Part shown: positions 1 through 32,000 of the stretch, in pieces | Layout: each line of letters opens with the position of its first letter | Numbering within the stretch: position 1 is the first letter of the stretch | Origin: Candidatus Nanohalobium constans | GTDB lineage: Archaea > Nanohalarchaeota > Nanosalinia > Nanosalinales > Nanosalinaceae | DNA length: 32,000 nt | Assembly: GCF_009617975.1 (NCBI RefSeq) | Contig: NZ_CP040089.1 | Location: 540,001-572,000, forward strand | Reading direction: 5' to 3' | Program-made: the position numbers and the translations under genes | Notes under the pieces: generated by a model | The model's input: the letters and a program-made list of their open reading frames with translations, nothing else | Databases searched by the model: none | What the model was told of the DNA's origin: nothing

Positions 1-450
1 TATAGTATCTGCGACATTCTGTGCTGCTTCATGCAGCGGTTTTTCATCTTCGAGTTGTTCTTCGAGAAGGTGTGGTATTACTTCTGTATCTGTTTCGGAC
101 TTGAATTCGTGTCCTCTGTTTTCTAGTTTTTCTTTGAGTTCCTCGTAGTTGTTTATTATTCCGTTGTGGACTACTGCGATGTCTCCTGTACAGTCTCTGT
201 GTGGGTGTGCGTTTGTGTCGTTTACTCCACCGTGTGTGGCCCATCTTGTGTGTCCTACTCCGGATGTGCCGTCTTTTTTCTCTGGTGATACATCGTCGAT
301 TGTTCCTTCTCCTTTTTCTACTTTAACTGTCGGGTTTCCTGCTGTGGCGATACCTGCTGAGTCGTAGCCACGGTATTCAAGTTTCTTCAGTCCTCTGTAT
401 ACTATCTCGGACGCTTTTCTGTCTCCATTGTATCCGACAATTCCGCACAT
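1..450 (-). CDS. glmS: Glutamine--fructose-6-phosphate aminotransferase, N-terminal part (gene runs off the left edge)
   Basis: Own translation of the minus strand from ATG at 450-448: [35 protein letters not shown]...[21 protein letters not shown]...[13 protein letters not shown]. Cys nucleophile directly after Met plus class-II amidotransferase motifs. Frame stays open to position 1. Absent from the ORF track because no stop lies inside the window. Confidence 0.9.
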
Positions 451-589
451 AACAATCATCTATGAGGAGTCCAATCTGTTTAAAAACCTGAAGTAGTATA
501 GAAAACTGGTGAAAAAAGTTTTTGACTGCTACCTGTTTTCCTGACACGGAGCCCTTCACAGCAGTTCTCAGCGAGACATTCCAAAGGAA

Positions 590-597
590 TTTATAAA
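590..597 (+). promoter_or_regulatory. TATA-like box (TTTATAAA) upstream of the wHTH operon; implies a leaderless or near-leaderless mRNA
   Basis: TTTATAAA lies 22-29 nt upstream of ATG 619, the spacing expected between an archaeal TATA box and the transcription start. A mirror TTTTTAAA on the minus strand around 478-486 could serve glmS. Confidence 0.4.
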
Positions 598-618
598 TCC
601 AGTCAAAAATATTTGACA

Positions 619-1536
619 ATGGTTGATTTTGTCCGAGACGAAAACCTGATAGAAGCTGGAGAGCTGACGGAGAAAGAGCTCGAAGCACTTAACTCAGAGA
701 TCAGGGTTGAAGTACTCCGGAACCTCAGCGAGAAACCTTCTTATCCTTCAGCGCTTTCAGACAGCTTCGACTGCAGTAAACAGAAGATGTACTACCACTT
801 CGAGAAACTGGAAGACGCAGGTCTGATAGAGGTTGAAAGAAAAGAGGAGAAATCCGGGGGAGAAGCAACATACTACAGGCCAACACAGAAAGGATTCGTA
901 CTGGACCTCGGCGGAAAAGGAGAAAGTTTCCCCATGCCAGAACACAGTGAAGAAGTATCCAGCTTCTTGAAACCATTAATCAAAGACTCAGAGCTGAATG
1001 GTTCTATCGTAGTTGGCTCAGCAGAGCAGCACGGACCAGACCAGGTACAGGCACTGGACGGACATCTAGCCGGAGAGATAGCGTTCAAACTTGGAAACTA
1101 CTCCAGGACAGAAAACCCGGTTGTCAAGCTTGATACAGAGGTAGTAGGGGAAGAGGACTGGGAGGAGAACATGTTGATACTGGGAGGCGTGCTGACGAAT
1201 GTGGTTGCCAAAGAGTTCAACGAAAGCTTTCCTGCCTTCTTCCCAAGCGAGGAATTTCCTTACAGAAAGCTGGAGACTCCTGAGGACAGCTACAGTGATG
1301 GAGGGATCGGTGTGATTGCTAAGACATCCAATCCTGAGGACAGGGAGAAGAAGATATTTCTGGTAGCTGGAGTGCAGAATAAAGGGACTAAAGCCGCTGT
1401 CAAGGCGTTCCAGGATCTTGAAGAAGTTGTTGAAGACTATTCAGCAGGCCAGTTCTACGCCGTGGTCAGAGGATTGGATTTAAACAGCGACGGCGAGATA
1501 GATAGTTACAAGGTGATCGAAACCAGTGAACAGTGA
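619..1536 (+). CDS. Winged-helix (ArsR-like) DNA-binding protein with uncharacterised C-terminal domain
   Basis: ORF 613-1536 (TTG at 613; first ATG at 619). The N-terminus (IRVEVLRNLSEKPSYPSALSDSFDCSKQKMYYHFEKLEDAGLIEVERKEE...YYRPT) has the ArsR/wHTH pattern. The C-terminal ~200 aa has no motif I can name. Confidence 0.7.
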   Translation: MVDFVRDENLIEAGELTEKELEALNSEIRVEVLRNLSEKPSYPSALSDSFDCSKQKMYYHFEKLEDAGLIEVERKEEKSGGEATYYRPTQKGFVLDLGGKGESFPMPEHSEEVSSFLKPLIKDSELNGSIVVGSAEQHGPDQVQALDGHLAGEIAFKLGNYSRTENPVVKLDTEVVGEEDWEENMLILGGVLTNVVAKEFNESFPAFFPSEEFPYRKLETPEDSYSDGGIGVIAKTSNPEDREKKIFLVAGVQNKGTKAAVKAFQDLEEVVEDYSAGQFYAVVRGLDLNSDGEIDSYKVIETSEQ

Positions 1537-1547
1537 GGCAGATAGAA

Positions 1548-2756
1548 ATGGGTAGAGACTGGAAGGTATTTCAGACCGATGTCCTTGACCTTCTCAGACA
1601 GTACGAAGGATACATGGACTTCTTCGAGAGAGTGGGCAGTCTCAGCGACAACTCACGACCAGACGCATTCGCCAGGATCACCAGGAAAGACAAGAAAGAA
1701 ATATGGATATTGGATGCCAAGAACAAAAGCGAGATTGGGGAAGAAGACGAGAAAAGGATGAAGAAATACATCGAACAGATCAAATCCAACCCTGTCGATG
1801 TCGGATTAGAACTATCAGAACTTACCGATCACGAAGTTAAGGGCATCTTTATCACTCCAGGAAAAGCTGAGAGCCAGTACGAAACAGTAGAGTTCAAAGG
1901 ACTCCACCAGTTCCTGCAAAAAGAACTAATCTATACTGACACTGATAAAATCGTCCGAGATGTCGCGAAGATGGTGAAGAGAAAGAAACTGAGCCAGAGC
2001 CAAGCCCGACTCCTACATCAGTCTCTTGGACCTTTCAGGAAAAGACTGGAAAAGGTAAGGGAAGATCTTTCCCGGCTAGAATCAGACTTCGTCGGACTGA
2101 AGCTCTATACACCACCATTCGATAATCTCAGCTTTTCTCCACCTGCGGATGCCGTCATGAAGCATTCGGAGCGGAATCAGGTTTTCCTTATTGATATTCC
2201 TTACTCGCCTGAGGAGGCGGAAAAGGCAGAGGAACGAGCGGAAGATGTAGAGAAGTATATTGACGGAGAAGGATACTATGTATCACTGCACAACTTCGAT
2301 GTAGACTCAAGGTTTGCATGCCCACCTAAACAGTTCAAGGAACGAGTTCAGGAGGTTCTTGGAGTTGTATCTCCTGAGACGATGGCAGAAGTATTTATGC
2401 CAAAATTTGAGGTAGAGAAGAAGTACAGAGACGGTTTTATCGAATTGGTTTCCGACGAACTTGGTTTCAAGATGCGTGTTTCATCCGAAGACGATGTTAA
2501 CCACAGGGTTGAAGCATTTTTGAATGACGATGCCGTTTCCCGAATCAAGGATAGGAGTGTGAACAGTCGGAAAGAGTTCGGAGAGTTCCATGGCGACAAA
2601 TGGGTTCAAGATTTAAGTGTTGAAGAAGATTTGACAGTCAATTACGGTAATTCTGAGAGTTTGGAAAGCTACAAGCAGAGTGTGAAAAATATTTTCCACG
2701 CAGCCGTAAACCCTGTCTACAGCAAGAAAATCGCCCGTAAAACACAACAAAAATGA
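1548..2756 (+). CDS. Restriction-endonuclease-fold (PD-(D/E)xK, Mrr-cat-like) N-terminal domain protein with long unknown C-terminal region
   Basis: ORF 1533-2756. GTG 1533 overlaps the upstream stop as GTGA; ATG 1548 has GAGG 9 nt upstream. N-terminus: WKVFQTDVLDLLRQYEGY...RPDAFARI...KEIWILDAKNK, i.e. D...(D/E)xK with the spacing of Mrr-type nuclease cores. The remaining ~280 aa is not recognisable. Confidence 0.6.
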   Translation: MGRDWKVFQTDVLDLLRQYEGYMDFFERVGSLSDNSRPDAFARITRKDKKEIWILDAKNKSEIGEEDEKRMKKYIEQIKSNPVDVGLELSELTDHEVKGIFITPGKAESQYETVEFKGLHQFLQKELIYTDTDKIVRDVAKMVKRKKLSQSQARLLHQSLGPFRKRLEKVREDLSRLESDFVGLKLYTPPFDNLSFSPPADAVMKHSERNQVFLIDIPYSPEEAEKAEERAEDVEKYIDGEGYYVSLHNFDVDSRFACPPKQFKERVQEVLGVVSPETMAEVFMPKFEVEKKYRDGFIELVSDELGFKMRVSSEDDVNHRVEAFLNDDAVSRIKDRSVNSRKEFGEFHGDKWVQDLSVEEDLTVNYGNSESLESYKQSVKNIFHAAVNPVYSKKIARKTQQK

Positions 2757-3178
2757 ACAAAGAAGACTACATCGAGAAAAACCAGCTGGAAAATGTGATC
2801 CAGGAAATAGAGAAGACAGTAGACTCTATAATCGTAGAAGGCTGGGACGACAAGAAGATGATCCAGAAACTTGGCTTCGAAGGCAAAATCTTTATGTCGG
2901 CCGAAAAAACAGTTGAAGATCTGGTTGAAGATGTCTCAAGAGGATCGGAGAGAACAGCTGTTCTCACAGACTTCGATTCTCACGGAGAGGAAGCGTCCAA
3001 GGAAATTTCTAGGGAACTGGATAAAGAGATTGATGTAATAAGATCTGCAAGGCAGAAATTCGGGGCACAACTTACATCCACAGACAGGAGAGCTGTGGAG
3101 GATATCAGACCGCTTTTCGATGATAAAGAGGAGAAGTTTGTGGAGGCAGCGATGGACCAGCTCTTCTTTAACCCGTGA
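2753..3178 (+). CDS. Small Toprim-domain protein (RNase M5 / small primase-like family)
   Basis: ATG overlaps the upstream stop (ATGA at 2753-2756). Toprim signature: conserved Glu in IIVEGWDDKKMIQKLG and the DxD block AVLTDFDSHGEE. The 141-aa size fits the stand-alone Toprim proteins of archaea. Confidence 0.75.
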   Translation: MNKEDYIEKNQLENVIQEIEKTVDSIIVEGWDDKKMIQKLGFEGKIFMSAEKTVEDLVEDVSRGSERTAVLTDFDSHGEEASKEISRELDKEIDVIRSARQKFGAQLTSTDRRAVEDIRPLFDDKEEKFVEAAMDQLFFNP

Positions 3179-3211
3179 ATTCTAAGAGATTAACTGTTCT
3201 GAGTAATTTAT

Positions 3212-3862
3212 ATGCTGAAGGATGATGAGCTGGAGGAGTTGAAGTCTAGGTTAAATCAGGTTTTCTCAGGTTACAGCGAACTTGCAGGCGGTAAGAACTA
3301 CCGATACCAACACCTGACAACTACTCATAAAATGGTCTTGAACTTGGAAGAAGAACTGGATGTGGATGTTGACCAGAAAATTCTGGAGATCGCGGCTTTG
3401 TACCATGACATCGGCAGATCCAAGGATATTGAGGAAGGTGAGATGGATCCATTTGAAGGACATGAGGGTCACGATGAGAGAGGTGCAAAGATCGTCGGAG
3501 AATATGTCTCAGAGTTTGTGACCAAAGATCAACTTGAGAAAATCAGGGAAATTATCCGGAACCACCACTCAGAAGCAGAACATGTAGAAGGAGAGATAGT
3601 TCAAGACGCCGATAAACTATCAAACTTTGGTGTCAGCAATCTCTGGCGGCAGATACATTACGCAGCACAACACGAGAGAAGCTTCAAAGAAAGTCTGGAC
3701 TACTTCTGGAACACTGCAGTTGACGAATACCAGGAACAGATAGTAGAAATGCACTTTGAGCATACAAAGAAAGTTGCAGAGGAAAGACTGGAGAAGCAGA
3801 AACAAGTAATTCAGCGAATGGAGAAAGAGGTTGACGGCGAAGATATTTTAGAAATCAGTTAA
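3212..3862 (+). CDS. HD-domain metal-dependent phosphohydrolase
   Basis: LEIAALYHDIGR (H...HD), NHHSE and QDADKLSN motifs in the order typical of the HD superfamily. Confidence 0.8.
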   Translation: MLKDDELEELKSRLNQVFSGYSELAGGKNYRYQHLTTTHKMVLNLEEELDVDVDQKILEIAALYHDIGRSKDIEEGEMDPFEGHEGHDERGAKIVGEYVSEFVTKDQLEKIREIIRNHHSEAEHVEGEIVQDADKLSNFGVSNLWRQIHYAAQHERSFKESLDYFWNTAVDEYQEQIVEMHFEHTKKVAEERLEKQKQVIQRMEKEVDGEDILEIS

Positions 3863-4597
3863 AGACTGATTTATATCAGGATTGTATCCTTGAGATTTTA
3901 GCAGGGCTTCATAGTGTTCAGCTTTCTCTTCAGGATATACTGAGACTACATTCTCTAAGTCAATTTCATCTGTAAGAGTATCTGAGTGGTTTCCATACCC
4001 GAGTCGAGCTTCATGTACTTCTATTTCGAAGACAACACCTTCACCATCAAGATAGAATCTCATCTCCCTATGATCTTCATTTGTATAAATTACAGGAGTT
4101 ACACCAATTTTTTCCCGTAATCTTGAATTGATATTGGGCTTGATCTTTCCATCCCTTATTATTTCTTCAGCTTCCTGCGGTGTTTTAGCGGCATGGTAAA
4201 CTGTCACAAAGTTATCTGGATCAGTGTAGAGAGATATGTTATAATCACCAAACTCTTCAACCAGCTCAGTCCTGTATTCTGCGTGTATTCTGGGAAAAGG
4301 CATTATTCTTCTAAGAACACTCCTCTTTTTTTCTCCTAGGACTCCAGGAATAGTTCTTCTCTCTAGATCGCGTTTTGCCTTATACGCAAATCCTTTTTCC
4401 AGGCTAATATGATTTCTTTCACCATCAATTTCAATGCCTTTTCCATCAGGAAAGTTCTCAGTTAGCTTGACCAGTCTCGGATCCTCAAGCTGCTGAAATA
4501 CCTTATCAGCAGGCAAAGTCTCTCCATTCAAAAGATCCTGTATTACTTCTCCCTCCATAGACTCAACAAGCTCAAAAAACTTTGAATAAATATCCAA
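3848..4597 (-). CDS. Hypothetical protein with C-terminal PIP-box-like tail (NQSLTDF*)
   Basis: ORF 3848-4597 (TTG at 4597; alternative ATG at 4558). No family recognised. The last residues ...PDINQSLTDF share the pentapeptide SLTDF with the gene immediately upstream. Its 3' end overlaps the HD gene by 15 nt (convergent). Confidence 0.6.
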   Translation of the reverse strand: MDIYSKFFELVESMEGEVIQDLLNGETLPADKVFQQLEDPRLVKLTENFPDGKGIEIDGERNHISLEKGFAYKAKRDLERRTIPGVLGEKKRSVLRRIMPFPRIHAEYRTELVEEFGDYNISLYTDPDNFVTVYHAAKTPQEAEEIIRDGKIKPNINSRLREKIGVTPVIYTNEDHREMRFYLDGEGVVFEIEVHEARLGYGNHSDTLTDEIDLENVVSVYPEEKAEHYEALLKSQGYNPDINQSLTDF

Positions 4598-4610
4598 TTT
4601 TTTAACCGAG

Positions 4611-5573
4611 CTAGAAATCAGTAAGAGAGCTCTGATTCTGTTTCAATGCTCGTGCGTTGAATCCTTTCTCTCTTTTGAGGTATGATGCGAATTCTTCATC
4701 AAATCCGTGCTGTACATACACTTTTTCCGGGTCAACTTCTTCTACTAGCTTGACTAGACCGTCAAAGTCGCAGTGATCGGATAACTGAAATGTTTCGTCG
4801 TAGCCGCCGCGATACTTGAATGAGTCTGTGGTCGCCCAGCCAGAGAATCCTGCTTTAACGGCTCCAGTCTTGTCTACAAGTTTTTCTACCCAGTCACTTT
4901 GGGAAGTGTTTGAAGGTGCTACAAGTATTCCGTTGTCTTCCATCAGCTCCTTGTTTTCGCCGTATGGAATGGCTCTGAACTCTTTTTCCGCGGATTCCTC
5001 TACGACATCGTTCATGTTTTTGACGGAGCCATGTGCCAGTATCGGTCTTTCAGTTGCCTGTTCTGCTAGTTTCTGAATCTTCTGAGCTTTTCCCAACGAA
5101 TAGCCAAATAGAATCAGCGGAGAACCTTCATTCTGGATAAAGTCTTTGATCCTGTTTTCTATTACTCTCTGCTCTGGGAAGCGATATGCTGGTATGCCAT
5201 AAGTTGATTCTACTACGAGTATGTCAGCTGAAACTGGATTGAAACCGTCTAAGTACACTCTGTCTCTTAGGGAGACATCTCCTGTGTATAGAACGCTTTT
5301 TTCTCCTTTGATTTTTGCGGCTGAGCTCCCTAGTATGTGACCGGAGTTGTATAATTCAACTCTGTCATGTTCTGTTCTCTTGACTTCTTTACCGGCTCTG
5401 GCACCTGCAAGCTTAGCAGTTAGTTCTGAACAAACTACTTCTGAGTCGCTGAGGTGCATGTGGTCGAAGTGGGCGTGACTGACAAGGTTGATGTCGCCCT
5501 GACTGTTTCTGGAGTCGGCAACTACCTTCTCTTCTCCTTGTATATGGATGCCGTCTTTCTCCGTTATCTTCAC
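4611..5573 (-). CDS. Beta-CASP metallo-beta-lactamase-fold nuclease with C-terminal PIP-box-like tail (QSSLTDF*)
   Basis: GTG start at 5573. Motifs: LVSHAHFDHMH (HxHxDH), LVVESTYG, FSGWA, and LSDHCDFDGL...VYVQHG (beta-CASP motifs B/C). The 320-aa size resembles the short ligase-associated/SNM1-like exonucleases rather than CPSF73 or RNase J. Confidence 0.8.
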   Translation of the reverse strand: MKITEKDGIHIQGEEKVVADSRNSQGDINLVSHAHFDHMHLSDSEVVCSELTAKLAGARAGKEVKRTEHDRVELYNSGHILGSSAAKIKGEKSVLYTGDVSLRDRVYLDGFNPVSADILVVESTYGIPAYRFPEQRVIENRIKDFIQNEGSPLILFGYSLGKAQKIQKLAEQATERPILAHGSVKNMNDVVEESAEKEFRAIPYGENKELMEDNGILVAPSNTSQSDWVEKLVDKTGAVKAGFSGWATTDSFKYRGGYDETFQLSDHCDFDGLVKLVEEVDPEKVYVQHGFDEEFASYLKREKGFNARALKQNQSSLTDF

Positions 5574-5655
5574 ACCTATGCAGAGACGGCAGATTTTAAA
5601 TCGGTAACCTCAGTTCAGAGGGTTTTGAAATAACTAATTCCCTGAGTCGGTTATC

Positions 5656-6864
5656 ATGAGTGATTCAAAAGTTATTCGAACGCTTTTCCTGACGATTATT
5701 GCCGAGGTGATCAGCTTTGGGGTGCTGATTCCGATTGCACCGCTGTTGTTTACTGAGCCTGGCTCGACTTTCTATATGCTTTCAGAGGGAGTATCAATCC
5801 AGATCGGTTATGTTTTGCTGGGTCTTCTTATCGGGCTTTATCCGTTAGGTCAGTTCTTCGCTACTCCGATCCTGGGTGAGATCAGTGATATTTATGGCAG
5901 GAAAAAAGTGATTCAGGTATCCGTCTTTGGCACAGTTATCTCTTCAATAGTCTTTGGACTGGGCATAATGTTCAACAGTATCGCTGTATTGTTCGCTTCC
6001 AGAGTTCTCAATGGTTTGACAGGAGGATTGGTCTCAGTTTCACAGGCAACGATCGCAGACATAACAGAGGACGACAAAAAGTCGAAAAACTTTGGAATAA
6101 TTGGCATGGCATTCGGAATAGGATTTATCTTCGGACCTTTCCTCGGAGGATTCCTCTCATCCGACTTTCTACATTTTTTCTCAGTTACAACACCTTTCTG
6201 GTTTGCAGCAGCCGTCTCAACCATCTCCCTACTTTATGTGACGAAATCGCTGCATGAAACAAGTCCAATGGAAGACAAGAAGATCAACTGGAAGAAACCT
6301 TTCACTCAGTTAAAGAAAGGATGGGGGCTGCCAGGCTTGAAGAAACTGTTTACTGCCAACTTCTTCTACTTCTCCGGGTTCGCCTTCTTCACAACATTCA
6401 TTCCCGTCTACCTGGTCAAAAACTTTGGATTCAGCCAGTTCCAGACCGGCAACTTCTTCCTATACATTGGTATACTGTTGATAATCGGTCAGGGATACAT
6501 AGTGCCGAAACTGTTTTCCAGGTTCGAAGAAGAGAATGTTATGCCTTTTACACTGTTCCTGACAGGACTCTTCATCTTCCTCCAGCCAGTACCACAGAGC
6601 ATCGCTGTTTTCCTGGCAGTTGTAACGCTTTTCCAGTTTAACAACTCTGTAACACAGATCAGTCTGAACACGCTTGTCTCAAACAAGGCAGCCGACAAAG
6701 ACCAGGGATTAGCGCTTGGAACCAATCAAAGCGTTCGTGCACTCGGAAACGCAGTACCCAGCATGCTATCAGGGATCGCCGCTGCCATCGCAACACCTGC
6801 ATTCCCGCTTACACTTGCAGGTCTGACAGTAATGGCAACAGCGGCAGGTTATTGGAAGCTCTGA
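5656..6864 (+). CDS. MFS transporter (drug:H+ antiporter-like)
   Basis: About 12 predicted hydrophobic segments. MFS motif A between TM2 and TM3: GEISDIYGRKKV. Confidence 0.85.
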   Translation: MSDSKVIRTLFLTIIAEVISFGVLIPIAPLLFTEPGSTFYMLSEGVSIQIGYVLLGLLIGLYPLGQFFATPILGEISDIYGRKKVIQVSVFGTVISSIVFGLGIMFNSIAVLFASRVLNGLTGGLVSVSQATIADITEDDKKSKNFGIIGMAFGIGFIFGPFLGGFLSSDFLHFFSVTTPFWFAAAVSTISLLYVTKSLHETSPMEDKKINWKKPFTQLKKGWGLPGLKKLFTANFFYFSGFAFFTTFIPVYLVKNFGFSQFQTGNFFLYIGILLIIGQGYIVPKLFSRFEEENVMPFTLFLTGLFIFLQPVPQSIAVFLAVVTLFQFNNSVTQISLNTLVSNKAADKDQGLALGTNQSVRALGNAVPSMLSGIAAAIATPAFPLTLAGLTVMATAAGYWKL

Positions 6865-6872
6865 CAAAGTGT

Positions 6873-6880
6873 AATATAAA
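6873..6880 (+). promoter_or_regulatory. TATA-like box (AATATAAA) for tRNA-Trp
   Basis: AT-rich octamer centred about 30 nt upstream of the first tRNA nucleotide (6907). Confidence 0.4.
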
Positions 6881-6906
6881 ACTGGTCGACCAAGTGGTAG
6901 AGTAAA

Positions 6907-7055
6907 GGGGTCGTAGCTCAATCTGGGAGAGCGACCGCCTCCAGAGAACCTTTACTGGAGGGATGAGAACCTTTTCGCGAGAAAGGGTTTGATGATTAAA
7001 GCCTCGCTTATTAGGAGTTAGCGGTAGGTTGCATGTTCAAATCATGCCGGCCCCA
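6907..7055 (+). tRNA. tRNA-Trp (anticodon CCA) with a 75-nt intron at 37/38
   Basis: Folded by hand. Acceptor GGGGUCG/CGGCCCC (one G-U); D arm GCUC/GAGC; anticodon stem ACCGC/GCGGU; loop CU-CCA-G; T arm GCAUG-UUCAAAU-CAUGC; discriminator A7055. BHB motif: central helix CUCC (6939-6942)/GGAG (7014-7017), flanked by 3-nt bulges AGA (6943-6945) and UUA (7018-7020). Oligo-T tracts follow at 7068-7073 and 7080-7086. Confidence 0.9.
6945..7019 (+). ncRNA. tRNA-Trp intron carrying C'/D'-box-like elements (possible cis-acting 2'-O-methylation guide for C34)
   Basis: UGAUGA (box C/C' consensus) at 6990-6995 and AUGA (a degenerate D' variant) at 6963-6966, separated by the hairpin AACCUUU-UCGCGAG-AAAGGGUU. 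The 7 nt CUGGAGG (6955-6961) just 5' of AUGA are complementary to exon CCUCCAG (6938-6944). G6958, the 5th nt upstream of AUGA, pairs with C6941 = C34. No canonical terminal box C / CUGA box D pair was found. Confidence 0.5.
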
Positions 7056-7111
7056 AGTTTTCCTGCGTTTTTTGGGAAGTTTTTTATTGAGAGAAGTTGT
7101 TAGTAGGGTTT

Positions 7112-7603
7112 ATGGATTTTCATAATTCGGTTGCGGTTTACAAGGTTTTCAGGAATATTTTTTTGGATGATGAGAGTAATAGTGTTCGGCTTGGAGTGGA
7201 GCATGGTTTTGATGATGAGCAGGCTGAGCAAATTATTTTAGGTGCTGTGGATGAGGGATACTTGGATGTGGTTAAGGATTCTGATCCGCGAGAATACACC
7301 GTTGATTTTGATAAGCTAGCTGAGCAGTGGAGTGTTCTCTGGGATGAGGAGTTGGATGAGGCTCCGGTTACTCCGCAGAATTTTGAGAGCTTTTTGAAAA
7401 GCTATATTAAGTCGTATTTCAGACATGAGAAGCATACTAGTCTGCGTGAGATGTTGGTTGAGGAGTTTTACCTGGGTTTGACTCGTTCGGAGAATCATGG
7501 TAAGCTTTCTAAGGATTTCCGGGAGCTTGAGGAAGAGCTTGGAGATTTTGATGGTAAGAGATCGCCTAGTGAGCACGTGGAGCACGGGTTGAGACATCGT
7601 TAG
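7112..7603 (+). CDS. Hypothetical acidic protein
   Basis: ORF 7097-7603 (TTG); first ATG at 7112 (MDFHNSV...). No recognisable motif. Confidence 0.55.
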   Translation: MDFHNSVAVYKVFRNIFLDDESNSVRLGVEHGFDDEQAEQIILGAVDEGYLDVVKDSDPREYTVDFDKLAEQWSVLWDEELDEAPVTPQNFESFLKSYIKSYFRHEKHTSLREMLVEEFYLGLTRSENHGKLSKDFRELEEELGDFDGKRSPSEHVEHGLRHR

Positions 7604-7689
7604 ACCCAAAAAGATTTGTTTATTTGCTCTGAGTCGGCTACGTATTCATCTAAGAAAGGATGGAAGGGAAGAGTTTTTTCCTGTAATTT

Positions 7690-8457
7690 CTAAATTTTTT
7701 GGTCTTCCATTTCTATTCTTGGGTCGGCTAGGTTTTCAAGAAAGAAGTTTAATTCTAATTCGGATTTTTTAACTGCGTTTTTTCTTTTACGTGTTTTTTC
7801 AAGCATTTTCCGGTAGTTTTTCTGGGTGTCGGCTACTTTTCCAAAGGTTAGTGCTGATACCAGTTTCTGTTTTTCTTGGCTGGGGTTGTCTTCGTATTTG
7901 TCTAAGGCTTTTAGAGGTCCTATTGGAGTTTCTGGTTTGGATTTTCTCAGGCGGTAGAAGACTTTTTTCCATATAGGCAGATCTGAGTAAATGAAGGATT
8001 CTATATTTTCCTCTTCGAACTGAAGGAATTCTCCGTATCTCCTGTGCATTTTTGTTTTGTATTTTTTGTCTGTAATTGGTTTGAAGAACTCCTTGGAATA
8101 CTGTTTTTTGGTGCAGAAGATTCTAGCCTTTATTTCTGCTTTTTCAATCATTTCTGATGTGTTAGATGTGTCTCCCAGCATTTTTGTGAATGATTCAGCA
8201 ATTGTCTTTCCAGGGTTTCTGTTGACGTAGCAGTTGTAGCCTATAGAGTTTAATTTGGAAATCAATTTGTTCAATTCTTCTTCATCGGGTAGGAAAACCT
8301 CTACGTCTGTTGCAGGTTTCTCGCCCATCGCTGTTAGAAGTAACCGGGCTAGATCACCGTTGTTCAGATAGTCGTTTATTTCGTTTTTCAGGTTTCCTAA
8401 ACTTGTTTCAGTTTTTTGTTCAGAAATATGTTTCTCCAGTTTCATGTTTGGCGTCAT
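7690..8457 (-). CDS. Hypothetical lysine-rich (basic) protein
   Basis: 255-aa ORF with an ATG start. K/R-rich, unlike the acidic neighbours. Only a weak nucleotidyltransferase-like stretch (AMGEKPATDVEVFLPDEEE), which I do not consider diagnostic. Confidence 0.55.
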   Translation of the reverse strand: MTPNMKLEKHISEQKTETSLGNLKNEINDYLNNGDLARLLLTAMGEKPATDVEVFLPDEEELNKLISKLNSIGYNCYVNRNPGKTIAESFTKMLGDTSNTSEMIEKAEIKARIFCTKKQYSKEFFKPITDKKYKTKMHRRYGEFLQFEEENIESFIYSDLPIWKKVFYRLRKSKPETPIGPLKALDKYEDNPSQEKQKLVSALTFGKVADTQKNYRKMLEKTRKRKNAVKKSELELNFFLENLADPRIEMEDQKI

Positions 8458-8558
8458 TTTTTCGTTTGTTATTTGGATGTGAGGAAGTGTATGTCGCCCT
8501 TATAAAGATGGGTGGGAATTGTTTATTTACAAATTACAAAGGAGGTGTTATTTAGTTT

Positions 8559-8756
8559 ATGCAAGGTACTGTAAAGTTCTTCCATGATGGAGACGGTTAC
8601 GGATTCATCGAGACTGAAGAGATTGACGACGATGTTTTCTTCCACATGAGCGAACTACCTGAAGGCGTAGAAGAAGTTGAAGAAGGCGCTGATGTAGAGT
8701 TCGAGCAGGAAGAAGGCGACAGAGGTCCAAAGGCAACAAATCTAGAGCTGGCTTAA
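8559..8756 (+). CDS. Cold-shock domain protein
   Basis: MQGTVKFFHDGDGYGFIETEEIDDDVFFHMSEL...GPKATNLEL shows RNP1/RNP2-like motifs of CspA-type proteins (GYGFI, VFFH). GGAGGTG (8541-8547) lies 11 nt upstream of the ATG, and a TATA-like TTATAAAG is at 8500-8507. Confidence 0.9.
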   Translation: MQGTVKFFHDGDGYGFIETEEIDDDVFFHMSELPEGVEEVEEGADVEFEQEEGDRGPKATNLELA

Positions 8757-8876
8757 AGCTCCTAGAATGAGTCAATTTGTTTCTCTAAAAAACTCTTTTT
8801 TCTCTATTTAATTTTACTATTTCTCCTAGAAAACAACAGCTAGAACCTGGTACGAAAGAGTTGAAGGAGGAAATTT

Positions 8877-9467
8877 TTAGAAGTCGAAGCTTCCCTGAGC
8901 GACTATCTCATCCATATCTTTCCTTCCGTTCGGCTCTACCCGCATATCCTCCGGCAGTTCAGATTCATCTCCTTTACTGCCGATAGCAACCATTGCTTCT
9001 ACTTCAAATCCTTCAGGAATATCCAGTACTTCTTTTGCTTTTTTGTAGTCGAATCCCTGCATGCCGTGAGCTACTAGATCTCTTCTAGCTGCTTCCAGCG
9101 CCAGGTTTTCCCATGCTGCGCCTGTGTCGAAGCTGTGGGTTATTGATTCTTCGCCGTTGTGGTCGAAGGTTGTTTTTGATGCAACTACTACTAGTGCGTA
9201 TCCTTTTTCTGCCCAGTCGCGGTTGAAGTCATTCATTAGGCTGCAGAAGTCTTCCCATTCCTGGTCTTCATAAGTTGCGTACATGAATCTCCAGCTCTGA
9301 TTATTATAGCTGCTTGGCGCCCATCTGGCGGCTTCGAACAATGCCATCAGATCTTCCTGGTTCATGTCTCTTTCCAGTGCGCGTGGAGAGTAACGGTTCA
9401 GGAATAACGGACTGATTTCGTATTCTGCGTTTCGCTTGCCTTCAACATCTTCTCGTAATTCTTTCAT
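8877..9467 (-). CDS. Nitroreductase-family oxidoreductase
   Basis: RYSPRAL...LFEAARWAPSSYNNQSWRF plus the C-terminal GFD...IPEGFEV...IGS pattern typical of the NADH/FMN nitroreductase fold. Confidence 0.85.
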   Translation of the reverse strand: MKELREDVEGKRNAEYEISPLFLNRYSPRALERDMNQEDLMALFEAARWAPSSYNNQSWRFMYATYEDQEWEDFCSLMNDFNRDWAEKGYALVVVASKTTFDHNGEESITHSFDTGAAWENLALEAARRDLVAHGMQGFDYKKAKEVLDIPEGFEVEAMVAIGSKGDESELPEDMRVEPNGRKDMDEIVAQGSFDF

Positions 9468-9522
9468 GAATGAAAACTTCGAGAGAAAGTTACTAAAGGT
9501 ATCTAGGTACTATACAGTAACC

Positions 9523-10050
9523 TTATTTTAGTTTGAGTGAATCCTTCTCTACTAGTTCATCATCTTCTAACTCGAGGAGTTTAGCCTTCATATCCTCTTC
9601 ATCTATCTCAATCATTGTTGGATTTGTCTCCCTGCTTGATCCTCCACCCACACCAGTGCAGCTGCCAGGATTCAGGATTATACAGTTTTCCAGCTCCGTG
9701 AGCTCTTCATGGTGAGTGTGGCCCGTGATCAATATATCTACTTCGAGATCTTCCACAGCTATCTTCTGAAGGGTGTCGTGATCTCCACGCGGATTAATAC
9801 CTGTGCCGTGATATGCTCCGAACTTCACACCATCTCTCTCAAATGCCTTAGAATTCGGTAGGTCGAAGAAGTCGCAGTTTCCTTTTACAGCGATTAGTTC
9901 TCCGTATTCTTCTATTCCGTTGTATACTTCTTGTTCGGCGAAGTCTCCTGAGTGTATTATCAGATCTGAGCCCTTCATTTTTTCTCTGACTGGTTCAGGT
10001 ATTTTTTCTGCCCGGGTTGGAACATGGCTGTCGGAGACTACTGCTATCAT
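9523..10050 (-). CDS. Metallophosphoesterase (YfcE / MJ0936 family)
   Basis: MIAVVSDSHVP, IHSGD, GNCD, and ILITGHTHH in canonical order. Confidence 0.85.
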   Translation of the reverse strand: MIAVVSDSHVPTRAEKIPEPVREKMKGSDLIIHSGDFAEQEVYNGIEEYGELIAVKGNCDFFDLPNSKAFERDGVKFGAYHGTGINPRGDHDTLQKIAVEDLEVDILITGHTHHEELTELENCIILNPGSCTGVGGGSSRETNPTMIEIDEEDMKAKLLELEDDELVEKDSLKLK

Positions 10051-10146
10051 ATGAATTCATATGAGGTCCGAGTATCTTTAAATACTGGTTGAGTTGAATA
10101 TTTGTTAGGGCGGAGTTTAGGGGAGTATGAGGTATATGTGGTCTAA

Positions 10147-10440
10147 GTGCCTAAAATGCGAGACAAAATACAGAGGAAAAGTATTCTCCTGCTTCTGGGA
10201 GTAACCAAAGCGGTAGCCTCAACTAATAAAACTGTTCCAGGCAGATGGACCGAGTTCATTAATTCTATAAGAGTTACTAGTCAAACAGCCCACCTCAAAC
10301 TTATACAGATCGACGAGAAAGCAGCCCTAGAGTTTTATGACATGGAAAAAGACTTCAAGAGAAGAATTGGTAGGGGAAAACTGTACACTAAGTCAGATAT
10401 TGAGGATGCTCGCCATAGAATAGAAAAAGTTGATTTTTAA
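10147..10440 (+). CDS. Hypothetical basic protein (doubtful)
   Basis: 97-aa ORF with no motif. Its antisense strand carries HEPN-like fragments interrupted by stops, so either strand could be the relic. Confidence 0.3.
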   Translation: MPKMRDKIQRKSILLLLGVTKAVASTNKTVPGRWTEFINSIRVTSQTAHLKLIQIDEKAALEFYDMEKDFKRRIGRGKLYTKSDIEDARHRIEKVDF

Positions 10441-10592
10441 TCGACAGGAAGTTATTTCCTTACTTTGTATCTGTTGTTCAAATCTTGTAACTGCCTGTGC
10501 TCGTAGTGATCATGCTTCTCCATGATTTGGCAACTGCTCCTTAACGTTCCCTTCTTCAACATATGACTGAAATTCTCTCATATTTCATCCTC

Positions 10593-10905
10593 TCATGCTA
10601 TATTTAGATAACCATGAAGAATGATGCCGTTTGCAAGTGTTTCTAACATGTTTTCAAGTATCTCGCCCTTGTAGTCTTCCACTATTTCCTTAATTAAATC
10701 TGAAGTACGAAATCTGTCCAGATTTACTGACTGCTTTAGATCAGTATTTTCCTCTCTTTTAAACGAAGCTAGCTTGGAATTTCTCTCCTCAACCAGATCT
10801 AGGACCCCTTTATCATTTAAACCATCAAACTTGCTTGAAATAGAAGATTTAGAATAACTTAGCTCCTCTGAAACCTCAGACCGAGTACTTTTGCATAGGA
10901 TTCAT
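10593..10905 (-). pseudogene. Frameshifted small winged-helix regulator
   Basis: Own translation: ATG at 10905 gives MNPMQKYSV then a stop. The adjacent frame reads KSTRSEVSEELSYSKSSISSKFDGLNDKGVLDLVEERNSKLASFKREEN...ILENMLETLANGIILHGYLNIA* with no usable start codon. The span is 313 nt (3n+1), consistent with one indel. Confidence 0.45.
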
Positions 10906-10997
10906 GCAGAAGAATTCCAGGACTTCCTCCTCAGAAGTATTAACCAGACTAAACAAATGTTAACCTCAGTTAACAAGAGTTAAAAAAGTTTAACAAA

Positions 10998-12287
10998 CTA
11001 CAGCCCAAGCTTCTGCATCATGTTCTGCATATTACCACGCTTCATAGATTTCTTGTCAAACTTGTCAACCATGTTCTTAGTTTGACGGTAATGCTTGATC
11101 AGCTCCTGAACATCCTCTACAGATGTTCCTGAACCGTTCGCAATTCTTTCTCTTCTTTCTCTATTGATTACTGATGGATCTTTTACTTCTTCATCAGTCA
11201 TGGAGTCAATTATGACATTGTAAGATTGTATTTTGCCTTCAGTCAGGTTAGCAACATTGTCTGGGATCTGGTCTGAGGAGAATGGTAGTTGACTCATCAT
11301 TTCCTCCATCATTCCACTGTCTGTGACAGATGCCATCTGCTCCTGAAAGTCTTCCAAGGTAAATTCTCCTTCCAGAATTGCCTCCGGGTCGGTGTCCAGC
11401 TCCTCTATCTTCTCCAGAAGGCTTTCCAGGTCCGGCTGCCCAATCATATCAGACACAAAGTCAACAGGATCGTAAACTTCGAGGTCCGCCATCTTCTCAC
11501 CGGTACCGATAAACTTGACAGAGATATCCGCGTGTTGACATGCAACCAGCGCCCCACCACCTTTAGCGGAGGAATCCATCTTAGTAACGATAACTCCAGA
11601 AAGTCCTACTGCATCATCAAAGTTCTCAGCCTGATCTCTCGCAGACTGACCAATATCGGCAGGGATAACCAGGTACTTCTCATCGGGCTGTAGAACCTTC
11701 TCCATATCAGAGAGTTCCTGCTTCAAATCATCATTCAACGAGTTCCTACCCGCCGAGTCAACGATTAAGACATCGACATCCAGCTCTTCCTTACCGTTTT
11801 CAACGACTTGAACAGGATCTTCAGCATCTTTCTCACCGTAGAAACTGGCTTCAACATCATCCGCAATCTGCTGTAGCTGTTCGAATGCGGCTGGTCTGTC
11901 AGTGTCTGCTGCGATGACTCCAACCTTCATGCCTCTTTTTCGGTAGAAGTCCGCTAGTTTACCTGTTGTAGTTGTCTTTCCTGCTCCGTAGAGTCCACAT
12001 AGTAGTATTGTCTGTGGCTCTATCTCAACTTCGGATTCCTCTCCGAGTAGTTCTTCTAGCTTGTTATAGACTACTTCCAGTACATGTTCTTTTCTGCTTA
12101 GACCGTCTTTTTTCTCTCCCAGGCTTTCTTCTCTTATTTCGTCAGAAAGGTCTGAGACCAGGCTTACATCTACATCTGCTTTTATGAGGTCTCTTTGTAT
12201 GTCTTTGACTAGTTGTTCTACTGCTTCTTCATCTGCTACATTGCTTGAGGAGAATTTCTGGATGCTGTCCTTGATTTTGTCAAACAT
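10998..12287 (-). CDS. srp54: Signal recognition particle protein SRP54
   Basis: NG domain GTPase motifs GLYGAGKTTT, DTDRPAA, DSAGR, TKMD, followed by a Met-rich M domain (GMMEEMMSQLPF..., MQNMMQKLGL). Confidence 0.95.
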   Translation of the reverse strand: MFDKIKDSIQKFSSSNVADEEAVEQLVKDIQRDLIKADVDVSLVSDLSDEIREESLGEKKDGLSRKEHVLEVVYNKLEELLGEESEVEIEPQTILLCGLYGAGKTTTTGKLADFYRKRGMKVGVIAADTDRPAAFEQLQQIADDVEASFYGEKDAEDPVQVVENGKEELDVDVLIVDSAGRNSLNDDLKQELSDMEKVLQPDEKYLVIPADIGQSARDQAENFDDAVGLSGVIVTKMDSSAKGGGALVACQHADISVKFIGTGEKMADLEVYDPVDFVSDMIGQPDLESLLEKIEELDTDPEAILEGEFTLEDFQEQMASVTDSGMMEEMMSQLPFSSDQIPDNVANLTEGKIQSYNVIIDSMTDEEVKDPSVINRERRERIANGSGTSVEDVQELIKHYRQTKNMVDKFDKKSMKRGNMQNMMQKLGL

Positions 12288-12326
12288 GTCTAGGAATGAA
12301 GTGGCAAGGATTAAATGGTCTGTCTC

Positions 12327-12665
12327 TCAGTGACCAATATTCCAGTACTTGTACATGAGTGTTCCTAGTACCCCTCCAAGTAGGAATACTCCGGTTGAGA
12401 GATAGATTGCTTTCATCAATGGCACCGTATTCCAGGATAGGTATATGAAAGATGCGAAAAATGCGTTTATTCCTGATAGTATTGGGTTCCGTAGTAAGCC
12501 TAGGCTTTTCCAGGCTTTTTCCAGGGTTCTGAATTGGAAGAGGAGCCAGGCTGTCATTGGTATTGTTGTTGCTGCTTGTATGGTTGTTGTTTTTTGGTTG
12601 AGTAGTGCTCCGACGGCGGCAGAGATGAGTGCTATTATGATTGCTTTTACGGCAGAATTATCCAT
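12327..12665 (-). CDS. Small integral membrane protein
   Basis: 112 aa with 3-4 hydrophobic segments. Same strand as srp54 and 39 nt upstream of it. Confidence 0.55.
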   Translation of the reverse strand: MDNSAVKAIIIALISAAVGALLNQKTTTIQAATTIPMTAWLLFQFRTLEKAWKSLGLLRNPILSGINAFFASFIYLSWNTVPLMKAIYLSTGVFLLGGVLGTLMYKYWNIGH

Positions 12666-12723
12666 CTATGAGGAGTTGTGTGTTTAAGGGATAAAAGATT
12701 TTCACTACCGTTTTATTCTTACA

Positions 12724-13530
12724 ATGGAGTTTTCGCTGACAAGAGTTGGAGACGAAAATATGCATTTGTATGATTCAGAGATTGAGTCACGGATTCAGCT
12801 TGTGTTTGTTCCCGGTGTTTTCTCAGCAGAGGCTTGGAAGTACCAGGTAAATTATTTTTCTGAGGATTACAGGACAGTAACTTATCAGCCTACAGTCAGT
12901 AACCGAGGTTTTGAAGGTCATAGAAAGGCTTTGAAACAGATAATTAACCAGGATGAAATGGATAATATTGTTTTGATAGGTGCTAACTACAGCAATTCTC
13001 TGGTACAGGGTTTTGAGGCACATGAGAGTGTTTCAGCGACTGTTGTTGGCGGGGCTAAAAAGAAGTTGAAGAAAGGTATTCCTAAGGAAGTTTATCAGGG
13101 TTTGACCTCAGGAGTTTTCCCTGTGAAGCTTTTCAAGAAGCTTTTCATGAAATCTATGCGTTATAAGGAGGTTAGGAGTTTCTGTAAGGATGTCAGCTTC
13201 CTTGATTTCAACGATTTTAAGTCATTTCAGGAAAGGTTCGGCGTTAGGAAGCCTGAGAAGGAGTGTATGATTGTACATGCTACTAGAGATATTTTCTCCG
13301 ATCGAGGTTATGCTAAGAATTTGATGTCTAGTGCTTCGGTTTCTGAGGTTGAATCAGGTGTTTTCAGTTTTTATGAGAAGCCTCAGGAGTTTAACAAGAT
13401 TTTGAATGATTTCCTGATCAAGATTGAGAGGAAAGCGATTAAGGAGAAAATTGAGGAAGAAAAGGAGAATAATAAGACGCTTGTAGATTTTGAAAACGGT
13501 AAAAGATTGGCTAAGGTGAATCAAGAATGA
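12724..13530 (+). CDS. Alpha/beta-hydrolase-fold protein with degenerate catalytic residues
   Basis: QLVFVPGVFSAEAWKYQVNYF...YRTVTY and CMIVHATRDIF...YEKPQEFNKILNDFL follow alpha/beta-hydrolase topology. The nucleophile elbow reads IGANYSN instead of GxSxG, and the expected His position reads SGVFSFYE. Confidence 0.6.
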   Translation: MEFSLTRVGDENMHLYDSEIESRIQLVFVPGVFSAEAWKYQVNYFSEDYRTVTYQPTVSNRGFEGHRKALKQIINQDEMDNIVLIGANYSNSLVQGFEAHESVSATVVGGAKKKLKKGIPKEVYQGLTSGVFPVKLFKKLFMKSMRYKEVRSFCKDVSFLDFNDFKSFQERFGVRKPEKECMIVHATRDIFSDRGYAKNLMSSASVSEVESGVFSFYEKPQEFNKILNDFLIKIERKAIKEKIEEEKENNKTLVDFENGKRLAKVNQE

Positions 13531-14039
13531 TTGCAGGAGTTATACTCAGCAACAGCTTGGATAAAGACTCGAAAATCGCTTTTCTAGGAGATGAACTGGA
13601 AACCTTTTCAGTTGAAACCAACCAAGAAATAGTTGACCTGGTAGAGGAGAAACAACCCGAGATTATAGCTTTCGATGTAGGTACAGAGCAAGGACCTAAA
13701 GAGTTTACTAAGGCCGAGCAGGAGCTACAGGACGAGGGATACATCTTTACACCGAACAGCCATCAAGAAAGGAAGGTTGAAAGGTTGCAGAGCCTGGAAA
13801 AACACTTGAAACACCAGTTAGATTATATTCCAGAGATAATCAGATTTGAACCACAGATAACCGCTGAAGAACTGATGCTGGATGGAGAAGACGCTCTAAA
13901 ATCGATCGGAATCGAGGGAGACATCAGCGGAGCTAAGGAGTTTGACGCTGTTCTAGGCGCTGTGACAGCCAGGTTCTACAGCCAAGACCAGTTTGAGGAA
14001 ATGGGAGTTGTGGTTCCTGAAAACCTGGACAACTCTTAA
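13527..14039 (+). CDS. Hypothetical acidic protein
   Basis: ATGA overlap with the upstream stop. The N-terminus (MIAGVIL...KIAFLGDELETF...EIVDLVEEKQPEIIAFDVG) loosely resembles the first strands and helix of an RNase H-like fold but lacks the first Asp. Confidence 0.5.
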   Translation: MIAGVILSNSLDKDSKIAFLGDELETFSVETNQEIVDLVEEKQPEIIAFDVGTEQGPKEFTKAEQELQDEGYIFTPNSHQERKVERLQSLEKHLKHQLDYIPEIIRFEPQITAEELMLDGEDALKSIGIEGDISGAKEFDAVLGAVTARFYSQDQFEEMGVVVPENLDNS

Positions 14040-14081
14040 AAGATTTTTAGTATGAATAGGTAAATACAAGGCGTTAAAATT

Positions 14082-14423
14082 ATGGGAATGGAGAAATTTT
14101 ACTCAACGGTCAGGCAGCAGTTCGGACTTGACAAAGAACAGATGAAACAAGAAGTCAAGGACGAAGTCACAGCAGAGCTGCGAGAAGAACTAGGAGAAGA
14201 AATCAGCTACATCGAAGCACAACTCAAAGAATACGAACAACTAGTAGCAGAAGTCAACCACCTACTCGCCACAATGAGAAAAGACCGAATCCAGAAAAGA
14301 AGCGAAGGCAAGCAGATCAAAATGGACGAAATGGACGAAGACCTCCAACCACTGAAATCCAAACTGAAGAAACTGGAGAAATCCATGCAAAAACGCCTAG
14401 ACGAAGGCACAGCATTTAGCTAG
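14082..14423 (+). CDS. Hypothetical coiled-coil protein
   Basis: 113-aa charged heptad-like sequence with no motif. Confidence 0.5.
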   Translation: MGMEKFYSTVRQQFGLDKEQMKQEVKDEVTAELREELGEEISYIEAQLKEYEQLVAEVNHLLATMRKDRIQKRSEGKQIKMDEMDEDLQPLKSKLKKLEKSMQKRLDEGTAFS

Positions 14424-14431
14424 ATTTTTCT

Positions 14432-14779
14432 ATGAATTGGTCTGAAAAAGTACTTTCAGGTGCTTTAGTCTCAGCAGGCACAGCTATAGGTTATTCAATT
14501 TTTCAACAGAAACTAAATGAAGCAAAAGATGAATATTTGGAAGCTACTCCTGCAGAAAGACAGGAACTAGACGCTGAAGCCAAGGAGTTTATGATGAGTC
14601 ATGAAGTGGACCAAATAGACTCTGTGTACGATTTAGCCACCTCTATTTATAGTGTTGGTTTAGAGGACTTAGATGATCTATTAAAGTATGAGGGAGTCAT
14701 AAAAGACCAAAAAATTACAAGCAACAGCAGAGAAAGATCAATGAGAGATTTAGAAGAAAAAATAGATAACTTATTCTAA
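14432..14779 (+). CDS. Hypothetical protein with N-terminal hydrophobic anchor
   Basis: 115 aa. The N-terminus (VLSGALVSAGTAIGYSIF) is hydrophobic and the rest is acidic. Its 3' end overlaps ftsY by 9 nt (convergent). Confidence 0.5.
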   Translation: MNWSEKVLSGALVSAGTAIGYSIFQQKLNEAKDEYLEATPAERQELDAEAKEFMMSHEVDQIDSVYDLATSIYSVGLEDLDDLLKYEGVIKDQKITSNSRERSMRDLEEKIDNLF

Positions 14780-15661
14780 TATTTCCTCTACAAATTCTTC
14801 CTTGTCAAACTCCTCTAAGTCTCCATACTTCTGCCCTGTGCCGATATAGGCAACCGGTTTACCGCTTCTCTGACTTATGGAAATTATAGCACCGCCGTTC
14901 TCATCGACATCCATTTTGGTGACTATTATAGCGTCGAACATCCCTTCATATGCATCTGCCTGCTCCAAAACATCGTTACCAGATAAGGCATCGACTACAA
15001 GGAACGAGATATCCGGATCATTGACTCTGACCATCTTCTCCAGCTCATTCATCAAGTTTTGATCAGCATGACTTCTACCAGCCGTATCAATCAATGCAAT
15101 CTTATCTTCATTCTCTGCATGTTCAACAGCGTCATAAGCTACTGCTGCCGGGTCTGACTCGTATTCATGGCTGATGACTTTGGTATCAAGTTTTTCTCCA
15201 TGCTCCTGTAACTGTTCTATCGATGCTGCCCGGAAAGTATCACCGGCACCAAGAACCACTCCCTCACTTTGGTTCTGAAGCATCTCTGTAAGCTTGGCTG
15301 ATGTCGTTGTCTTTCCTGAGCCGTTGAATCCCATCATGAAGACGACTGGTGGTTTTTCAGCATCTTGTAGCTCACCCAGGAAACTGTATGAATCGTCTAG
15401 CAGGTCTAGTAGTACTTGTTTGACTGCTTCGTTTACTTTTTCTTCTGCTTTACCTCTACGAACATTTTCCCCTAGTAGGGTTTCTCTTAGTTCTTCTTCG
15501 ATGGCTTCTGCTGCTTCGAGCGAGACATTATTTTGAAGCAGTTTGAGTCTTAGTTCTTCTAGAAGCGGGTTGAGTGTGTCTTCGTCCAGTTCTTTTTCCG
15601 CTACAGTTGACTTTACATTTTCGGAAAAGTCTTTGACTGATTCTTTGAATTTGTCTAGCAT
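14771..15661 (-). CDS. ftsY: SRP receptor FtsY
   Basis: GFNGSGKTTT, GDTFRAA, DTAGR, TKMD. I place the start at ATG 15661 (MLDKFKESVKDF...). The 42-codon extension in the ORF track overlaps pfdA and reads as low-complexity Cys/Ser. Confidence 0.95.
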   Translation of the reverse strand: MLDKFKESVKDFSENVKSTVAEKELDEDTLNPLLEELRLKLLQNNVSLEAAEAIEEELRETLLGENVRRGKAEEKVNEAVKQVLLDLLDDSYSFLGELQDAEKPPVVFMMGFNGSGKTTTSAKLTEMLQNQSEGVVLGAGDTFRAASIEQLQEHGEKLDTKVISHEYESDPAAVAYDAVEHAENEDKIALIDTAGRSHADQNLMNELEKMVRVNDPDISFLVVDALSGNDVLEQADAYEGMFDAIIVTKMDVDENGGAIISISQRSGKPVAYIGTGQKYGDLEEFDKEEFVEEILE

Positions 15662-15701
15662 AAGAAGAGTTTGTGGAGATGAAAGTTTAAAGAAAAAGGA
15701 G

Positions 15702-16109
15702 TTATTGTTGTGCTTCTTGCTGTTGTTGCTGGAGCTGCATCTGGATTTGCTGCATCTGCTGCTGCATTTCCTGCAGGTTCTCTTCAAGTTCTTCTCTGGT
15801 CTCCTGAAGTTTCTCTTTCTCCTGCTCTAGGGCGTCTGCTGCTTCGTCATTTTCTCGTTTCTGGTATGTGTCGCCGCCGATGTTGGTTACGACATTTTCT
15901 GTGTCCTGGATCTTGGCTGTGACGAATGCTCCTTTTCCGATCGGTGCTAGGATTTCGCTTCCTTCTTCTACATCTTCAAGTCCTTCGATCGCTGTAATCG
16001 CGTCTTGAACATTTTCCCTGCTTTGCTGGACCTGTTGAAGATATTCCTGCATTTCTTCCATCTGCTGCTGTAGTTGCTGGTATTCCTGCATCATTTCTTG
16101 CTGTTCCAT
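15702..16109 (-). CDS. pfdA: Prefoldin alpha subunit
   Basis: From ATG 16109: N- and C-terminal coiled coils flank a beta-hairpin core (ILAPIGKGAFVTAKIQDTENVVTNIGGDTYQKR). Sits between rplX and ftsY, as in many archaea. Confidence 0.85.
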   Translation of the reverse strand: MEQQEMMQEYQQLQQQMEEMQEYLQQVQQSRENVQDAITAIEGLEDVEEGSEILAPIGKGAFVTAKIQDTENVVTNIGGDTYQKRENDEAADALEQEKEKLQETREELEENLQEMQQQMQQIQMQLQQQQQEAQQ

Positions 16110-16113
16110 GGTA

Positions 16114-16290
16114 TTATGCCTCCTGAGACTCTTCGATTGTGATGCTGCTTCTTGGCTTGCTGTGTTCGCTGCCGAGTTCTGAGTATAGTTTGTCTTTAGC
16201 ATGTTTTTCTGACTCAGCTTCGATTTCACGGTCGAATGGCTGAGCGTGGTTACCTAGCTGGATTTCTCCTGAGAATTCAAAAGTTGTCAT
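16114..16290 (-). CDS. rplX: Ribosomal protein LX (L18Ae/eL20 family)
   Basis: Own translation, 58 aa, below the ORF-track cutoff: MTTFEFSGEIQLGNHAQPFDREIEAESEKHAKDKLYSELGSEHSKPRSSITIEESQEA*. It matches the archaeal LX pattern (F.v.G.....pF..ei.A..e..A.ekvYSelGS.H...R..I.Ie). The TAA at 16114-16116 is 4 nt from the pfdA ATG. Confidence 0.8.
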   Translation of the reverse strand: MTTFEFSGEIQLGNHAQPFDREIEAESEKHAKDKLYSELGSEHSKPRSSITIEESQEA

Positions 16291-16296
16291 AATGTT

Positions 16297-16764
16297 TTAC
16301 AGACGCGGAATGAAACCTTTTAAACTCTGCCAGCTCCCACCTACATCTTGTTTTTTGTCTGTCTGTGGAAGTTGTTCAAGTTTCTGCAGTGCCTCTATCT
16401 TAGCAAGTGACTTCCTTTTGTGCAAGTCTTCTACCATTGGTTTGTCATGGATTTTTTGCCTTGCTTCCTGGAAGTTGCCTAGTTTCACTTCGTCTTCAAT
16501 ATGATTTGTCGTGAATTCTTCTATCTCTATCCTTAGTTGTTTGACATGATCGTGGTTGATGTTGTGTTCGAGTTTTCGGACGCCATTCTCTACATTCTGA
16601 GTTATTAACTCGTTTTCCAACAGTTTTTTGACAAGCTTGTCCATTCTTCCCGGTTTTATCCCTGTTTCTTCGGATAGTTCTTGTTTTGTCTTGGGTTCTT
16701 GGACTAGTTGTCTTAGGACTGTGTATGCTGCCGGGTCCAGAAGTAGTTTTTGCCAGTCCTTCAT
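16297..16764 (-). CDS. Winged-helix DNA-binding protein
   Basis: N-terminus YTVLRQLVQEPKTKQELSEETGIKPGRMDKLVKKLLENELI is wHTH-like. Ends 7 nt upstream of rplX on the same strand. Confidence 0.6.
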   Translation of the reverse strand: MKDWQKLLLDPAAYTVLRQLVQEPKTKQELSEETGIKPGRMDKLVKKLLENELITQNVENGVRKLEHNINHDHVKQLRIEIEEFTTNHIEDEVKLGNFQEARQKIHDKPMVEDLHKRKSLAKIEALQKLEQLPQTDKKQDVGGSWQSLKGFIPRL

Positions 16765-16804
16765 GGTACTGTTTTTTAGTCTTGATTGGATTTAAACTAA
16801 TGTG

Positions 16805-17611
16805 ATGACAGTTTTAGTGCATTTTTCCCACATATTGACTTTTGCAACTTTGTTCATAGCATCGATATTTGATGTCAGAAGCGAGCTCGGAGATGTACCA
16901 GACGAATTCGCAGTAACCGCGATAATAGGCGGATTAGGACTTCACGCAGCGGAAAGCTTCATTTTAGGAAGTTGGAACCCTCTCATTTATTCTGTAGTTG
17001 CAGGAACGATTTTCTCATTTTATGGCTGGTTTGCTTATTGGAAAGGTATGTGGGGCGGTGCAGACGCACTTGGATTATCAGCATTAGGTTTTGGGGCACC
17101 TTACCTCGTCCTTTCGGCATCAGGATTTATCAGCCACAGCTTCAACATGTTCTTTAACCTGGTAGCAGTAGCTTTCGTCTATACTTTGGTCTTTGCTTCA
17201 ATCAGAGCTTTGAAGAAAAAAGGATTTGGAGAACAGCTAAGAGACAAATTGTACGACGATAGGTTGAGAATAGGTTTAGAATTAGGCCTAGCTTTGGTAA
17301 TATTTGGTTTTCTAAGTCTTCAAAACGCAGCTGTGATTTATGCTGCGACAGCGTTCATGATTTTCCTTTACCGGTTTTTGCAGGTAGTTGAAGAATATGC
17401 ACTAGTTGAAGAAGTTGATGTGGATGAGTTAGACGGCGGTGAGGTTTTGAAGGAAGATGATAAGATTCGTGGAGTAAGTGAGGAGGAGATCAGTGAGTTG
17501 GATGGGACTGTGGAGGTTATGCATGGTTTGCGTTTCATGCCTGTGTTCCCTGCTGCCTTGGTTTTGACTGATGCAGGTTTTACGGTTCTTCAGTATATTA
17601 TTCTCGGTTGA
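16805..17611 (+). CDS. A24-family prepilin/preflagellin peptidase-like membrane protein
   Basis: Polytopic membrane protein with the two Asp motifs expected for FlaK/PibD-type peptidases: FDVRSELGDVPDEF and MWGGADALGLSALG. GTG at 16802, ATG at 16805. Confidence 0.6.
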   Translation: MTVLVHFSHILTFATLFIASIFDVRSELGDVPDEFAVTAIIGGLGLHAAESFILGSWNPLIYSVVAGTIFSFYGWFAYWKGMWGGADALGLSALGFGAPYLVLSASGFISHSFNMFFNLVAVAFVYTLVFASIRALKKKGFGEQLRDKLYDDRLRIGLELGLALVIFGFLSLQNAAVIYAATAFMIFLYRFLQVVEEYALVEEVDVDELDGGEVLKEDDKIRGVSEEEISELDGTVEVMHGLRFMPVFPAALVLTDAGFTVLQYIILG

Positions 17612-18164
17612 ATTCTCTGACTCTTTCCTGTATTCTTTGCTGGAAGATTGGTTTTCTGTCTTTCAGTTCTAGCATCCAGTAAGCCCACATAGCCAGTACT
17701 AGGAATGTCAGGCTCCAACTCCAGAGCACATCATGTATTAGGTCAAATGAGACTATGCCTTTTTCAGCTAGTACTACCGTGGTGTAGACTCTGATTATGT
17801 TAGCGATTATTATTACTGCTGTTCCTTGCAGCAGGTAGTTTAGGTGTTCTAGCGTTCTTTTTGTGGATGCAAATGTCAGTGCGTAGAATGCTGCTATGCT
17901 TTTCCATCCTAGGCAGTCCTGTGTTATGATGTATTCTGCTTTACTGGTTAGAAGGCTTATACCATTGACAGTTGTCTGGGTTCCTGTAGAGTTCAGCATC
18001 GCACCTATTATTTCAGCTAGAAAGCTTTGAAGGAACTCTGTGTTTGGATGTATGTACAGGATTCCCTGAAATATGGCTCCGACGACCAGTAGTTTTGCCA
18101 TGAACAGGAGTGTTTGAAAAAGCTTCTGCTGAGTCTCAGTAAATTGTTCAGAGTCAAATCTCAT
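17598..18164 (-). CDS. Exosortase/archaeosortase-family membrane protein
   Basis: Polytopic, with the family's Cys / Arg / His signature in order: ITQDCLGWKS ... IIANIIRVYT ... LIHDVLW. Its ATG overlaps the DUF460 stop (ATGA at 18161-18164). Confidence 0.65.
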   Translation of the reverse strand: MRFDSEQFTETQQKLFQTLLFMAKLLVVGAIFQGILYIHPNTEFLQSFLAEIIGAMLNSTGTQTTVNGISLLTSKAEYIITQDCLGWKSIAAFYALTFASTKRTLEHLNYLLQGTAVIIIANIIRVYTTVVLAEKGIVSFDLIHDVLWSWSLTFLVLAMWAYWMLELKDRKPIFQQRIQERVREFNRE

Positions 18165-19189
18165 CTGGAATCCTTGTAATCTTCAATTATGGATTCAAAG
18201 TTTTTAGGTTCTGGGAAGGATTCTACCAGGTAGAAATCGCTTAGTTCAACGCCCTCTACCCTGTCTACATGGTATATGTTGCAGCCGCGGTTCTCCAAGA
18301 CCTCTATCAGATCTTTATTTCTGGTTACTGCTTTTTCAGGTACTTCTTCAACCGACTTATCGACTACACGGACGAGGTCACGGTCCTCGTGGAAGATTTT
18401 CCGGACTGCTTTCCTGTACTGTTTTTCTCTTATCCTGTAATCGCTTATTTCCTCTTCAAGCTCTTCAATTTCCTGATTCTTTCTTTTGATCTCTGCCTCC
18501 CGCTTCTGAACCTCTTCCTCTTTCCTAACCTCTTTCCGCTCCTCATCTCTCAGCCGGCTTAACTTAGCCCTAAGGCTTTCCTTCTCACTTCTCTCTTCAC
18601 CAAGTTCAGATTTCAGCCGTTGAACCTGTTCCTCAAGGTTTTCAACCTTTTTCTCCAAACGCTTTTTCTCAGGATCCACGTCATCACCAGATCCAGAAGC
18701 TTCTCCAGCTTCACCATACTCATCAGGTTCCTCTGGCGTCGCATCCTCAGATTTTCTTACAGGCTCGCCTTCGAAGACCTTCTCAGCTACCTCTATCTTA
18801 TCCCGGTTTAACTGGCTTTTCAACTTGTTAATCTTCCGTATCTCTTTATGAAGCTGTTTTTGGGCATGTACCGCAGAGGCCAGTGCATCTAGCTCGTGAC
18901 TGTTGGCTCCTTTCCCAAGTCTTTTCTTCCGATCCTGGGAAAGGTCTTCTTCCGGCTCAAAAGTTTTTGCACCAAGTGATGAAGAAATCTTGTCCACTTT
19001 ACTCGGTGTCTTGCCTTTGTCGGATGCTACTACGACCGGTTTGCCAACTTTGATGAGTCTCTGGATTATTTCGCGCGGCGGAAAGTTTTTACCTGATTCC
19101 AGAAGTTCTACCTCTCCGTCTAGTGTTACTGCTGCGACTGCGGATGTGCTTCCAGGGTCTACTCCGACTATAAGCGGTTTTTTAGCCAT
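18161..19189 (-). CDS. DUF460 / COG2433 protein (RuvC/YqgF-like RNase H fold plus central coiled coil)
   Basis: LIVGVDPGSTSAVAAVTLDGEVELLES...GKPVVVASDKGKTPSKVDKISSSLGAKTFEPEEDL...NSHELDALASAVHA matches the conserved DUF460 N-terminal domain as I recall it. A Glu/Lys/Arg-rich coiled coil follows. Its ATG overlaps the Hef stop (TAATG at 19187-19191). Confidence 0.8.
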   Translation of the reverse strand: MAKKPLIVGVDPGSTSAVAAVTLDGEVELLESGKNFPPREIIQRLIKVGKPVVVASDKGKTPSKVDKISSSLGAKTFEPEEDLSQDRKKRLGKGANSHELDALASAVHAQKQLHKEIRKINKLKSQLNRDKIEVAEKVFEGEPVRKSEDATPEEPDEYGEAGEASGSGDDVDPEKKRLEKKVENLEEQVQRLKSELGEERSEKESLRAKLSRLRDEERKEVRKEEEVQKREAEIKRKNQEIEELEEEISDYRIREKQYRKAVRKIFHEDRDLVRVVDKSVEEVPEKAVTRNKDLIEVLENRGCNIYHVDRVEGVELSDFYLVESFPEPKNFESIIEDYKDSR

Positions 19190-21366
19190 TATTCGTAGTT
19201 TCGTGTTGCATAGTCCGTGATTTTGTCGGCTGTTTTCTGACCGATTCCATCAACTTCCTGTAACTCTCCACTACTTGCTGTGAATACTTTCCGAACAGTG
19301 CCAAATTCTTCTAGAAGCCTCTCCGCAATCTTTGTATTCACATCAGGGATTCCTGAGACAATAAACTCCATAGTTTCCTCAGGAGTCATACCGCTCTTGG
19401 TTCCTCTGACCTGTACATCCCGATCTTTATCCTTCTGTTCTCGCTTCGCCAGCGACTTCAATGTCTCAGCTGTGTCATCCTCATCCTGCGTCCAGATAAT
19501 AGGCACACCATAGTCTAGAGCCATACTGGAAATAGCGCCTCTGATGGCTTCAGGAGCGATATCACGATGATGATACAGATTCTTTCCCTCGATAATCACG
19601 ATAGGATTCTCAAACTGAGTAATCTCCTGCAACTGGTCAAACAAACGATTATCAATTATAGAATCAACAAAGTCAGCTGCCTCCTTCCTCTCCACACCGG
19701 TACGATCAGAAACAATAAAGTCAGCTACATCAAGGCGTTTCTTCTCAACTTCTATATCGCTGCGAGAAAGCTCCTTCGCGATGCTGTTCTCACGGTCATC
19801 TGCTACGACCTTGATTCCATCATCTTTCTCTTCAGCTTGATCTTCTTTCTTTTCCTCATTATAACTATCCAGTTTCCTCTGATCGAGGTCGTCCTCACGC
19901 TCCTCTATCTCATCAGAGTTCTTCAACTCCTTCAAGGTCTTCTTCATGTTCTTCTTCTTGTGATGAGCACTCCAGTAGTATCCCTCATCCCTTGTATCCT
20001 CCGCTATAAGTACTGTGACCTCTCCTTCCTCCTGTCTACCTGTTCTACCCGCTCTCTGAATATCACGGACAGCAGAAGGCACAGGCTCATAGAACAAGAC
20101 TTTATCTACCGCAGGGATGTCCAATCCTTCTTCTCCTATCGATGTAGATACCAGGACATTGTGTTCGCCATCATCGAATTCTGAGAGTGTTTCTATCTGT
20201 TCTGTCTGGCTCATTCCATCGTCTCCTTGCTGCCCGATAAACTTGACAGGCTTAAGTCCTTCCTCTTCAAGTTCTTCTAGTATTTTGTCGGCAGTGGCAC
20301 GATACTCGGTGAATACGATCGCTTTTTCATCTCCGGAAAGGTCAGATAGGAGTTCTCGCGTCTTATCAATTTTCGGATGTTCTTCTCCTTTCTTTCTCAG
20401 GTATTCGATTAAAGATTTGGCTTTGAGGAAGTCCTCGTCTTCTAGTGCTCTGGCAGCGGCCTTAGAATCGTCGTTGTCCAGTCCTCTGATGTAGTCGTAG
20501 GCCTGGCTGACTCCTTGAGTCTGAAGTAGTTCGATAGCTTGAGACATCTTCAAGGCTGTTGCAACATGTGAAATTGCAGAATAGAGTTTAGGGTCATCAG
20601 TCGAGGAAAGTTTTGAGGACAACTTACCTCTTAGATTCAGTAAATCAGTTTTCTGAACATTATTTATGGAGTCTAGCTGATCCAGTTTCTGAAGCTTCTT
20701 CAACTGGGTTCTCTTGGCATCTTCCATCTTTTTGTTGGCAGTCTGGAAGCGGTTGTCAAGCGATACTCTCTTCCAGTTGACCTCTTTGTCTTCTATGTAT
20801 GGTTCTACATCTGGGTCGTCTTCAGTCCTGATTTCAAAGTTGTTTATTTCCAGGTTGTCAGCGACCTCCATGATTTTTTCCTTGTCGCCCCCTGGAGAGG
20901 CCGTTAGTGCCAGTTTTTGACATGATGTTTTCTCTGATATAAAGTTGTAGGCGTAGTCTCCTGTTGCTCGATGTGCTTCGTCGAATATAACCAGTGAGAA
21001 GTCTTCGAACGGTATTTTTCCTGAGATTATGTCGTTTTCTACTATCTGTGGTGTTGCGAAGAATGCCTGTTTTTCCTGCCAGAGTTTTTCTCTCTTGGCT
21101 GGCCTTGTGTCGCCTGTCATTACCTTTAACTGGTCTTCAGGTATGTCTAGGAACTTGTTGAATTCTCTTTTGTGTTGTTGAACTAGTGGTTTGGTTGGTG
21201 CGAGAAACAGTGTTTTTCCTTTGTCTAGTTTTTGGGATGCTACCATGAGTGCGATCATGGTTTTTCCTAGTCCTGTGGGTAGGACGACTAAGGTGTTTTG
21301 GTCGCGGCTTGATGCTGCGATTACTTCCTGATATGTCCGGCTTTCTATTTCTTCTGTCTTTAGCAC
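19189..21366 (-). CDS. hef: Hef: SF2 helicase fused to ERCC4/XPF nuclease and a HhH2 domain
   Basis: GTG start. Helicase motifs PTGLGKT, FDEAH, SASPG, TSIGEEGLDIP, QRAGRTGR. Nuclease motif VADFIVSDRTGVERKEAADF. C-terminal GELQEVDGIGQKTADKI is helix-hairpin-helix. Confidence 0.9.
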   Translation of the reverse strand: MLKTEEIESRTYQEVIAASSRDQNTLVVLPTGLGKTMIALMVASQKLDKGKTLFLAPTKPLVQQHKREFNKFLDIPEDQLKVMTGDTRPAKREKLWQEKQAFFATPQIVENDIISGKIPFEDFSLVIFDEAHRATGDYAYNFISEKTSCQKLALTASPGGDKEKIMEVADNLEINNFEIRTEDDPDVEPYIEDKEVNWKRVSLDNRFQTANKKMEDAKRTQLKKLQKLDQLDSINNVQKTDLLNLRGKLSSKLSSTDDPKLYSAISHVATALKMSQAIELLQTQGVSQAYDYIRGLDNDDSKAAARALEDEDFLKAKSLIEYLRKKGEEHPKIDKTRELLSDLSGDEKAIVFTEYRATADKILEELEEEGLKPVKFIGQQGDDGMSQTEQIETLSEFDDGEHNVLVSTSIGEEGLDIPAVDKVLFYEPVPSAVRDIQRAGRTGRQEEGEVTVLIAEDTRDEGYYWSAHHKKKNMKKTLKELKNSDEIEEREDDLDQRKLDSYNEEKKEDQAEEKDDGIKVVADDRENSIAKELSRSDIEVEKKRLDVADFIVSDRTGVERKEAADFVDSIIDNRLFDQLQEITQFENPIVIIEGKNLYHHRDIAPEAIRGAISSMALDYGVPIIWTQDEDDTAETLKSLAKREQKDKDRDVQVRGTKSGMTPEETMEFIVSGIPDVNTKIAERLLEEFGTVRKVFTASSGELQEVDGIGQKTADKITDYATRNYE

Positions 21367-21403
21367 GGATAAGTGTTGTGTAGGGAATTTTCTTAACGCT
21401 TCC

Positions 21404-21919
21404 CTAGTTTAATGCGAAGTCGTCTTGCGGTGTTTCCATTGATTGTAGGAGTTTGAATCCTACCATAGCCGCTACGAAAAATATTCCGGAAGCCTTCAGA
21501 GTAACTTCGTTGATAGGTGTACTTGTCTTGATCAGGATTACGCCGATATATGCTAATGTGTAGACTACACCTGAGGAGGATACTACGAAGGCTACTGTTT
21601 CACTCCATTTATGGTAGAAGTCCATGTACCCTATGAATATTCCGGTTCCTATGAGGCTGTAGGCTGCGTATTCTTCCATGCGGCTTAGGCTTGGTGTTGT
21701 CATTAGGAGTGTTACTCCTGTTGTTACCCAGATTATCGCGTTTCCAACCGATGTGTTCCATCCGAGGTCTTCTCGTGTGTGTTTGCCGAAGTAGAGTTCT
21801 ATGACCAGTCCGCCGAGAATTAAGGGGAGTACGGTTGGGAGTATATCAGGCTGTTTAATTGGTGTAAGTATGAATGATTTTAGAACTTCTTGAACTGTTT
21901 GACTTTGGGTAGTTAGCAT
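21404..21919 (-). CDS. Integral membrane protein, unknown function
   Basis: 171 aa with about 5 hydrophobic segments. Lies 13 nt downstream of the ATPase gene. Confidence 0.6.
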   Translation of the reverse strand: MLTTQSQTVQEVLKSFILTPIKQPDILPTVLPLILGGLVIELYFGKHTREDLGWNTSVGNAIIWVTTGVTLLMTTPSLSRMEEYAAYSLIGTGIFIGYMDFYHKWSETVAFVVSSSGVVYTLAYIGVILIKTSTPINEVTLKASGIFFVAAMVGFKLLQSMETPQDDFALN

Positions 21920-21932
21920 TTCTTAATCACTT

Positions 21933-23195
21933 CTAGTCTGTGAATGCGTCCGGTGTTCCTCCTGCGTGCCATGATTTTCTTGGTCGCATCTGGATAGGGA
22001 AGATTCTCTCAGAGTTGTCGTCTAGTATCAGGCCTGTACCTGTTCTGTCGGGTAGCGCGTCGATGTAGTGTTGGATGTCGTGTCGCATGTATGTCTGCAT
22101 TATTTCTCCTAGTGCATCGATATCCTGTTTGGCTGTAAGTCTGTGTGAGAGAACTATGTCACATTGGGAAAGTGCGTTCGGATGAAGTTTTGCCGGTTGC
22201 TGAGTCGCCAGTACAAGCGACACTCCTGGCTCTCTACCGATCTTCACCCATCTCAGAAGCGGATGTGTTGCCGGAGTCTCGCCTTTAGCTGGCAGGAACT
22301 GGTGGGCTTCGTCAATCATCATCCATACTATAGGCATTTCGTTCTCTGAGATGCCTTCCATCTCCTCAAGTTCTTCAACCCTGCGGGCCTCCATCCTCTG
22401 TCTTAGTATTCTTTTAGCGAGTAATCCTACTACAAGGCTTCTGATAGACCAACCCGAACTCATCTCCCCGAAGACAGAGACATCGATCACGGAAAGCTCT
22501 CCTCTCTCCGTAAACTTGCCAAGAGAAGATTCTTCGCCGAATATACCCCAGTCTTTAGCATTTCTTAACCTGTTTTCCAGGTTCTTCTTGATGTGTTCAT
22601 CGAATTCGAATTTGTGAGTGCCTTTGATGATATGGTCTAAGTTATAATCTACTCCCGACCTATCAGAAAGTTCCGAGATAATTCGGTCGAGTAAAATACC
22701 TGTTTCAGAGTTAATATCAATATTTAATGCCATCGCCCATTCAGAAGCAGTTAATTCACCTGGGTTAACCGTGAAAGTATCGTCATAGGGCATCTCATTC
22801 TGTTCAAAGCTTTGAACCTTTCCCTCAGGAATATACACATTTACATCGAACGCCTCAGGCTTCTCATCCCAGCCCTCCAGCATCGAAGCAGCCCTGTCAT
22901 TCGGATGCTTCATAGACCAGTAAATACCCATAGAATCAATTATAACAGTAGAACAATTCTGGGCAACACTTGAAGTCTGAATCTCTTCCGCAATAGTCCC
23001 GAGCGAGTACGATTTACCAGTTCCTCTCTTCCCAAAGACCCCCATGACATGAGGTCGGGCGATATCAAAGTAAACTGTGTTGGCAGTATGGGCTTCTTCG
23101 TTTTCACCGACAAGATGTTTTCCAATTTTGCCGGTGCCCTCAAGGCCGTACTTCTGTTTATCTTCTTCATCTCTTCCGACTGTTATCTTAGGCAT
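21933..23195 (-). CDS. HerA/FtsK-superfamily P-loop ATPase (COG0433-like, no HAS barrel)
   Basis: Walker A GVFGKRGTGKSYS. Walker B with the following acid, VWMMIDEAHQF. REPGVSLVLATQQP and LSQCDIVLSHRL match the HerA-type sensor/arginine-finger blocks. TTG at 23198, ATG at 23195. Confidence 0.8.
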   Translation of the reverse strand: MPKITVGRDEEDKQKYGLEGTGKIGKHLVGENEEAHTANTVYFDIARPHVMGVFGKRGTGKSYSLGTIAEEIQTSSVAQNCSTVIIDSMGIYWSMKHPNDRAASMLEGWDEKPEAFDVNVYIPEGKVQSFEQNEMPYDDTFTVNPGELTASEWAMALNIDINSETGILLDRIISELSDRSGVDYNLDHIIKGTHKFEFDEHIKKNLENRLRNAKDWGIFGEESSLGKFTERGELSVIDVSVFGEMSSGWSIRSLVVGLLAKRILRQRMEARRVEELEEMEGISENEMPIVWMMIDEAHQFLPAKGETPATHPLLRWVKIGREPGVSLVLATQQPAKLHPNALSQCDIVLSHRLTAKQDIDALGEIMQTYMRHDIQHYIDALPDRTGTGLILDDNSERIFPIQMRPRKSWHAGGTPDAFTD

Positions 23196-23230
23196 CAACT
23201 AGAGTTTGGGCGAGCTCGGGTTTAAAGATT

Positions 23231-23845
23231 TCAGAGGACTGAAAGTATCATTGCGATTATTGTCAATCCCATGAATATTAGCCATGTGAATCCTGTCCAT
23301 AGCATGATGTATGCACCGTCAAGTTTTCCGCAGATTCCTTTCTCAGCGTCAAGAGGCAATAATTGGAAGAATGTAAATAATGCTATCATCTCTGCTAGAA
23401 TGTTGTAATCTCCCAGAAATGCTAGTGCCCAAATGACTAGAAGCGATGTTATACCTGCTGATGCCAGCCAGTACTCTCTTTTCGCCCAGATAGCATCAAT
23501 CCCTTTTCCCCAATGCTGATGACTCTCCACGGAGAAACTGGAAAAAACAGGTACTAAGAACACAAGACTAAAAGAGGAGATATATGACAGCATCGCAACC
23601 ACCAATGTAGTTACAGCGCCGCTCCGAGAAACTTCTGAACTAACTTCTGCCTCCATACTCTGTGCAACCATTCTTTGACCTATCTCACGGGCTGAAACAG
23701 TAATTAAACCGAAAAAGAGTAGTGTCAGCATAGGAATAGGAGAAGTAACTGTCTTGTAGGCTGCGAATGCAGCACCGACTACTACTCCCGAGATCAGGAT
23801 ATTCCTTAGATCTTCGGCGGAAAATTGGAAGCCTGTCGGTGCCAT
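23231..23845 (-). CDS. Polytopic membrane protein, site-2-protease (M50)-like but lacking HExxH
   Basis: The N-terminus FSAEDLRNILISGVVVGAAF and overall topology resemble archaeal M50 proteins. The position of HExxH reads AREIGQRMVA (RExxQ). The assignment is tentative. Confidence 0.45.
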   Translation of the reverse strand: MAPTGFQFSAEDLRNILISGVVVGAAFAAYKTVTSPIPMLTLLFFGLITVSAREIGQRMVAQSMEAEVSSEVSRSGAVTTLVVAMLSYISSFSLVFLVPVFSSFSVESHQHWGKGIDAIWAKREYWLASAGITSLLVIWALAFLGDYNILAEMIALFTFFQLLPLDAEKGICGKLDGAYIMLWTGFTWLIFMGLTIIAMILSVL

Positions 23846-23877
23846 CAAGTCATAATTCGAAAGACTTGGCTTAAAAA

Positions 23878-24357
23878 CTAGGTGAACATCTCCATCATAT
23901 TCTCCCTCAGGTCGTAATCCTCAGAGTCACGGAAAATCTCCGGAAACTCTCTGATCTCATCCAAGTGAAGACCTGTTTCACCATTCTCATAAGCAGCTCG
24001 TAAATCACTCCACGGCACCATATAAGCCTTCCTAGCCTTTCCACGACCACGCTTAAACTCGACCGCTAGAAAGCCCTTCCGACCGGAACGATCGATGAAA
24101 TCAGATATCCTCTCAACCTGATGACCGCCATTACTGGTAGAGAAATGCTGAGTGAAATACAGTTTATTTGTAGAATCAACTTTGACAGACTTGTTCTCTA
24201 TCGCCAGGTAAAATGTCTCATGAGGCGAATCAACCAAAACATCACATAACTGGCTGGAAAAACGGTGTTGCTTCTTCCTATGCGCGATGCCTTCAATCTC
24301 CTCTTCCTCAAAGAAATCATTAAACGAATTTACTAACGCTCTCTCAAAGTCTGTCAT
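23878..24357 (-). CDS. PD-(D/E)xK nuclease, Hjc (Holliday-junction resolvase)-like
   Basis: FERALVNSF..., then LCDVLVDSP...FYLAIENKSVK (D ... ExK), then RSGRKGFLAVEFK. The order and spacing are those of archaeal Hjc-type resolvases. At 159 aa it is somewhat longer than typical Hjc. Confidence 0.5.
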   Translation of the reverse strand: MTDFERALVNSFNDFFEEEEIEGIAHRKKQHRFSSQLCDVLVDSPHETFYLAIENKSVKVDSTNKLYFTQHFSTSNGGHQVERISDFIDRSGRKGFLAVEFKRGRGKARKAYMVPWSDLRAAYENGETGLHLDEIREFPEIFRDSEDYDLRENMMEMFT

Positions 24358-24393
24358 ATTAACTATGTTACAAGCAGTAAAATTTAACCTTTA

Positions 24394-25140
24394 TCAGAAG
24401 CTGTTCAATCCTTTCTGACTTGGTTGCTTCAAGACTTTCCCAGAAGTCATCGCCATCGCCACCCTACCATTAGAAACAATCTGCCCCTTCACTGACTGGA
24501 CTTCTCCCTCCAGCAAGCCCTTCCTGGAAAAATCTCCTTTAAGATGTGGATAGACTGTAAGTTCCTGAACATCCATAACTGCTGTGTCAAAGCCGTTCTC
24601 TTCTAGAATTTCCTGAAGCCTGGAAGGATTTCGTGGATCGGAAGTCTTCCTCTCCTTCCTAATCCTCTGAGTAATCTTACCCGTCGTGAAATCTTCCTCC
24701 TTCTCCAGTGCCTCATTTGAAGTTAAACCCGAGAATATTTCCGCTCCATAATCCGCTCCCTGCTCAATCCACCTCCTAGGAATCTTCTCCTTCCTCGTCA
24801 CACCAACTTTGACCTCTTCTCCGATCTGGGCTAGGTAGACTGAGAACTCGCCATCTAAATCGTTTTGCTCCCCACGGACATAGCCTGAGTAAATATCTTT
24901 TCCTCGGCATTCAGGGCACTGAGAGCCTTTCTGTATCTTCCGGAATTCCGGACAAGGAGCTCTCTCACCAGGTTTAGGAGCGTACCCAGTACACCTTCTC
25001 TCATTGGAAACCTCATAGGAAAGTCCTCTACCAGGTTCTAAACCTCTCTTCTCGAATCCTTCTTCCGTGGCGAGGAATAGCTGGGTCTTCCATTCTCCTT
25101 CAGAATCTTGCTTCCACTGTACTTTGATTATCGACTTCAT
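24394..25140 (-). CDS. Zn-ribbon protein with C-terminal PIP-box-like tail (QKGLNSF*)
   Basis: Cys cluster RRCTGY...APCPEF...SQCPECRG. Then FSVYLAQIGEEVKVGVTRKEKIPRRWIEQGA, which resembles DUF2797 / T5orf172-type (GIY-YIG-clan-like) cores from memory. Ends ...KQPSQKGLNSF. ATG at 25140 (TTG at 25143). Confidence 0.6.
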   Translation of the reverse strand: MKSIIKVQWKQDSEGEWKTQLFLATEEGFEKRGLEPGRGLSYEVSNERRCTGYAPKPGERAPCPEFRKIQKGSQCPECRGKDIYSGYVRGEQNDLDGEFSVYLAQIGEEVKVGVTRKEKIPRRWIEQGADYGAEIFSGLTSNEALEKEEDFTTGKITQRIRKERKTSDPRNPSRLQEILEENGFDTAVMDVQELTVYPHLKGDFSRKGLLEGEVQSVKGQIVSNGRVAMAMTSGKVLKQPSQKGLNSF

Positions 25141-25798
25141 CAAGCATCTCCTTTACCTTTTCGACATGTGCCGCACCGAGGAAGGCTACAACATCGCCTT
25201 CATTATTTTTGTCTACTTCTTGAAGGGCTTCCACTATAAAACGATTTCTTTCCTCCATCAAGACTCGGTAAAGACCTGGGAACTCTTCTTGCATCTCTTC
25301 AACTAGTTCCTGTATCATCTCATCCTCAGGAATCTTCGAGACATCCAGTTTTTTCCCAAAACCTAGAAAACCAACTAAGACAGAGAAACCTGCTTTAACC
25401 TTCTCCTTTCTTCTTACATCACCCAGTCTCTGGATAGTAACACGGATATCCTGATCGACTAATGCAACATCACGACCTTCATCCAAAGCAGTTTCGTAGG
25501 CGTAAAGCATTTCCTCGCCTGGCATCACACCGGTTTTGGACCCGACCTTGTTCTGAAAGTATCTTATAAGCTGTGCAAACATCGGTCCTCCATCCTGATT
25601 CTCATCACTTAGAAGAGAATTGAGTCTTGGATGATCAAGCTCCAGTGCTACGACGCTTGGATCATGCTTCTCCAGTGCATCGTCTATAACTTTGAAGCTT
25701 TCCTCAGAAACATGGCTGGTACCGTACACATAGATCAAAACAGGATCACGAGTATTAGTTAGCTCCCAAAAGTTGTAAATCAAACTGCCCAACTCCAC
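25100..25798 (-). CDS. TraB/GumN-family protein
   Basis: VLIYVYGTSHVSEESFKVIDDALEKHDPSVVALELDHPR is the TraB N-terminal signature. The start is uncertain (GTG 25798, TTG 25792 or TTG 25738). The 300-aa ORF-track version adds a hydrophobic extension antisense to the PAP2 gene. Confidence 0.7.
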   Translation of the reverse strand: MELGSLIYNFWELTNTRDPVLIYVYGTSHVSEESFKVIDDALEKHDPSVVALELDHPRLNSLLSDENQDGGPMFAQLIRYFQNKVGSKTGVMPGEEMLYAYETALDEGRDVALVDQDIRVTIQRLGDVRRKEKVKAGFSVLVGFLGFGKKLDVSKIPEDEMIQELVEEMQEEFPGLYRVLMEERNRFIVEALQEVDKNNEGDVVAFLGAAHVEKVKEMLDEVDNQSTVEARF

Positions 25799-25821
25799 AT
25801 GTGATAAACGAAGCCGCACTG

Positions 25822-26313
25822 ATGCAGCAAACAGTGATTCTGCGCAACCCACTGCTGACAGAAATAATGCTGAGCATAACAGCACTAGGAAGCATAACCA
25901 TAGCCCTCCTAATAACCGGACTAATATACTCAGAAGGAGAGAAAAAATTAGGAGAAACGCTTCTAACAGGACTAATCCTTTCCAGCACCTTAACTTATTC
26001 AATCAAATACGCTGTAGCTCGATCAAGACCCGAAACAATGATGAGCAATCTGATAGCTTCAACTCCATCTTTCCCATCAGGACATACCACTGTAGCATTC
26101 ACACTAGCGGCAGTCCTAGGCAGCAGATTCAACAAAAAGGCTATGTACTCGCTCGCAGCATTGATAGCAATTTCAAGAGTCTATCTGGGAGCACACTACC
26201 CCAGCGACATCTTAGTAGGCGCCTTTATTGGTATAACATCTGGCAAAATTGTATTGAAAAGAAAACAGATTTATACGAAGTTATCGGAAACTATATCCTC
26301 TACTTTTTCCTGA
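25822..26313 (+). CDS. PAP2-family (type 2 phosphatidic acid / undecaprenyl-PP) phosphatase
   Basis: KYAVARSRP, PSGHT and SRVYLGAHYPSD are the three PAP2 motifs, within a membrane topology. Start ATG 25822 or GTG 25801. Confidence 0.8.
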   Translation: MQQTVILRNPLLTEIMLSITALGSITIALLITGLIYSEGEKKLGETLLTGLILSSTLTYSIKYAVARSRPETMMSNLIASTPSFPSGHTTVAFTLAAVLGSRFNKKAMYSLAALIAISRVYLGAHYPSDILVGAFIGITSGKIVLKRKQIYTKLSETISSTFS

Positions 26314-27115
26314 AGGATGCCATTTGAGGATACGACTTCGGTGCTGTCAGAGAATTTTGAATCTCGAATCCTGACTTCGCCACCAGCCTCTTCGATAATT
26401 AATTTCGCAGCTGCATAATCCCATTCATGTACTAGAGGAACAATCTGGAATTCAGCTTCTCCAGAAGCTACCCTGCACATTTCCAGGCACAGCTACCTAT
26501 GTTTCTGTGAACTGCATCTCTTCTAGCAAGTCGCTCTAGGATATCTAATTCTGCGTTTAATTCGTCTTCATATATGTCAAATGAGCTAAGGAAAAACAGT
26601 GAATCCTCTACAGAGTCATGCTCAGAGACAGAAATTCTTGTCAATTCATCCAATCCTGATTCGGTAGCGAAAGCGCCTTTACCCTTAACACCGAGATAAC
26701 TTTTCTCCAGCGAAGATTCTGGCGAATAAACGACACCTAAAACAGCTTCATGGTCGATTTTCAACGCGATAGAAACACAATAATGGTTAAAACCACGGTC
26801 AAAATTGAAGGTGCCATCCACAGGATCAATAACCCAGACACGATCCTCTTTTCCAGGAGCTAAATTGTCTTCCTCGCCTAGAAAACCATCGTCGGGAAAT
26901 TCTTCCGATATTACTTCTACAATTCTTTCTTGAGCCCTCTTGTCCGCCTCAGTAACCTTACTCCCATCCTCCTTACTTTCAGTTTGAAAACCATTTTCAG
27001 CAAAGCTATCGATTATCTTTCCTGCTTCTTCAGCAGCTCTAAAACCTACTTTCAGTCCCCTATAAAACTCGGACTCCCTCAAATTAACACTCATTTTAAT
27101 ACTCACTTCATGCAT
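26271..27115 (-). pseudogene. Inositol monophosphatase / FBPase-family gene split by a frameshift
   Basis: ORF 26468-27115 carries EADKRAQE, FLGEE and WVIDPVDGTFNF and ends ...HRNIGSCAWKCAG*. ORF 26271-26480 in another frame continues LCLEMCRVASGEAEFQI...HEWDYAAAKLIIEEAGG, the family's WD..A...EAGG C-terminus. The frames meet around 26488-26497. Confidence 0.8.
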
Positions 27116-27145
27116 ATTTTCTGATCTAAGTATTTTGAACTTTTC

Positions 27146-27466
27146 CTAAATCAGCTTTTCTAAAATCAGGAGCACGATTACCAGTAGTATAAATCCTATT
27201 GTCAAGACAAGATCCAGATTATGCTGTTTAACCGTGCTTATCCTGCTGTATTCAGCTTTATCTTCAAACTTAATATTTTCTCCGTTTTCTTCAAAATCTT
27301 CTTCAGGATCACCTTGCGGCATCGGCCCTGAGTATTCGCATTCGCTGCATCTCCAACTGTTGACATCACCGATACCTGCTATCGTCTTAGTTATAGTGGT
27401 ATCAGGTTCGACATCAGTACTTCCACAGTTAGGACAGAAACGCAGTTCTCCAGACATAGAAAACAT
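27146..27466 (-). CDS. Zinc-ribbon protein with C-terminal transmembrane anchor
   Basis: From ATG 27466: MFSMSGELRFCPNCGS...WRCSECEY (two CxxC pairs), an acidic linker, then the hydrophobic LVLTIGFILLVIVLLILEKLI. The longer ORF-track version runs into the SRP RNA gene. Confidence 0.65.
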   Translation of the reverse strand: MFSMSGELRFCPNCGSTDVEPDTTITKTIAGIGDVNSWRCSECEYSGPMPQGDPEEDFEENGENIKFEDKAEYSRISTVKQHNLDLVLTIGFILLVIVLLILEKLI

Positions 27467-27506
27467 GTTAGATGTCGAAATGTAAAAACAGAAAGGTAGA
27501 AAACCA

Positions 27507-27776
27507 GTGGGTTCCCAGGGGTGGACGACCTGAAAGGACTGAAGTCTCGGCGTGGTTTCGGATCCGCCACCCTTCGAACATGGCACAGACTGCTTAGAGC
27601 TGCTCCCGTCAGGGCCTGACCCGGTTCACAACCTGCGCCATCCCGAAGGACGGATCGTCAAACAACCAACGACCAGAGACCAGCGACCCCTTCAAGACCG
27701 CCGCCCCCATGGTTGACGGCTCACGGCATAACGAGGATTTCCGGAAAGAGGCGACCCCAAACCGCCCAACCTACCC
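27507..27776 (-). ncRNA. Signal recognition particle RNA (7S RNA); ends approximate
   Basis: A GC-rich island in AT-rich surroundings. The minus strand reads GGGUAGGUUGGGCGG...CCGGGUCAGGCCCUGACGGGAGCAGCUCUAAGC...CCCCUGGGAACCCAC. The GUCAGG...GGGAGCAGC block is the conserved helix-8 SRP54-binding motif, and the 5' GGGU can pair with the 3' ACCC. Confidence 0.85.
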
Positions 27777-27849
27777 ATGATGAGAATTTGAAGTTGGAAA
27801 GGTTAAAAACCAGATGGACTATTTCAGGGTTAAGTGCAAGTAGTAATCT

Positions 27850-28431
27850 ATGCCCCCATTTGAAGTAGAAAGGCTTAATCGCAGATTTGAAAAATTGGAC
27901 GAAATAGCAGCTCAAAATGTTGAGAAAAATTTACCGAACCAAGAACTCCTGAAAATGGAGAATGTAGAGGGTTCTGGGTTGCCAGCTGACACAGTTTCAC
28001 TCTATGAAGAAACTTATCTACTAACTTCTATGGGGTTAGCTTCTGCTTCAATGATTTTACAGGGAGTGCTTATGGAGAACCTATGTCATTCTATATACTT
28101 TCAAAATGAAGAGGAAAGATTCAAAGGAAACTTCAAGAAGTTAATTGAAGAATTAGAGGATGATTTAAAAGAGAAACATATTGACTTTCTGCAGGATTTG
28201 AGAAAATTTGAGAGAAATACGCGAGTACATTCGGATTGGGACGATATGAGAGATAAATTCACTGCACTCAAACCTATTTTTGACGGAATGACTGAAAAAG
28301 AACAGAGAGAATTTGGTGGAATAGCCTGGAGGCAACTAGATAAGGCTCAATTTGCAGATAGCTTCAGAAAATGCCATGAAATTGTAGAATTTTCCTTCGG
28401 AAAATTTTGGAATGTAGAGCCAGAGCAGTGA
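27850..28431 (+). CDS. Hypothetical alpha-helical protein with a HEPN-like Rx4H motif
   Basis: 193 aa, apparently all-helical. LQDLRKFERNTRVHSD contains R122-N-T-R-V-H127 (codons 28213-28230), the R-N-x3-H form of the HEPN RNase motif. No partner gene on the same strand. Confidence 0.45.
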   Translation: MPPFEVERLNRRFEKLDEIAAQNVEKNLPNQELLKMENVEGSGLPADTVSLYEETYLLTSMGLASASMILQGVLMENLCHSIYFQNEEERFKGNFKKLIEELEDDLKEKHIDFLQDLRKFERNTRVHSDWDDMRDKFTALKPIFDGMTEKEQREFGGIAWRQLDKAQFADSFRKCHEIVEFSFGKFWNVEPEQ

Positions 28432-28434
28432 ATA

Positions 28435-28617
28435 TTAGTTACCGATATTTCTTCTCTGGCCAACTTTCTCAAACACGAGAAGCCCAATCAAAACGACGAA
28501 GAGATAAACTATGGCAGAATACCCTTCTTCATTTAAAGCGTAAACTGAGAAACCTCCTCCTAAACCAGCAAGCCAGCTCCTAACCGATTCAAAATATCTA
28601 TCAGCTAAATCACTCAT
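28435..28617 (-). CDS. Small membrane protein
   Basis: 60 aa with a hydrophobic core (AIVYLFVVLIGLLVF). Its ATG overlaps the stop of the upstream MBL gene (ATGA at 28614-28617). Confidence 0.4.
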   Translation of the reverse strand: MSDLADRYFESVRSWLAGLGGGFSVYALNEEGYSAIVYLFVVLIGLLVFEKVGQRRNIGN

Positions 28618-29429
28618 AACTCTATTTCCATTCCTTTTTCAGCAACCTTAAATCCTCTTTCTTCTAGTTCGGCTCTTTCTTCCGAGTTTTCACGCAGCGC
28701 TGGATTCGTGTGGTTCAAATGGGTGAATATTACCTCTGTATCGGAGTCTTCGAGTTCGTCCATTGTGTCCGGCATCAGCGGGTGTGGTGGGTTGTCGGCG
28801 TATCTTCCGACTTCGTCGCTGTGGTAGAAGCAGCCTTCGATTATTGCGACATCGGCGTCCCTGATTCTTTCCAGTTCCCTGTCTGTCCATTCTTGGTAGA
28901 TGATCGGTGCGTAGTAGATTGTTTTGTTTTCTCCTTCTATGAGGTAGGAGAGTGTTCCTGTGTGTTCTGTTCTTTTGACTGTCTGGAAAGGCGTTACTTC
29001 GACTCCGTCCTGTAGGTCTTCTGTTTCTCCGTCCTCCATGTTCTGTACCTGGATATTACCCCGGTCTTTCAGGTATCGGTAAGGGTCGTTGTTGTCGAGA
29101 TAGTTTTCCATGAATTCGGGAGAATAGACCGGTATATTTTCTGCTTCGAGTGAGAATTCTCCAAGGTACAAGAGGCCGACTAGATGTGTGAAATGATTAT
29201 CGACTAGGAAGATTCCGTCAAATATTTTGCCTGTTGTCTGGAACCTGATGTCAGCTGAGGCACCGATCAAGTACTGAATCGAATCGTCGTTATCGTTTTC
29301 TTTGAGCAGAACTGAGTGACCGTATTTAATCTTGTCTCTGTCTTCACGGGCTGCGTCGCAGACACTGCAGTTGCAGCCGAGATGCGGTACCCCACCATCT
29401 TGAACATTACCTAGTATTTCGAGTTTCAA
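28614..29429 (-). CDS. PqqB-like metallo-beta-lactamase-fold protein
   Basis: TTG start. The N-terminus KLEILGNVQDGGVPHLGCNCSVCDAARED resembles the PqqB-type LG.GGG.PqwnC.C..C opening. A degenerate HxHxDH reads DNHFTHLVG. C-terminal FTHLNHTNP. Confidence 0.65.
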   Translation of the reverse strand: MKLEILGNVQDGGVPHLGCNCSVCDAAREDRDKIKYGHSVLLKENDNDDSIQYLIGASADIRFQTTGKIFDGIFLVDNHFTHLVGLLYLGEFSLEAENIPVYSPEFMENYLDNNDPYRYLKDRGNIQVQNMEDGETEDLQDGVEVTPFQTVKRTEHTGTLSYLIEGENKTIYYAPIIYQEWTDRELERIRDADVAIIEGCFYHSDEVGRYADNPPHPLMPDTMDELEDSDTEVIFTHLNHTNPALRENSEERAELEERGFKVAEKGMEIEL

Positions 29430-29530
29430 CTGTAAACCCTCCTCGTCCTATGCTGGTCCATGGTGAAGTGAATGATTTAAATCAGGTAGTTCTAGACCAC
29501 ACCAAAAAACCAGGTATGACAGCGACCTAG

Positions 29531-29538
29531 TTTAAAAC
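29531..29538 (+). promoter_or_regulatory. TATA-like box (TTTAAAAC) for tRNA-Cys
   Basis: An AT-rich element centred about 30 nt upstream of tRNA position 1 (29564). Confidence 0.35.
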
Positions 29539-29563
29539 TTCAACCACCACAATTCTTTCACAT

Positions 29564-29716
29564 GCCGGGATGACAGAGCGGCCTTATGTGACCGCCTGCA
29601 ACGACTGGTTGCGCTCAGGTCGACACGCAGAGAAAAGTCGATCAATGTAATCAGCATTGAATCCCAAAAAATTTCGCAGTAAGCGGTTTACCCGAGTTCA
29701 AATCTCGGTCCCGGCT
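29564..29716 (+). tRNA. tRNA-Cys (anticodon GCA) with an 80-nt intron at 37/38
   Basis: Folded by hand. Acceptor GCCGGGA/UCCCGGC; anticodon stem ACCGC/GCGGU; loop CU-GCA-A; T arm CCGAG-UUCAAAU-CUCGG; discriminator U29716, the Cys identity element. BHB: central helix CUGC (29596-29599)/GCAG (29676-29679), with bulges AAC (29600-29602) and UAA (29680-29682). Intron 29602-29681. Confidence 0.9.
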
Positions 29717-29792
29717 TATTTACCTTTCTAGGCTTAAATTTTCCAAAATCCGGGAAATCTGGTTTTTAATTGTAGGAGGTTCTTGTTTTGGC

Positions 29793-30284
29793 ATGACATC
29801 AGAAAGTAATACTTTCGCTTCATTTATTGACGAAGCACTTGAGGATGGAGAAGATCAAAGAGAATCTAGAAGTGCAGAGGAAGCTATAGACAATGCTATT
29901 GGAAATGAAAACACTGAATACAGCTCTGGCAACTTAGTTGGTAAAATAGACGATAGGTCGGGTATGACTGGCATTACAGATGCCAAATCCGAGTTATTGA
30001 AAGACAGGATTGAAAGGTTAAGTGATGAGGAAGATTTCTATAGTGTAACAGTTGATATTGAGGCTTTGGCTGATTCTGAGGGTGTGATACCTGAAGGAAA
30101 AGTCGATGAGATATATGATAAAGTTCACAGAATGCTGGAAGATTCTACTGCCGATGTAATTTACGCTGATGATGACTGGAAGACAATCGGAATAATAGGT
30201 AACACTAACGAGATCAGGGCTCATTATGGAAACCATCTAGACAGCGTAGAGATAGAAGAGGGCTTACCAGGATACAAACTGTAA
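29793..30284 (+). CDS. Hypothetical acidic protein
   Basis: 163-aa ORF with AGGAGG (29774-29779) upstream of the ATG. No motif recognised. Confidence 0.55.
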   Translation: MTSESNTFASFIDEALEDGEDQRESRSAEEAIDNAIGNENTEYSSGNLVGKIDDRSGMTGITDAKSELLKDRIERLSDEEDFYSVTVDIEALADSEGVIPEGKVDEIYDKVHRMLEDSTADVIYADDDWKTIGIIGNTNEIRAHYGNHLDSVEIEEGLPGYKL

Positions 30285-30323
30285 AGGGAAAAATGTTTGA
30301 AACCAGATAATCCTGACTAATAT

Positions 30324-31106
30324 ATGAGCCAAGATACAAAAGATGTCGTCCAAACAGTGATCAAATCAGACGGAGAATTCTTGATAGCTAAGCGTTCTAA
30401 AGATGATTACTGGGAGTTCATGGGTGGCAAAGTCAAAGAAGATGAAGACCTAGAAGAGGCTGCCATCCGTGAGATTAATGAGGAAACAAATCTCAGTTTG
30501 GAAGAAGAGGATTTGAAAAACTTCAGGCGCGGTGACGCATACAGAAGCAAAGATAACGAAAAGTACAGGTTGAATCCAGTCCACTTTCGAATAGATGAAG
30601 AAAAGAAAGATTCAATGACCGAGAAAGGTCTTTCAAACGAGCACACTGATTTTGAATGGATTGACTTAACCAAGTTTGATGAATATGATACTCTGGGCCA
30701 GTACAGAGCTTTAGAGCACTTAGGCGTTGTGAATGGTAGGGTTGCTTTGGCCGCAGTCAGAAAAGACGGAAAGTATTTGTTTGTGAAGCGGAGTCCTGAG
30801 AATTCTAGTGCTGGTAGATGGAGTTTTGTATCCGGAGGCATAGAGCCGGGAGAAAATCCAAAAGAAGCTGCCGTCCGAGAACTAAGAGAGGAGACCAGTT
30901 TAGATGCTGAACCAGTCGAGAAAGGAGAGTTCTTTATCGGTGAAGGTGAAAAAGGCTTCTGGAGGCTTGAACCTGTACTGATGGATCATGTTTCTGGCGA
31001 AGTTGATTTGAACTGGGAACTTTCCGAGTTTGAGTGGTTGGAAGCTGAGGAGATTTCAGATTTCAAAACACTTGGAGATAATAAAGCAGTTGAAAACTGG
31101 GCATAA
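30324..31106 (+). CDS. Tandem double-Nudix hydrolase
   Basis: Two complete Nudix boxes: GGKVKEDEDLEEAAIREINEETNL and SGGIEPGENPKEAAVRELREETSL. Confidence 0.85.
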   Translation: MSQDTKDVVQTVIKSDGEFLIAKRSKDDYWEFMGGKVKEDEDLEEAAIREINEETNLSLEEEDLKNFRRGDAYRSKDNEKYRLNPVHFRIDEEKKDSMTEKGLSNEHTDFEWIDLTKFDEYDTLGQYRALEHLGVVNGRVALAAVRKDGKYLFVKRSPENSSAGRWSFVSGGIEPGENPKEAAVRELREETSLDAEPVEKGEFFIGEGEKGFWRLEPVLMDHVSGEVDLNWELSEFEWLEAEEISDFKTLGDNKAVENWA

Positions 31107-31115
31107 TTTAGAGTT

Positions 31116-31508
31116 ATGGAATCGGATGAAGTCGCTGCAGCCATAGTATACAACCCGGAACTAGAGAAGTTTCTACTAGTCAAAAGGGCTGAGAATCGGG
31201 AAAGATTTCCAAATCACTGGGAGTTCCCATCCGGCTTCATCAAGGAAGGAGAAACCGTGGAAAACGCAGCACTCAGAGAACTTGAAGAAGAAACCGGTTT
31301 GAAAGGAGAGATAGTTCGAAGCGGCGAAAGCTTCCCTATAGAGATTCCCAAAGTACATGTACACCCAGTCCTAGTTAGAACAGATAGTGAGGATATAGAA
31401 TTGTCTAGAGAACATACAAATTTTCGATGGGTTGAGAGAAGCGATTTAGAAGTTCTGAAAACAGTACCTAAACTGAAGCAGGATTTAGAGAATGTAGGAG
31501 TTAAGTAA
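31116..31508 (+). CDS. Nudix hydrolase
   Basis: Nudix box PSGFIKEGETVENAALRELEEETGL. Lies 9 nt downstream of the double-Nudix gene. Confidence 0.85.
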   Translation: MESDEVAAAIVYNPELEKFLLVKRAENRERFPNHWEFPSGFIKEGETVENAALRELEEETGLKGEIVRSGESFPIEIPKVHVHPVLVRTDSEDIELSREHTNFRWVERSDLEVLKTVPKLKQDLENVGVK

Positions 31509-31529
31509 AGAGGAGAGTAGAAAAATAGT

Positions 31530-31641
31530 CAGGCAACGTCCTGATTGTCCCGCCGAAAGGCAGTACCGATCAGATCGATGGAAGACTTTACTACCGTGTT
31601 CGGAATGGGTACGGGTGTTGCCCTTCCTCTTTGGTCGCCTG
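31530..31641 (-). rRNA. 5S rRNA (ends within a few nt)
   Basis: The minus strand reads CAGGCGACCAAAGAGGAAGGGCAACACCCGUACCCAUUCCGAACACGGUAGUAAAGUCUUCCAUCGAUCUGAUCGGUACUGCCUUUCGGCGGGACAAUCAGGACGUUGCCUG. It holds the universal CCCAUUCCGAACACGG block, and helix I closes as CAGGCGAC/GUUGCCUG. Confidence 0.85.
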
Positions 31642-31728
31642 TAACCAAACATATACACCCTACTCTTATAAACCCTAAAGGAGAGGGAGGGCAGAAGACT
31701 TTTTATCAAAAGTCTCCAAAAAACCAAT

Positions 31729-31974
31729 ATGACCAATTTTCGTGGAAGCAGTGAAGGAGGATTTCTGAAAAAGTTCTTCGACAAGTCAGTGATCTTCGAC
31801 CTATTCGTCCTAGGAGTCCTGGCTTTGGATGCTTATCTGCTTCAGCAGACCGGTACTTTCTCCAGCTCTGGGATCACACAGTTCCCTCCGCAGAGCATTG
31901 AAATCCTGGCAGCCCAGTTGACAGCCTTGCTGATTGTGATGAAAGTTTTGAACGCATACATCGACAGTGAATAA
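31729..31974 (+). CDS. Small membrane protein (hypothetical)
   Basis: 81-aa ORF with two hydrophobic segments (VIFDLFVLGVLALDAYLL; AAQLTALLIVMKVL). Confidence 0.4.
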   Translation: MTNFRGSSEGGFLKKFFDKSVIFDLFVLGVLALDAYLLQQTGTFSSSGITQFPPQSIEILAAQLTALLIVMKVLNAYIDSE

Positions 31975-32000
31975 CAGTTTAATTCACTGTATGCAGTACT

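What the first reader, a model, noticed from the sequence alone, without database searches (positions are those of the whole stretch)
590..3862. Translationally coupled wHTH / PD-(D/E)xK / Toprim / HD four-gene cassette matching no named system I know
Four same-strand genes sit behind one TATA-like box. They are a wHTH protein with an unknown C-terminal domain, a ~400-aa protein with a restriction-endonuclease-type core (PDAF...ILDAKNK) plus ~280 unrecognisable residues, a minimal Toprim protein (VEGWDD, LTDFDSHGEE) and an HD phosphohydrolase (YHDIGR, DADKL). Stop/start overlaps (GTGA at 1533-1536, ATGA at 2753-2756) argue for co-expression and fixed stoichiometry. A DNA-binding component combined with three different nucleic-acid-cleaving or phosphohydrolase folds is the logic of prokaryotic immunity or repair modules (Toprim nucleases in OLD/Gabija-type systems, HD effectors). 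I cannot map this combination onto a described system. The small Toprim protein alone is widespread in archaea, so the novelty would lie in the linkage and in the 400-aa nuclease-fold protein.
Basis: partly seen in the sequence, partly recalled or inferred. Interest (0 to 1): 0.65.

Follow-up and report, generated by a model that had tools for sequence, protein, structure and literature searches.

The report
Nanohaloarchaeal regulator–nuclease operon, not a system
The four genes are real and probably co-expressed, but they are a patchwork of chromosomal housekeeping genes rather than a new four-part immune system: an ancient archaeal DNA-binding regulator tied to the sugar-synthesis gene glmS, a nuclease family almost confined to nanohaloarchaea, a small Toprim protein and an HD hydrolase.

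Summary
All four ORFs and their domain calls hold, and so do the promoter and the tight gene spacing. The cassette is not conserved as a unit. I compared 37 species-level nanohaloarchaeal loci.

- **Constant core:** only glmS(-)/g1/g2 is always present. The g1 stop and g2 start overlap by 4 nt in 19 of 36 cases.
- **g3 (Toprim):** it follows g2 in 29 of 33 assessable loci. An opposite-strand pcm gene separates them in 11.
- **g4 (HD):** it sits here only in the Nanohalobium clade and one other locus.
- **g1:** it belongs to an unnamed ~313-aa family (wHTH plus S-layer-like domain) found across Archaea. In several phyla its neighbour is a divergent glmS, not a nuclease.
- **g2:** it is a narrow family, with 33 representatives among 1.84 billion. 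It has an N-terminal PD-(D/E)xK domain with a conserved (D/E)…DxK motif and about 280 residues with no significant match.

PADLOC finds no defence-system match. The genes are single-locus, vertically inherited and embedded among housekeeping genes, which argues against immunity.

My best reading is a composite housekeeping operon: a glmS-linked regulator translationally coupled to a lineage-specific endonuclease. The nuclease's substrate is unknown.

The parts
1..450 (-). 5' part of glmS (glutamine-fructose-6-phosphate aminotransferase, N-terminal MCGIVGY...). It is transcribed divergently from g1.
   Evidence: Translation. The neighbour is conserved in 34 of 37 related loci. The full-length neighbour in other lineages carries GATase plus SIS domains.
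451..618 (.). glmS-g1 spacer holding the two divergent promoters. The g1 TATA box TTTATAAAT is at 590-598. Degenerate copies of the clade-wide ACCGGT palindrome lie just after the TATA box (ATCCAGTC) and near 503-510 (AACTGGTG).
   Evidence: Sequence. In related loci ACCGGT is 8.5-fold enriched in this spacer, typically 24 nt before the g1 ATG, with further copies at -44 and -100 to -133. All nine exact ACCGGT copies in the window lie downstream of 11 kb, none in this spacer, and by my reading of the ORF list they fall inside ORFs rather than in spacers.
619..1536 (+). g1: a 305-aa protein with an ArsR/Phr-type winged helix-turn-helix followed by an S-layer-outer-domain-like (flavodoxin-like) domain. 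The protein ends in a DxDGDGxID loop. It belongs to a pan-archaeal family linked to glmS.
   Evidence: HTH_20 E=4e-12 and S_layer_C E=4.5e-11. PDB 1uly E=1.5e-13. AF2 model pLDDT 88; Foldseek hits PH1932 and BcsB. Pan-archaeal alignment A3.
1548..2756 (+). g2: a 402-aa protein (alternative GTG start at 1533 overlapping the g1 stop). It has an N-terminal PD-(D/E)xK nuclease domain (residues ~1-128), a long helix, and two alpha/beta domains with no significant match.
   Evidence: Invariant E27, P38-D39 and D56-A57-K58. D56-A-K58 is invariant and position 39 is D or E in remote homologues. AF2 pLDDT 83. Foldseek hits FokI, N.BspD6I and Hjc. The family has only 33 representatives.
2753..3178 (+). 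g3: a 141-aa stand-alone Toprim protein with E29 (VEGWDD) and D73-x-D75 (TDFDSHGEE). Its start overlaps the g2 stop (ATGA).
   Evidence: NCBIfam PRK04017-type models at E about 1e-8, below cut-off. PDB 1t6t E=3.9e-5.
3212..3862 (+). g4: a 216-aa HD/HDIG-domain phosphohydrolase. It is found at this locus only in the Nanohalobium clade and one other locus.
   Evidence: PF01966 at 48.5 bits, above the gathering score. HDIG match. PDB 3djb, 3b57 and 5dqv. Distribution.
4611..5573 (-). g6: a 320-aa metallo-beta-lactamase/beta-CASP nuclease. It is a conserved convergent neighbour that closes the syntenic block.
   Evidence: TIGR04122-like at 184 bits, below its cut-off of 325, plus RMMBL. PDB CPSF73 and INTS11. 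Present in 29 related loci.

Best explanation
The locus is a composite housekeeping operon on a nanohaloarchaeal chromosome, not a four-component machine.

**(1) g1 is the local orthologue of an ancient, unnamed archaeal regulator.** It combines a winged helix with an S-layer-like ligand or oligomerisation domain. Its persistent partner is the divergently transcribed glmS gene. I infer that it binds the shared spacer and controls its own operon and glmS. In this clade the candidate sites are ACCGGT palindromes lying between its own TATA box and the transcription start, and near the glmS promoter.

**(2) g2 is a lineage-specific endonuclease.** It is found almost only in nanohaloarchaea. It is placed directly behind g1 and translationally coupled to it, so the two proteins are made together and may act as a complex. 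It is a metal-dependent PD-(D/E)xK enzyme with an intact active site. I infer that it does a housekeeping nucleic-acid job such as repair, recombination or turnover.

**(3) g3 is a small stand-alone Toprim protein of the kind common in archaea (RNase M5-like).** It was probably next to g2 ancestrally, but it does not depend on co-transcription with g2.

**(4) g4 is a stand-alone HD hydrolase that joined the transcription unit only in the Nanohalobium clade.**

**Shown:** anatomy, domain assignments, conservation and synteny.
**Inferred:** co-transcription, operator binding, nuclease activity, substrate, and any g1-g2 complex.
For: **Synteny**
- glmS(-)/g1/g2 is present in every related locus that reaches that far.
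- The surrounding block holds unrelated housekeeping genes in the same order: UPF0173-like MBL, pcm, pterin dehydratase, beta-CASP nuclease and superoxide dismutase.
- The window itself carries SRP54, FtsY, prefoldin, Hef, SRP RNA and 5S rRNA.

**g1-g2 coupling**
- A 4-nt overlap is available in 19 of 36 cases; all but one of the rest (L011, ambiguous) have every candidate start within 30 nt.

**g3 and g4**
- g3 is downstream in 29 of 33 assessable loci: directly adjacent in 16, and pcm(-) is inserted in 11.
- g4 is at the locus in 4 of those 29.
- On a rough g2 tree, direct g2-g3 adjacency appears in the deepest branches.

**g1 family**
- 2028 hits across Nitrososphaerales, Methylarchaceae, Bathyarchaeia and others, with the same invariant residues.
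- A divergent glmS lies next to it in L042, L048/49, L052, L050 and L053, and nearby in Bathyarchaeia.
- glmM and a glmU-like gene are nearby in L048 and L052; glmM alone is nearby in L053.
- The downstream slot is occupied by unrelated genes elsewhere.

**g2**
- The catalytic motif is conserved and the fold is supported.
- The family is narrow.

**Other**
- There is no defence-system match and no significant viral structural match: none at E<=0.001, best E=3.7e-3.
- The HD protein's closest solved relatives are stand-alone HD hydrolases.
Against: - No expression, binding or activity data exist, so co-transcription and regulation are inferred from sequence alone.
- The window's own spacer has only degenerate ACCGGT copies, and the motif is not seen outside this clade.
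- Conserved translational coupling of g1 and g2 across deep divergence (about 40-50% identity) hints at a tighter functional tie than simply sharing a promoter.
- Three nucleic-acid enzymes (g2, g3, g6) staying clustered could reflect a shared pathway rather than inherited gene order.
- The function of g2 remains unassigned. About 280 of its 402 residues match nothing significant.
Confidence: 0.55

Rival explanations
1. g1, g2 and g3 form one dedicated DNA repair or recombination machine specific to nanohaloarchaea. The wHTH protein would target or load the PD-(D/E)xK endonuclease on DNA. The Toprim protein, and the nearby beta-CASP nuclease, would process the ends.
For: - g1-g2 translational coupling is conserved across the clade.
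- g2-g3 adjacency is probably ancestral, and ATGA coupling is present in this window.
- A beta-CASP nuclease related to 'ligase-associated DNA damage response exonuclease' is a constant convergent neighbour.
- The g2 active site is intact.
Against: - g1 predates g2 by far and is paired with glmS rather than nucleases in other phyla.
- An opposite-strand pcm gene splits g2 from g3 in 11 loci, and g3 is absent from 4 loci.
- Remote g2 homologues occur without g1 or g3.
- Unrelated genes in the same block are conserved just as well.
- The g6 match is below its family cut-off, and no ligase or helicase is adjacent.
Confidence: 0.22
2. One reading: a novel anti-virus or anti-plasmid immunity module. 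A DNA-binding sensor would be combined with PD-(D/E)xK, Toprim and HD effectors.
For: - The domain combination recalls defence effectors.
- PADLOC gives only weak sub-domain matches: the Csa3 HTH at E=6e-8, and the Cas10 and Cas3 HD domains at E=4e-6 to 2e-3.
- One remote g2 homologue sits beside MazE/PIN and DUF2283 toxin-antitoxin-like genes.
Against: - No defence-system model matches any full protein. g2 has no PADLOC or PHROG hit.
- The genes are at one fixed chromosomal position in all 37 sampled species, among housekeeping genes. There are no mobile-element or defence-island neighbours.
- The N-terminal half of g2 is highly conserved: 68 invariant columns among 24 sequences that are 45-79% identical to the window's protein.
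- HD is absent from most loci.
- g1 is a pan-archaeal protein linked to glmS.
- g3 has no ATPase partner of the OLD or Gabija type.
Confidence: 0.06
3. g2 is part of hexosamine-pathway control. It would be a nuclease made with the glmS-linked regulator that cleaves glmS (or related) mRNA. This would be analogous in logic to the bacterial glmS ribozyme and to RapZ/RNase E control.
For: - Only the positional logic supports this: g2 is translationally coupled to a regulator whose conserved neighbour is glmS.
- That bacterial glmS is controlled by RNA cleavage is established knowledge, cited from memory.
Against: - There is no evidence that g2 acts on RNA.
- Most lineages with the glmS/g1 pair lack g2.
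- Most characterised PD-(D/E)xK enzymes act on DNA (general knowledge, cited from memory).
Confidence: 0.05

Closest known systems
PD-(D/E)xK nucleases with a minimal core: FokI cleavage domain, N.BspD6I nickase, archaeal Holliday-junction resolvase Hjc
   Same: The N-terminal ~128 residues of g2 are modelled with the alpha-beta-beta-beta-alpha-beta core. They carry E27, P38-D39 and D56-A57-K58, the classical metal-binding and catalytic pattern.
   Different: - There is no significant sequence or structure match: best Foldseek E=0.06, and Pfam PDDEXK_7 is below its cut-off.
- g2 is about three times the size of Hjc. It has a long helix and two extra domains found in no solved structure at a significant level.
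- No methyltransferase partner is present, so it is not a restriction-modification enzyme.
Small stand-alone Toprim proteins (NCBIfam PRK04017 group; PDB 1t6t from Aquifex; bacterial RNase M5 as the characterised relative)
   Same: g3 has the same size and the same E...DxD Toprim motifs. It aligns over residues 11-89 with 1t6t at E=3.9e-5.
   Different: - It scores far below the equivalog cut-offs (about 35 bits against 120 or more), so it is a divergent member.
- The function of the archaeal group is untested. RNase M5 activity is only an analogy, cited from memory.
ArsR/Phr-type archaeal winged-helix regulators (PH1932, PDB 1uly/2cwe; Pyrococcus Phr, 2p4w)
   Same: The g1 N-terminal domain matches them in sequence and in the model.
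   Different: g1 carries a ~190-residue S-layer-outer-domain-like or BcsB-flavodoxin-like domain with invariant His and Asp residues, ending in a DxDGDGxID loop, instead of their dimerisation domain. It belongs to an unnamed pan-archaeal family linked to glmS.
Toprim- or HD-based defence systems (OLD/Gabija GajA, Cas3/Cas10 HD)
   Same: They share only catalytic domain types.
   Different: - No ABC-ATPase is fused to or next to the Toprim domain.
- There is no helicase and there are no cas genes.
- PADLOC finds nothing beyond weak sub-domain similarity.
- The locus is core and syntenic rather than patchy.
Stand-alone HD hydrolases (PDB 3djb, 3b57, 5dqv/5ihy)
   Same: g4 aligns nearly full-length (about 126 to 183 residues) at E=8e-6 to 6e-5 and has the H...HD...D motif.
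   Different: Identity is low and the substrate is unknown. I recall 5dqv as Bacillus YpgQ, a nucleotide pyrophosphohydrolase, but I did not verify this here.

Membership tests
PD-(D/E)xK nuclease superfamily (g2, N-terminal domain) | Conserved acidic residue on beta-2 and a (D/E)xK on beta-3, with a supporting acidic residue on helix 1 | tested here: met
   E27, P38-D39 and D56-A57-K58 are invariant in 24 sequences. D56-A-K58 is invariant and position 39 is D or E in remote homologues P0257, P0264 and P0267.
PD-(D/E)xK nuclease superfamily (g2, N-terminal domain) | Alpha-beta-beta-beta-alpha-beta core fold matching known members | tested here: inconclusive
   The order of secondary-structure elements in the AF2 model fits. 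Weak Foldseek matches include PD-(D/E)xK nucleases among the top ranks (FokI probability 0.97, N.BspD6I, Hjc), but no match reaches E<=0.001 because the whole multidomain model was searched.
PD-(D/E)xK nuclease superfamily (g2, N-terminal domain) | Match to a curated family model above its threshold | tested here: not met
   PDDEXK_7 scores 15.4 bits against a cut-off of 22.1. It is matched weakly by 15 of 24 members. There is no NCBIfam, PADLOC or PHROG hit.
Toprim domain / small archaeal Toprim proteins (g3) | Conserved Glu in motif 1 and DxD in motif 2 | tested here: met
   VEGWDD (E29) and TDFDSHGEE (D73, D75) appear in the translation. They align to the same motifs of 1t6t.
Toprim domain / small archaeal Toprim proteins (g3) | Score above the curated family cut-off | tested here: not met
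   Pfam Toprim scores 18.6 bits against 23.1. PRK04017 equivalogs score about 35 bits against 120-193.
HD phosphohydrolase superfamily (g4) | H...HD...D metal-binding motif and a Pfam HD match above the gathering score | tested here: met
   PF01966 scores 48.5 bits against 22. HDIG scores 35.7 against 27.6. The motifs YHDIGR and DADKL are present.
ArsR-type wHTH plus S_layer_C architecture (g1) | Both domains above their Pfam gathering scores | tested here: met
   HTH_20 scores 46.3 against 27. S_layer_C scores 43.1 against 23.9. The same pair is precomputed for most homologues.
Known anti-phage defence systems (PADLOC models, including Gabija, OLD, Cas3/Cas10, Cap4) | Full-length match of the component proteins to system models, and presence of the obligatory partners (ATPase, helicase, cyclase or cas genes) | tested here: not met
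   There are only sub-domain hits for the HTH and HD domains, and none for g2. No ATPase, helicase or cas gene lies in 1-8000.
Defence island or mobile immunity module (generic) | Patchy, strain-variable distribution with variable genomic context | tested here: not met
   The locus has the same position and flanks in 37 species-level genomes. Within-species variability could not be tested.
Single operon (co-transcription of g1-g4) | One promoter, no internal terminators, one transcript | not testable with these tools
   The sequence is compatible: TATA at 590-598, spacings of -4/+11, -4 and +33 nt, and no + strand terminator-like site inside the cassette. The scan is bacterial-type and no RNA data are available.

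The most novel reading that the evidence does not exclude
g1 and g2 form a wHTH-guided PD-(D/E)xK endonuclease complex that arose once in the nanohaloarchaeal lineage by capturing the promoter and the protein of an ancient glmS regulator. This complex, possibly with the Toprim protein, would perform a symbiont-specific DNA transaction that no described archaeal system covers. Examples are processing of acquired host DNA or a replacement for a missing resolvase or repair nuclease. The two C-terminal domains of g2 would be new folds or a degenerate second nuclease domain.
Probability: 0.15. Interest if true: 0.65.

Novelty: new member of a known kind. Interest (0 to 1): 0.33.

Why it matters
**For the original claim.** The result is deflationary. 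An apparent wHTH plus three-nuclease "system" dissolves into inherited gene order on a small, streamlined chromosome. This shows why tight spacing in one genome is not evidence of a functional module.

**Two leads remain.**
- g2 is found in every nanohaloarchaeal species locus the scan returned, and nowhere outside the lineage except for three remote relatives. It has an intact nuclease active site and about 280 unassigned residues. Such lineage-defining proteins are candidates for the biology that sets these obligate symbionts apart.
- The g1 family is a highly conserved, unnamed archaeal regulator found next to glmS in several phyla. If it controls hexosamine (UDP-GlcNAc) synthesis, it would fill a gap. 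Neither of my two targeted literature searches on archaeal glmS regulation found a described archaeal glmS regulator.

Tried and rejected
- **Sequence searches of g2.** Searches against PDB, NCBIfam, PADLOC and PHROGs gave nothing significant.
- **Foldseek of the whole g2 model.**
  - Against PDB and BFVD I found only weak generic nuclease hits.
  - The C-terminal domains gave noise-level matches: type III secretion chaperones, frataxin, and Cap4 SAVED at probability <=0.2.
- **Internal duplication in g2.** hhalign of the N-terminal against the middle domain aligned the beta2-beta3 hairpins (D56 with D216). The result was E=0.06-0.08 and probability below 1%, so I rejected it as unsupported.
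- **Proteins occupying the g2 slot behind g1 elsewhere.** I tested whether the 266-aa (L048) and 405-aa (L050) proteins are diverged g2. They are not: hhalign probability is below 1%.
- **ACCGGT operator outside the clade.** It is not present there.
- **Literature.** Searches on the nanohaloarchaeal nuclease, small archaeal Toprim proteins (UPF0292, COG1658), COG1777 and archaeal glmS regulators returned nothing useful.
- **g2 as a replacement for a missing Hjc.** I considered this but could not test it.
- **Restriction-modification.** I rejected this because there is no methyltransferase and the gene is core.
- **OLD/Gabija.** I rejected this because there is no ATPase or helicase.

Full report
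**What is there**

The window is a piece of a nanohaloarchaeal chromosome. The proteins are acidic, with pI 4.5-5.5. The closest relatives are Candidatus Nanohalobium MAGs. The window also carries SRP54, FtsY, prefoldin, Hef, SRP RNA and 5S rRNA.

The source contig is 973,463 bp. From memory, this equals the genome size of Ca. Nanohalobium constans LC1Nh, but I did not verify that.

| Gene | Coordinates | Length |
|---|---|---|
| g1 | 619-1536 | 305 aa |
| g2 | 1548-2756 (or from GTG 1533) | 402 aa |
| g3 | 2753-3178 | 141 aa |
| g4 | 3212-3862 | 216 aa |

- Upstream, on the other strand, lies the start of glmS (1-450, MCGIVGY...).
- A TATA box, TTTATAAAT, sits at 590-598, about 25 nt before the g1 ATG. 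The mRNA is therefore probably leaderless.
- g2 and g3 overlap as ATGA at 2753-2756.
- The g1 stop (TGA, 1534-1536) is overlapped by GTG 1533. It is followed 11 nt later by ATG 1548, which has a GAGG motif in front of it.
- g3 and g4 are 33 nt apart.
- The bacterial-type scan found no + strand terminator-like site inside the cassette.

**Domain assignments**

*g1.*
- It matches HTH_20 (E=4e-12) and S_layer_C (E=4.5e-11), both above the Pfam cut-offs.
- The profile matches PH1932 (PDB 1uly, E=1.5e-13). The C-terminal part weakly matches an S-layer protein chain (9fsa, E=0.005).
- The AF2 model has pLDDT 88.
- It superposes on PH1932 and Phr at the N-terminus and on the flavodoxin-like domain of BcsB at the C-terminus.

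*g2.*
- No curated family matches above threshold. PDDEXK_7 is a weak hit in 15 of 24 family members.
- E27, P38-D39 and D56-A57-K58 are invariant in the family.
- D56-A-K58 remains invariant, and position 39 is D or E, in three remote non-halophilic homologues.
- The AF2 model (pLDDT 83) has the alpha-beta-beta-beta-alpha-beta order of elements.
- Its Foldseek matches are weak, none reaching E<=0.001. The top ranks include FokI's cleavage domain (probability 0.97), N.BspD6I, R2 endonuclease and Hjc.
- Residues from about 130 to 402 match nothing significant in PDB or BFVD.

*g3.*
- It has the Toprim E...DxD motifs and aligns with the small Aquifex Toprim protein 1t6t (E=3.9e-5).
- It also aligns with the PRK04017 group, but far below those models' cut-offs.

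*g4.*
- It is a clear HD/HDIG protein.
- Its closest solved relatives are stand-alone HD hydrolases: 3djb, 3b57 and 5dqv.

**Is the cassette a unit?**

I fetched 37 species-representative loci that encode a g2 relative. All are nanohaloarchaeal apart from one evidently mis-binned contig. I then mapped the window's genes onto them.

- **g1 and g2.** They are adjacent and co-directional in every locus that extends far enough.
  - A 4-nt overlap is available in 19 of 36 cases.
  - In all but one of the rest, every candidate start lies within 30 nt of the g1 stop; L011 is ambiguous.
- **glmS.** It is the divergent upstream neighbour in 34 of 37 loci.
- **g3.** It lies downstream of g2 in 29 of 33 assessable loci.
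  - It is directly adjacent in 16.
  - In 11 a protein-L-isoaspartate methyltransferase gene on the opposite strand lies between them.
  - In two, other DNA intervenes.
  - In four loci g3 is not within 4-6 kb.
- **g4 (HD).** It is at the locus in only four related genomes, three of them close Nanohalobium relatives.
- **Wider block.** The same gene order extends to unrelated housekeeping genes. These are a UPF0173-like MBL hydrolase, a small secreted protein, pcm, pterin-4a-carbinolamine dehydratase, a beta-CASP nuclease and superoxide dismutase.

Much of the "linkage" is therefore inherited gene order in a small genome. A rough neighbour-joining tree of g2 suggests that direct g2-g3 adjacency is ancestral. 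The pcm insertion and the loss of g3 from the locus appear to be derived.

**The decisive context: g1 is old, g2 is new**

*g2 is a narrow family.*
- An exhaustive profile search of 1.84 billion representative proteins found only 33 members. Twelve are full-length, the others are fragments, and three are remote relatives.
- The remote relatives sit alone. One lies beside MazE/PIN-type genes, without g1 or g3.

*g1 belongs to a broad family.*
- A slightly more distant homologue (P0232) retrieves 2028 proteins of about 313 aa.
- They come from Nitrososphaerales, Methylarchaceae and Bathyarchaeia. They also come from MAGs labelled Pyrodictiaceae or Aenigmarchaeota, and from other nanohaloarchaeal MAGs.
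- They share the same invariant residues as g1.
- No NCBIfam model names the family.

*glmS is the usual neighbour of g1 in other lineages.*

| Locus | Lineage (where known) | glmS position relative to the g1 homologue |
|---|---|---|
| L042 | — | Directly upstream, divergent |
| L048/49 | — | Directly upstream, divergent |
| L052 | — | Directly upstream, divergent |
| L050 | Methylarchaceae | Directly upstream, divergent |
| L053 | Aenigmarchaeota-labelled MAG | Directly upstream, divergent |
| L044/45/51 | Bathyarchaeia | About 1.2 kb away |
| L046/47 | Nitrososphaerales | Absent |

- In L048 and L052 a phosphoglucosamine-mutase-type gene and a GlmU-like gene are close by. In L053 the mutase-type gene is.
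- The gene behind g1 differs by lineage: an acidic membrane protein, DUF371, a 405-aa unknown protein, or the S13 ribosomal operon. None of these is related to g2.

The wHTH protein's conserved partner is therefore glmS. g2 is a clade-specific gene that came to occupy the slot behind g1.

**Promoter region**

- In the nanohaloarchaeal spacers a BRE/TATA element precedes g1.
- The palindrome ACCGGT is 8.5-fold enriched there. It typically lies 24 nt before the g1 ATG, between the TATA box and the start site. Further copies lie at -44 and near the glmS side.
- All nine exact copies in the window lie downstream of 11 kb. By my reading of the ORF list they fall inside ORFs rather than in spacers, so ACCGGT does not look like a generic promoter element here.
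- It is absent from the spacers of other phyla.
- The window's own spacer has only degenerate copies.
- I take this as a candidate g1 operator. That is an inference only.

**How it most likely works**

*Shown:*
- the gene anatomy;
- the domain identities;
- the intact nuclease motif;
- the conserved g1-g2 coupling;
- the variable attachment of g3 and g4;
- the cross-phylum glmS-g1 pair;
- the absence of any defence-system match.

*Inferred:*
- g1 binds the shared spacer and tunes glmS and its own operon.
- g2 is made in step with g1 and acts as a metal-dependent endonuclease in a housekeeping role.
- g3 is a small RNase M5-like Toprim enzyme.
- g4 is a stand-alone HD hydrolase, which I take to be a nucleotide-directed phosphohydrolase.
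- In this genome all four ride on one transcript.

I put 0.55 on this composite-operon reading. The other readings are:
- a genuine g1-g2-g3 repair or recombination machine: 0.22;
- the defence reading: 0.06;
- an RNA-level role in glmS control: 0.05.

The remainder is unassigned.

**Comparison with known systems and novelty**

- The locus is not Gabija or OLD, because there is no ATPase or helicase.
- It is not a Cas3 or Cas10 module, and it is not restriction-modification, because there is no methyltransferase.
- g2 is a new, narrow family within the PD-(D/E)xK superfamily.
- g3 and g4 are divergent members of known groups.
- g1 is a member of an unnamed but widespread archaeal family.
- The four-gene "system" as such is not a real unit.
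- Interest is modest at 0.33. It rests on g2 as a lineage-defining nuclease and on the glmS-wHTH pair as a testable candidate regulator.

Noticed in passing
window 619-1536 with 1-450; loci L042, L044/45, L048/49, L050, L051, L052, L053: A ~313-aa protein (wHTH plus S-layer-like domain) is conserved across archaeal phyla at 32-40% identity to g1, with the same invariant residues. In most contexts examined it sits divergently next to glmS, sometimes with glmM and glmU-like genes nearby. No family name or paper was found. It is a candidate conserved regulator of hexosamine synthesis.
   Followed up: partly
window 451-618 and the equivalent spacers of L001-L037: The palindrome ACCGGT is 8.5-fold enriched in the glmS-g1 spacer of nanohaloarchaea. 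It usually lies 24 nt before the g1 ATG, between the TATA box and the start site, with extra copies at -44 and -100 to -133. The window itself has only degenerate copies.
   Followed up: partly
window 3848-4597 (-): A 249-aa ORF has no Pfam, NCBIfam or PHROG match and no homologue in any of the 37 related loci. Its 3' end overlaps the 3' end of the HD gene by 15 nt. It is either a genome-specific orphan gene or a spurious ORF.
   Followed up: partly
window 4611-5573 (-): A 320-aa MBL/beta-CASP nuclease is most similar to the 'ligase-associated DNA damage response exonuclease' model (184 bits, below the cut-off of 325). It is a constant neighbour of the cassette in 29 related loci, yet no ligase or Lhr-type helicase is adjacent.
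   Followed up: partly
window 6907-7055 (+): Rfam calls a tRNA spanning 149 nt (50.7 bits) that ARAGORN does not find. It is probably an intron-containing tRNA gene.
   Followed up: no
window 18161-23198 (-): A run of repair-type genes lies on the minus strand: a DUF460 protein (342 aa), a full-length Hef (helicase + ERCC4 + HhH, 725 aa), a 171-aa unknown protein and a HerA-like ATPase (421 aa). This may be a DNA-repair cluster.
   Followed up: no
window 30324-31508 (+) and 31528-31642 (-): Two adjacent NUDIX hydrolase genes (260 and 130 aa) are followed by a 5S rRNA gene on the opposite strand. No 16S or 23S rRNA was found in the window.
   Followed up: no
window 12724-14779 (+): Four consecutive same-strand ORFs (268, 170, 113 and 115 aa) have no Pfam match. 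The first two overlap by 4 nt.
   Followed up: no
L038/L039 2544-3899 (and L041): Remote, non-halophilic g2 homologues (451 and 425 aa) keep the DAK motif but stand alone. One lies between a DUF2283 gene and a MazE/PIN pair. This is the only hint of a variable or toxin-antitoxin-like context for the family.
   Followed up: partly
L037 (JBDGRJ010000050.1): A contig binned as 'Candidatus Paceibacteria bacterium' carries the nanohaloarchaeal glmS/g1/g2 arrangement. This is probably a binning error in the public MAG.
   Followed up: no

Follow-up and report, generated by a model that had tools for sequence, protein, structure and literature searches.

A conserved PIP-box-like tail on an archaeal beta-CASP nuclease and its apparent duplication onto an adjacent orphan gene in Candidatus Nanohalobium constans

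Why do two neighbouring genes of Candidatus Nanohalobium constans end in the same SLTDF peptide? The DNA analysed here (the window) is a stretch of 32,000 nucleotides, and the two minus-strand open reading frames (ORFs) that raise the question were found where the preliminary description had placed them, at 4611-5573, with the C-terminal tail ALKQNQSSLTDF, and at 3848-4597, with the tail NPDINQSLTDF. That description interpreted both tails as PCNA-interacting peptides (PIP boxes) of a variant peculiar to the lineage, carried by a beta-CASP nuclease and by a partner of unrecognised fold. We examined the two genes, their tails and the surrounding loci separately, and the second tail turned out to be a DNA-level copy of the first.

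The product of 4611-5573 (minus strand, 320 aa) has the same sequence as a Ca. Nanohalobium constans protein in NCBI. Its best family match was TIGR04122 (ligase-associated DNA damage response exonuclease), with 184 bits and E = 3e-54 over model positions 26-321 of 326, a score below the curated equivalog cut-off of 325 bits. The protein belongs to an archaeal sister group related to TIGR04122, outside the equivalog itself, and corresponds in archaea to the bacterial ligase-associated "Exo", a beta-CASP nuclease. This agrees with the fold that had been proposed for it, that of the ligase-associated DNA-damage-response exonuclease. The four motifs on which its designation as a compact beta-CASP metallo-beta-lactamase (MBL) had been based (HAHFDH, VESTYG, LSDHCDF and VQHG) were all present. 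Further inspection revealed both the MBL motifs (HxHxDH and the downstream His and Asp) and beta-CASP motifs A, B and C, and residues H33, H35, D37, H38, H79, D99, E122, D266, H267 and H289 are invariant among the 120 orthologues listed. Pfam RMMBL also matched, and profiles of PDB structures gave partial matches to CPSF73, Cas14, Integrator-11 and SNM1A/Apollo. Like the bacterial Exo, which was called "a putative exonuclease" as late as 2020 (PMC7826289), the nuclease is a compact MBL/beta-CASP protein of about 320 to 340 aa with all metal-binding motifs. The two align over residues 28-312 at 23 to 28% identity.

The gene neighbourhood gives a second point of comparison. Of 25 haloarchaeal loci, at least 14 have a gene for an ATP-dependent, LigA-like DNA ligase directly upstream of the nuclease gene and on the same strand. 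A linked ATP-dependent ligase is therefore common to the bacterial clusters and many haloarchaea, but the order is ligase-exonuclease in haloarchaea and exonuclease-ligase in bacteria. The linkage has been lost in Nanohaloarchaea, where the upstream gene encodes a major facilitator superfamily (MFS) transporter. The window follows this pattern, and its nuclease is flanked by an MFS transporter gene and by the orphan and HD-domain genes described below, with no adjoining ligase. Unlike in the bacterial clusters, no Lhr or PdeM gene was seen beside the archaeal nuclease genes or nearby in the window.

We next consider the tail of the nuclease. The peptide QSSLTDF (4614-4634, minus strand) has Gln at position 1, Leu at position 4 (where a PIP box has L, I or M) and an aromatic residue at position 7. 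A second aromatic residue at position 8 is absent, and most nuclease orthologues end at position 7; this is usual for the group, since the published haloarchaeal PIP consensus is QxxLxxFx (PMC7776575). Loss of the tail from orthologues had been named beforehand as an outcome that would count against a PIP box. Instead, all 120 nanohaloarchaeal orthologues listed kept a C-terminal NQ[ST][ST]Lxx[FY], with Q-x-x-L-x-x-F/Y at the C terminus or within two residues of it at identities down to 58%; Q314 and L317 are invariant, and F320 is conserved in at least 90%. Among complete genome loci, the canonical motif was found in all 17 from Nanohaloarchaea, all 28 from haloarchaea and both from Methanomassiliicoccales. 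The 24 nuclease loci of Nitrososphaeria comprised 5 with the canonical tail and 16 with a tail that lacks the Gln, [LIMV]xx[FYW] (for example NSLDDF). In bacterial orthologues from exo-ligase(-helicase-PdeM) clusters the alignment stops at about residue 311. The motif was not found in the two bacterial orthologues read, which end in ARPLxLVGYE followed by a few residues (LVGYEDEGD) where the archaeal proteins have the PIP-like tail. The match of QSSLTDF to the PIP consensus thus extends to all orthologues examined from Nanohaloarchaea and haloarchaea and reaches into other archaeal phyla. The idea of a lineage-specific variant [QN]xxLx[DS]F had to be abandoned, as position 6 is variable among the orthologues and the tail is the ordinary haloarchaeal C-terminal QxxLxxF(x).

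The strict motif is also rare, with three matches outside the nuclease family among approximately 400 nanohaloarchaeal ORFs, among them DNA polymerase IV, which belongs to a known class of PCNA clients, and a DUF2797 protein. The nuclease tail is, then, conserved in PCNA-containing organisms and rare on unrelated proteins. From this conservation and from the gene context we infer that the nuclease is tethered to PCNA; its assignment as a putative PCNA-tethered repair nuclease is well supported, and the tail very probably docks it onto the sliding clamp. We found no mention of a PIP-tailed archaeal beta-CASP nuclease in PMC4929162, in PMC7776575 or by literature search.

The DUF2797 protein is encoded in the window itself (24394-25143, minus strand; Pfam DUF2797 at 2.3e-12) and ends in QKGLNSF, a tail that the preliminary description had correctly picked out. 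A C-terminal Q[KR]G[LV]xx[FY] was present in 119 of 120 DUF2797 homologues, which marks this zinc-ribbon protein as an independent carrier of a conserved, PIP-like tail. We considered whether it might be NreA and rejected this, given that NreA proteins are about 400 aa long and confined to archaea (PMC4929162). The peptide NKTLVDF also occurs where it had been noted, 12 residues before the end of 12724-13530; no homologue of that ORF was found within the fetched loci.

Among known PCNA clients, the closest parallels are NucS and NreA, non-core archaeal clients with C-terminal PIP motifs (MacNeill 2016, PMC4929162). Like these, the nuclease is a repair-type protein with QxxLxxF at the extreme C terminus, conserved across archaeal lineages. 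Its beta-CASP fold differs from the RecB-like fold of NucS and from the unknown fold of NreA, and its PCNA binding is a prediction. The eukaryotic SNM1A/PSO2 and Apollo proteins share its fold class, and SNM1A is recruited via a PIP box. These proteins are only distantly similar to the nuclease, with weak profile matches (1e-6) exceeded by those of CPSF73 type. The PIP motif of the nuclease is at the extreme C terminus, and its motif C residue is His, whereas Val is typical of SNM1.

The second ORF would encode 249 aa if translated from the TTG at 4597. However, that codon is not shared by the three other copies, whereas an ATG or GTG at window position 4558 is common to all four. The 249-aa version is unlikely, and the most likely product is the 236-aa protein of the NCBI-annotated gene (3848-4558, minus strand; ATG at 4556-4558). 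The 13-nt spacing first given for the two genes holds only with the TTG start; the ORF is present, but because the conserved codon at 4558 is the start, the real spacer is 52 nt (4559-4610, minus strand). This spacer contains a 19-mer, TTATTCAAAGTTTTTTGAG (4571-4589), that is identical in all four copies, although comparison of the window or locus L088 with locus L001 shows synonymous sites close to saturation. We infer that the spacer may be the promoter or 5' region of the gene itself.

A search of 5.8e9 proteins returned only the protein itself and one relative, from locus L001, and a profile search of 1.84e9 cluster representatives returned no representative except itself. Two further truncated copies (L088 and L089) were located on metagenome contigs carrying the closest nuclease orthologue; both lack the 3' end (source assemblies ERZ27277311 and ERZ23499071). 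No relatives were obtained from two metagenome scans, viral contigs or tblastn against phages and plasmids, and no match was found among PHROGs, PADLOC or PDB sequences, or in Pfam even at E <= 10. The ORF nonetheless is a real gene under purifying selection (pN of 0.152 versus pS of 0.729, and pN of 0.076 versus pS of 0.388). Its GC3 of 0.296 is the second lowest among the 39 ORFs in the window (median near 0.43; 0.45 for the nuclease), so that the gene has the look of foreign or mobile DNA. When the window was compared with L088, pS was 0.39 for this gene and 0.76 for the adjacent nuclease gene, and a comparison of L001 with L088 placed a recombination breakpoint about 40 codons into it, indicating that it recombines between lineages. 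It is a true orphan, a selected and recombining accessory gene.

The resemblance to ADP-ribosyltransferase/Tpt1 folds that had tentatively been suggested for the orphan protein was dropped, as neither Pfam (E <= 10) nor hhalign against Escherichia coli KptA (probability of 0.1%) supported it. AlphaFold2 models of the full-length protein and of residues 100-236 were of low quality (pLDDT of 38 and 42), and Foldseek searches with these models gave nothing below E = 0.1 and no ADP-ribosyltransferase fold. With the full model, Foldseek aligned many winged-helix regulators over 60 to 75 residues at E >= 0.5, which hints at an N-terminal winged-helix region; such a region would suit a DNA-associated role.

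How, then, did the orphan come by its tail? An 18-nt match to the nuclease tail (up to three mismatches) occurs only once elsewhere in the 32-kb window, and since that single match is the 3' end of the neighbouring orphan, the common tail is not due to chance. The proximal copy, AATCAGAGCTCTCTTACTGATTTCTAG (4611-4637, minus strand), encodes NQSSLTDF and the stop codon. The distal copy (3848-3871, minus strand) reads AATCAG, a 3-nt gap and then TCTTTAACTGATTTCTAA, and encodes NQSLTDF and the stop codon. When this single 3-nt gap is allowed for, 21 of 24 nt of the two gene ends are identical. The distal copy also overlaps the end of a convergent HD/HDIG-domain gene (3212-3862, plus strand), whose last four codons and stop (LEIS) lie opposite LTDF and the stop of the orphan in a 15-nt overlap.

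Comparison with related loci places the distal copy where the nuclease gene ends in relatives without the orphan. The orphan is absent from loci L002, L082, L083 and L014, where the HD gene overlaps the end of the nuclease gene directly, by 4 nt in the first three and by 15 nt in L014. The distal repeat lies at the position of the nuclease tail in these relatives, and its 3' flank, beginning AATATCTTCGCC, matches the sequence downstream of the nuclease gene's stop codon in L014 and L002. The window carries an insert of about 740 bp, bounded by direct repeats of the nuclease tail (24/27 nt), and the orphan ends within the distal repeat. The pair does occur as neighbours beyond the window, but only in three closely related lineages, a narrow Nanohalobium subclade; in seven or more other loci of Nanohaloarchaea the nuclease/HD junction is either empty or occupied by another gene. 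A foreign segment of low GC3 with a 24- to 27-nt direct repeat that restores a gene end resembles elements that leave att-site or target-site duplications. Unlike these, the insert has a single ORF without Pfam, PHROG or PADLOC match, no recombinase, transposase or integrase and no terminal inverted repeats, and its distal repeat now supplies the last codons of the inserted gene. Where other genomes have a different gene at this junction, we found no tail repeats flanking it. Alternatively, the orphan may have been present ancestrally and then lost through the repeats in the relatives.

The second tail, which had been put forward as evidence for a PIP variant, is thus a DNA-level duplicate of the first; being homologous with it, it provides no independent evidence, and the comparison indicates that the shared SLTDF arose by duplication and not by independent evolution of PIP boxes. 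The only other complete copy of the orphan, in L001, ends in VTSLDDF. In the window, the 3-nt deletion in the distal repeat leaves Asn at position 1 and Gln at position 2, so that the Q-x-x-L spacing is gone, but the L-x-x-F anchor is kept. The C-terminal peptides concerned are LKQNQSSLTDF for the nuclease and YNPDINQSLTDF and YNPRIVTSLDDF for the orphan.

Taken together, these observations are consistent with a two-part account, a clamp-docking nuclease tail and an orphan insert that borrows a duplicated copy of it, which we regard as likely as a whole. Archaea would have added a C-terminal PIP box, [KR]xNQxxLxx[FY], to a beta-CASP exonuclease of the ligase-associated type. The Gln, Leu and Phe of the tail would fill the interdomain-connector pocket of PCNA, and the tethered nuclease would act at nicks, gaps or damaged ends before their sealing by a ligase. 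Ancestrally, the last nuclease codons would have shared their bases with the 3' end of the convergent HD gene. In the Nanohalobium subclade, a foreign segment of about 740 bp, bringing its own upstream signals and the orphan ORF, would then have come between the two genes, leaving a 24- to 27-nt direct repeat of the nuclease tail on either side. The proximal copy would have stayed with the nuclease, while the orphan ORF would read in frame into the distal, HD-overlapping copy, borrowing its last seven codons and stop position. This insertion and duplication step is demonstrated at the level of comparative sequence.

The orphan probably inherited a weakened yet usable clamp-docking peptide. The strongest challenge to this comes from the notion that its tail is a passive by-product, the sole stop context available, overlapped by the HD gene and without affinity for PCNA. 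The loss of the Q-L spacing in the window and of the Gln in L001 favours this notion, as does the tail being conserved in 4 of 5 residues, no better than the rest of the protein (73%), with the opposite strand of the same bases encoding the HD C terminus. That C terminus, however, varies greatly in both sequence and length (AEDF, GEDILEIS, GRDISEIVQ and AEDFLIL, each followed by the stop), and hence the HD frame constrains the overlap little. Moreover, where the window and L001 differ within the overlap, the changes are synonymous for the Ser and Leu of the orphan and nonsynonymous in the HD gene, whose stop is shifted, and the hydrophobic anchors Leu and Phe are kept. We consider a passive tail plausible, at somewhat less than even chances. 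The further proposal, that a horizontally exchanged, taxonomically restricted gene became a PCNA client through a 24- to 27-base duplication of its neighbour's tail and now competes with, regulates or hijacks the nuclease at the clamp, is tentative and rather doubtful.

A different objection concerns the nuclease, which could be an enzyme of mRNA 3'-end processing or other RNA metabolism whose tail is structural or binds a partner other than PCNA. Database names such as "putative mRNA 3-end processing factor" point this way. The protein also matches Pfam RMMBL, an RNA-specificity domain, and its motif C residue is the invariant H289, His at this position being typical of RNA-acting beta-CASP members. 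Because of the motif C His and the RMMBL match, an RNA or RNA/DNA substrate is possible. The DNA-ligase-associated exonucleases are nevertheless the closest family (3e-54, versus 1.6e-11 for aCPSF1/RNase J), a ligase gene adjoins in both haloarchaea and bacteria, and the tail fits the PIP consensus and is found in PCNA-using archaea but not in the two bacterial orthologues read. An RNA-metabolising role with such a tail is improbable.

It is very improbable that the two tails are independently evolved [QN]xxLx[DS]F variants on partner PCNA clients. Both tails exist, and the Ser, Leu, Asp and Phe of the orphan tail are the same in the window and L001 through synonymous codons (TCT/TCA and TTA/CTG) although 17 of the 33 nt around them differ; tails without the Gln (for example NSLDDF) occur on thaumarchaeal nuclease orthologues as well. 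Against this stand the DNA homology of the tails, the location of the distal one at the nuclease-tail position of orphan-free relatives, the restriction of the pair to three close lineages with at least seven other loci differing at the junction, the Asn or Val at position 1 of the orphan tail and the wide variation of position 6 among orthologues. Finally, a tandem duplication of the nuclease gene, followed by internal deletion and rapid divergence, would account for the same strand, adjacency and tail of the orphan, and a weak colinear match (orphan residues 124-187 versus nuclease residues 65-126, including V[IL]YT....R.YLDG; BLASTP E = 0.035 and hhalign P = 0.045 as single comparisons) was noted, but we rejected this as extremely improbable: without the tails the Smith-Waterman score is 48, a value surpassed (up to 64) by 14 or more unrelated ORFs of Nanohaloarchaea, the score is only 33 with the L001 copy (shuffle p = 0.6), there is no DNA similarity past the tail, and GC3 is far apart (0.30 versus 0.45).

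These analyses describe a widely distributed, uncharacterised archaeal repair nuclease, very probably clamp-tethered, that is the counterpart of the equally uncharacterised bacterial "Exo". Since its gene adjoins a LigA-type ligase gene in haloarchaea, it is directly testable in Haloferax genetics. Identical C-terminal motifs on neighbouring genes can be explained by DNA duplication at overlapping gene ends, and such tails therefore do not count as independent evidence when genomes are mined for PIP-box clients. The orphan provides a concrete, datable case of a new gene that appears to have borrowed its neighbour's functional peptide and stop codon. Should it prove to be a PCNA client, it would document the transfer of a short linear motif to a new gene by insertion at overlapping gene ends.

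Both neighboring minus-strand ORFs that the preliminary description reported as ending alike were present in the window with the tails as stated, and the protein encoded by each was 100% identical to a Candidatus Nanohalobium constans protein. The first (4611 to 5573, minus strand) encodes a 320-amino-acid protein ending in ALKQNQSSLTDF, and all of the beta-CASP motifs quoted for it were present. Its designation as a beta-CASP nuclease was upheld by a match to the Pfam domain RMMBL, by a top NCBIfam match to TIGR04122 (ligase-associated DNA damage response exonuclease; 3e-54) and by the invariance of all metal-binding and beta-CASP residues across 120 orthologues. The next-best NCBIfam matches were much weaker (Cas14, 3e-13; aCPSF1, 2e-11). 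A PDB profile comparison found no close solved structure, and the nuclease profile gave only partial matches to CPSF73-type proteins, Cas14, Integrator-11 and SNM1A/Apollo. The bacterial ligase-associated exonuclease, which was still termed "a putative exonuclease" in 2020 (PMC7826289), shares the fold, but its clusters include an adjoining ligase, whereas the N. constans nuclease has no ligase neighbor. Because of this, and because its TIGR04122 score of 184 bits lies below the equivalog cut-off of 325, we file the nuclease as an archaeal sister group related to TIGR04122. In at least 14 of 25 Halobacteria loci, an ATP-dependent DNA ligase lies upstream of the nuclease on the same strand; this ligase scores above the dnl1 cut-off, with the haloarchaeal LigA model as its best match. 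We found no mention of the archaeal nuclease in two reviews (PMC4929162 and PMC7776575) or in literature searches.

The PCNA-interacting peptide (PIP box) is defined in general as QXXhXXaa and in Haloferax as QxxLxxFx (PMC4929162, PMC7776575). Q-x-x-L-x-x-F/Y was found at the C terminus, or within 2 residues of it, in 120 of the 120 best nuclease homologues (down to 58% identity), with no variation at Q314 or L317. Scanning species-representative genomes yielded 80 loci. The canonical motif was carried by all 17 complete nanohaloarchaeal genes, 28/28 Halobacteria genes (typically NQTSLGDF), both Methanomassiliicoccales genes, the sole Brockarchaeota gene and one of three Nanoarchaeota genes. 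Only 5 of the 24 Nitrososphaeria genes were canonical; another 16 lacked the Q but kept [LIMV]xx[FYW], most commonly as NSLDDF. Bacterial orthologues sit in annotated exonuclease-ligase clusters (one also with a DEXH helicase and PdeM), and their alignment to the nuclease stops at residue ~311. The motif is absent from the C termini of two of them (...ARPLHLVGYEDEGD and ...ARPLRLVGYEEEAE), and the tail thus tracks the presence of PCNA rather than the fold. These two (L085, 5899 to 6915; L086, 5893 to 6906) share an ending of their own, ARPL[HR]LVGYE[DE]E.., where the archaeal proteins have the motif.

The motif is also rare. Its strict form matched 23 of 420 ORFs in nanohaloarchaeal loci, and 20 of these were the nuclease itself. 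The other three were a DNA polymerase IV, the window's DUF2797 protein and a membrane protein whose match is probably due to chance. In the haloarchaeal loci, the only matches outside the nuclease were two DNA adenine methyltransferases. This rarity and the conservation in archaeal orthologues bear out the earlier reading of QSSLTDF, which in all likelihood is a true PIP box of an uncharacterized repair nuclease. The Y-family polymerase IV, from nanohaloarchaeon QJJ-5 (L019, 3816 to 4943, minus strand), has the ordinary QxxLxxF form (GQRRLSGFMD) and is the only member of a known PCNA-client class found in the nanohaloarchaeal DNA examined. The methyltransferases (L033, 10991 to 11929; L021, 4073 to 5011; both minus strand) are a Dam family enzyme ending in GQASIADF and a CcrM-like enzyme ending in NQSRLTSY; in Halovenus, the Dam gene directly follows the nuclease gene in convergent orientation.

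The DUF2797 zinc-ribbon protein (24394 to 25143, minus strand) is a good candidate for an additional PCNA client, since its tail, noted previously as QKGLNSF, is conserved as Q[KR]G[LV]xx[FY] at the very C terminus in 119/120 nanohaloarchaeal homologues. The 159-amino-acid gene directly downstream (23878 to 24357, minus strand) matched no family; visual inspection shows D...ExK (DVLVD...IENKS), a hint of a PD-(D/E)xK nuclease. The proposed lineage-specific variant [QN]xxLx[DS]F did not hold up: its N comes from a duplicated and deleted copy (see below), and position 6 is not restricted to D or S, with orthologues showing D, E, Q, R, H, S or N there. NKTLVDF (in 12724 to 13530) is internal, with N at position 1. 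A nitroreductase (8877 to 9467, minus strand; QGSFDF) and a small ORF (10147 to 10440, plus strand; KVDF) also end in DF with a spacing unfit for a PIP box; such an ending may just be frequent in this acidic proteome.

The second ORF, which we call the orphan, had been assigned to 3848 to 4597 (minus strand; ending NPDINQSLTDF). Among 5.8 billion proteins, only itself and one relative at 73% identity were found. When its profile was run against 1.84 billion cluster representatives, it matched only itself; it had no match in Pfam (even at E <= 10), PHROGs, PADLOC or PDB sequences, and was not found in two metagenome scans, viral contigs, or phage and plasmid tblastn searches. By these searches it is a true orphan. 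Two further copies, both cut by contig ends, lie on contigs that encode the nearest nuclease orthologue (P0004, 87%). All four copies follow the nuclease stop codon at a distance of 51 to 52 nt and have in common an ATG/GTG start corresponding to position 4558, whereas the TTG start proposed at 4597 is not kept; the protein is thus 236 amino acids long and the spacer 52 nt. The spacer holds a 19-mer (4571 to 4589) that is invariant across the copies. With pN of 0.152 against pS of 0.729 (window versus L001) and 0.076 against 0.388 (window versus L088), the orphan is a real gene under purifying selection. AlphaFold2 modeled it poorly (pLDDT of 38 at full length and of 42 over residues 100 to 236), with the N-terminal 60 residues somewhat better predicted. 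Foldseek gave no significant match; the top matches of the full model were nearly all winged-helix DNA-binding domains (60 to 75 residues, E >= 0.5), only a hint of such a region at the N terminus. The suggested H...Y...E pattern of ADP-ribosyltransferase/Tpt1-like folds was unsupported (Pfam at E <= 10; hhalign against KptA negative). A weak colinear resemblance to the nuclease was not above background.

Comparison of the two gene ends (AATCAGAGCTCTCTTACTGATTTCTAG for the nuclease and AATCAG---TCTTTAACTGATTTCTAA for the orphan) revealed 21 identities in 24 aligned bases, and the terminal 18 nt of the nuclease gene, allowing <=3 mismatches, recur in the 32-kb window once only, at the orphan end. 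In relatives lacking the orphan, the 3' end of the nuclease gene overlaps that of a convergent HD gene, by 4 nt in L002 (nuclease 84% identical), L082 and L083 (86%) and by 15 nt in L014 (58%). In the window, the overlap with the HD gene (3212 to 3862, plus strand; 15 nt) is made by the orphan tail and not by the nuclease tail. Sequence 3' of the orphan stop (AATATCTTCGCCGTC...) is homologous to that 3' of the nuclease stop in L014 (AATATCTTCCCCTTC...) and in L002; the sequence 3' of the window nuclease stop is unrelated to those flanks. The distal copy therefore occupies the position of the nuclease tail in orphan-less relatives. About 740 bp (3872 to 4610) lie between direct repeats of 27 and 24 nt, and the orphan ORF reads the distal repeat in frame, taking from it the last seven codons and the position of the stop codon. 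The SLTDF common to both genes is shared descent of DNA and not convergence, so the second tail cannot count as independent evidence for a PIP box. Since the nuclease and HD genes overlapped, their survival intact after the insertion implies that the overlap was duplicated. The insert has no recombinase or inverted repeats; the duplication may be a long target-site duplication, may derive from the att-type repeat of an element since decayed, or may be repair mediated. In the metagenome contig L082 (4960 to 5599, minus strand), the HD gene is in 88- and 133-amino-acid pieces and may be frameshifted or a pseudogene.

Whether the captured tail retains residual PCNA binding or no longer works as a PIP box stands at roughly even odds. 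Owing to a 3-nt deletion, its Gln now stands at position 2 instead of 1 (NQSLTDF), the L001 allele reads VTSLDDF, and the match at four of five tail residues is as expected from an overall identity of 73%. Against loss of function, S and L have been preserved by synonymous substitutions although 17/33 bases around them differ. Read in the overlapping HD frame, these substitutions are non-synonymous and even shift the HD stop, and the HD C terminus is very variable among relatives. Q-less tails such as NSLDDF also occur in thaumarchaeal nuclease orthologues.

Between the window and L088, synonymous sites are saturated in the nuclease (pS 0.76) but not in the adjacent orphan (pS 0.39). L001 and L088 are near-identical from the 3' end of the nuclease across the spacer and into the orphan as far as codon 40 (pS 0.15), whereas the remainder of the orphan is saturated (pS 0.82). 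There are thus at least two orphan alleles, recombined against the nuclease background with a breakpoint within the orphan. This shuffling, together with a GC3 of 0.296, the second lowest of 39 window ORFs (median, ~0.43), marks the orphan as an accessory, mobile gene. Four other ORFs of low GC3 (0.28 to 0.34; 14432 to 14779, 26468 to 27115, 27850 to 28431 and 29793 to 30284) may also be recent acquisitions. The loci that carry the orphan are those whose nuclease is most closely related to the window nuclease, consistent with gain in one subclade; it could also have been lost elsewhere through recombination between the repeats.

The genes directly downstream of the nuclease are unannotated and differ between nanohaloarchaea. 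Between nuclease and HD gene lie a 399-amino-acid gene in L084 (3061 to 4260, minus strand), and 266- and 201-amino-acid genes in L012 (5805 to 6605) and L013 (9914 to 10519; both plus strand). In L003, L005, L007 and L008 (~11004 to 11350, plus strand), the nuclease is followed by a gene of 110 to 115 amino acids and next by the Toprim gene. No tail repeats flank these other genes. The position appears to be an accessory-gene hot spot. L084 also has a TnpB-like (OrfB_IS605) gene ~3.8 kb away. In most loci, the nuclease and HD genes are accompanied by a conserved string (613 to 3178, plus strand, with equivalents in L002 to L018) encoding an HTH/S-layer-like protein (307 amino acids), an uncharacterized 407-amino-acid protein and a 141-amino-acid Toprim protein with a conserved C-terminal [DE]AA[LM]xx[LI][FY] motif. 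A DNA repair-type cluster (18161 to 23198, minus strand; DUF460 protein, Hef with helicase, ERCC4 and HhH domains, and a HerA-like ATPase) lies 13 kb from the nuclease and orphan genes.

The tail-capturing orphan resembles insertions that rebuild the 3' end of their target gene; unlike them, it uses the spare copy as its own coding end. For the nuclease, the proposed tethering to PCNA is well supported, and functionally it looks to be of the same kind as NucS and NreA, non-core PCNA clients of archaea.
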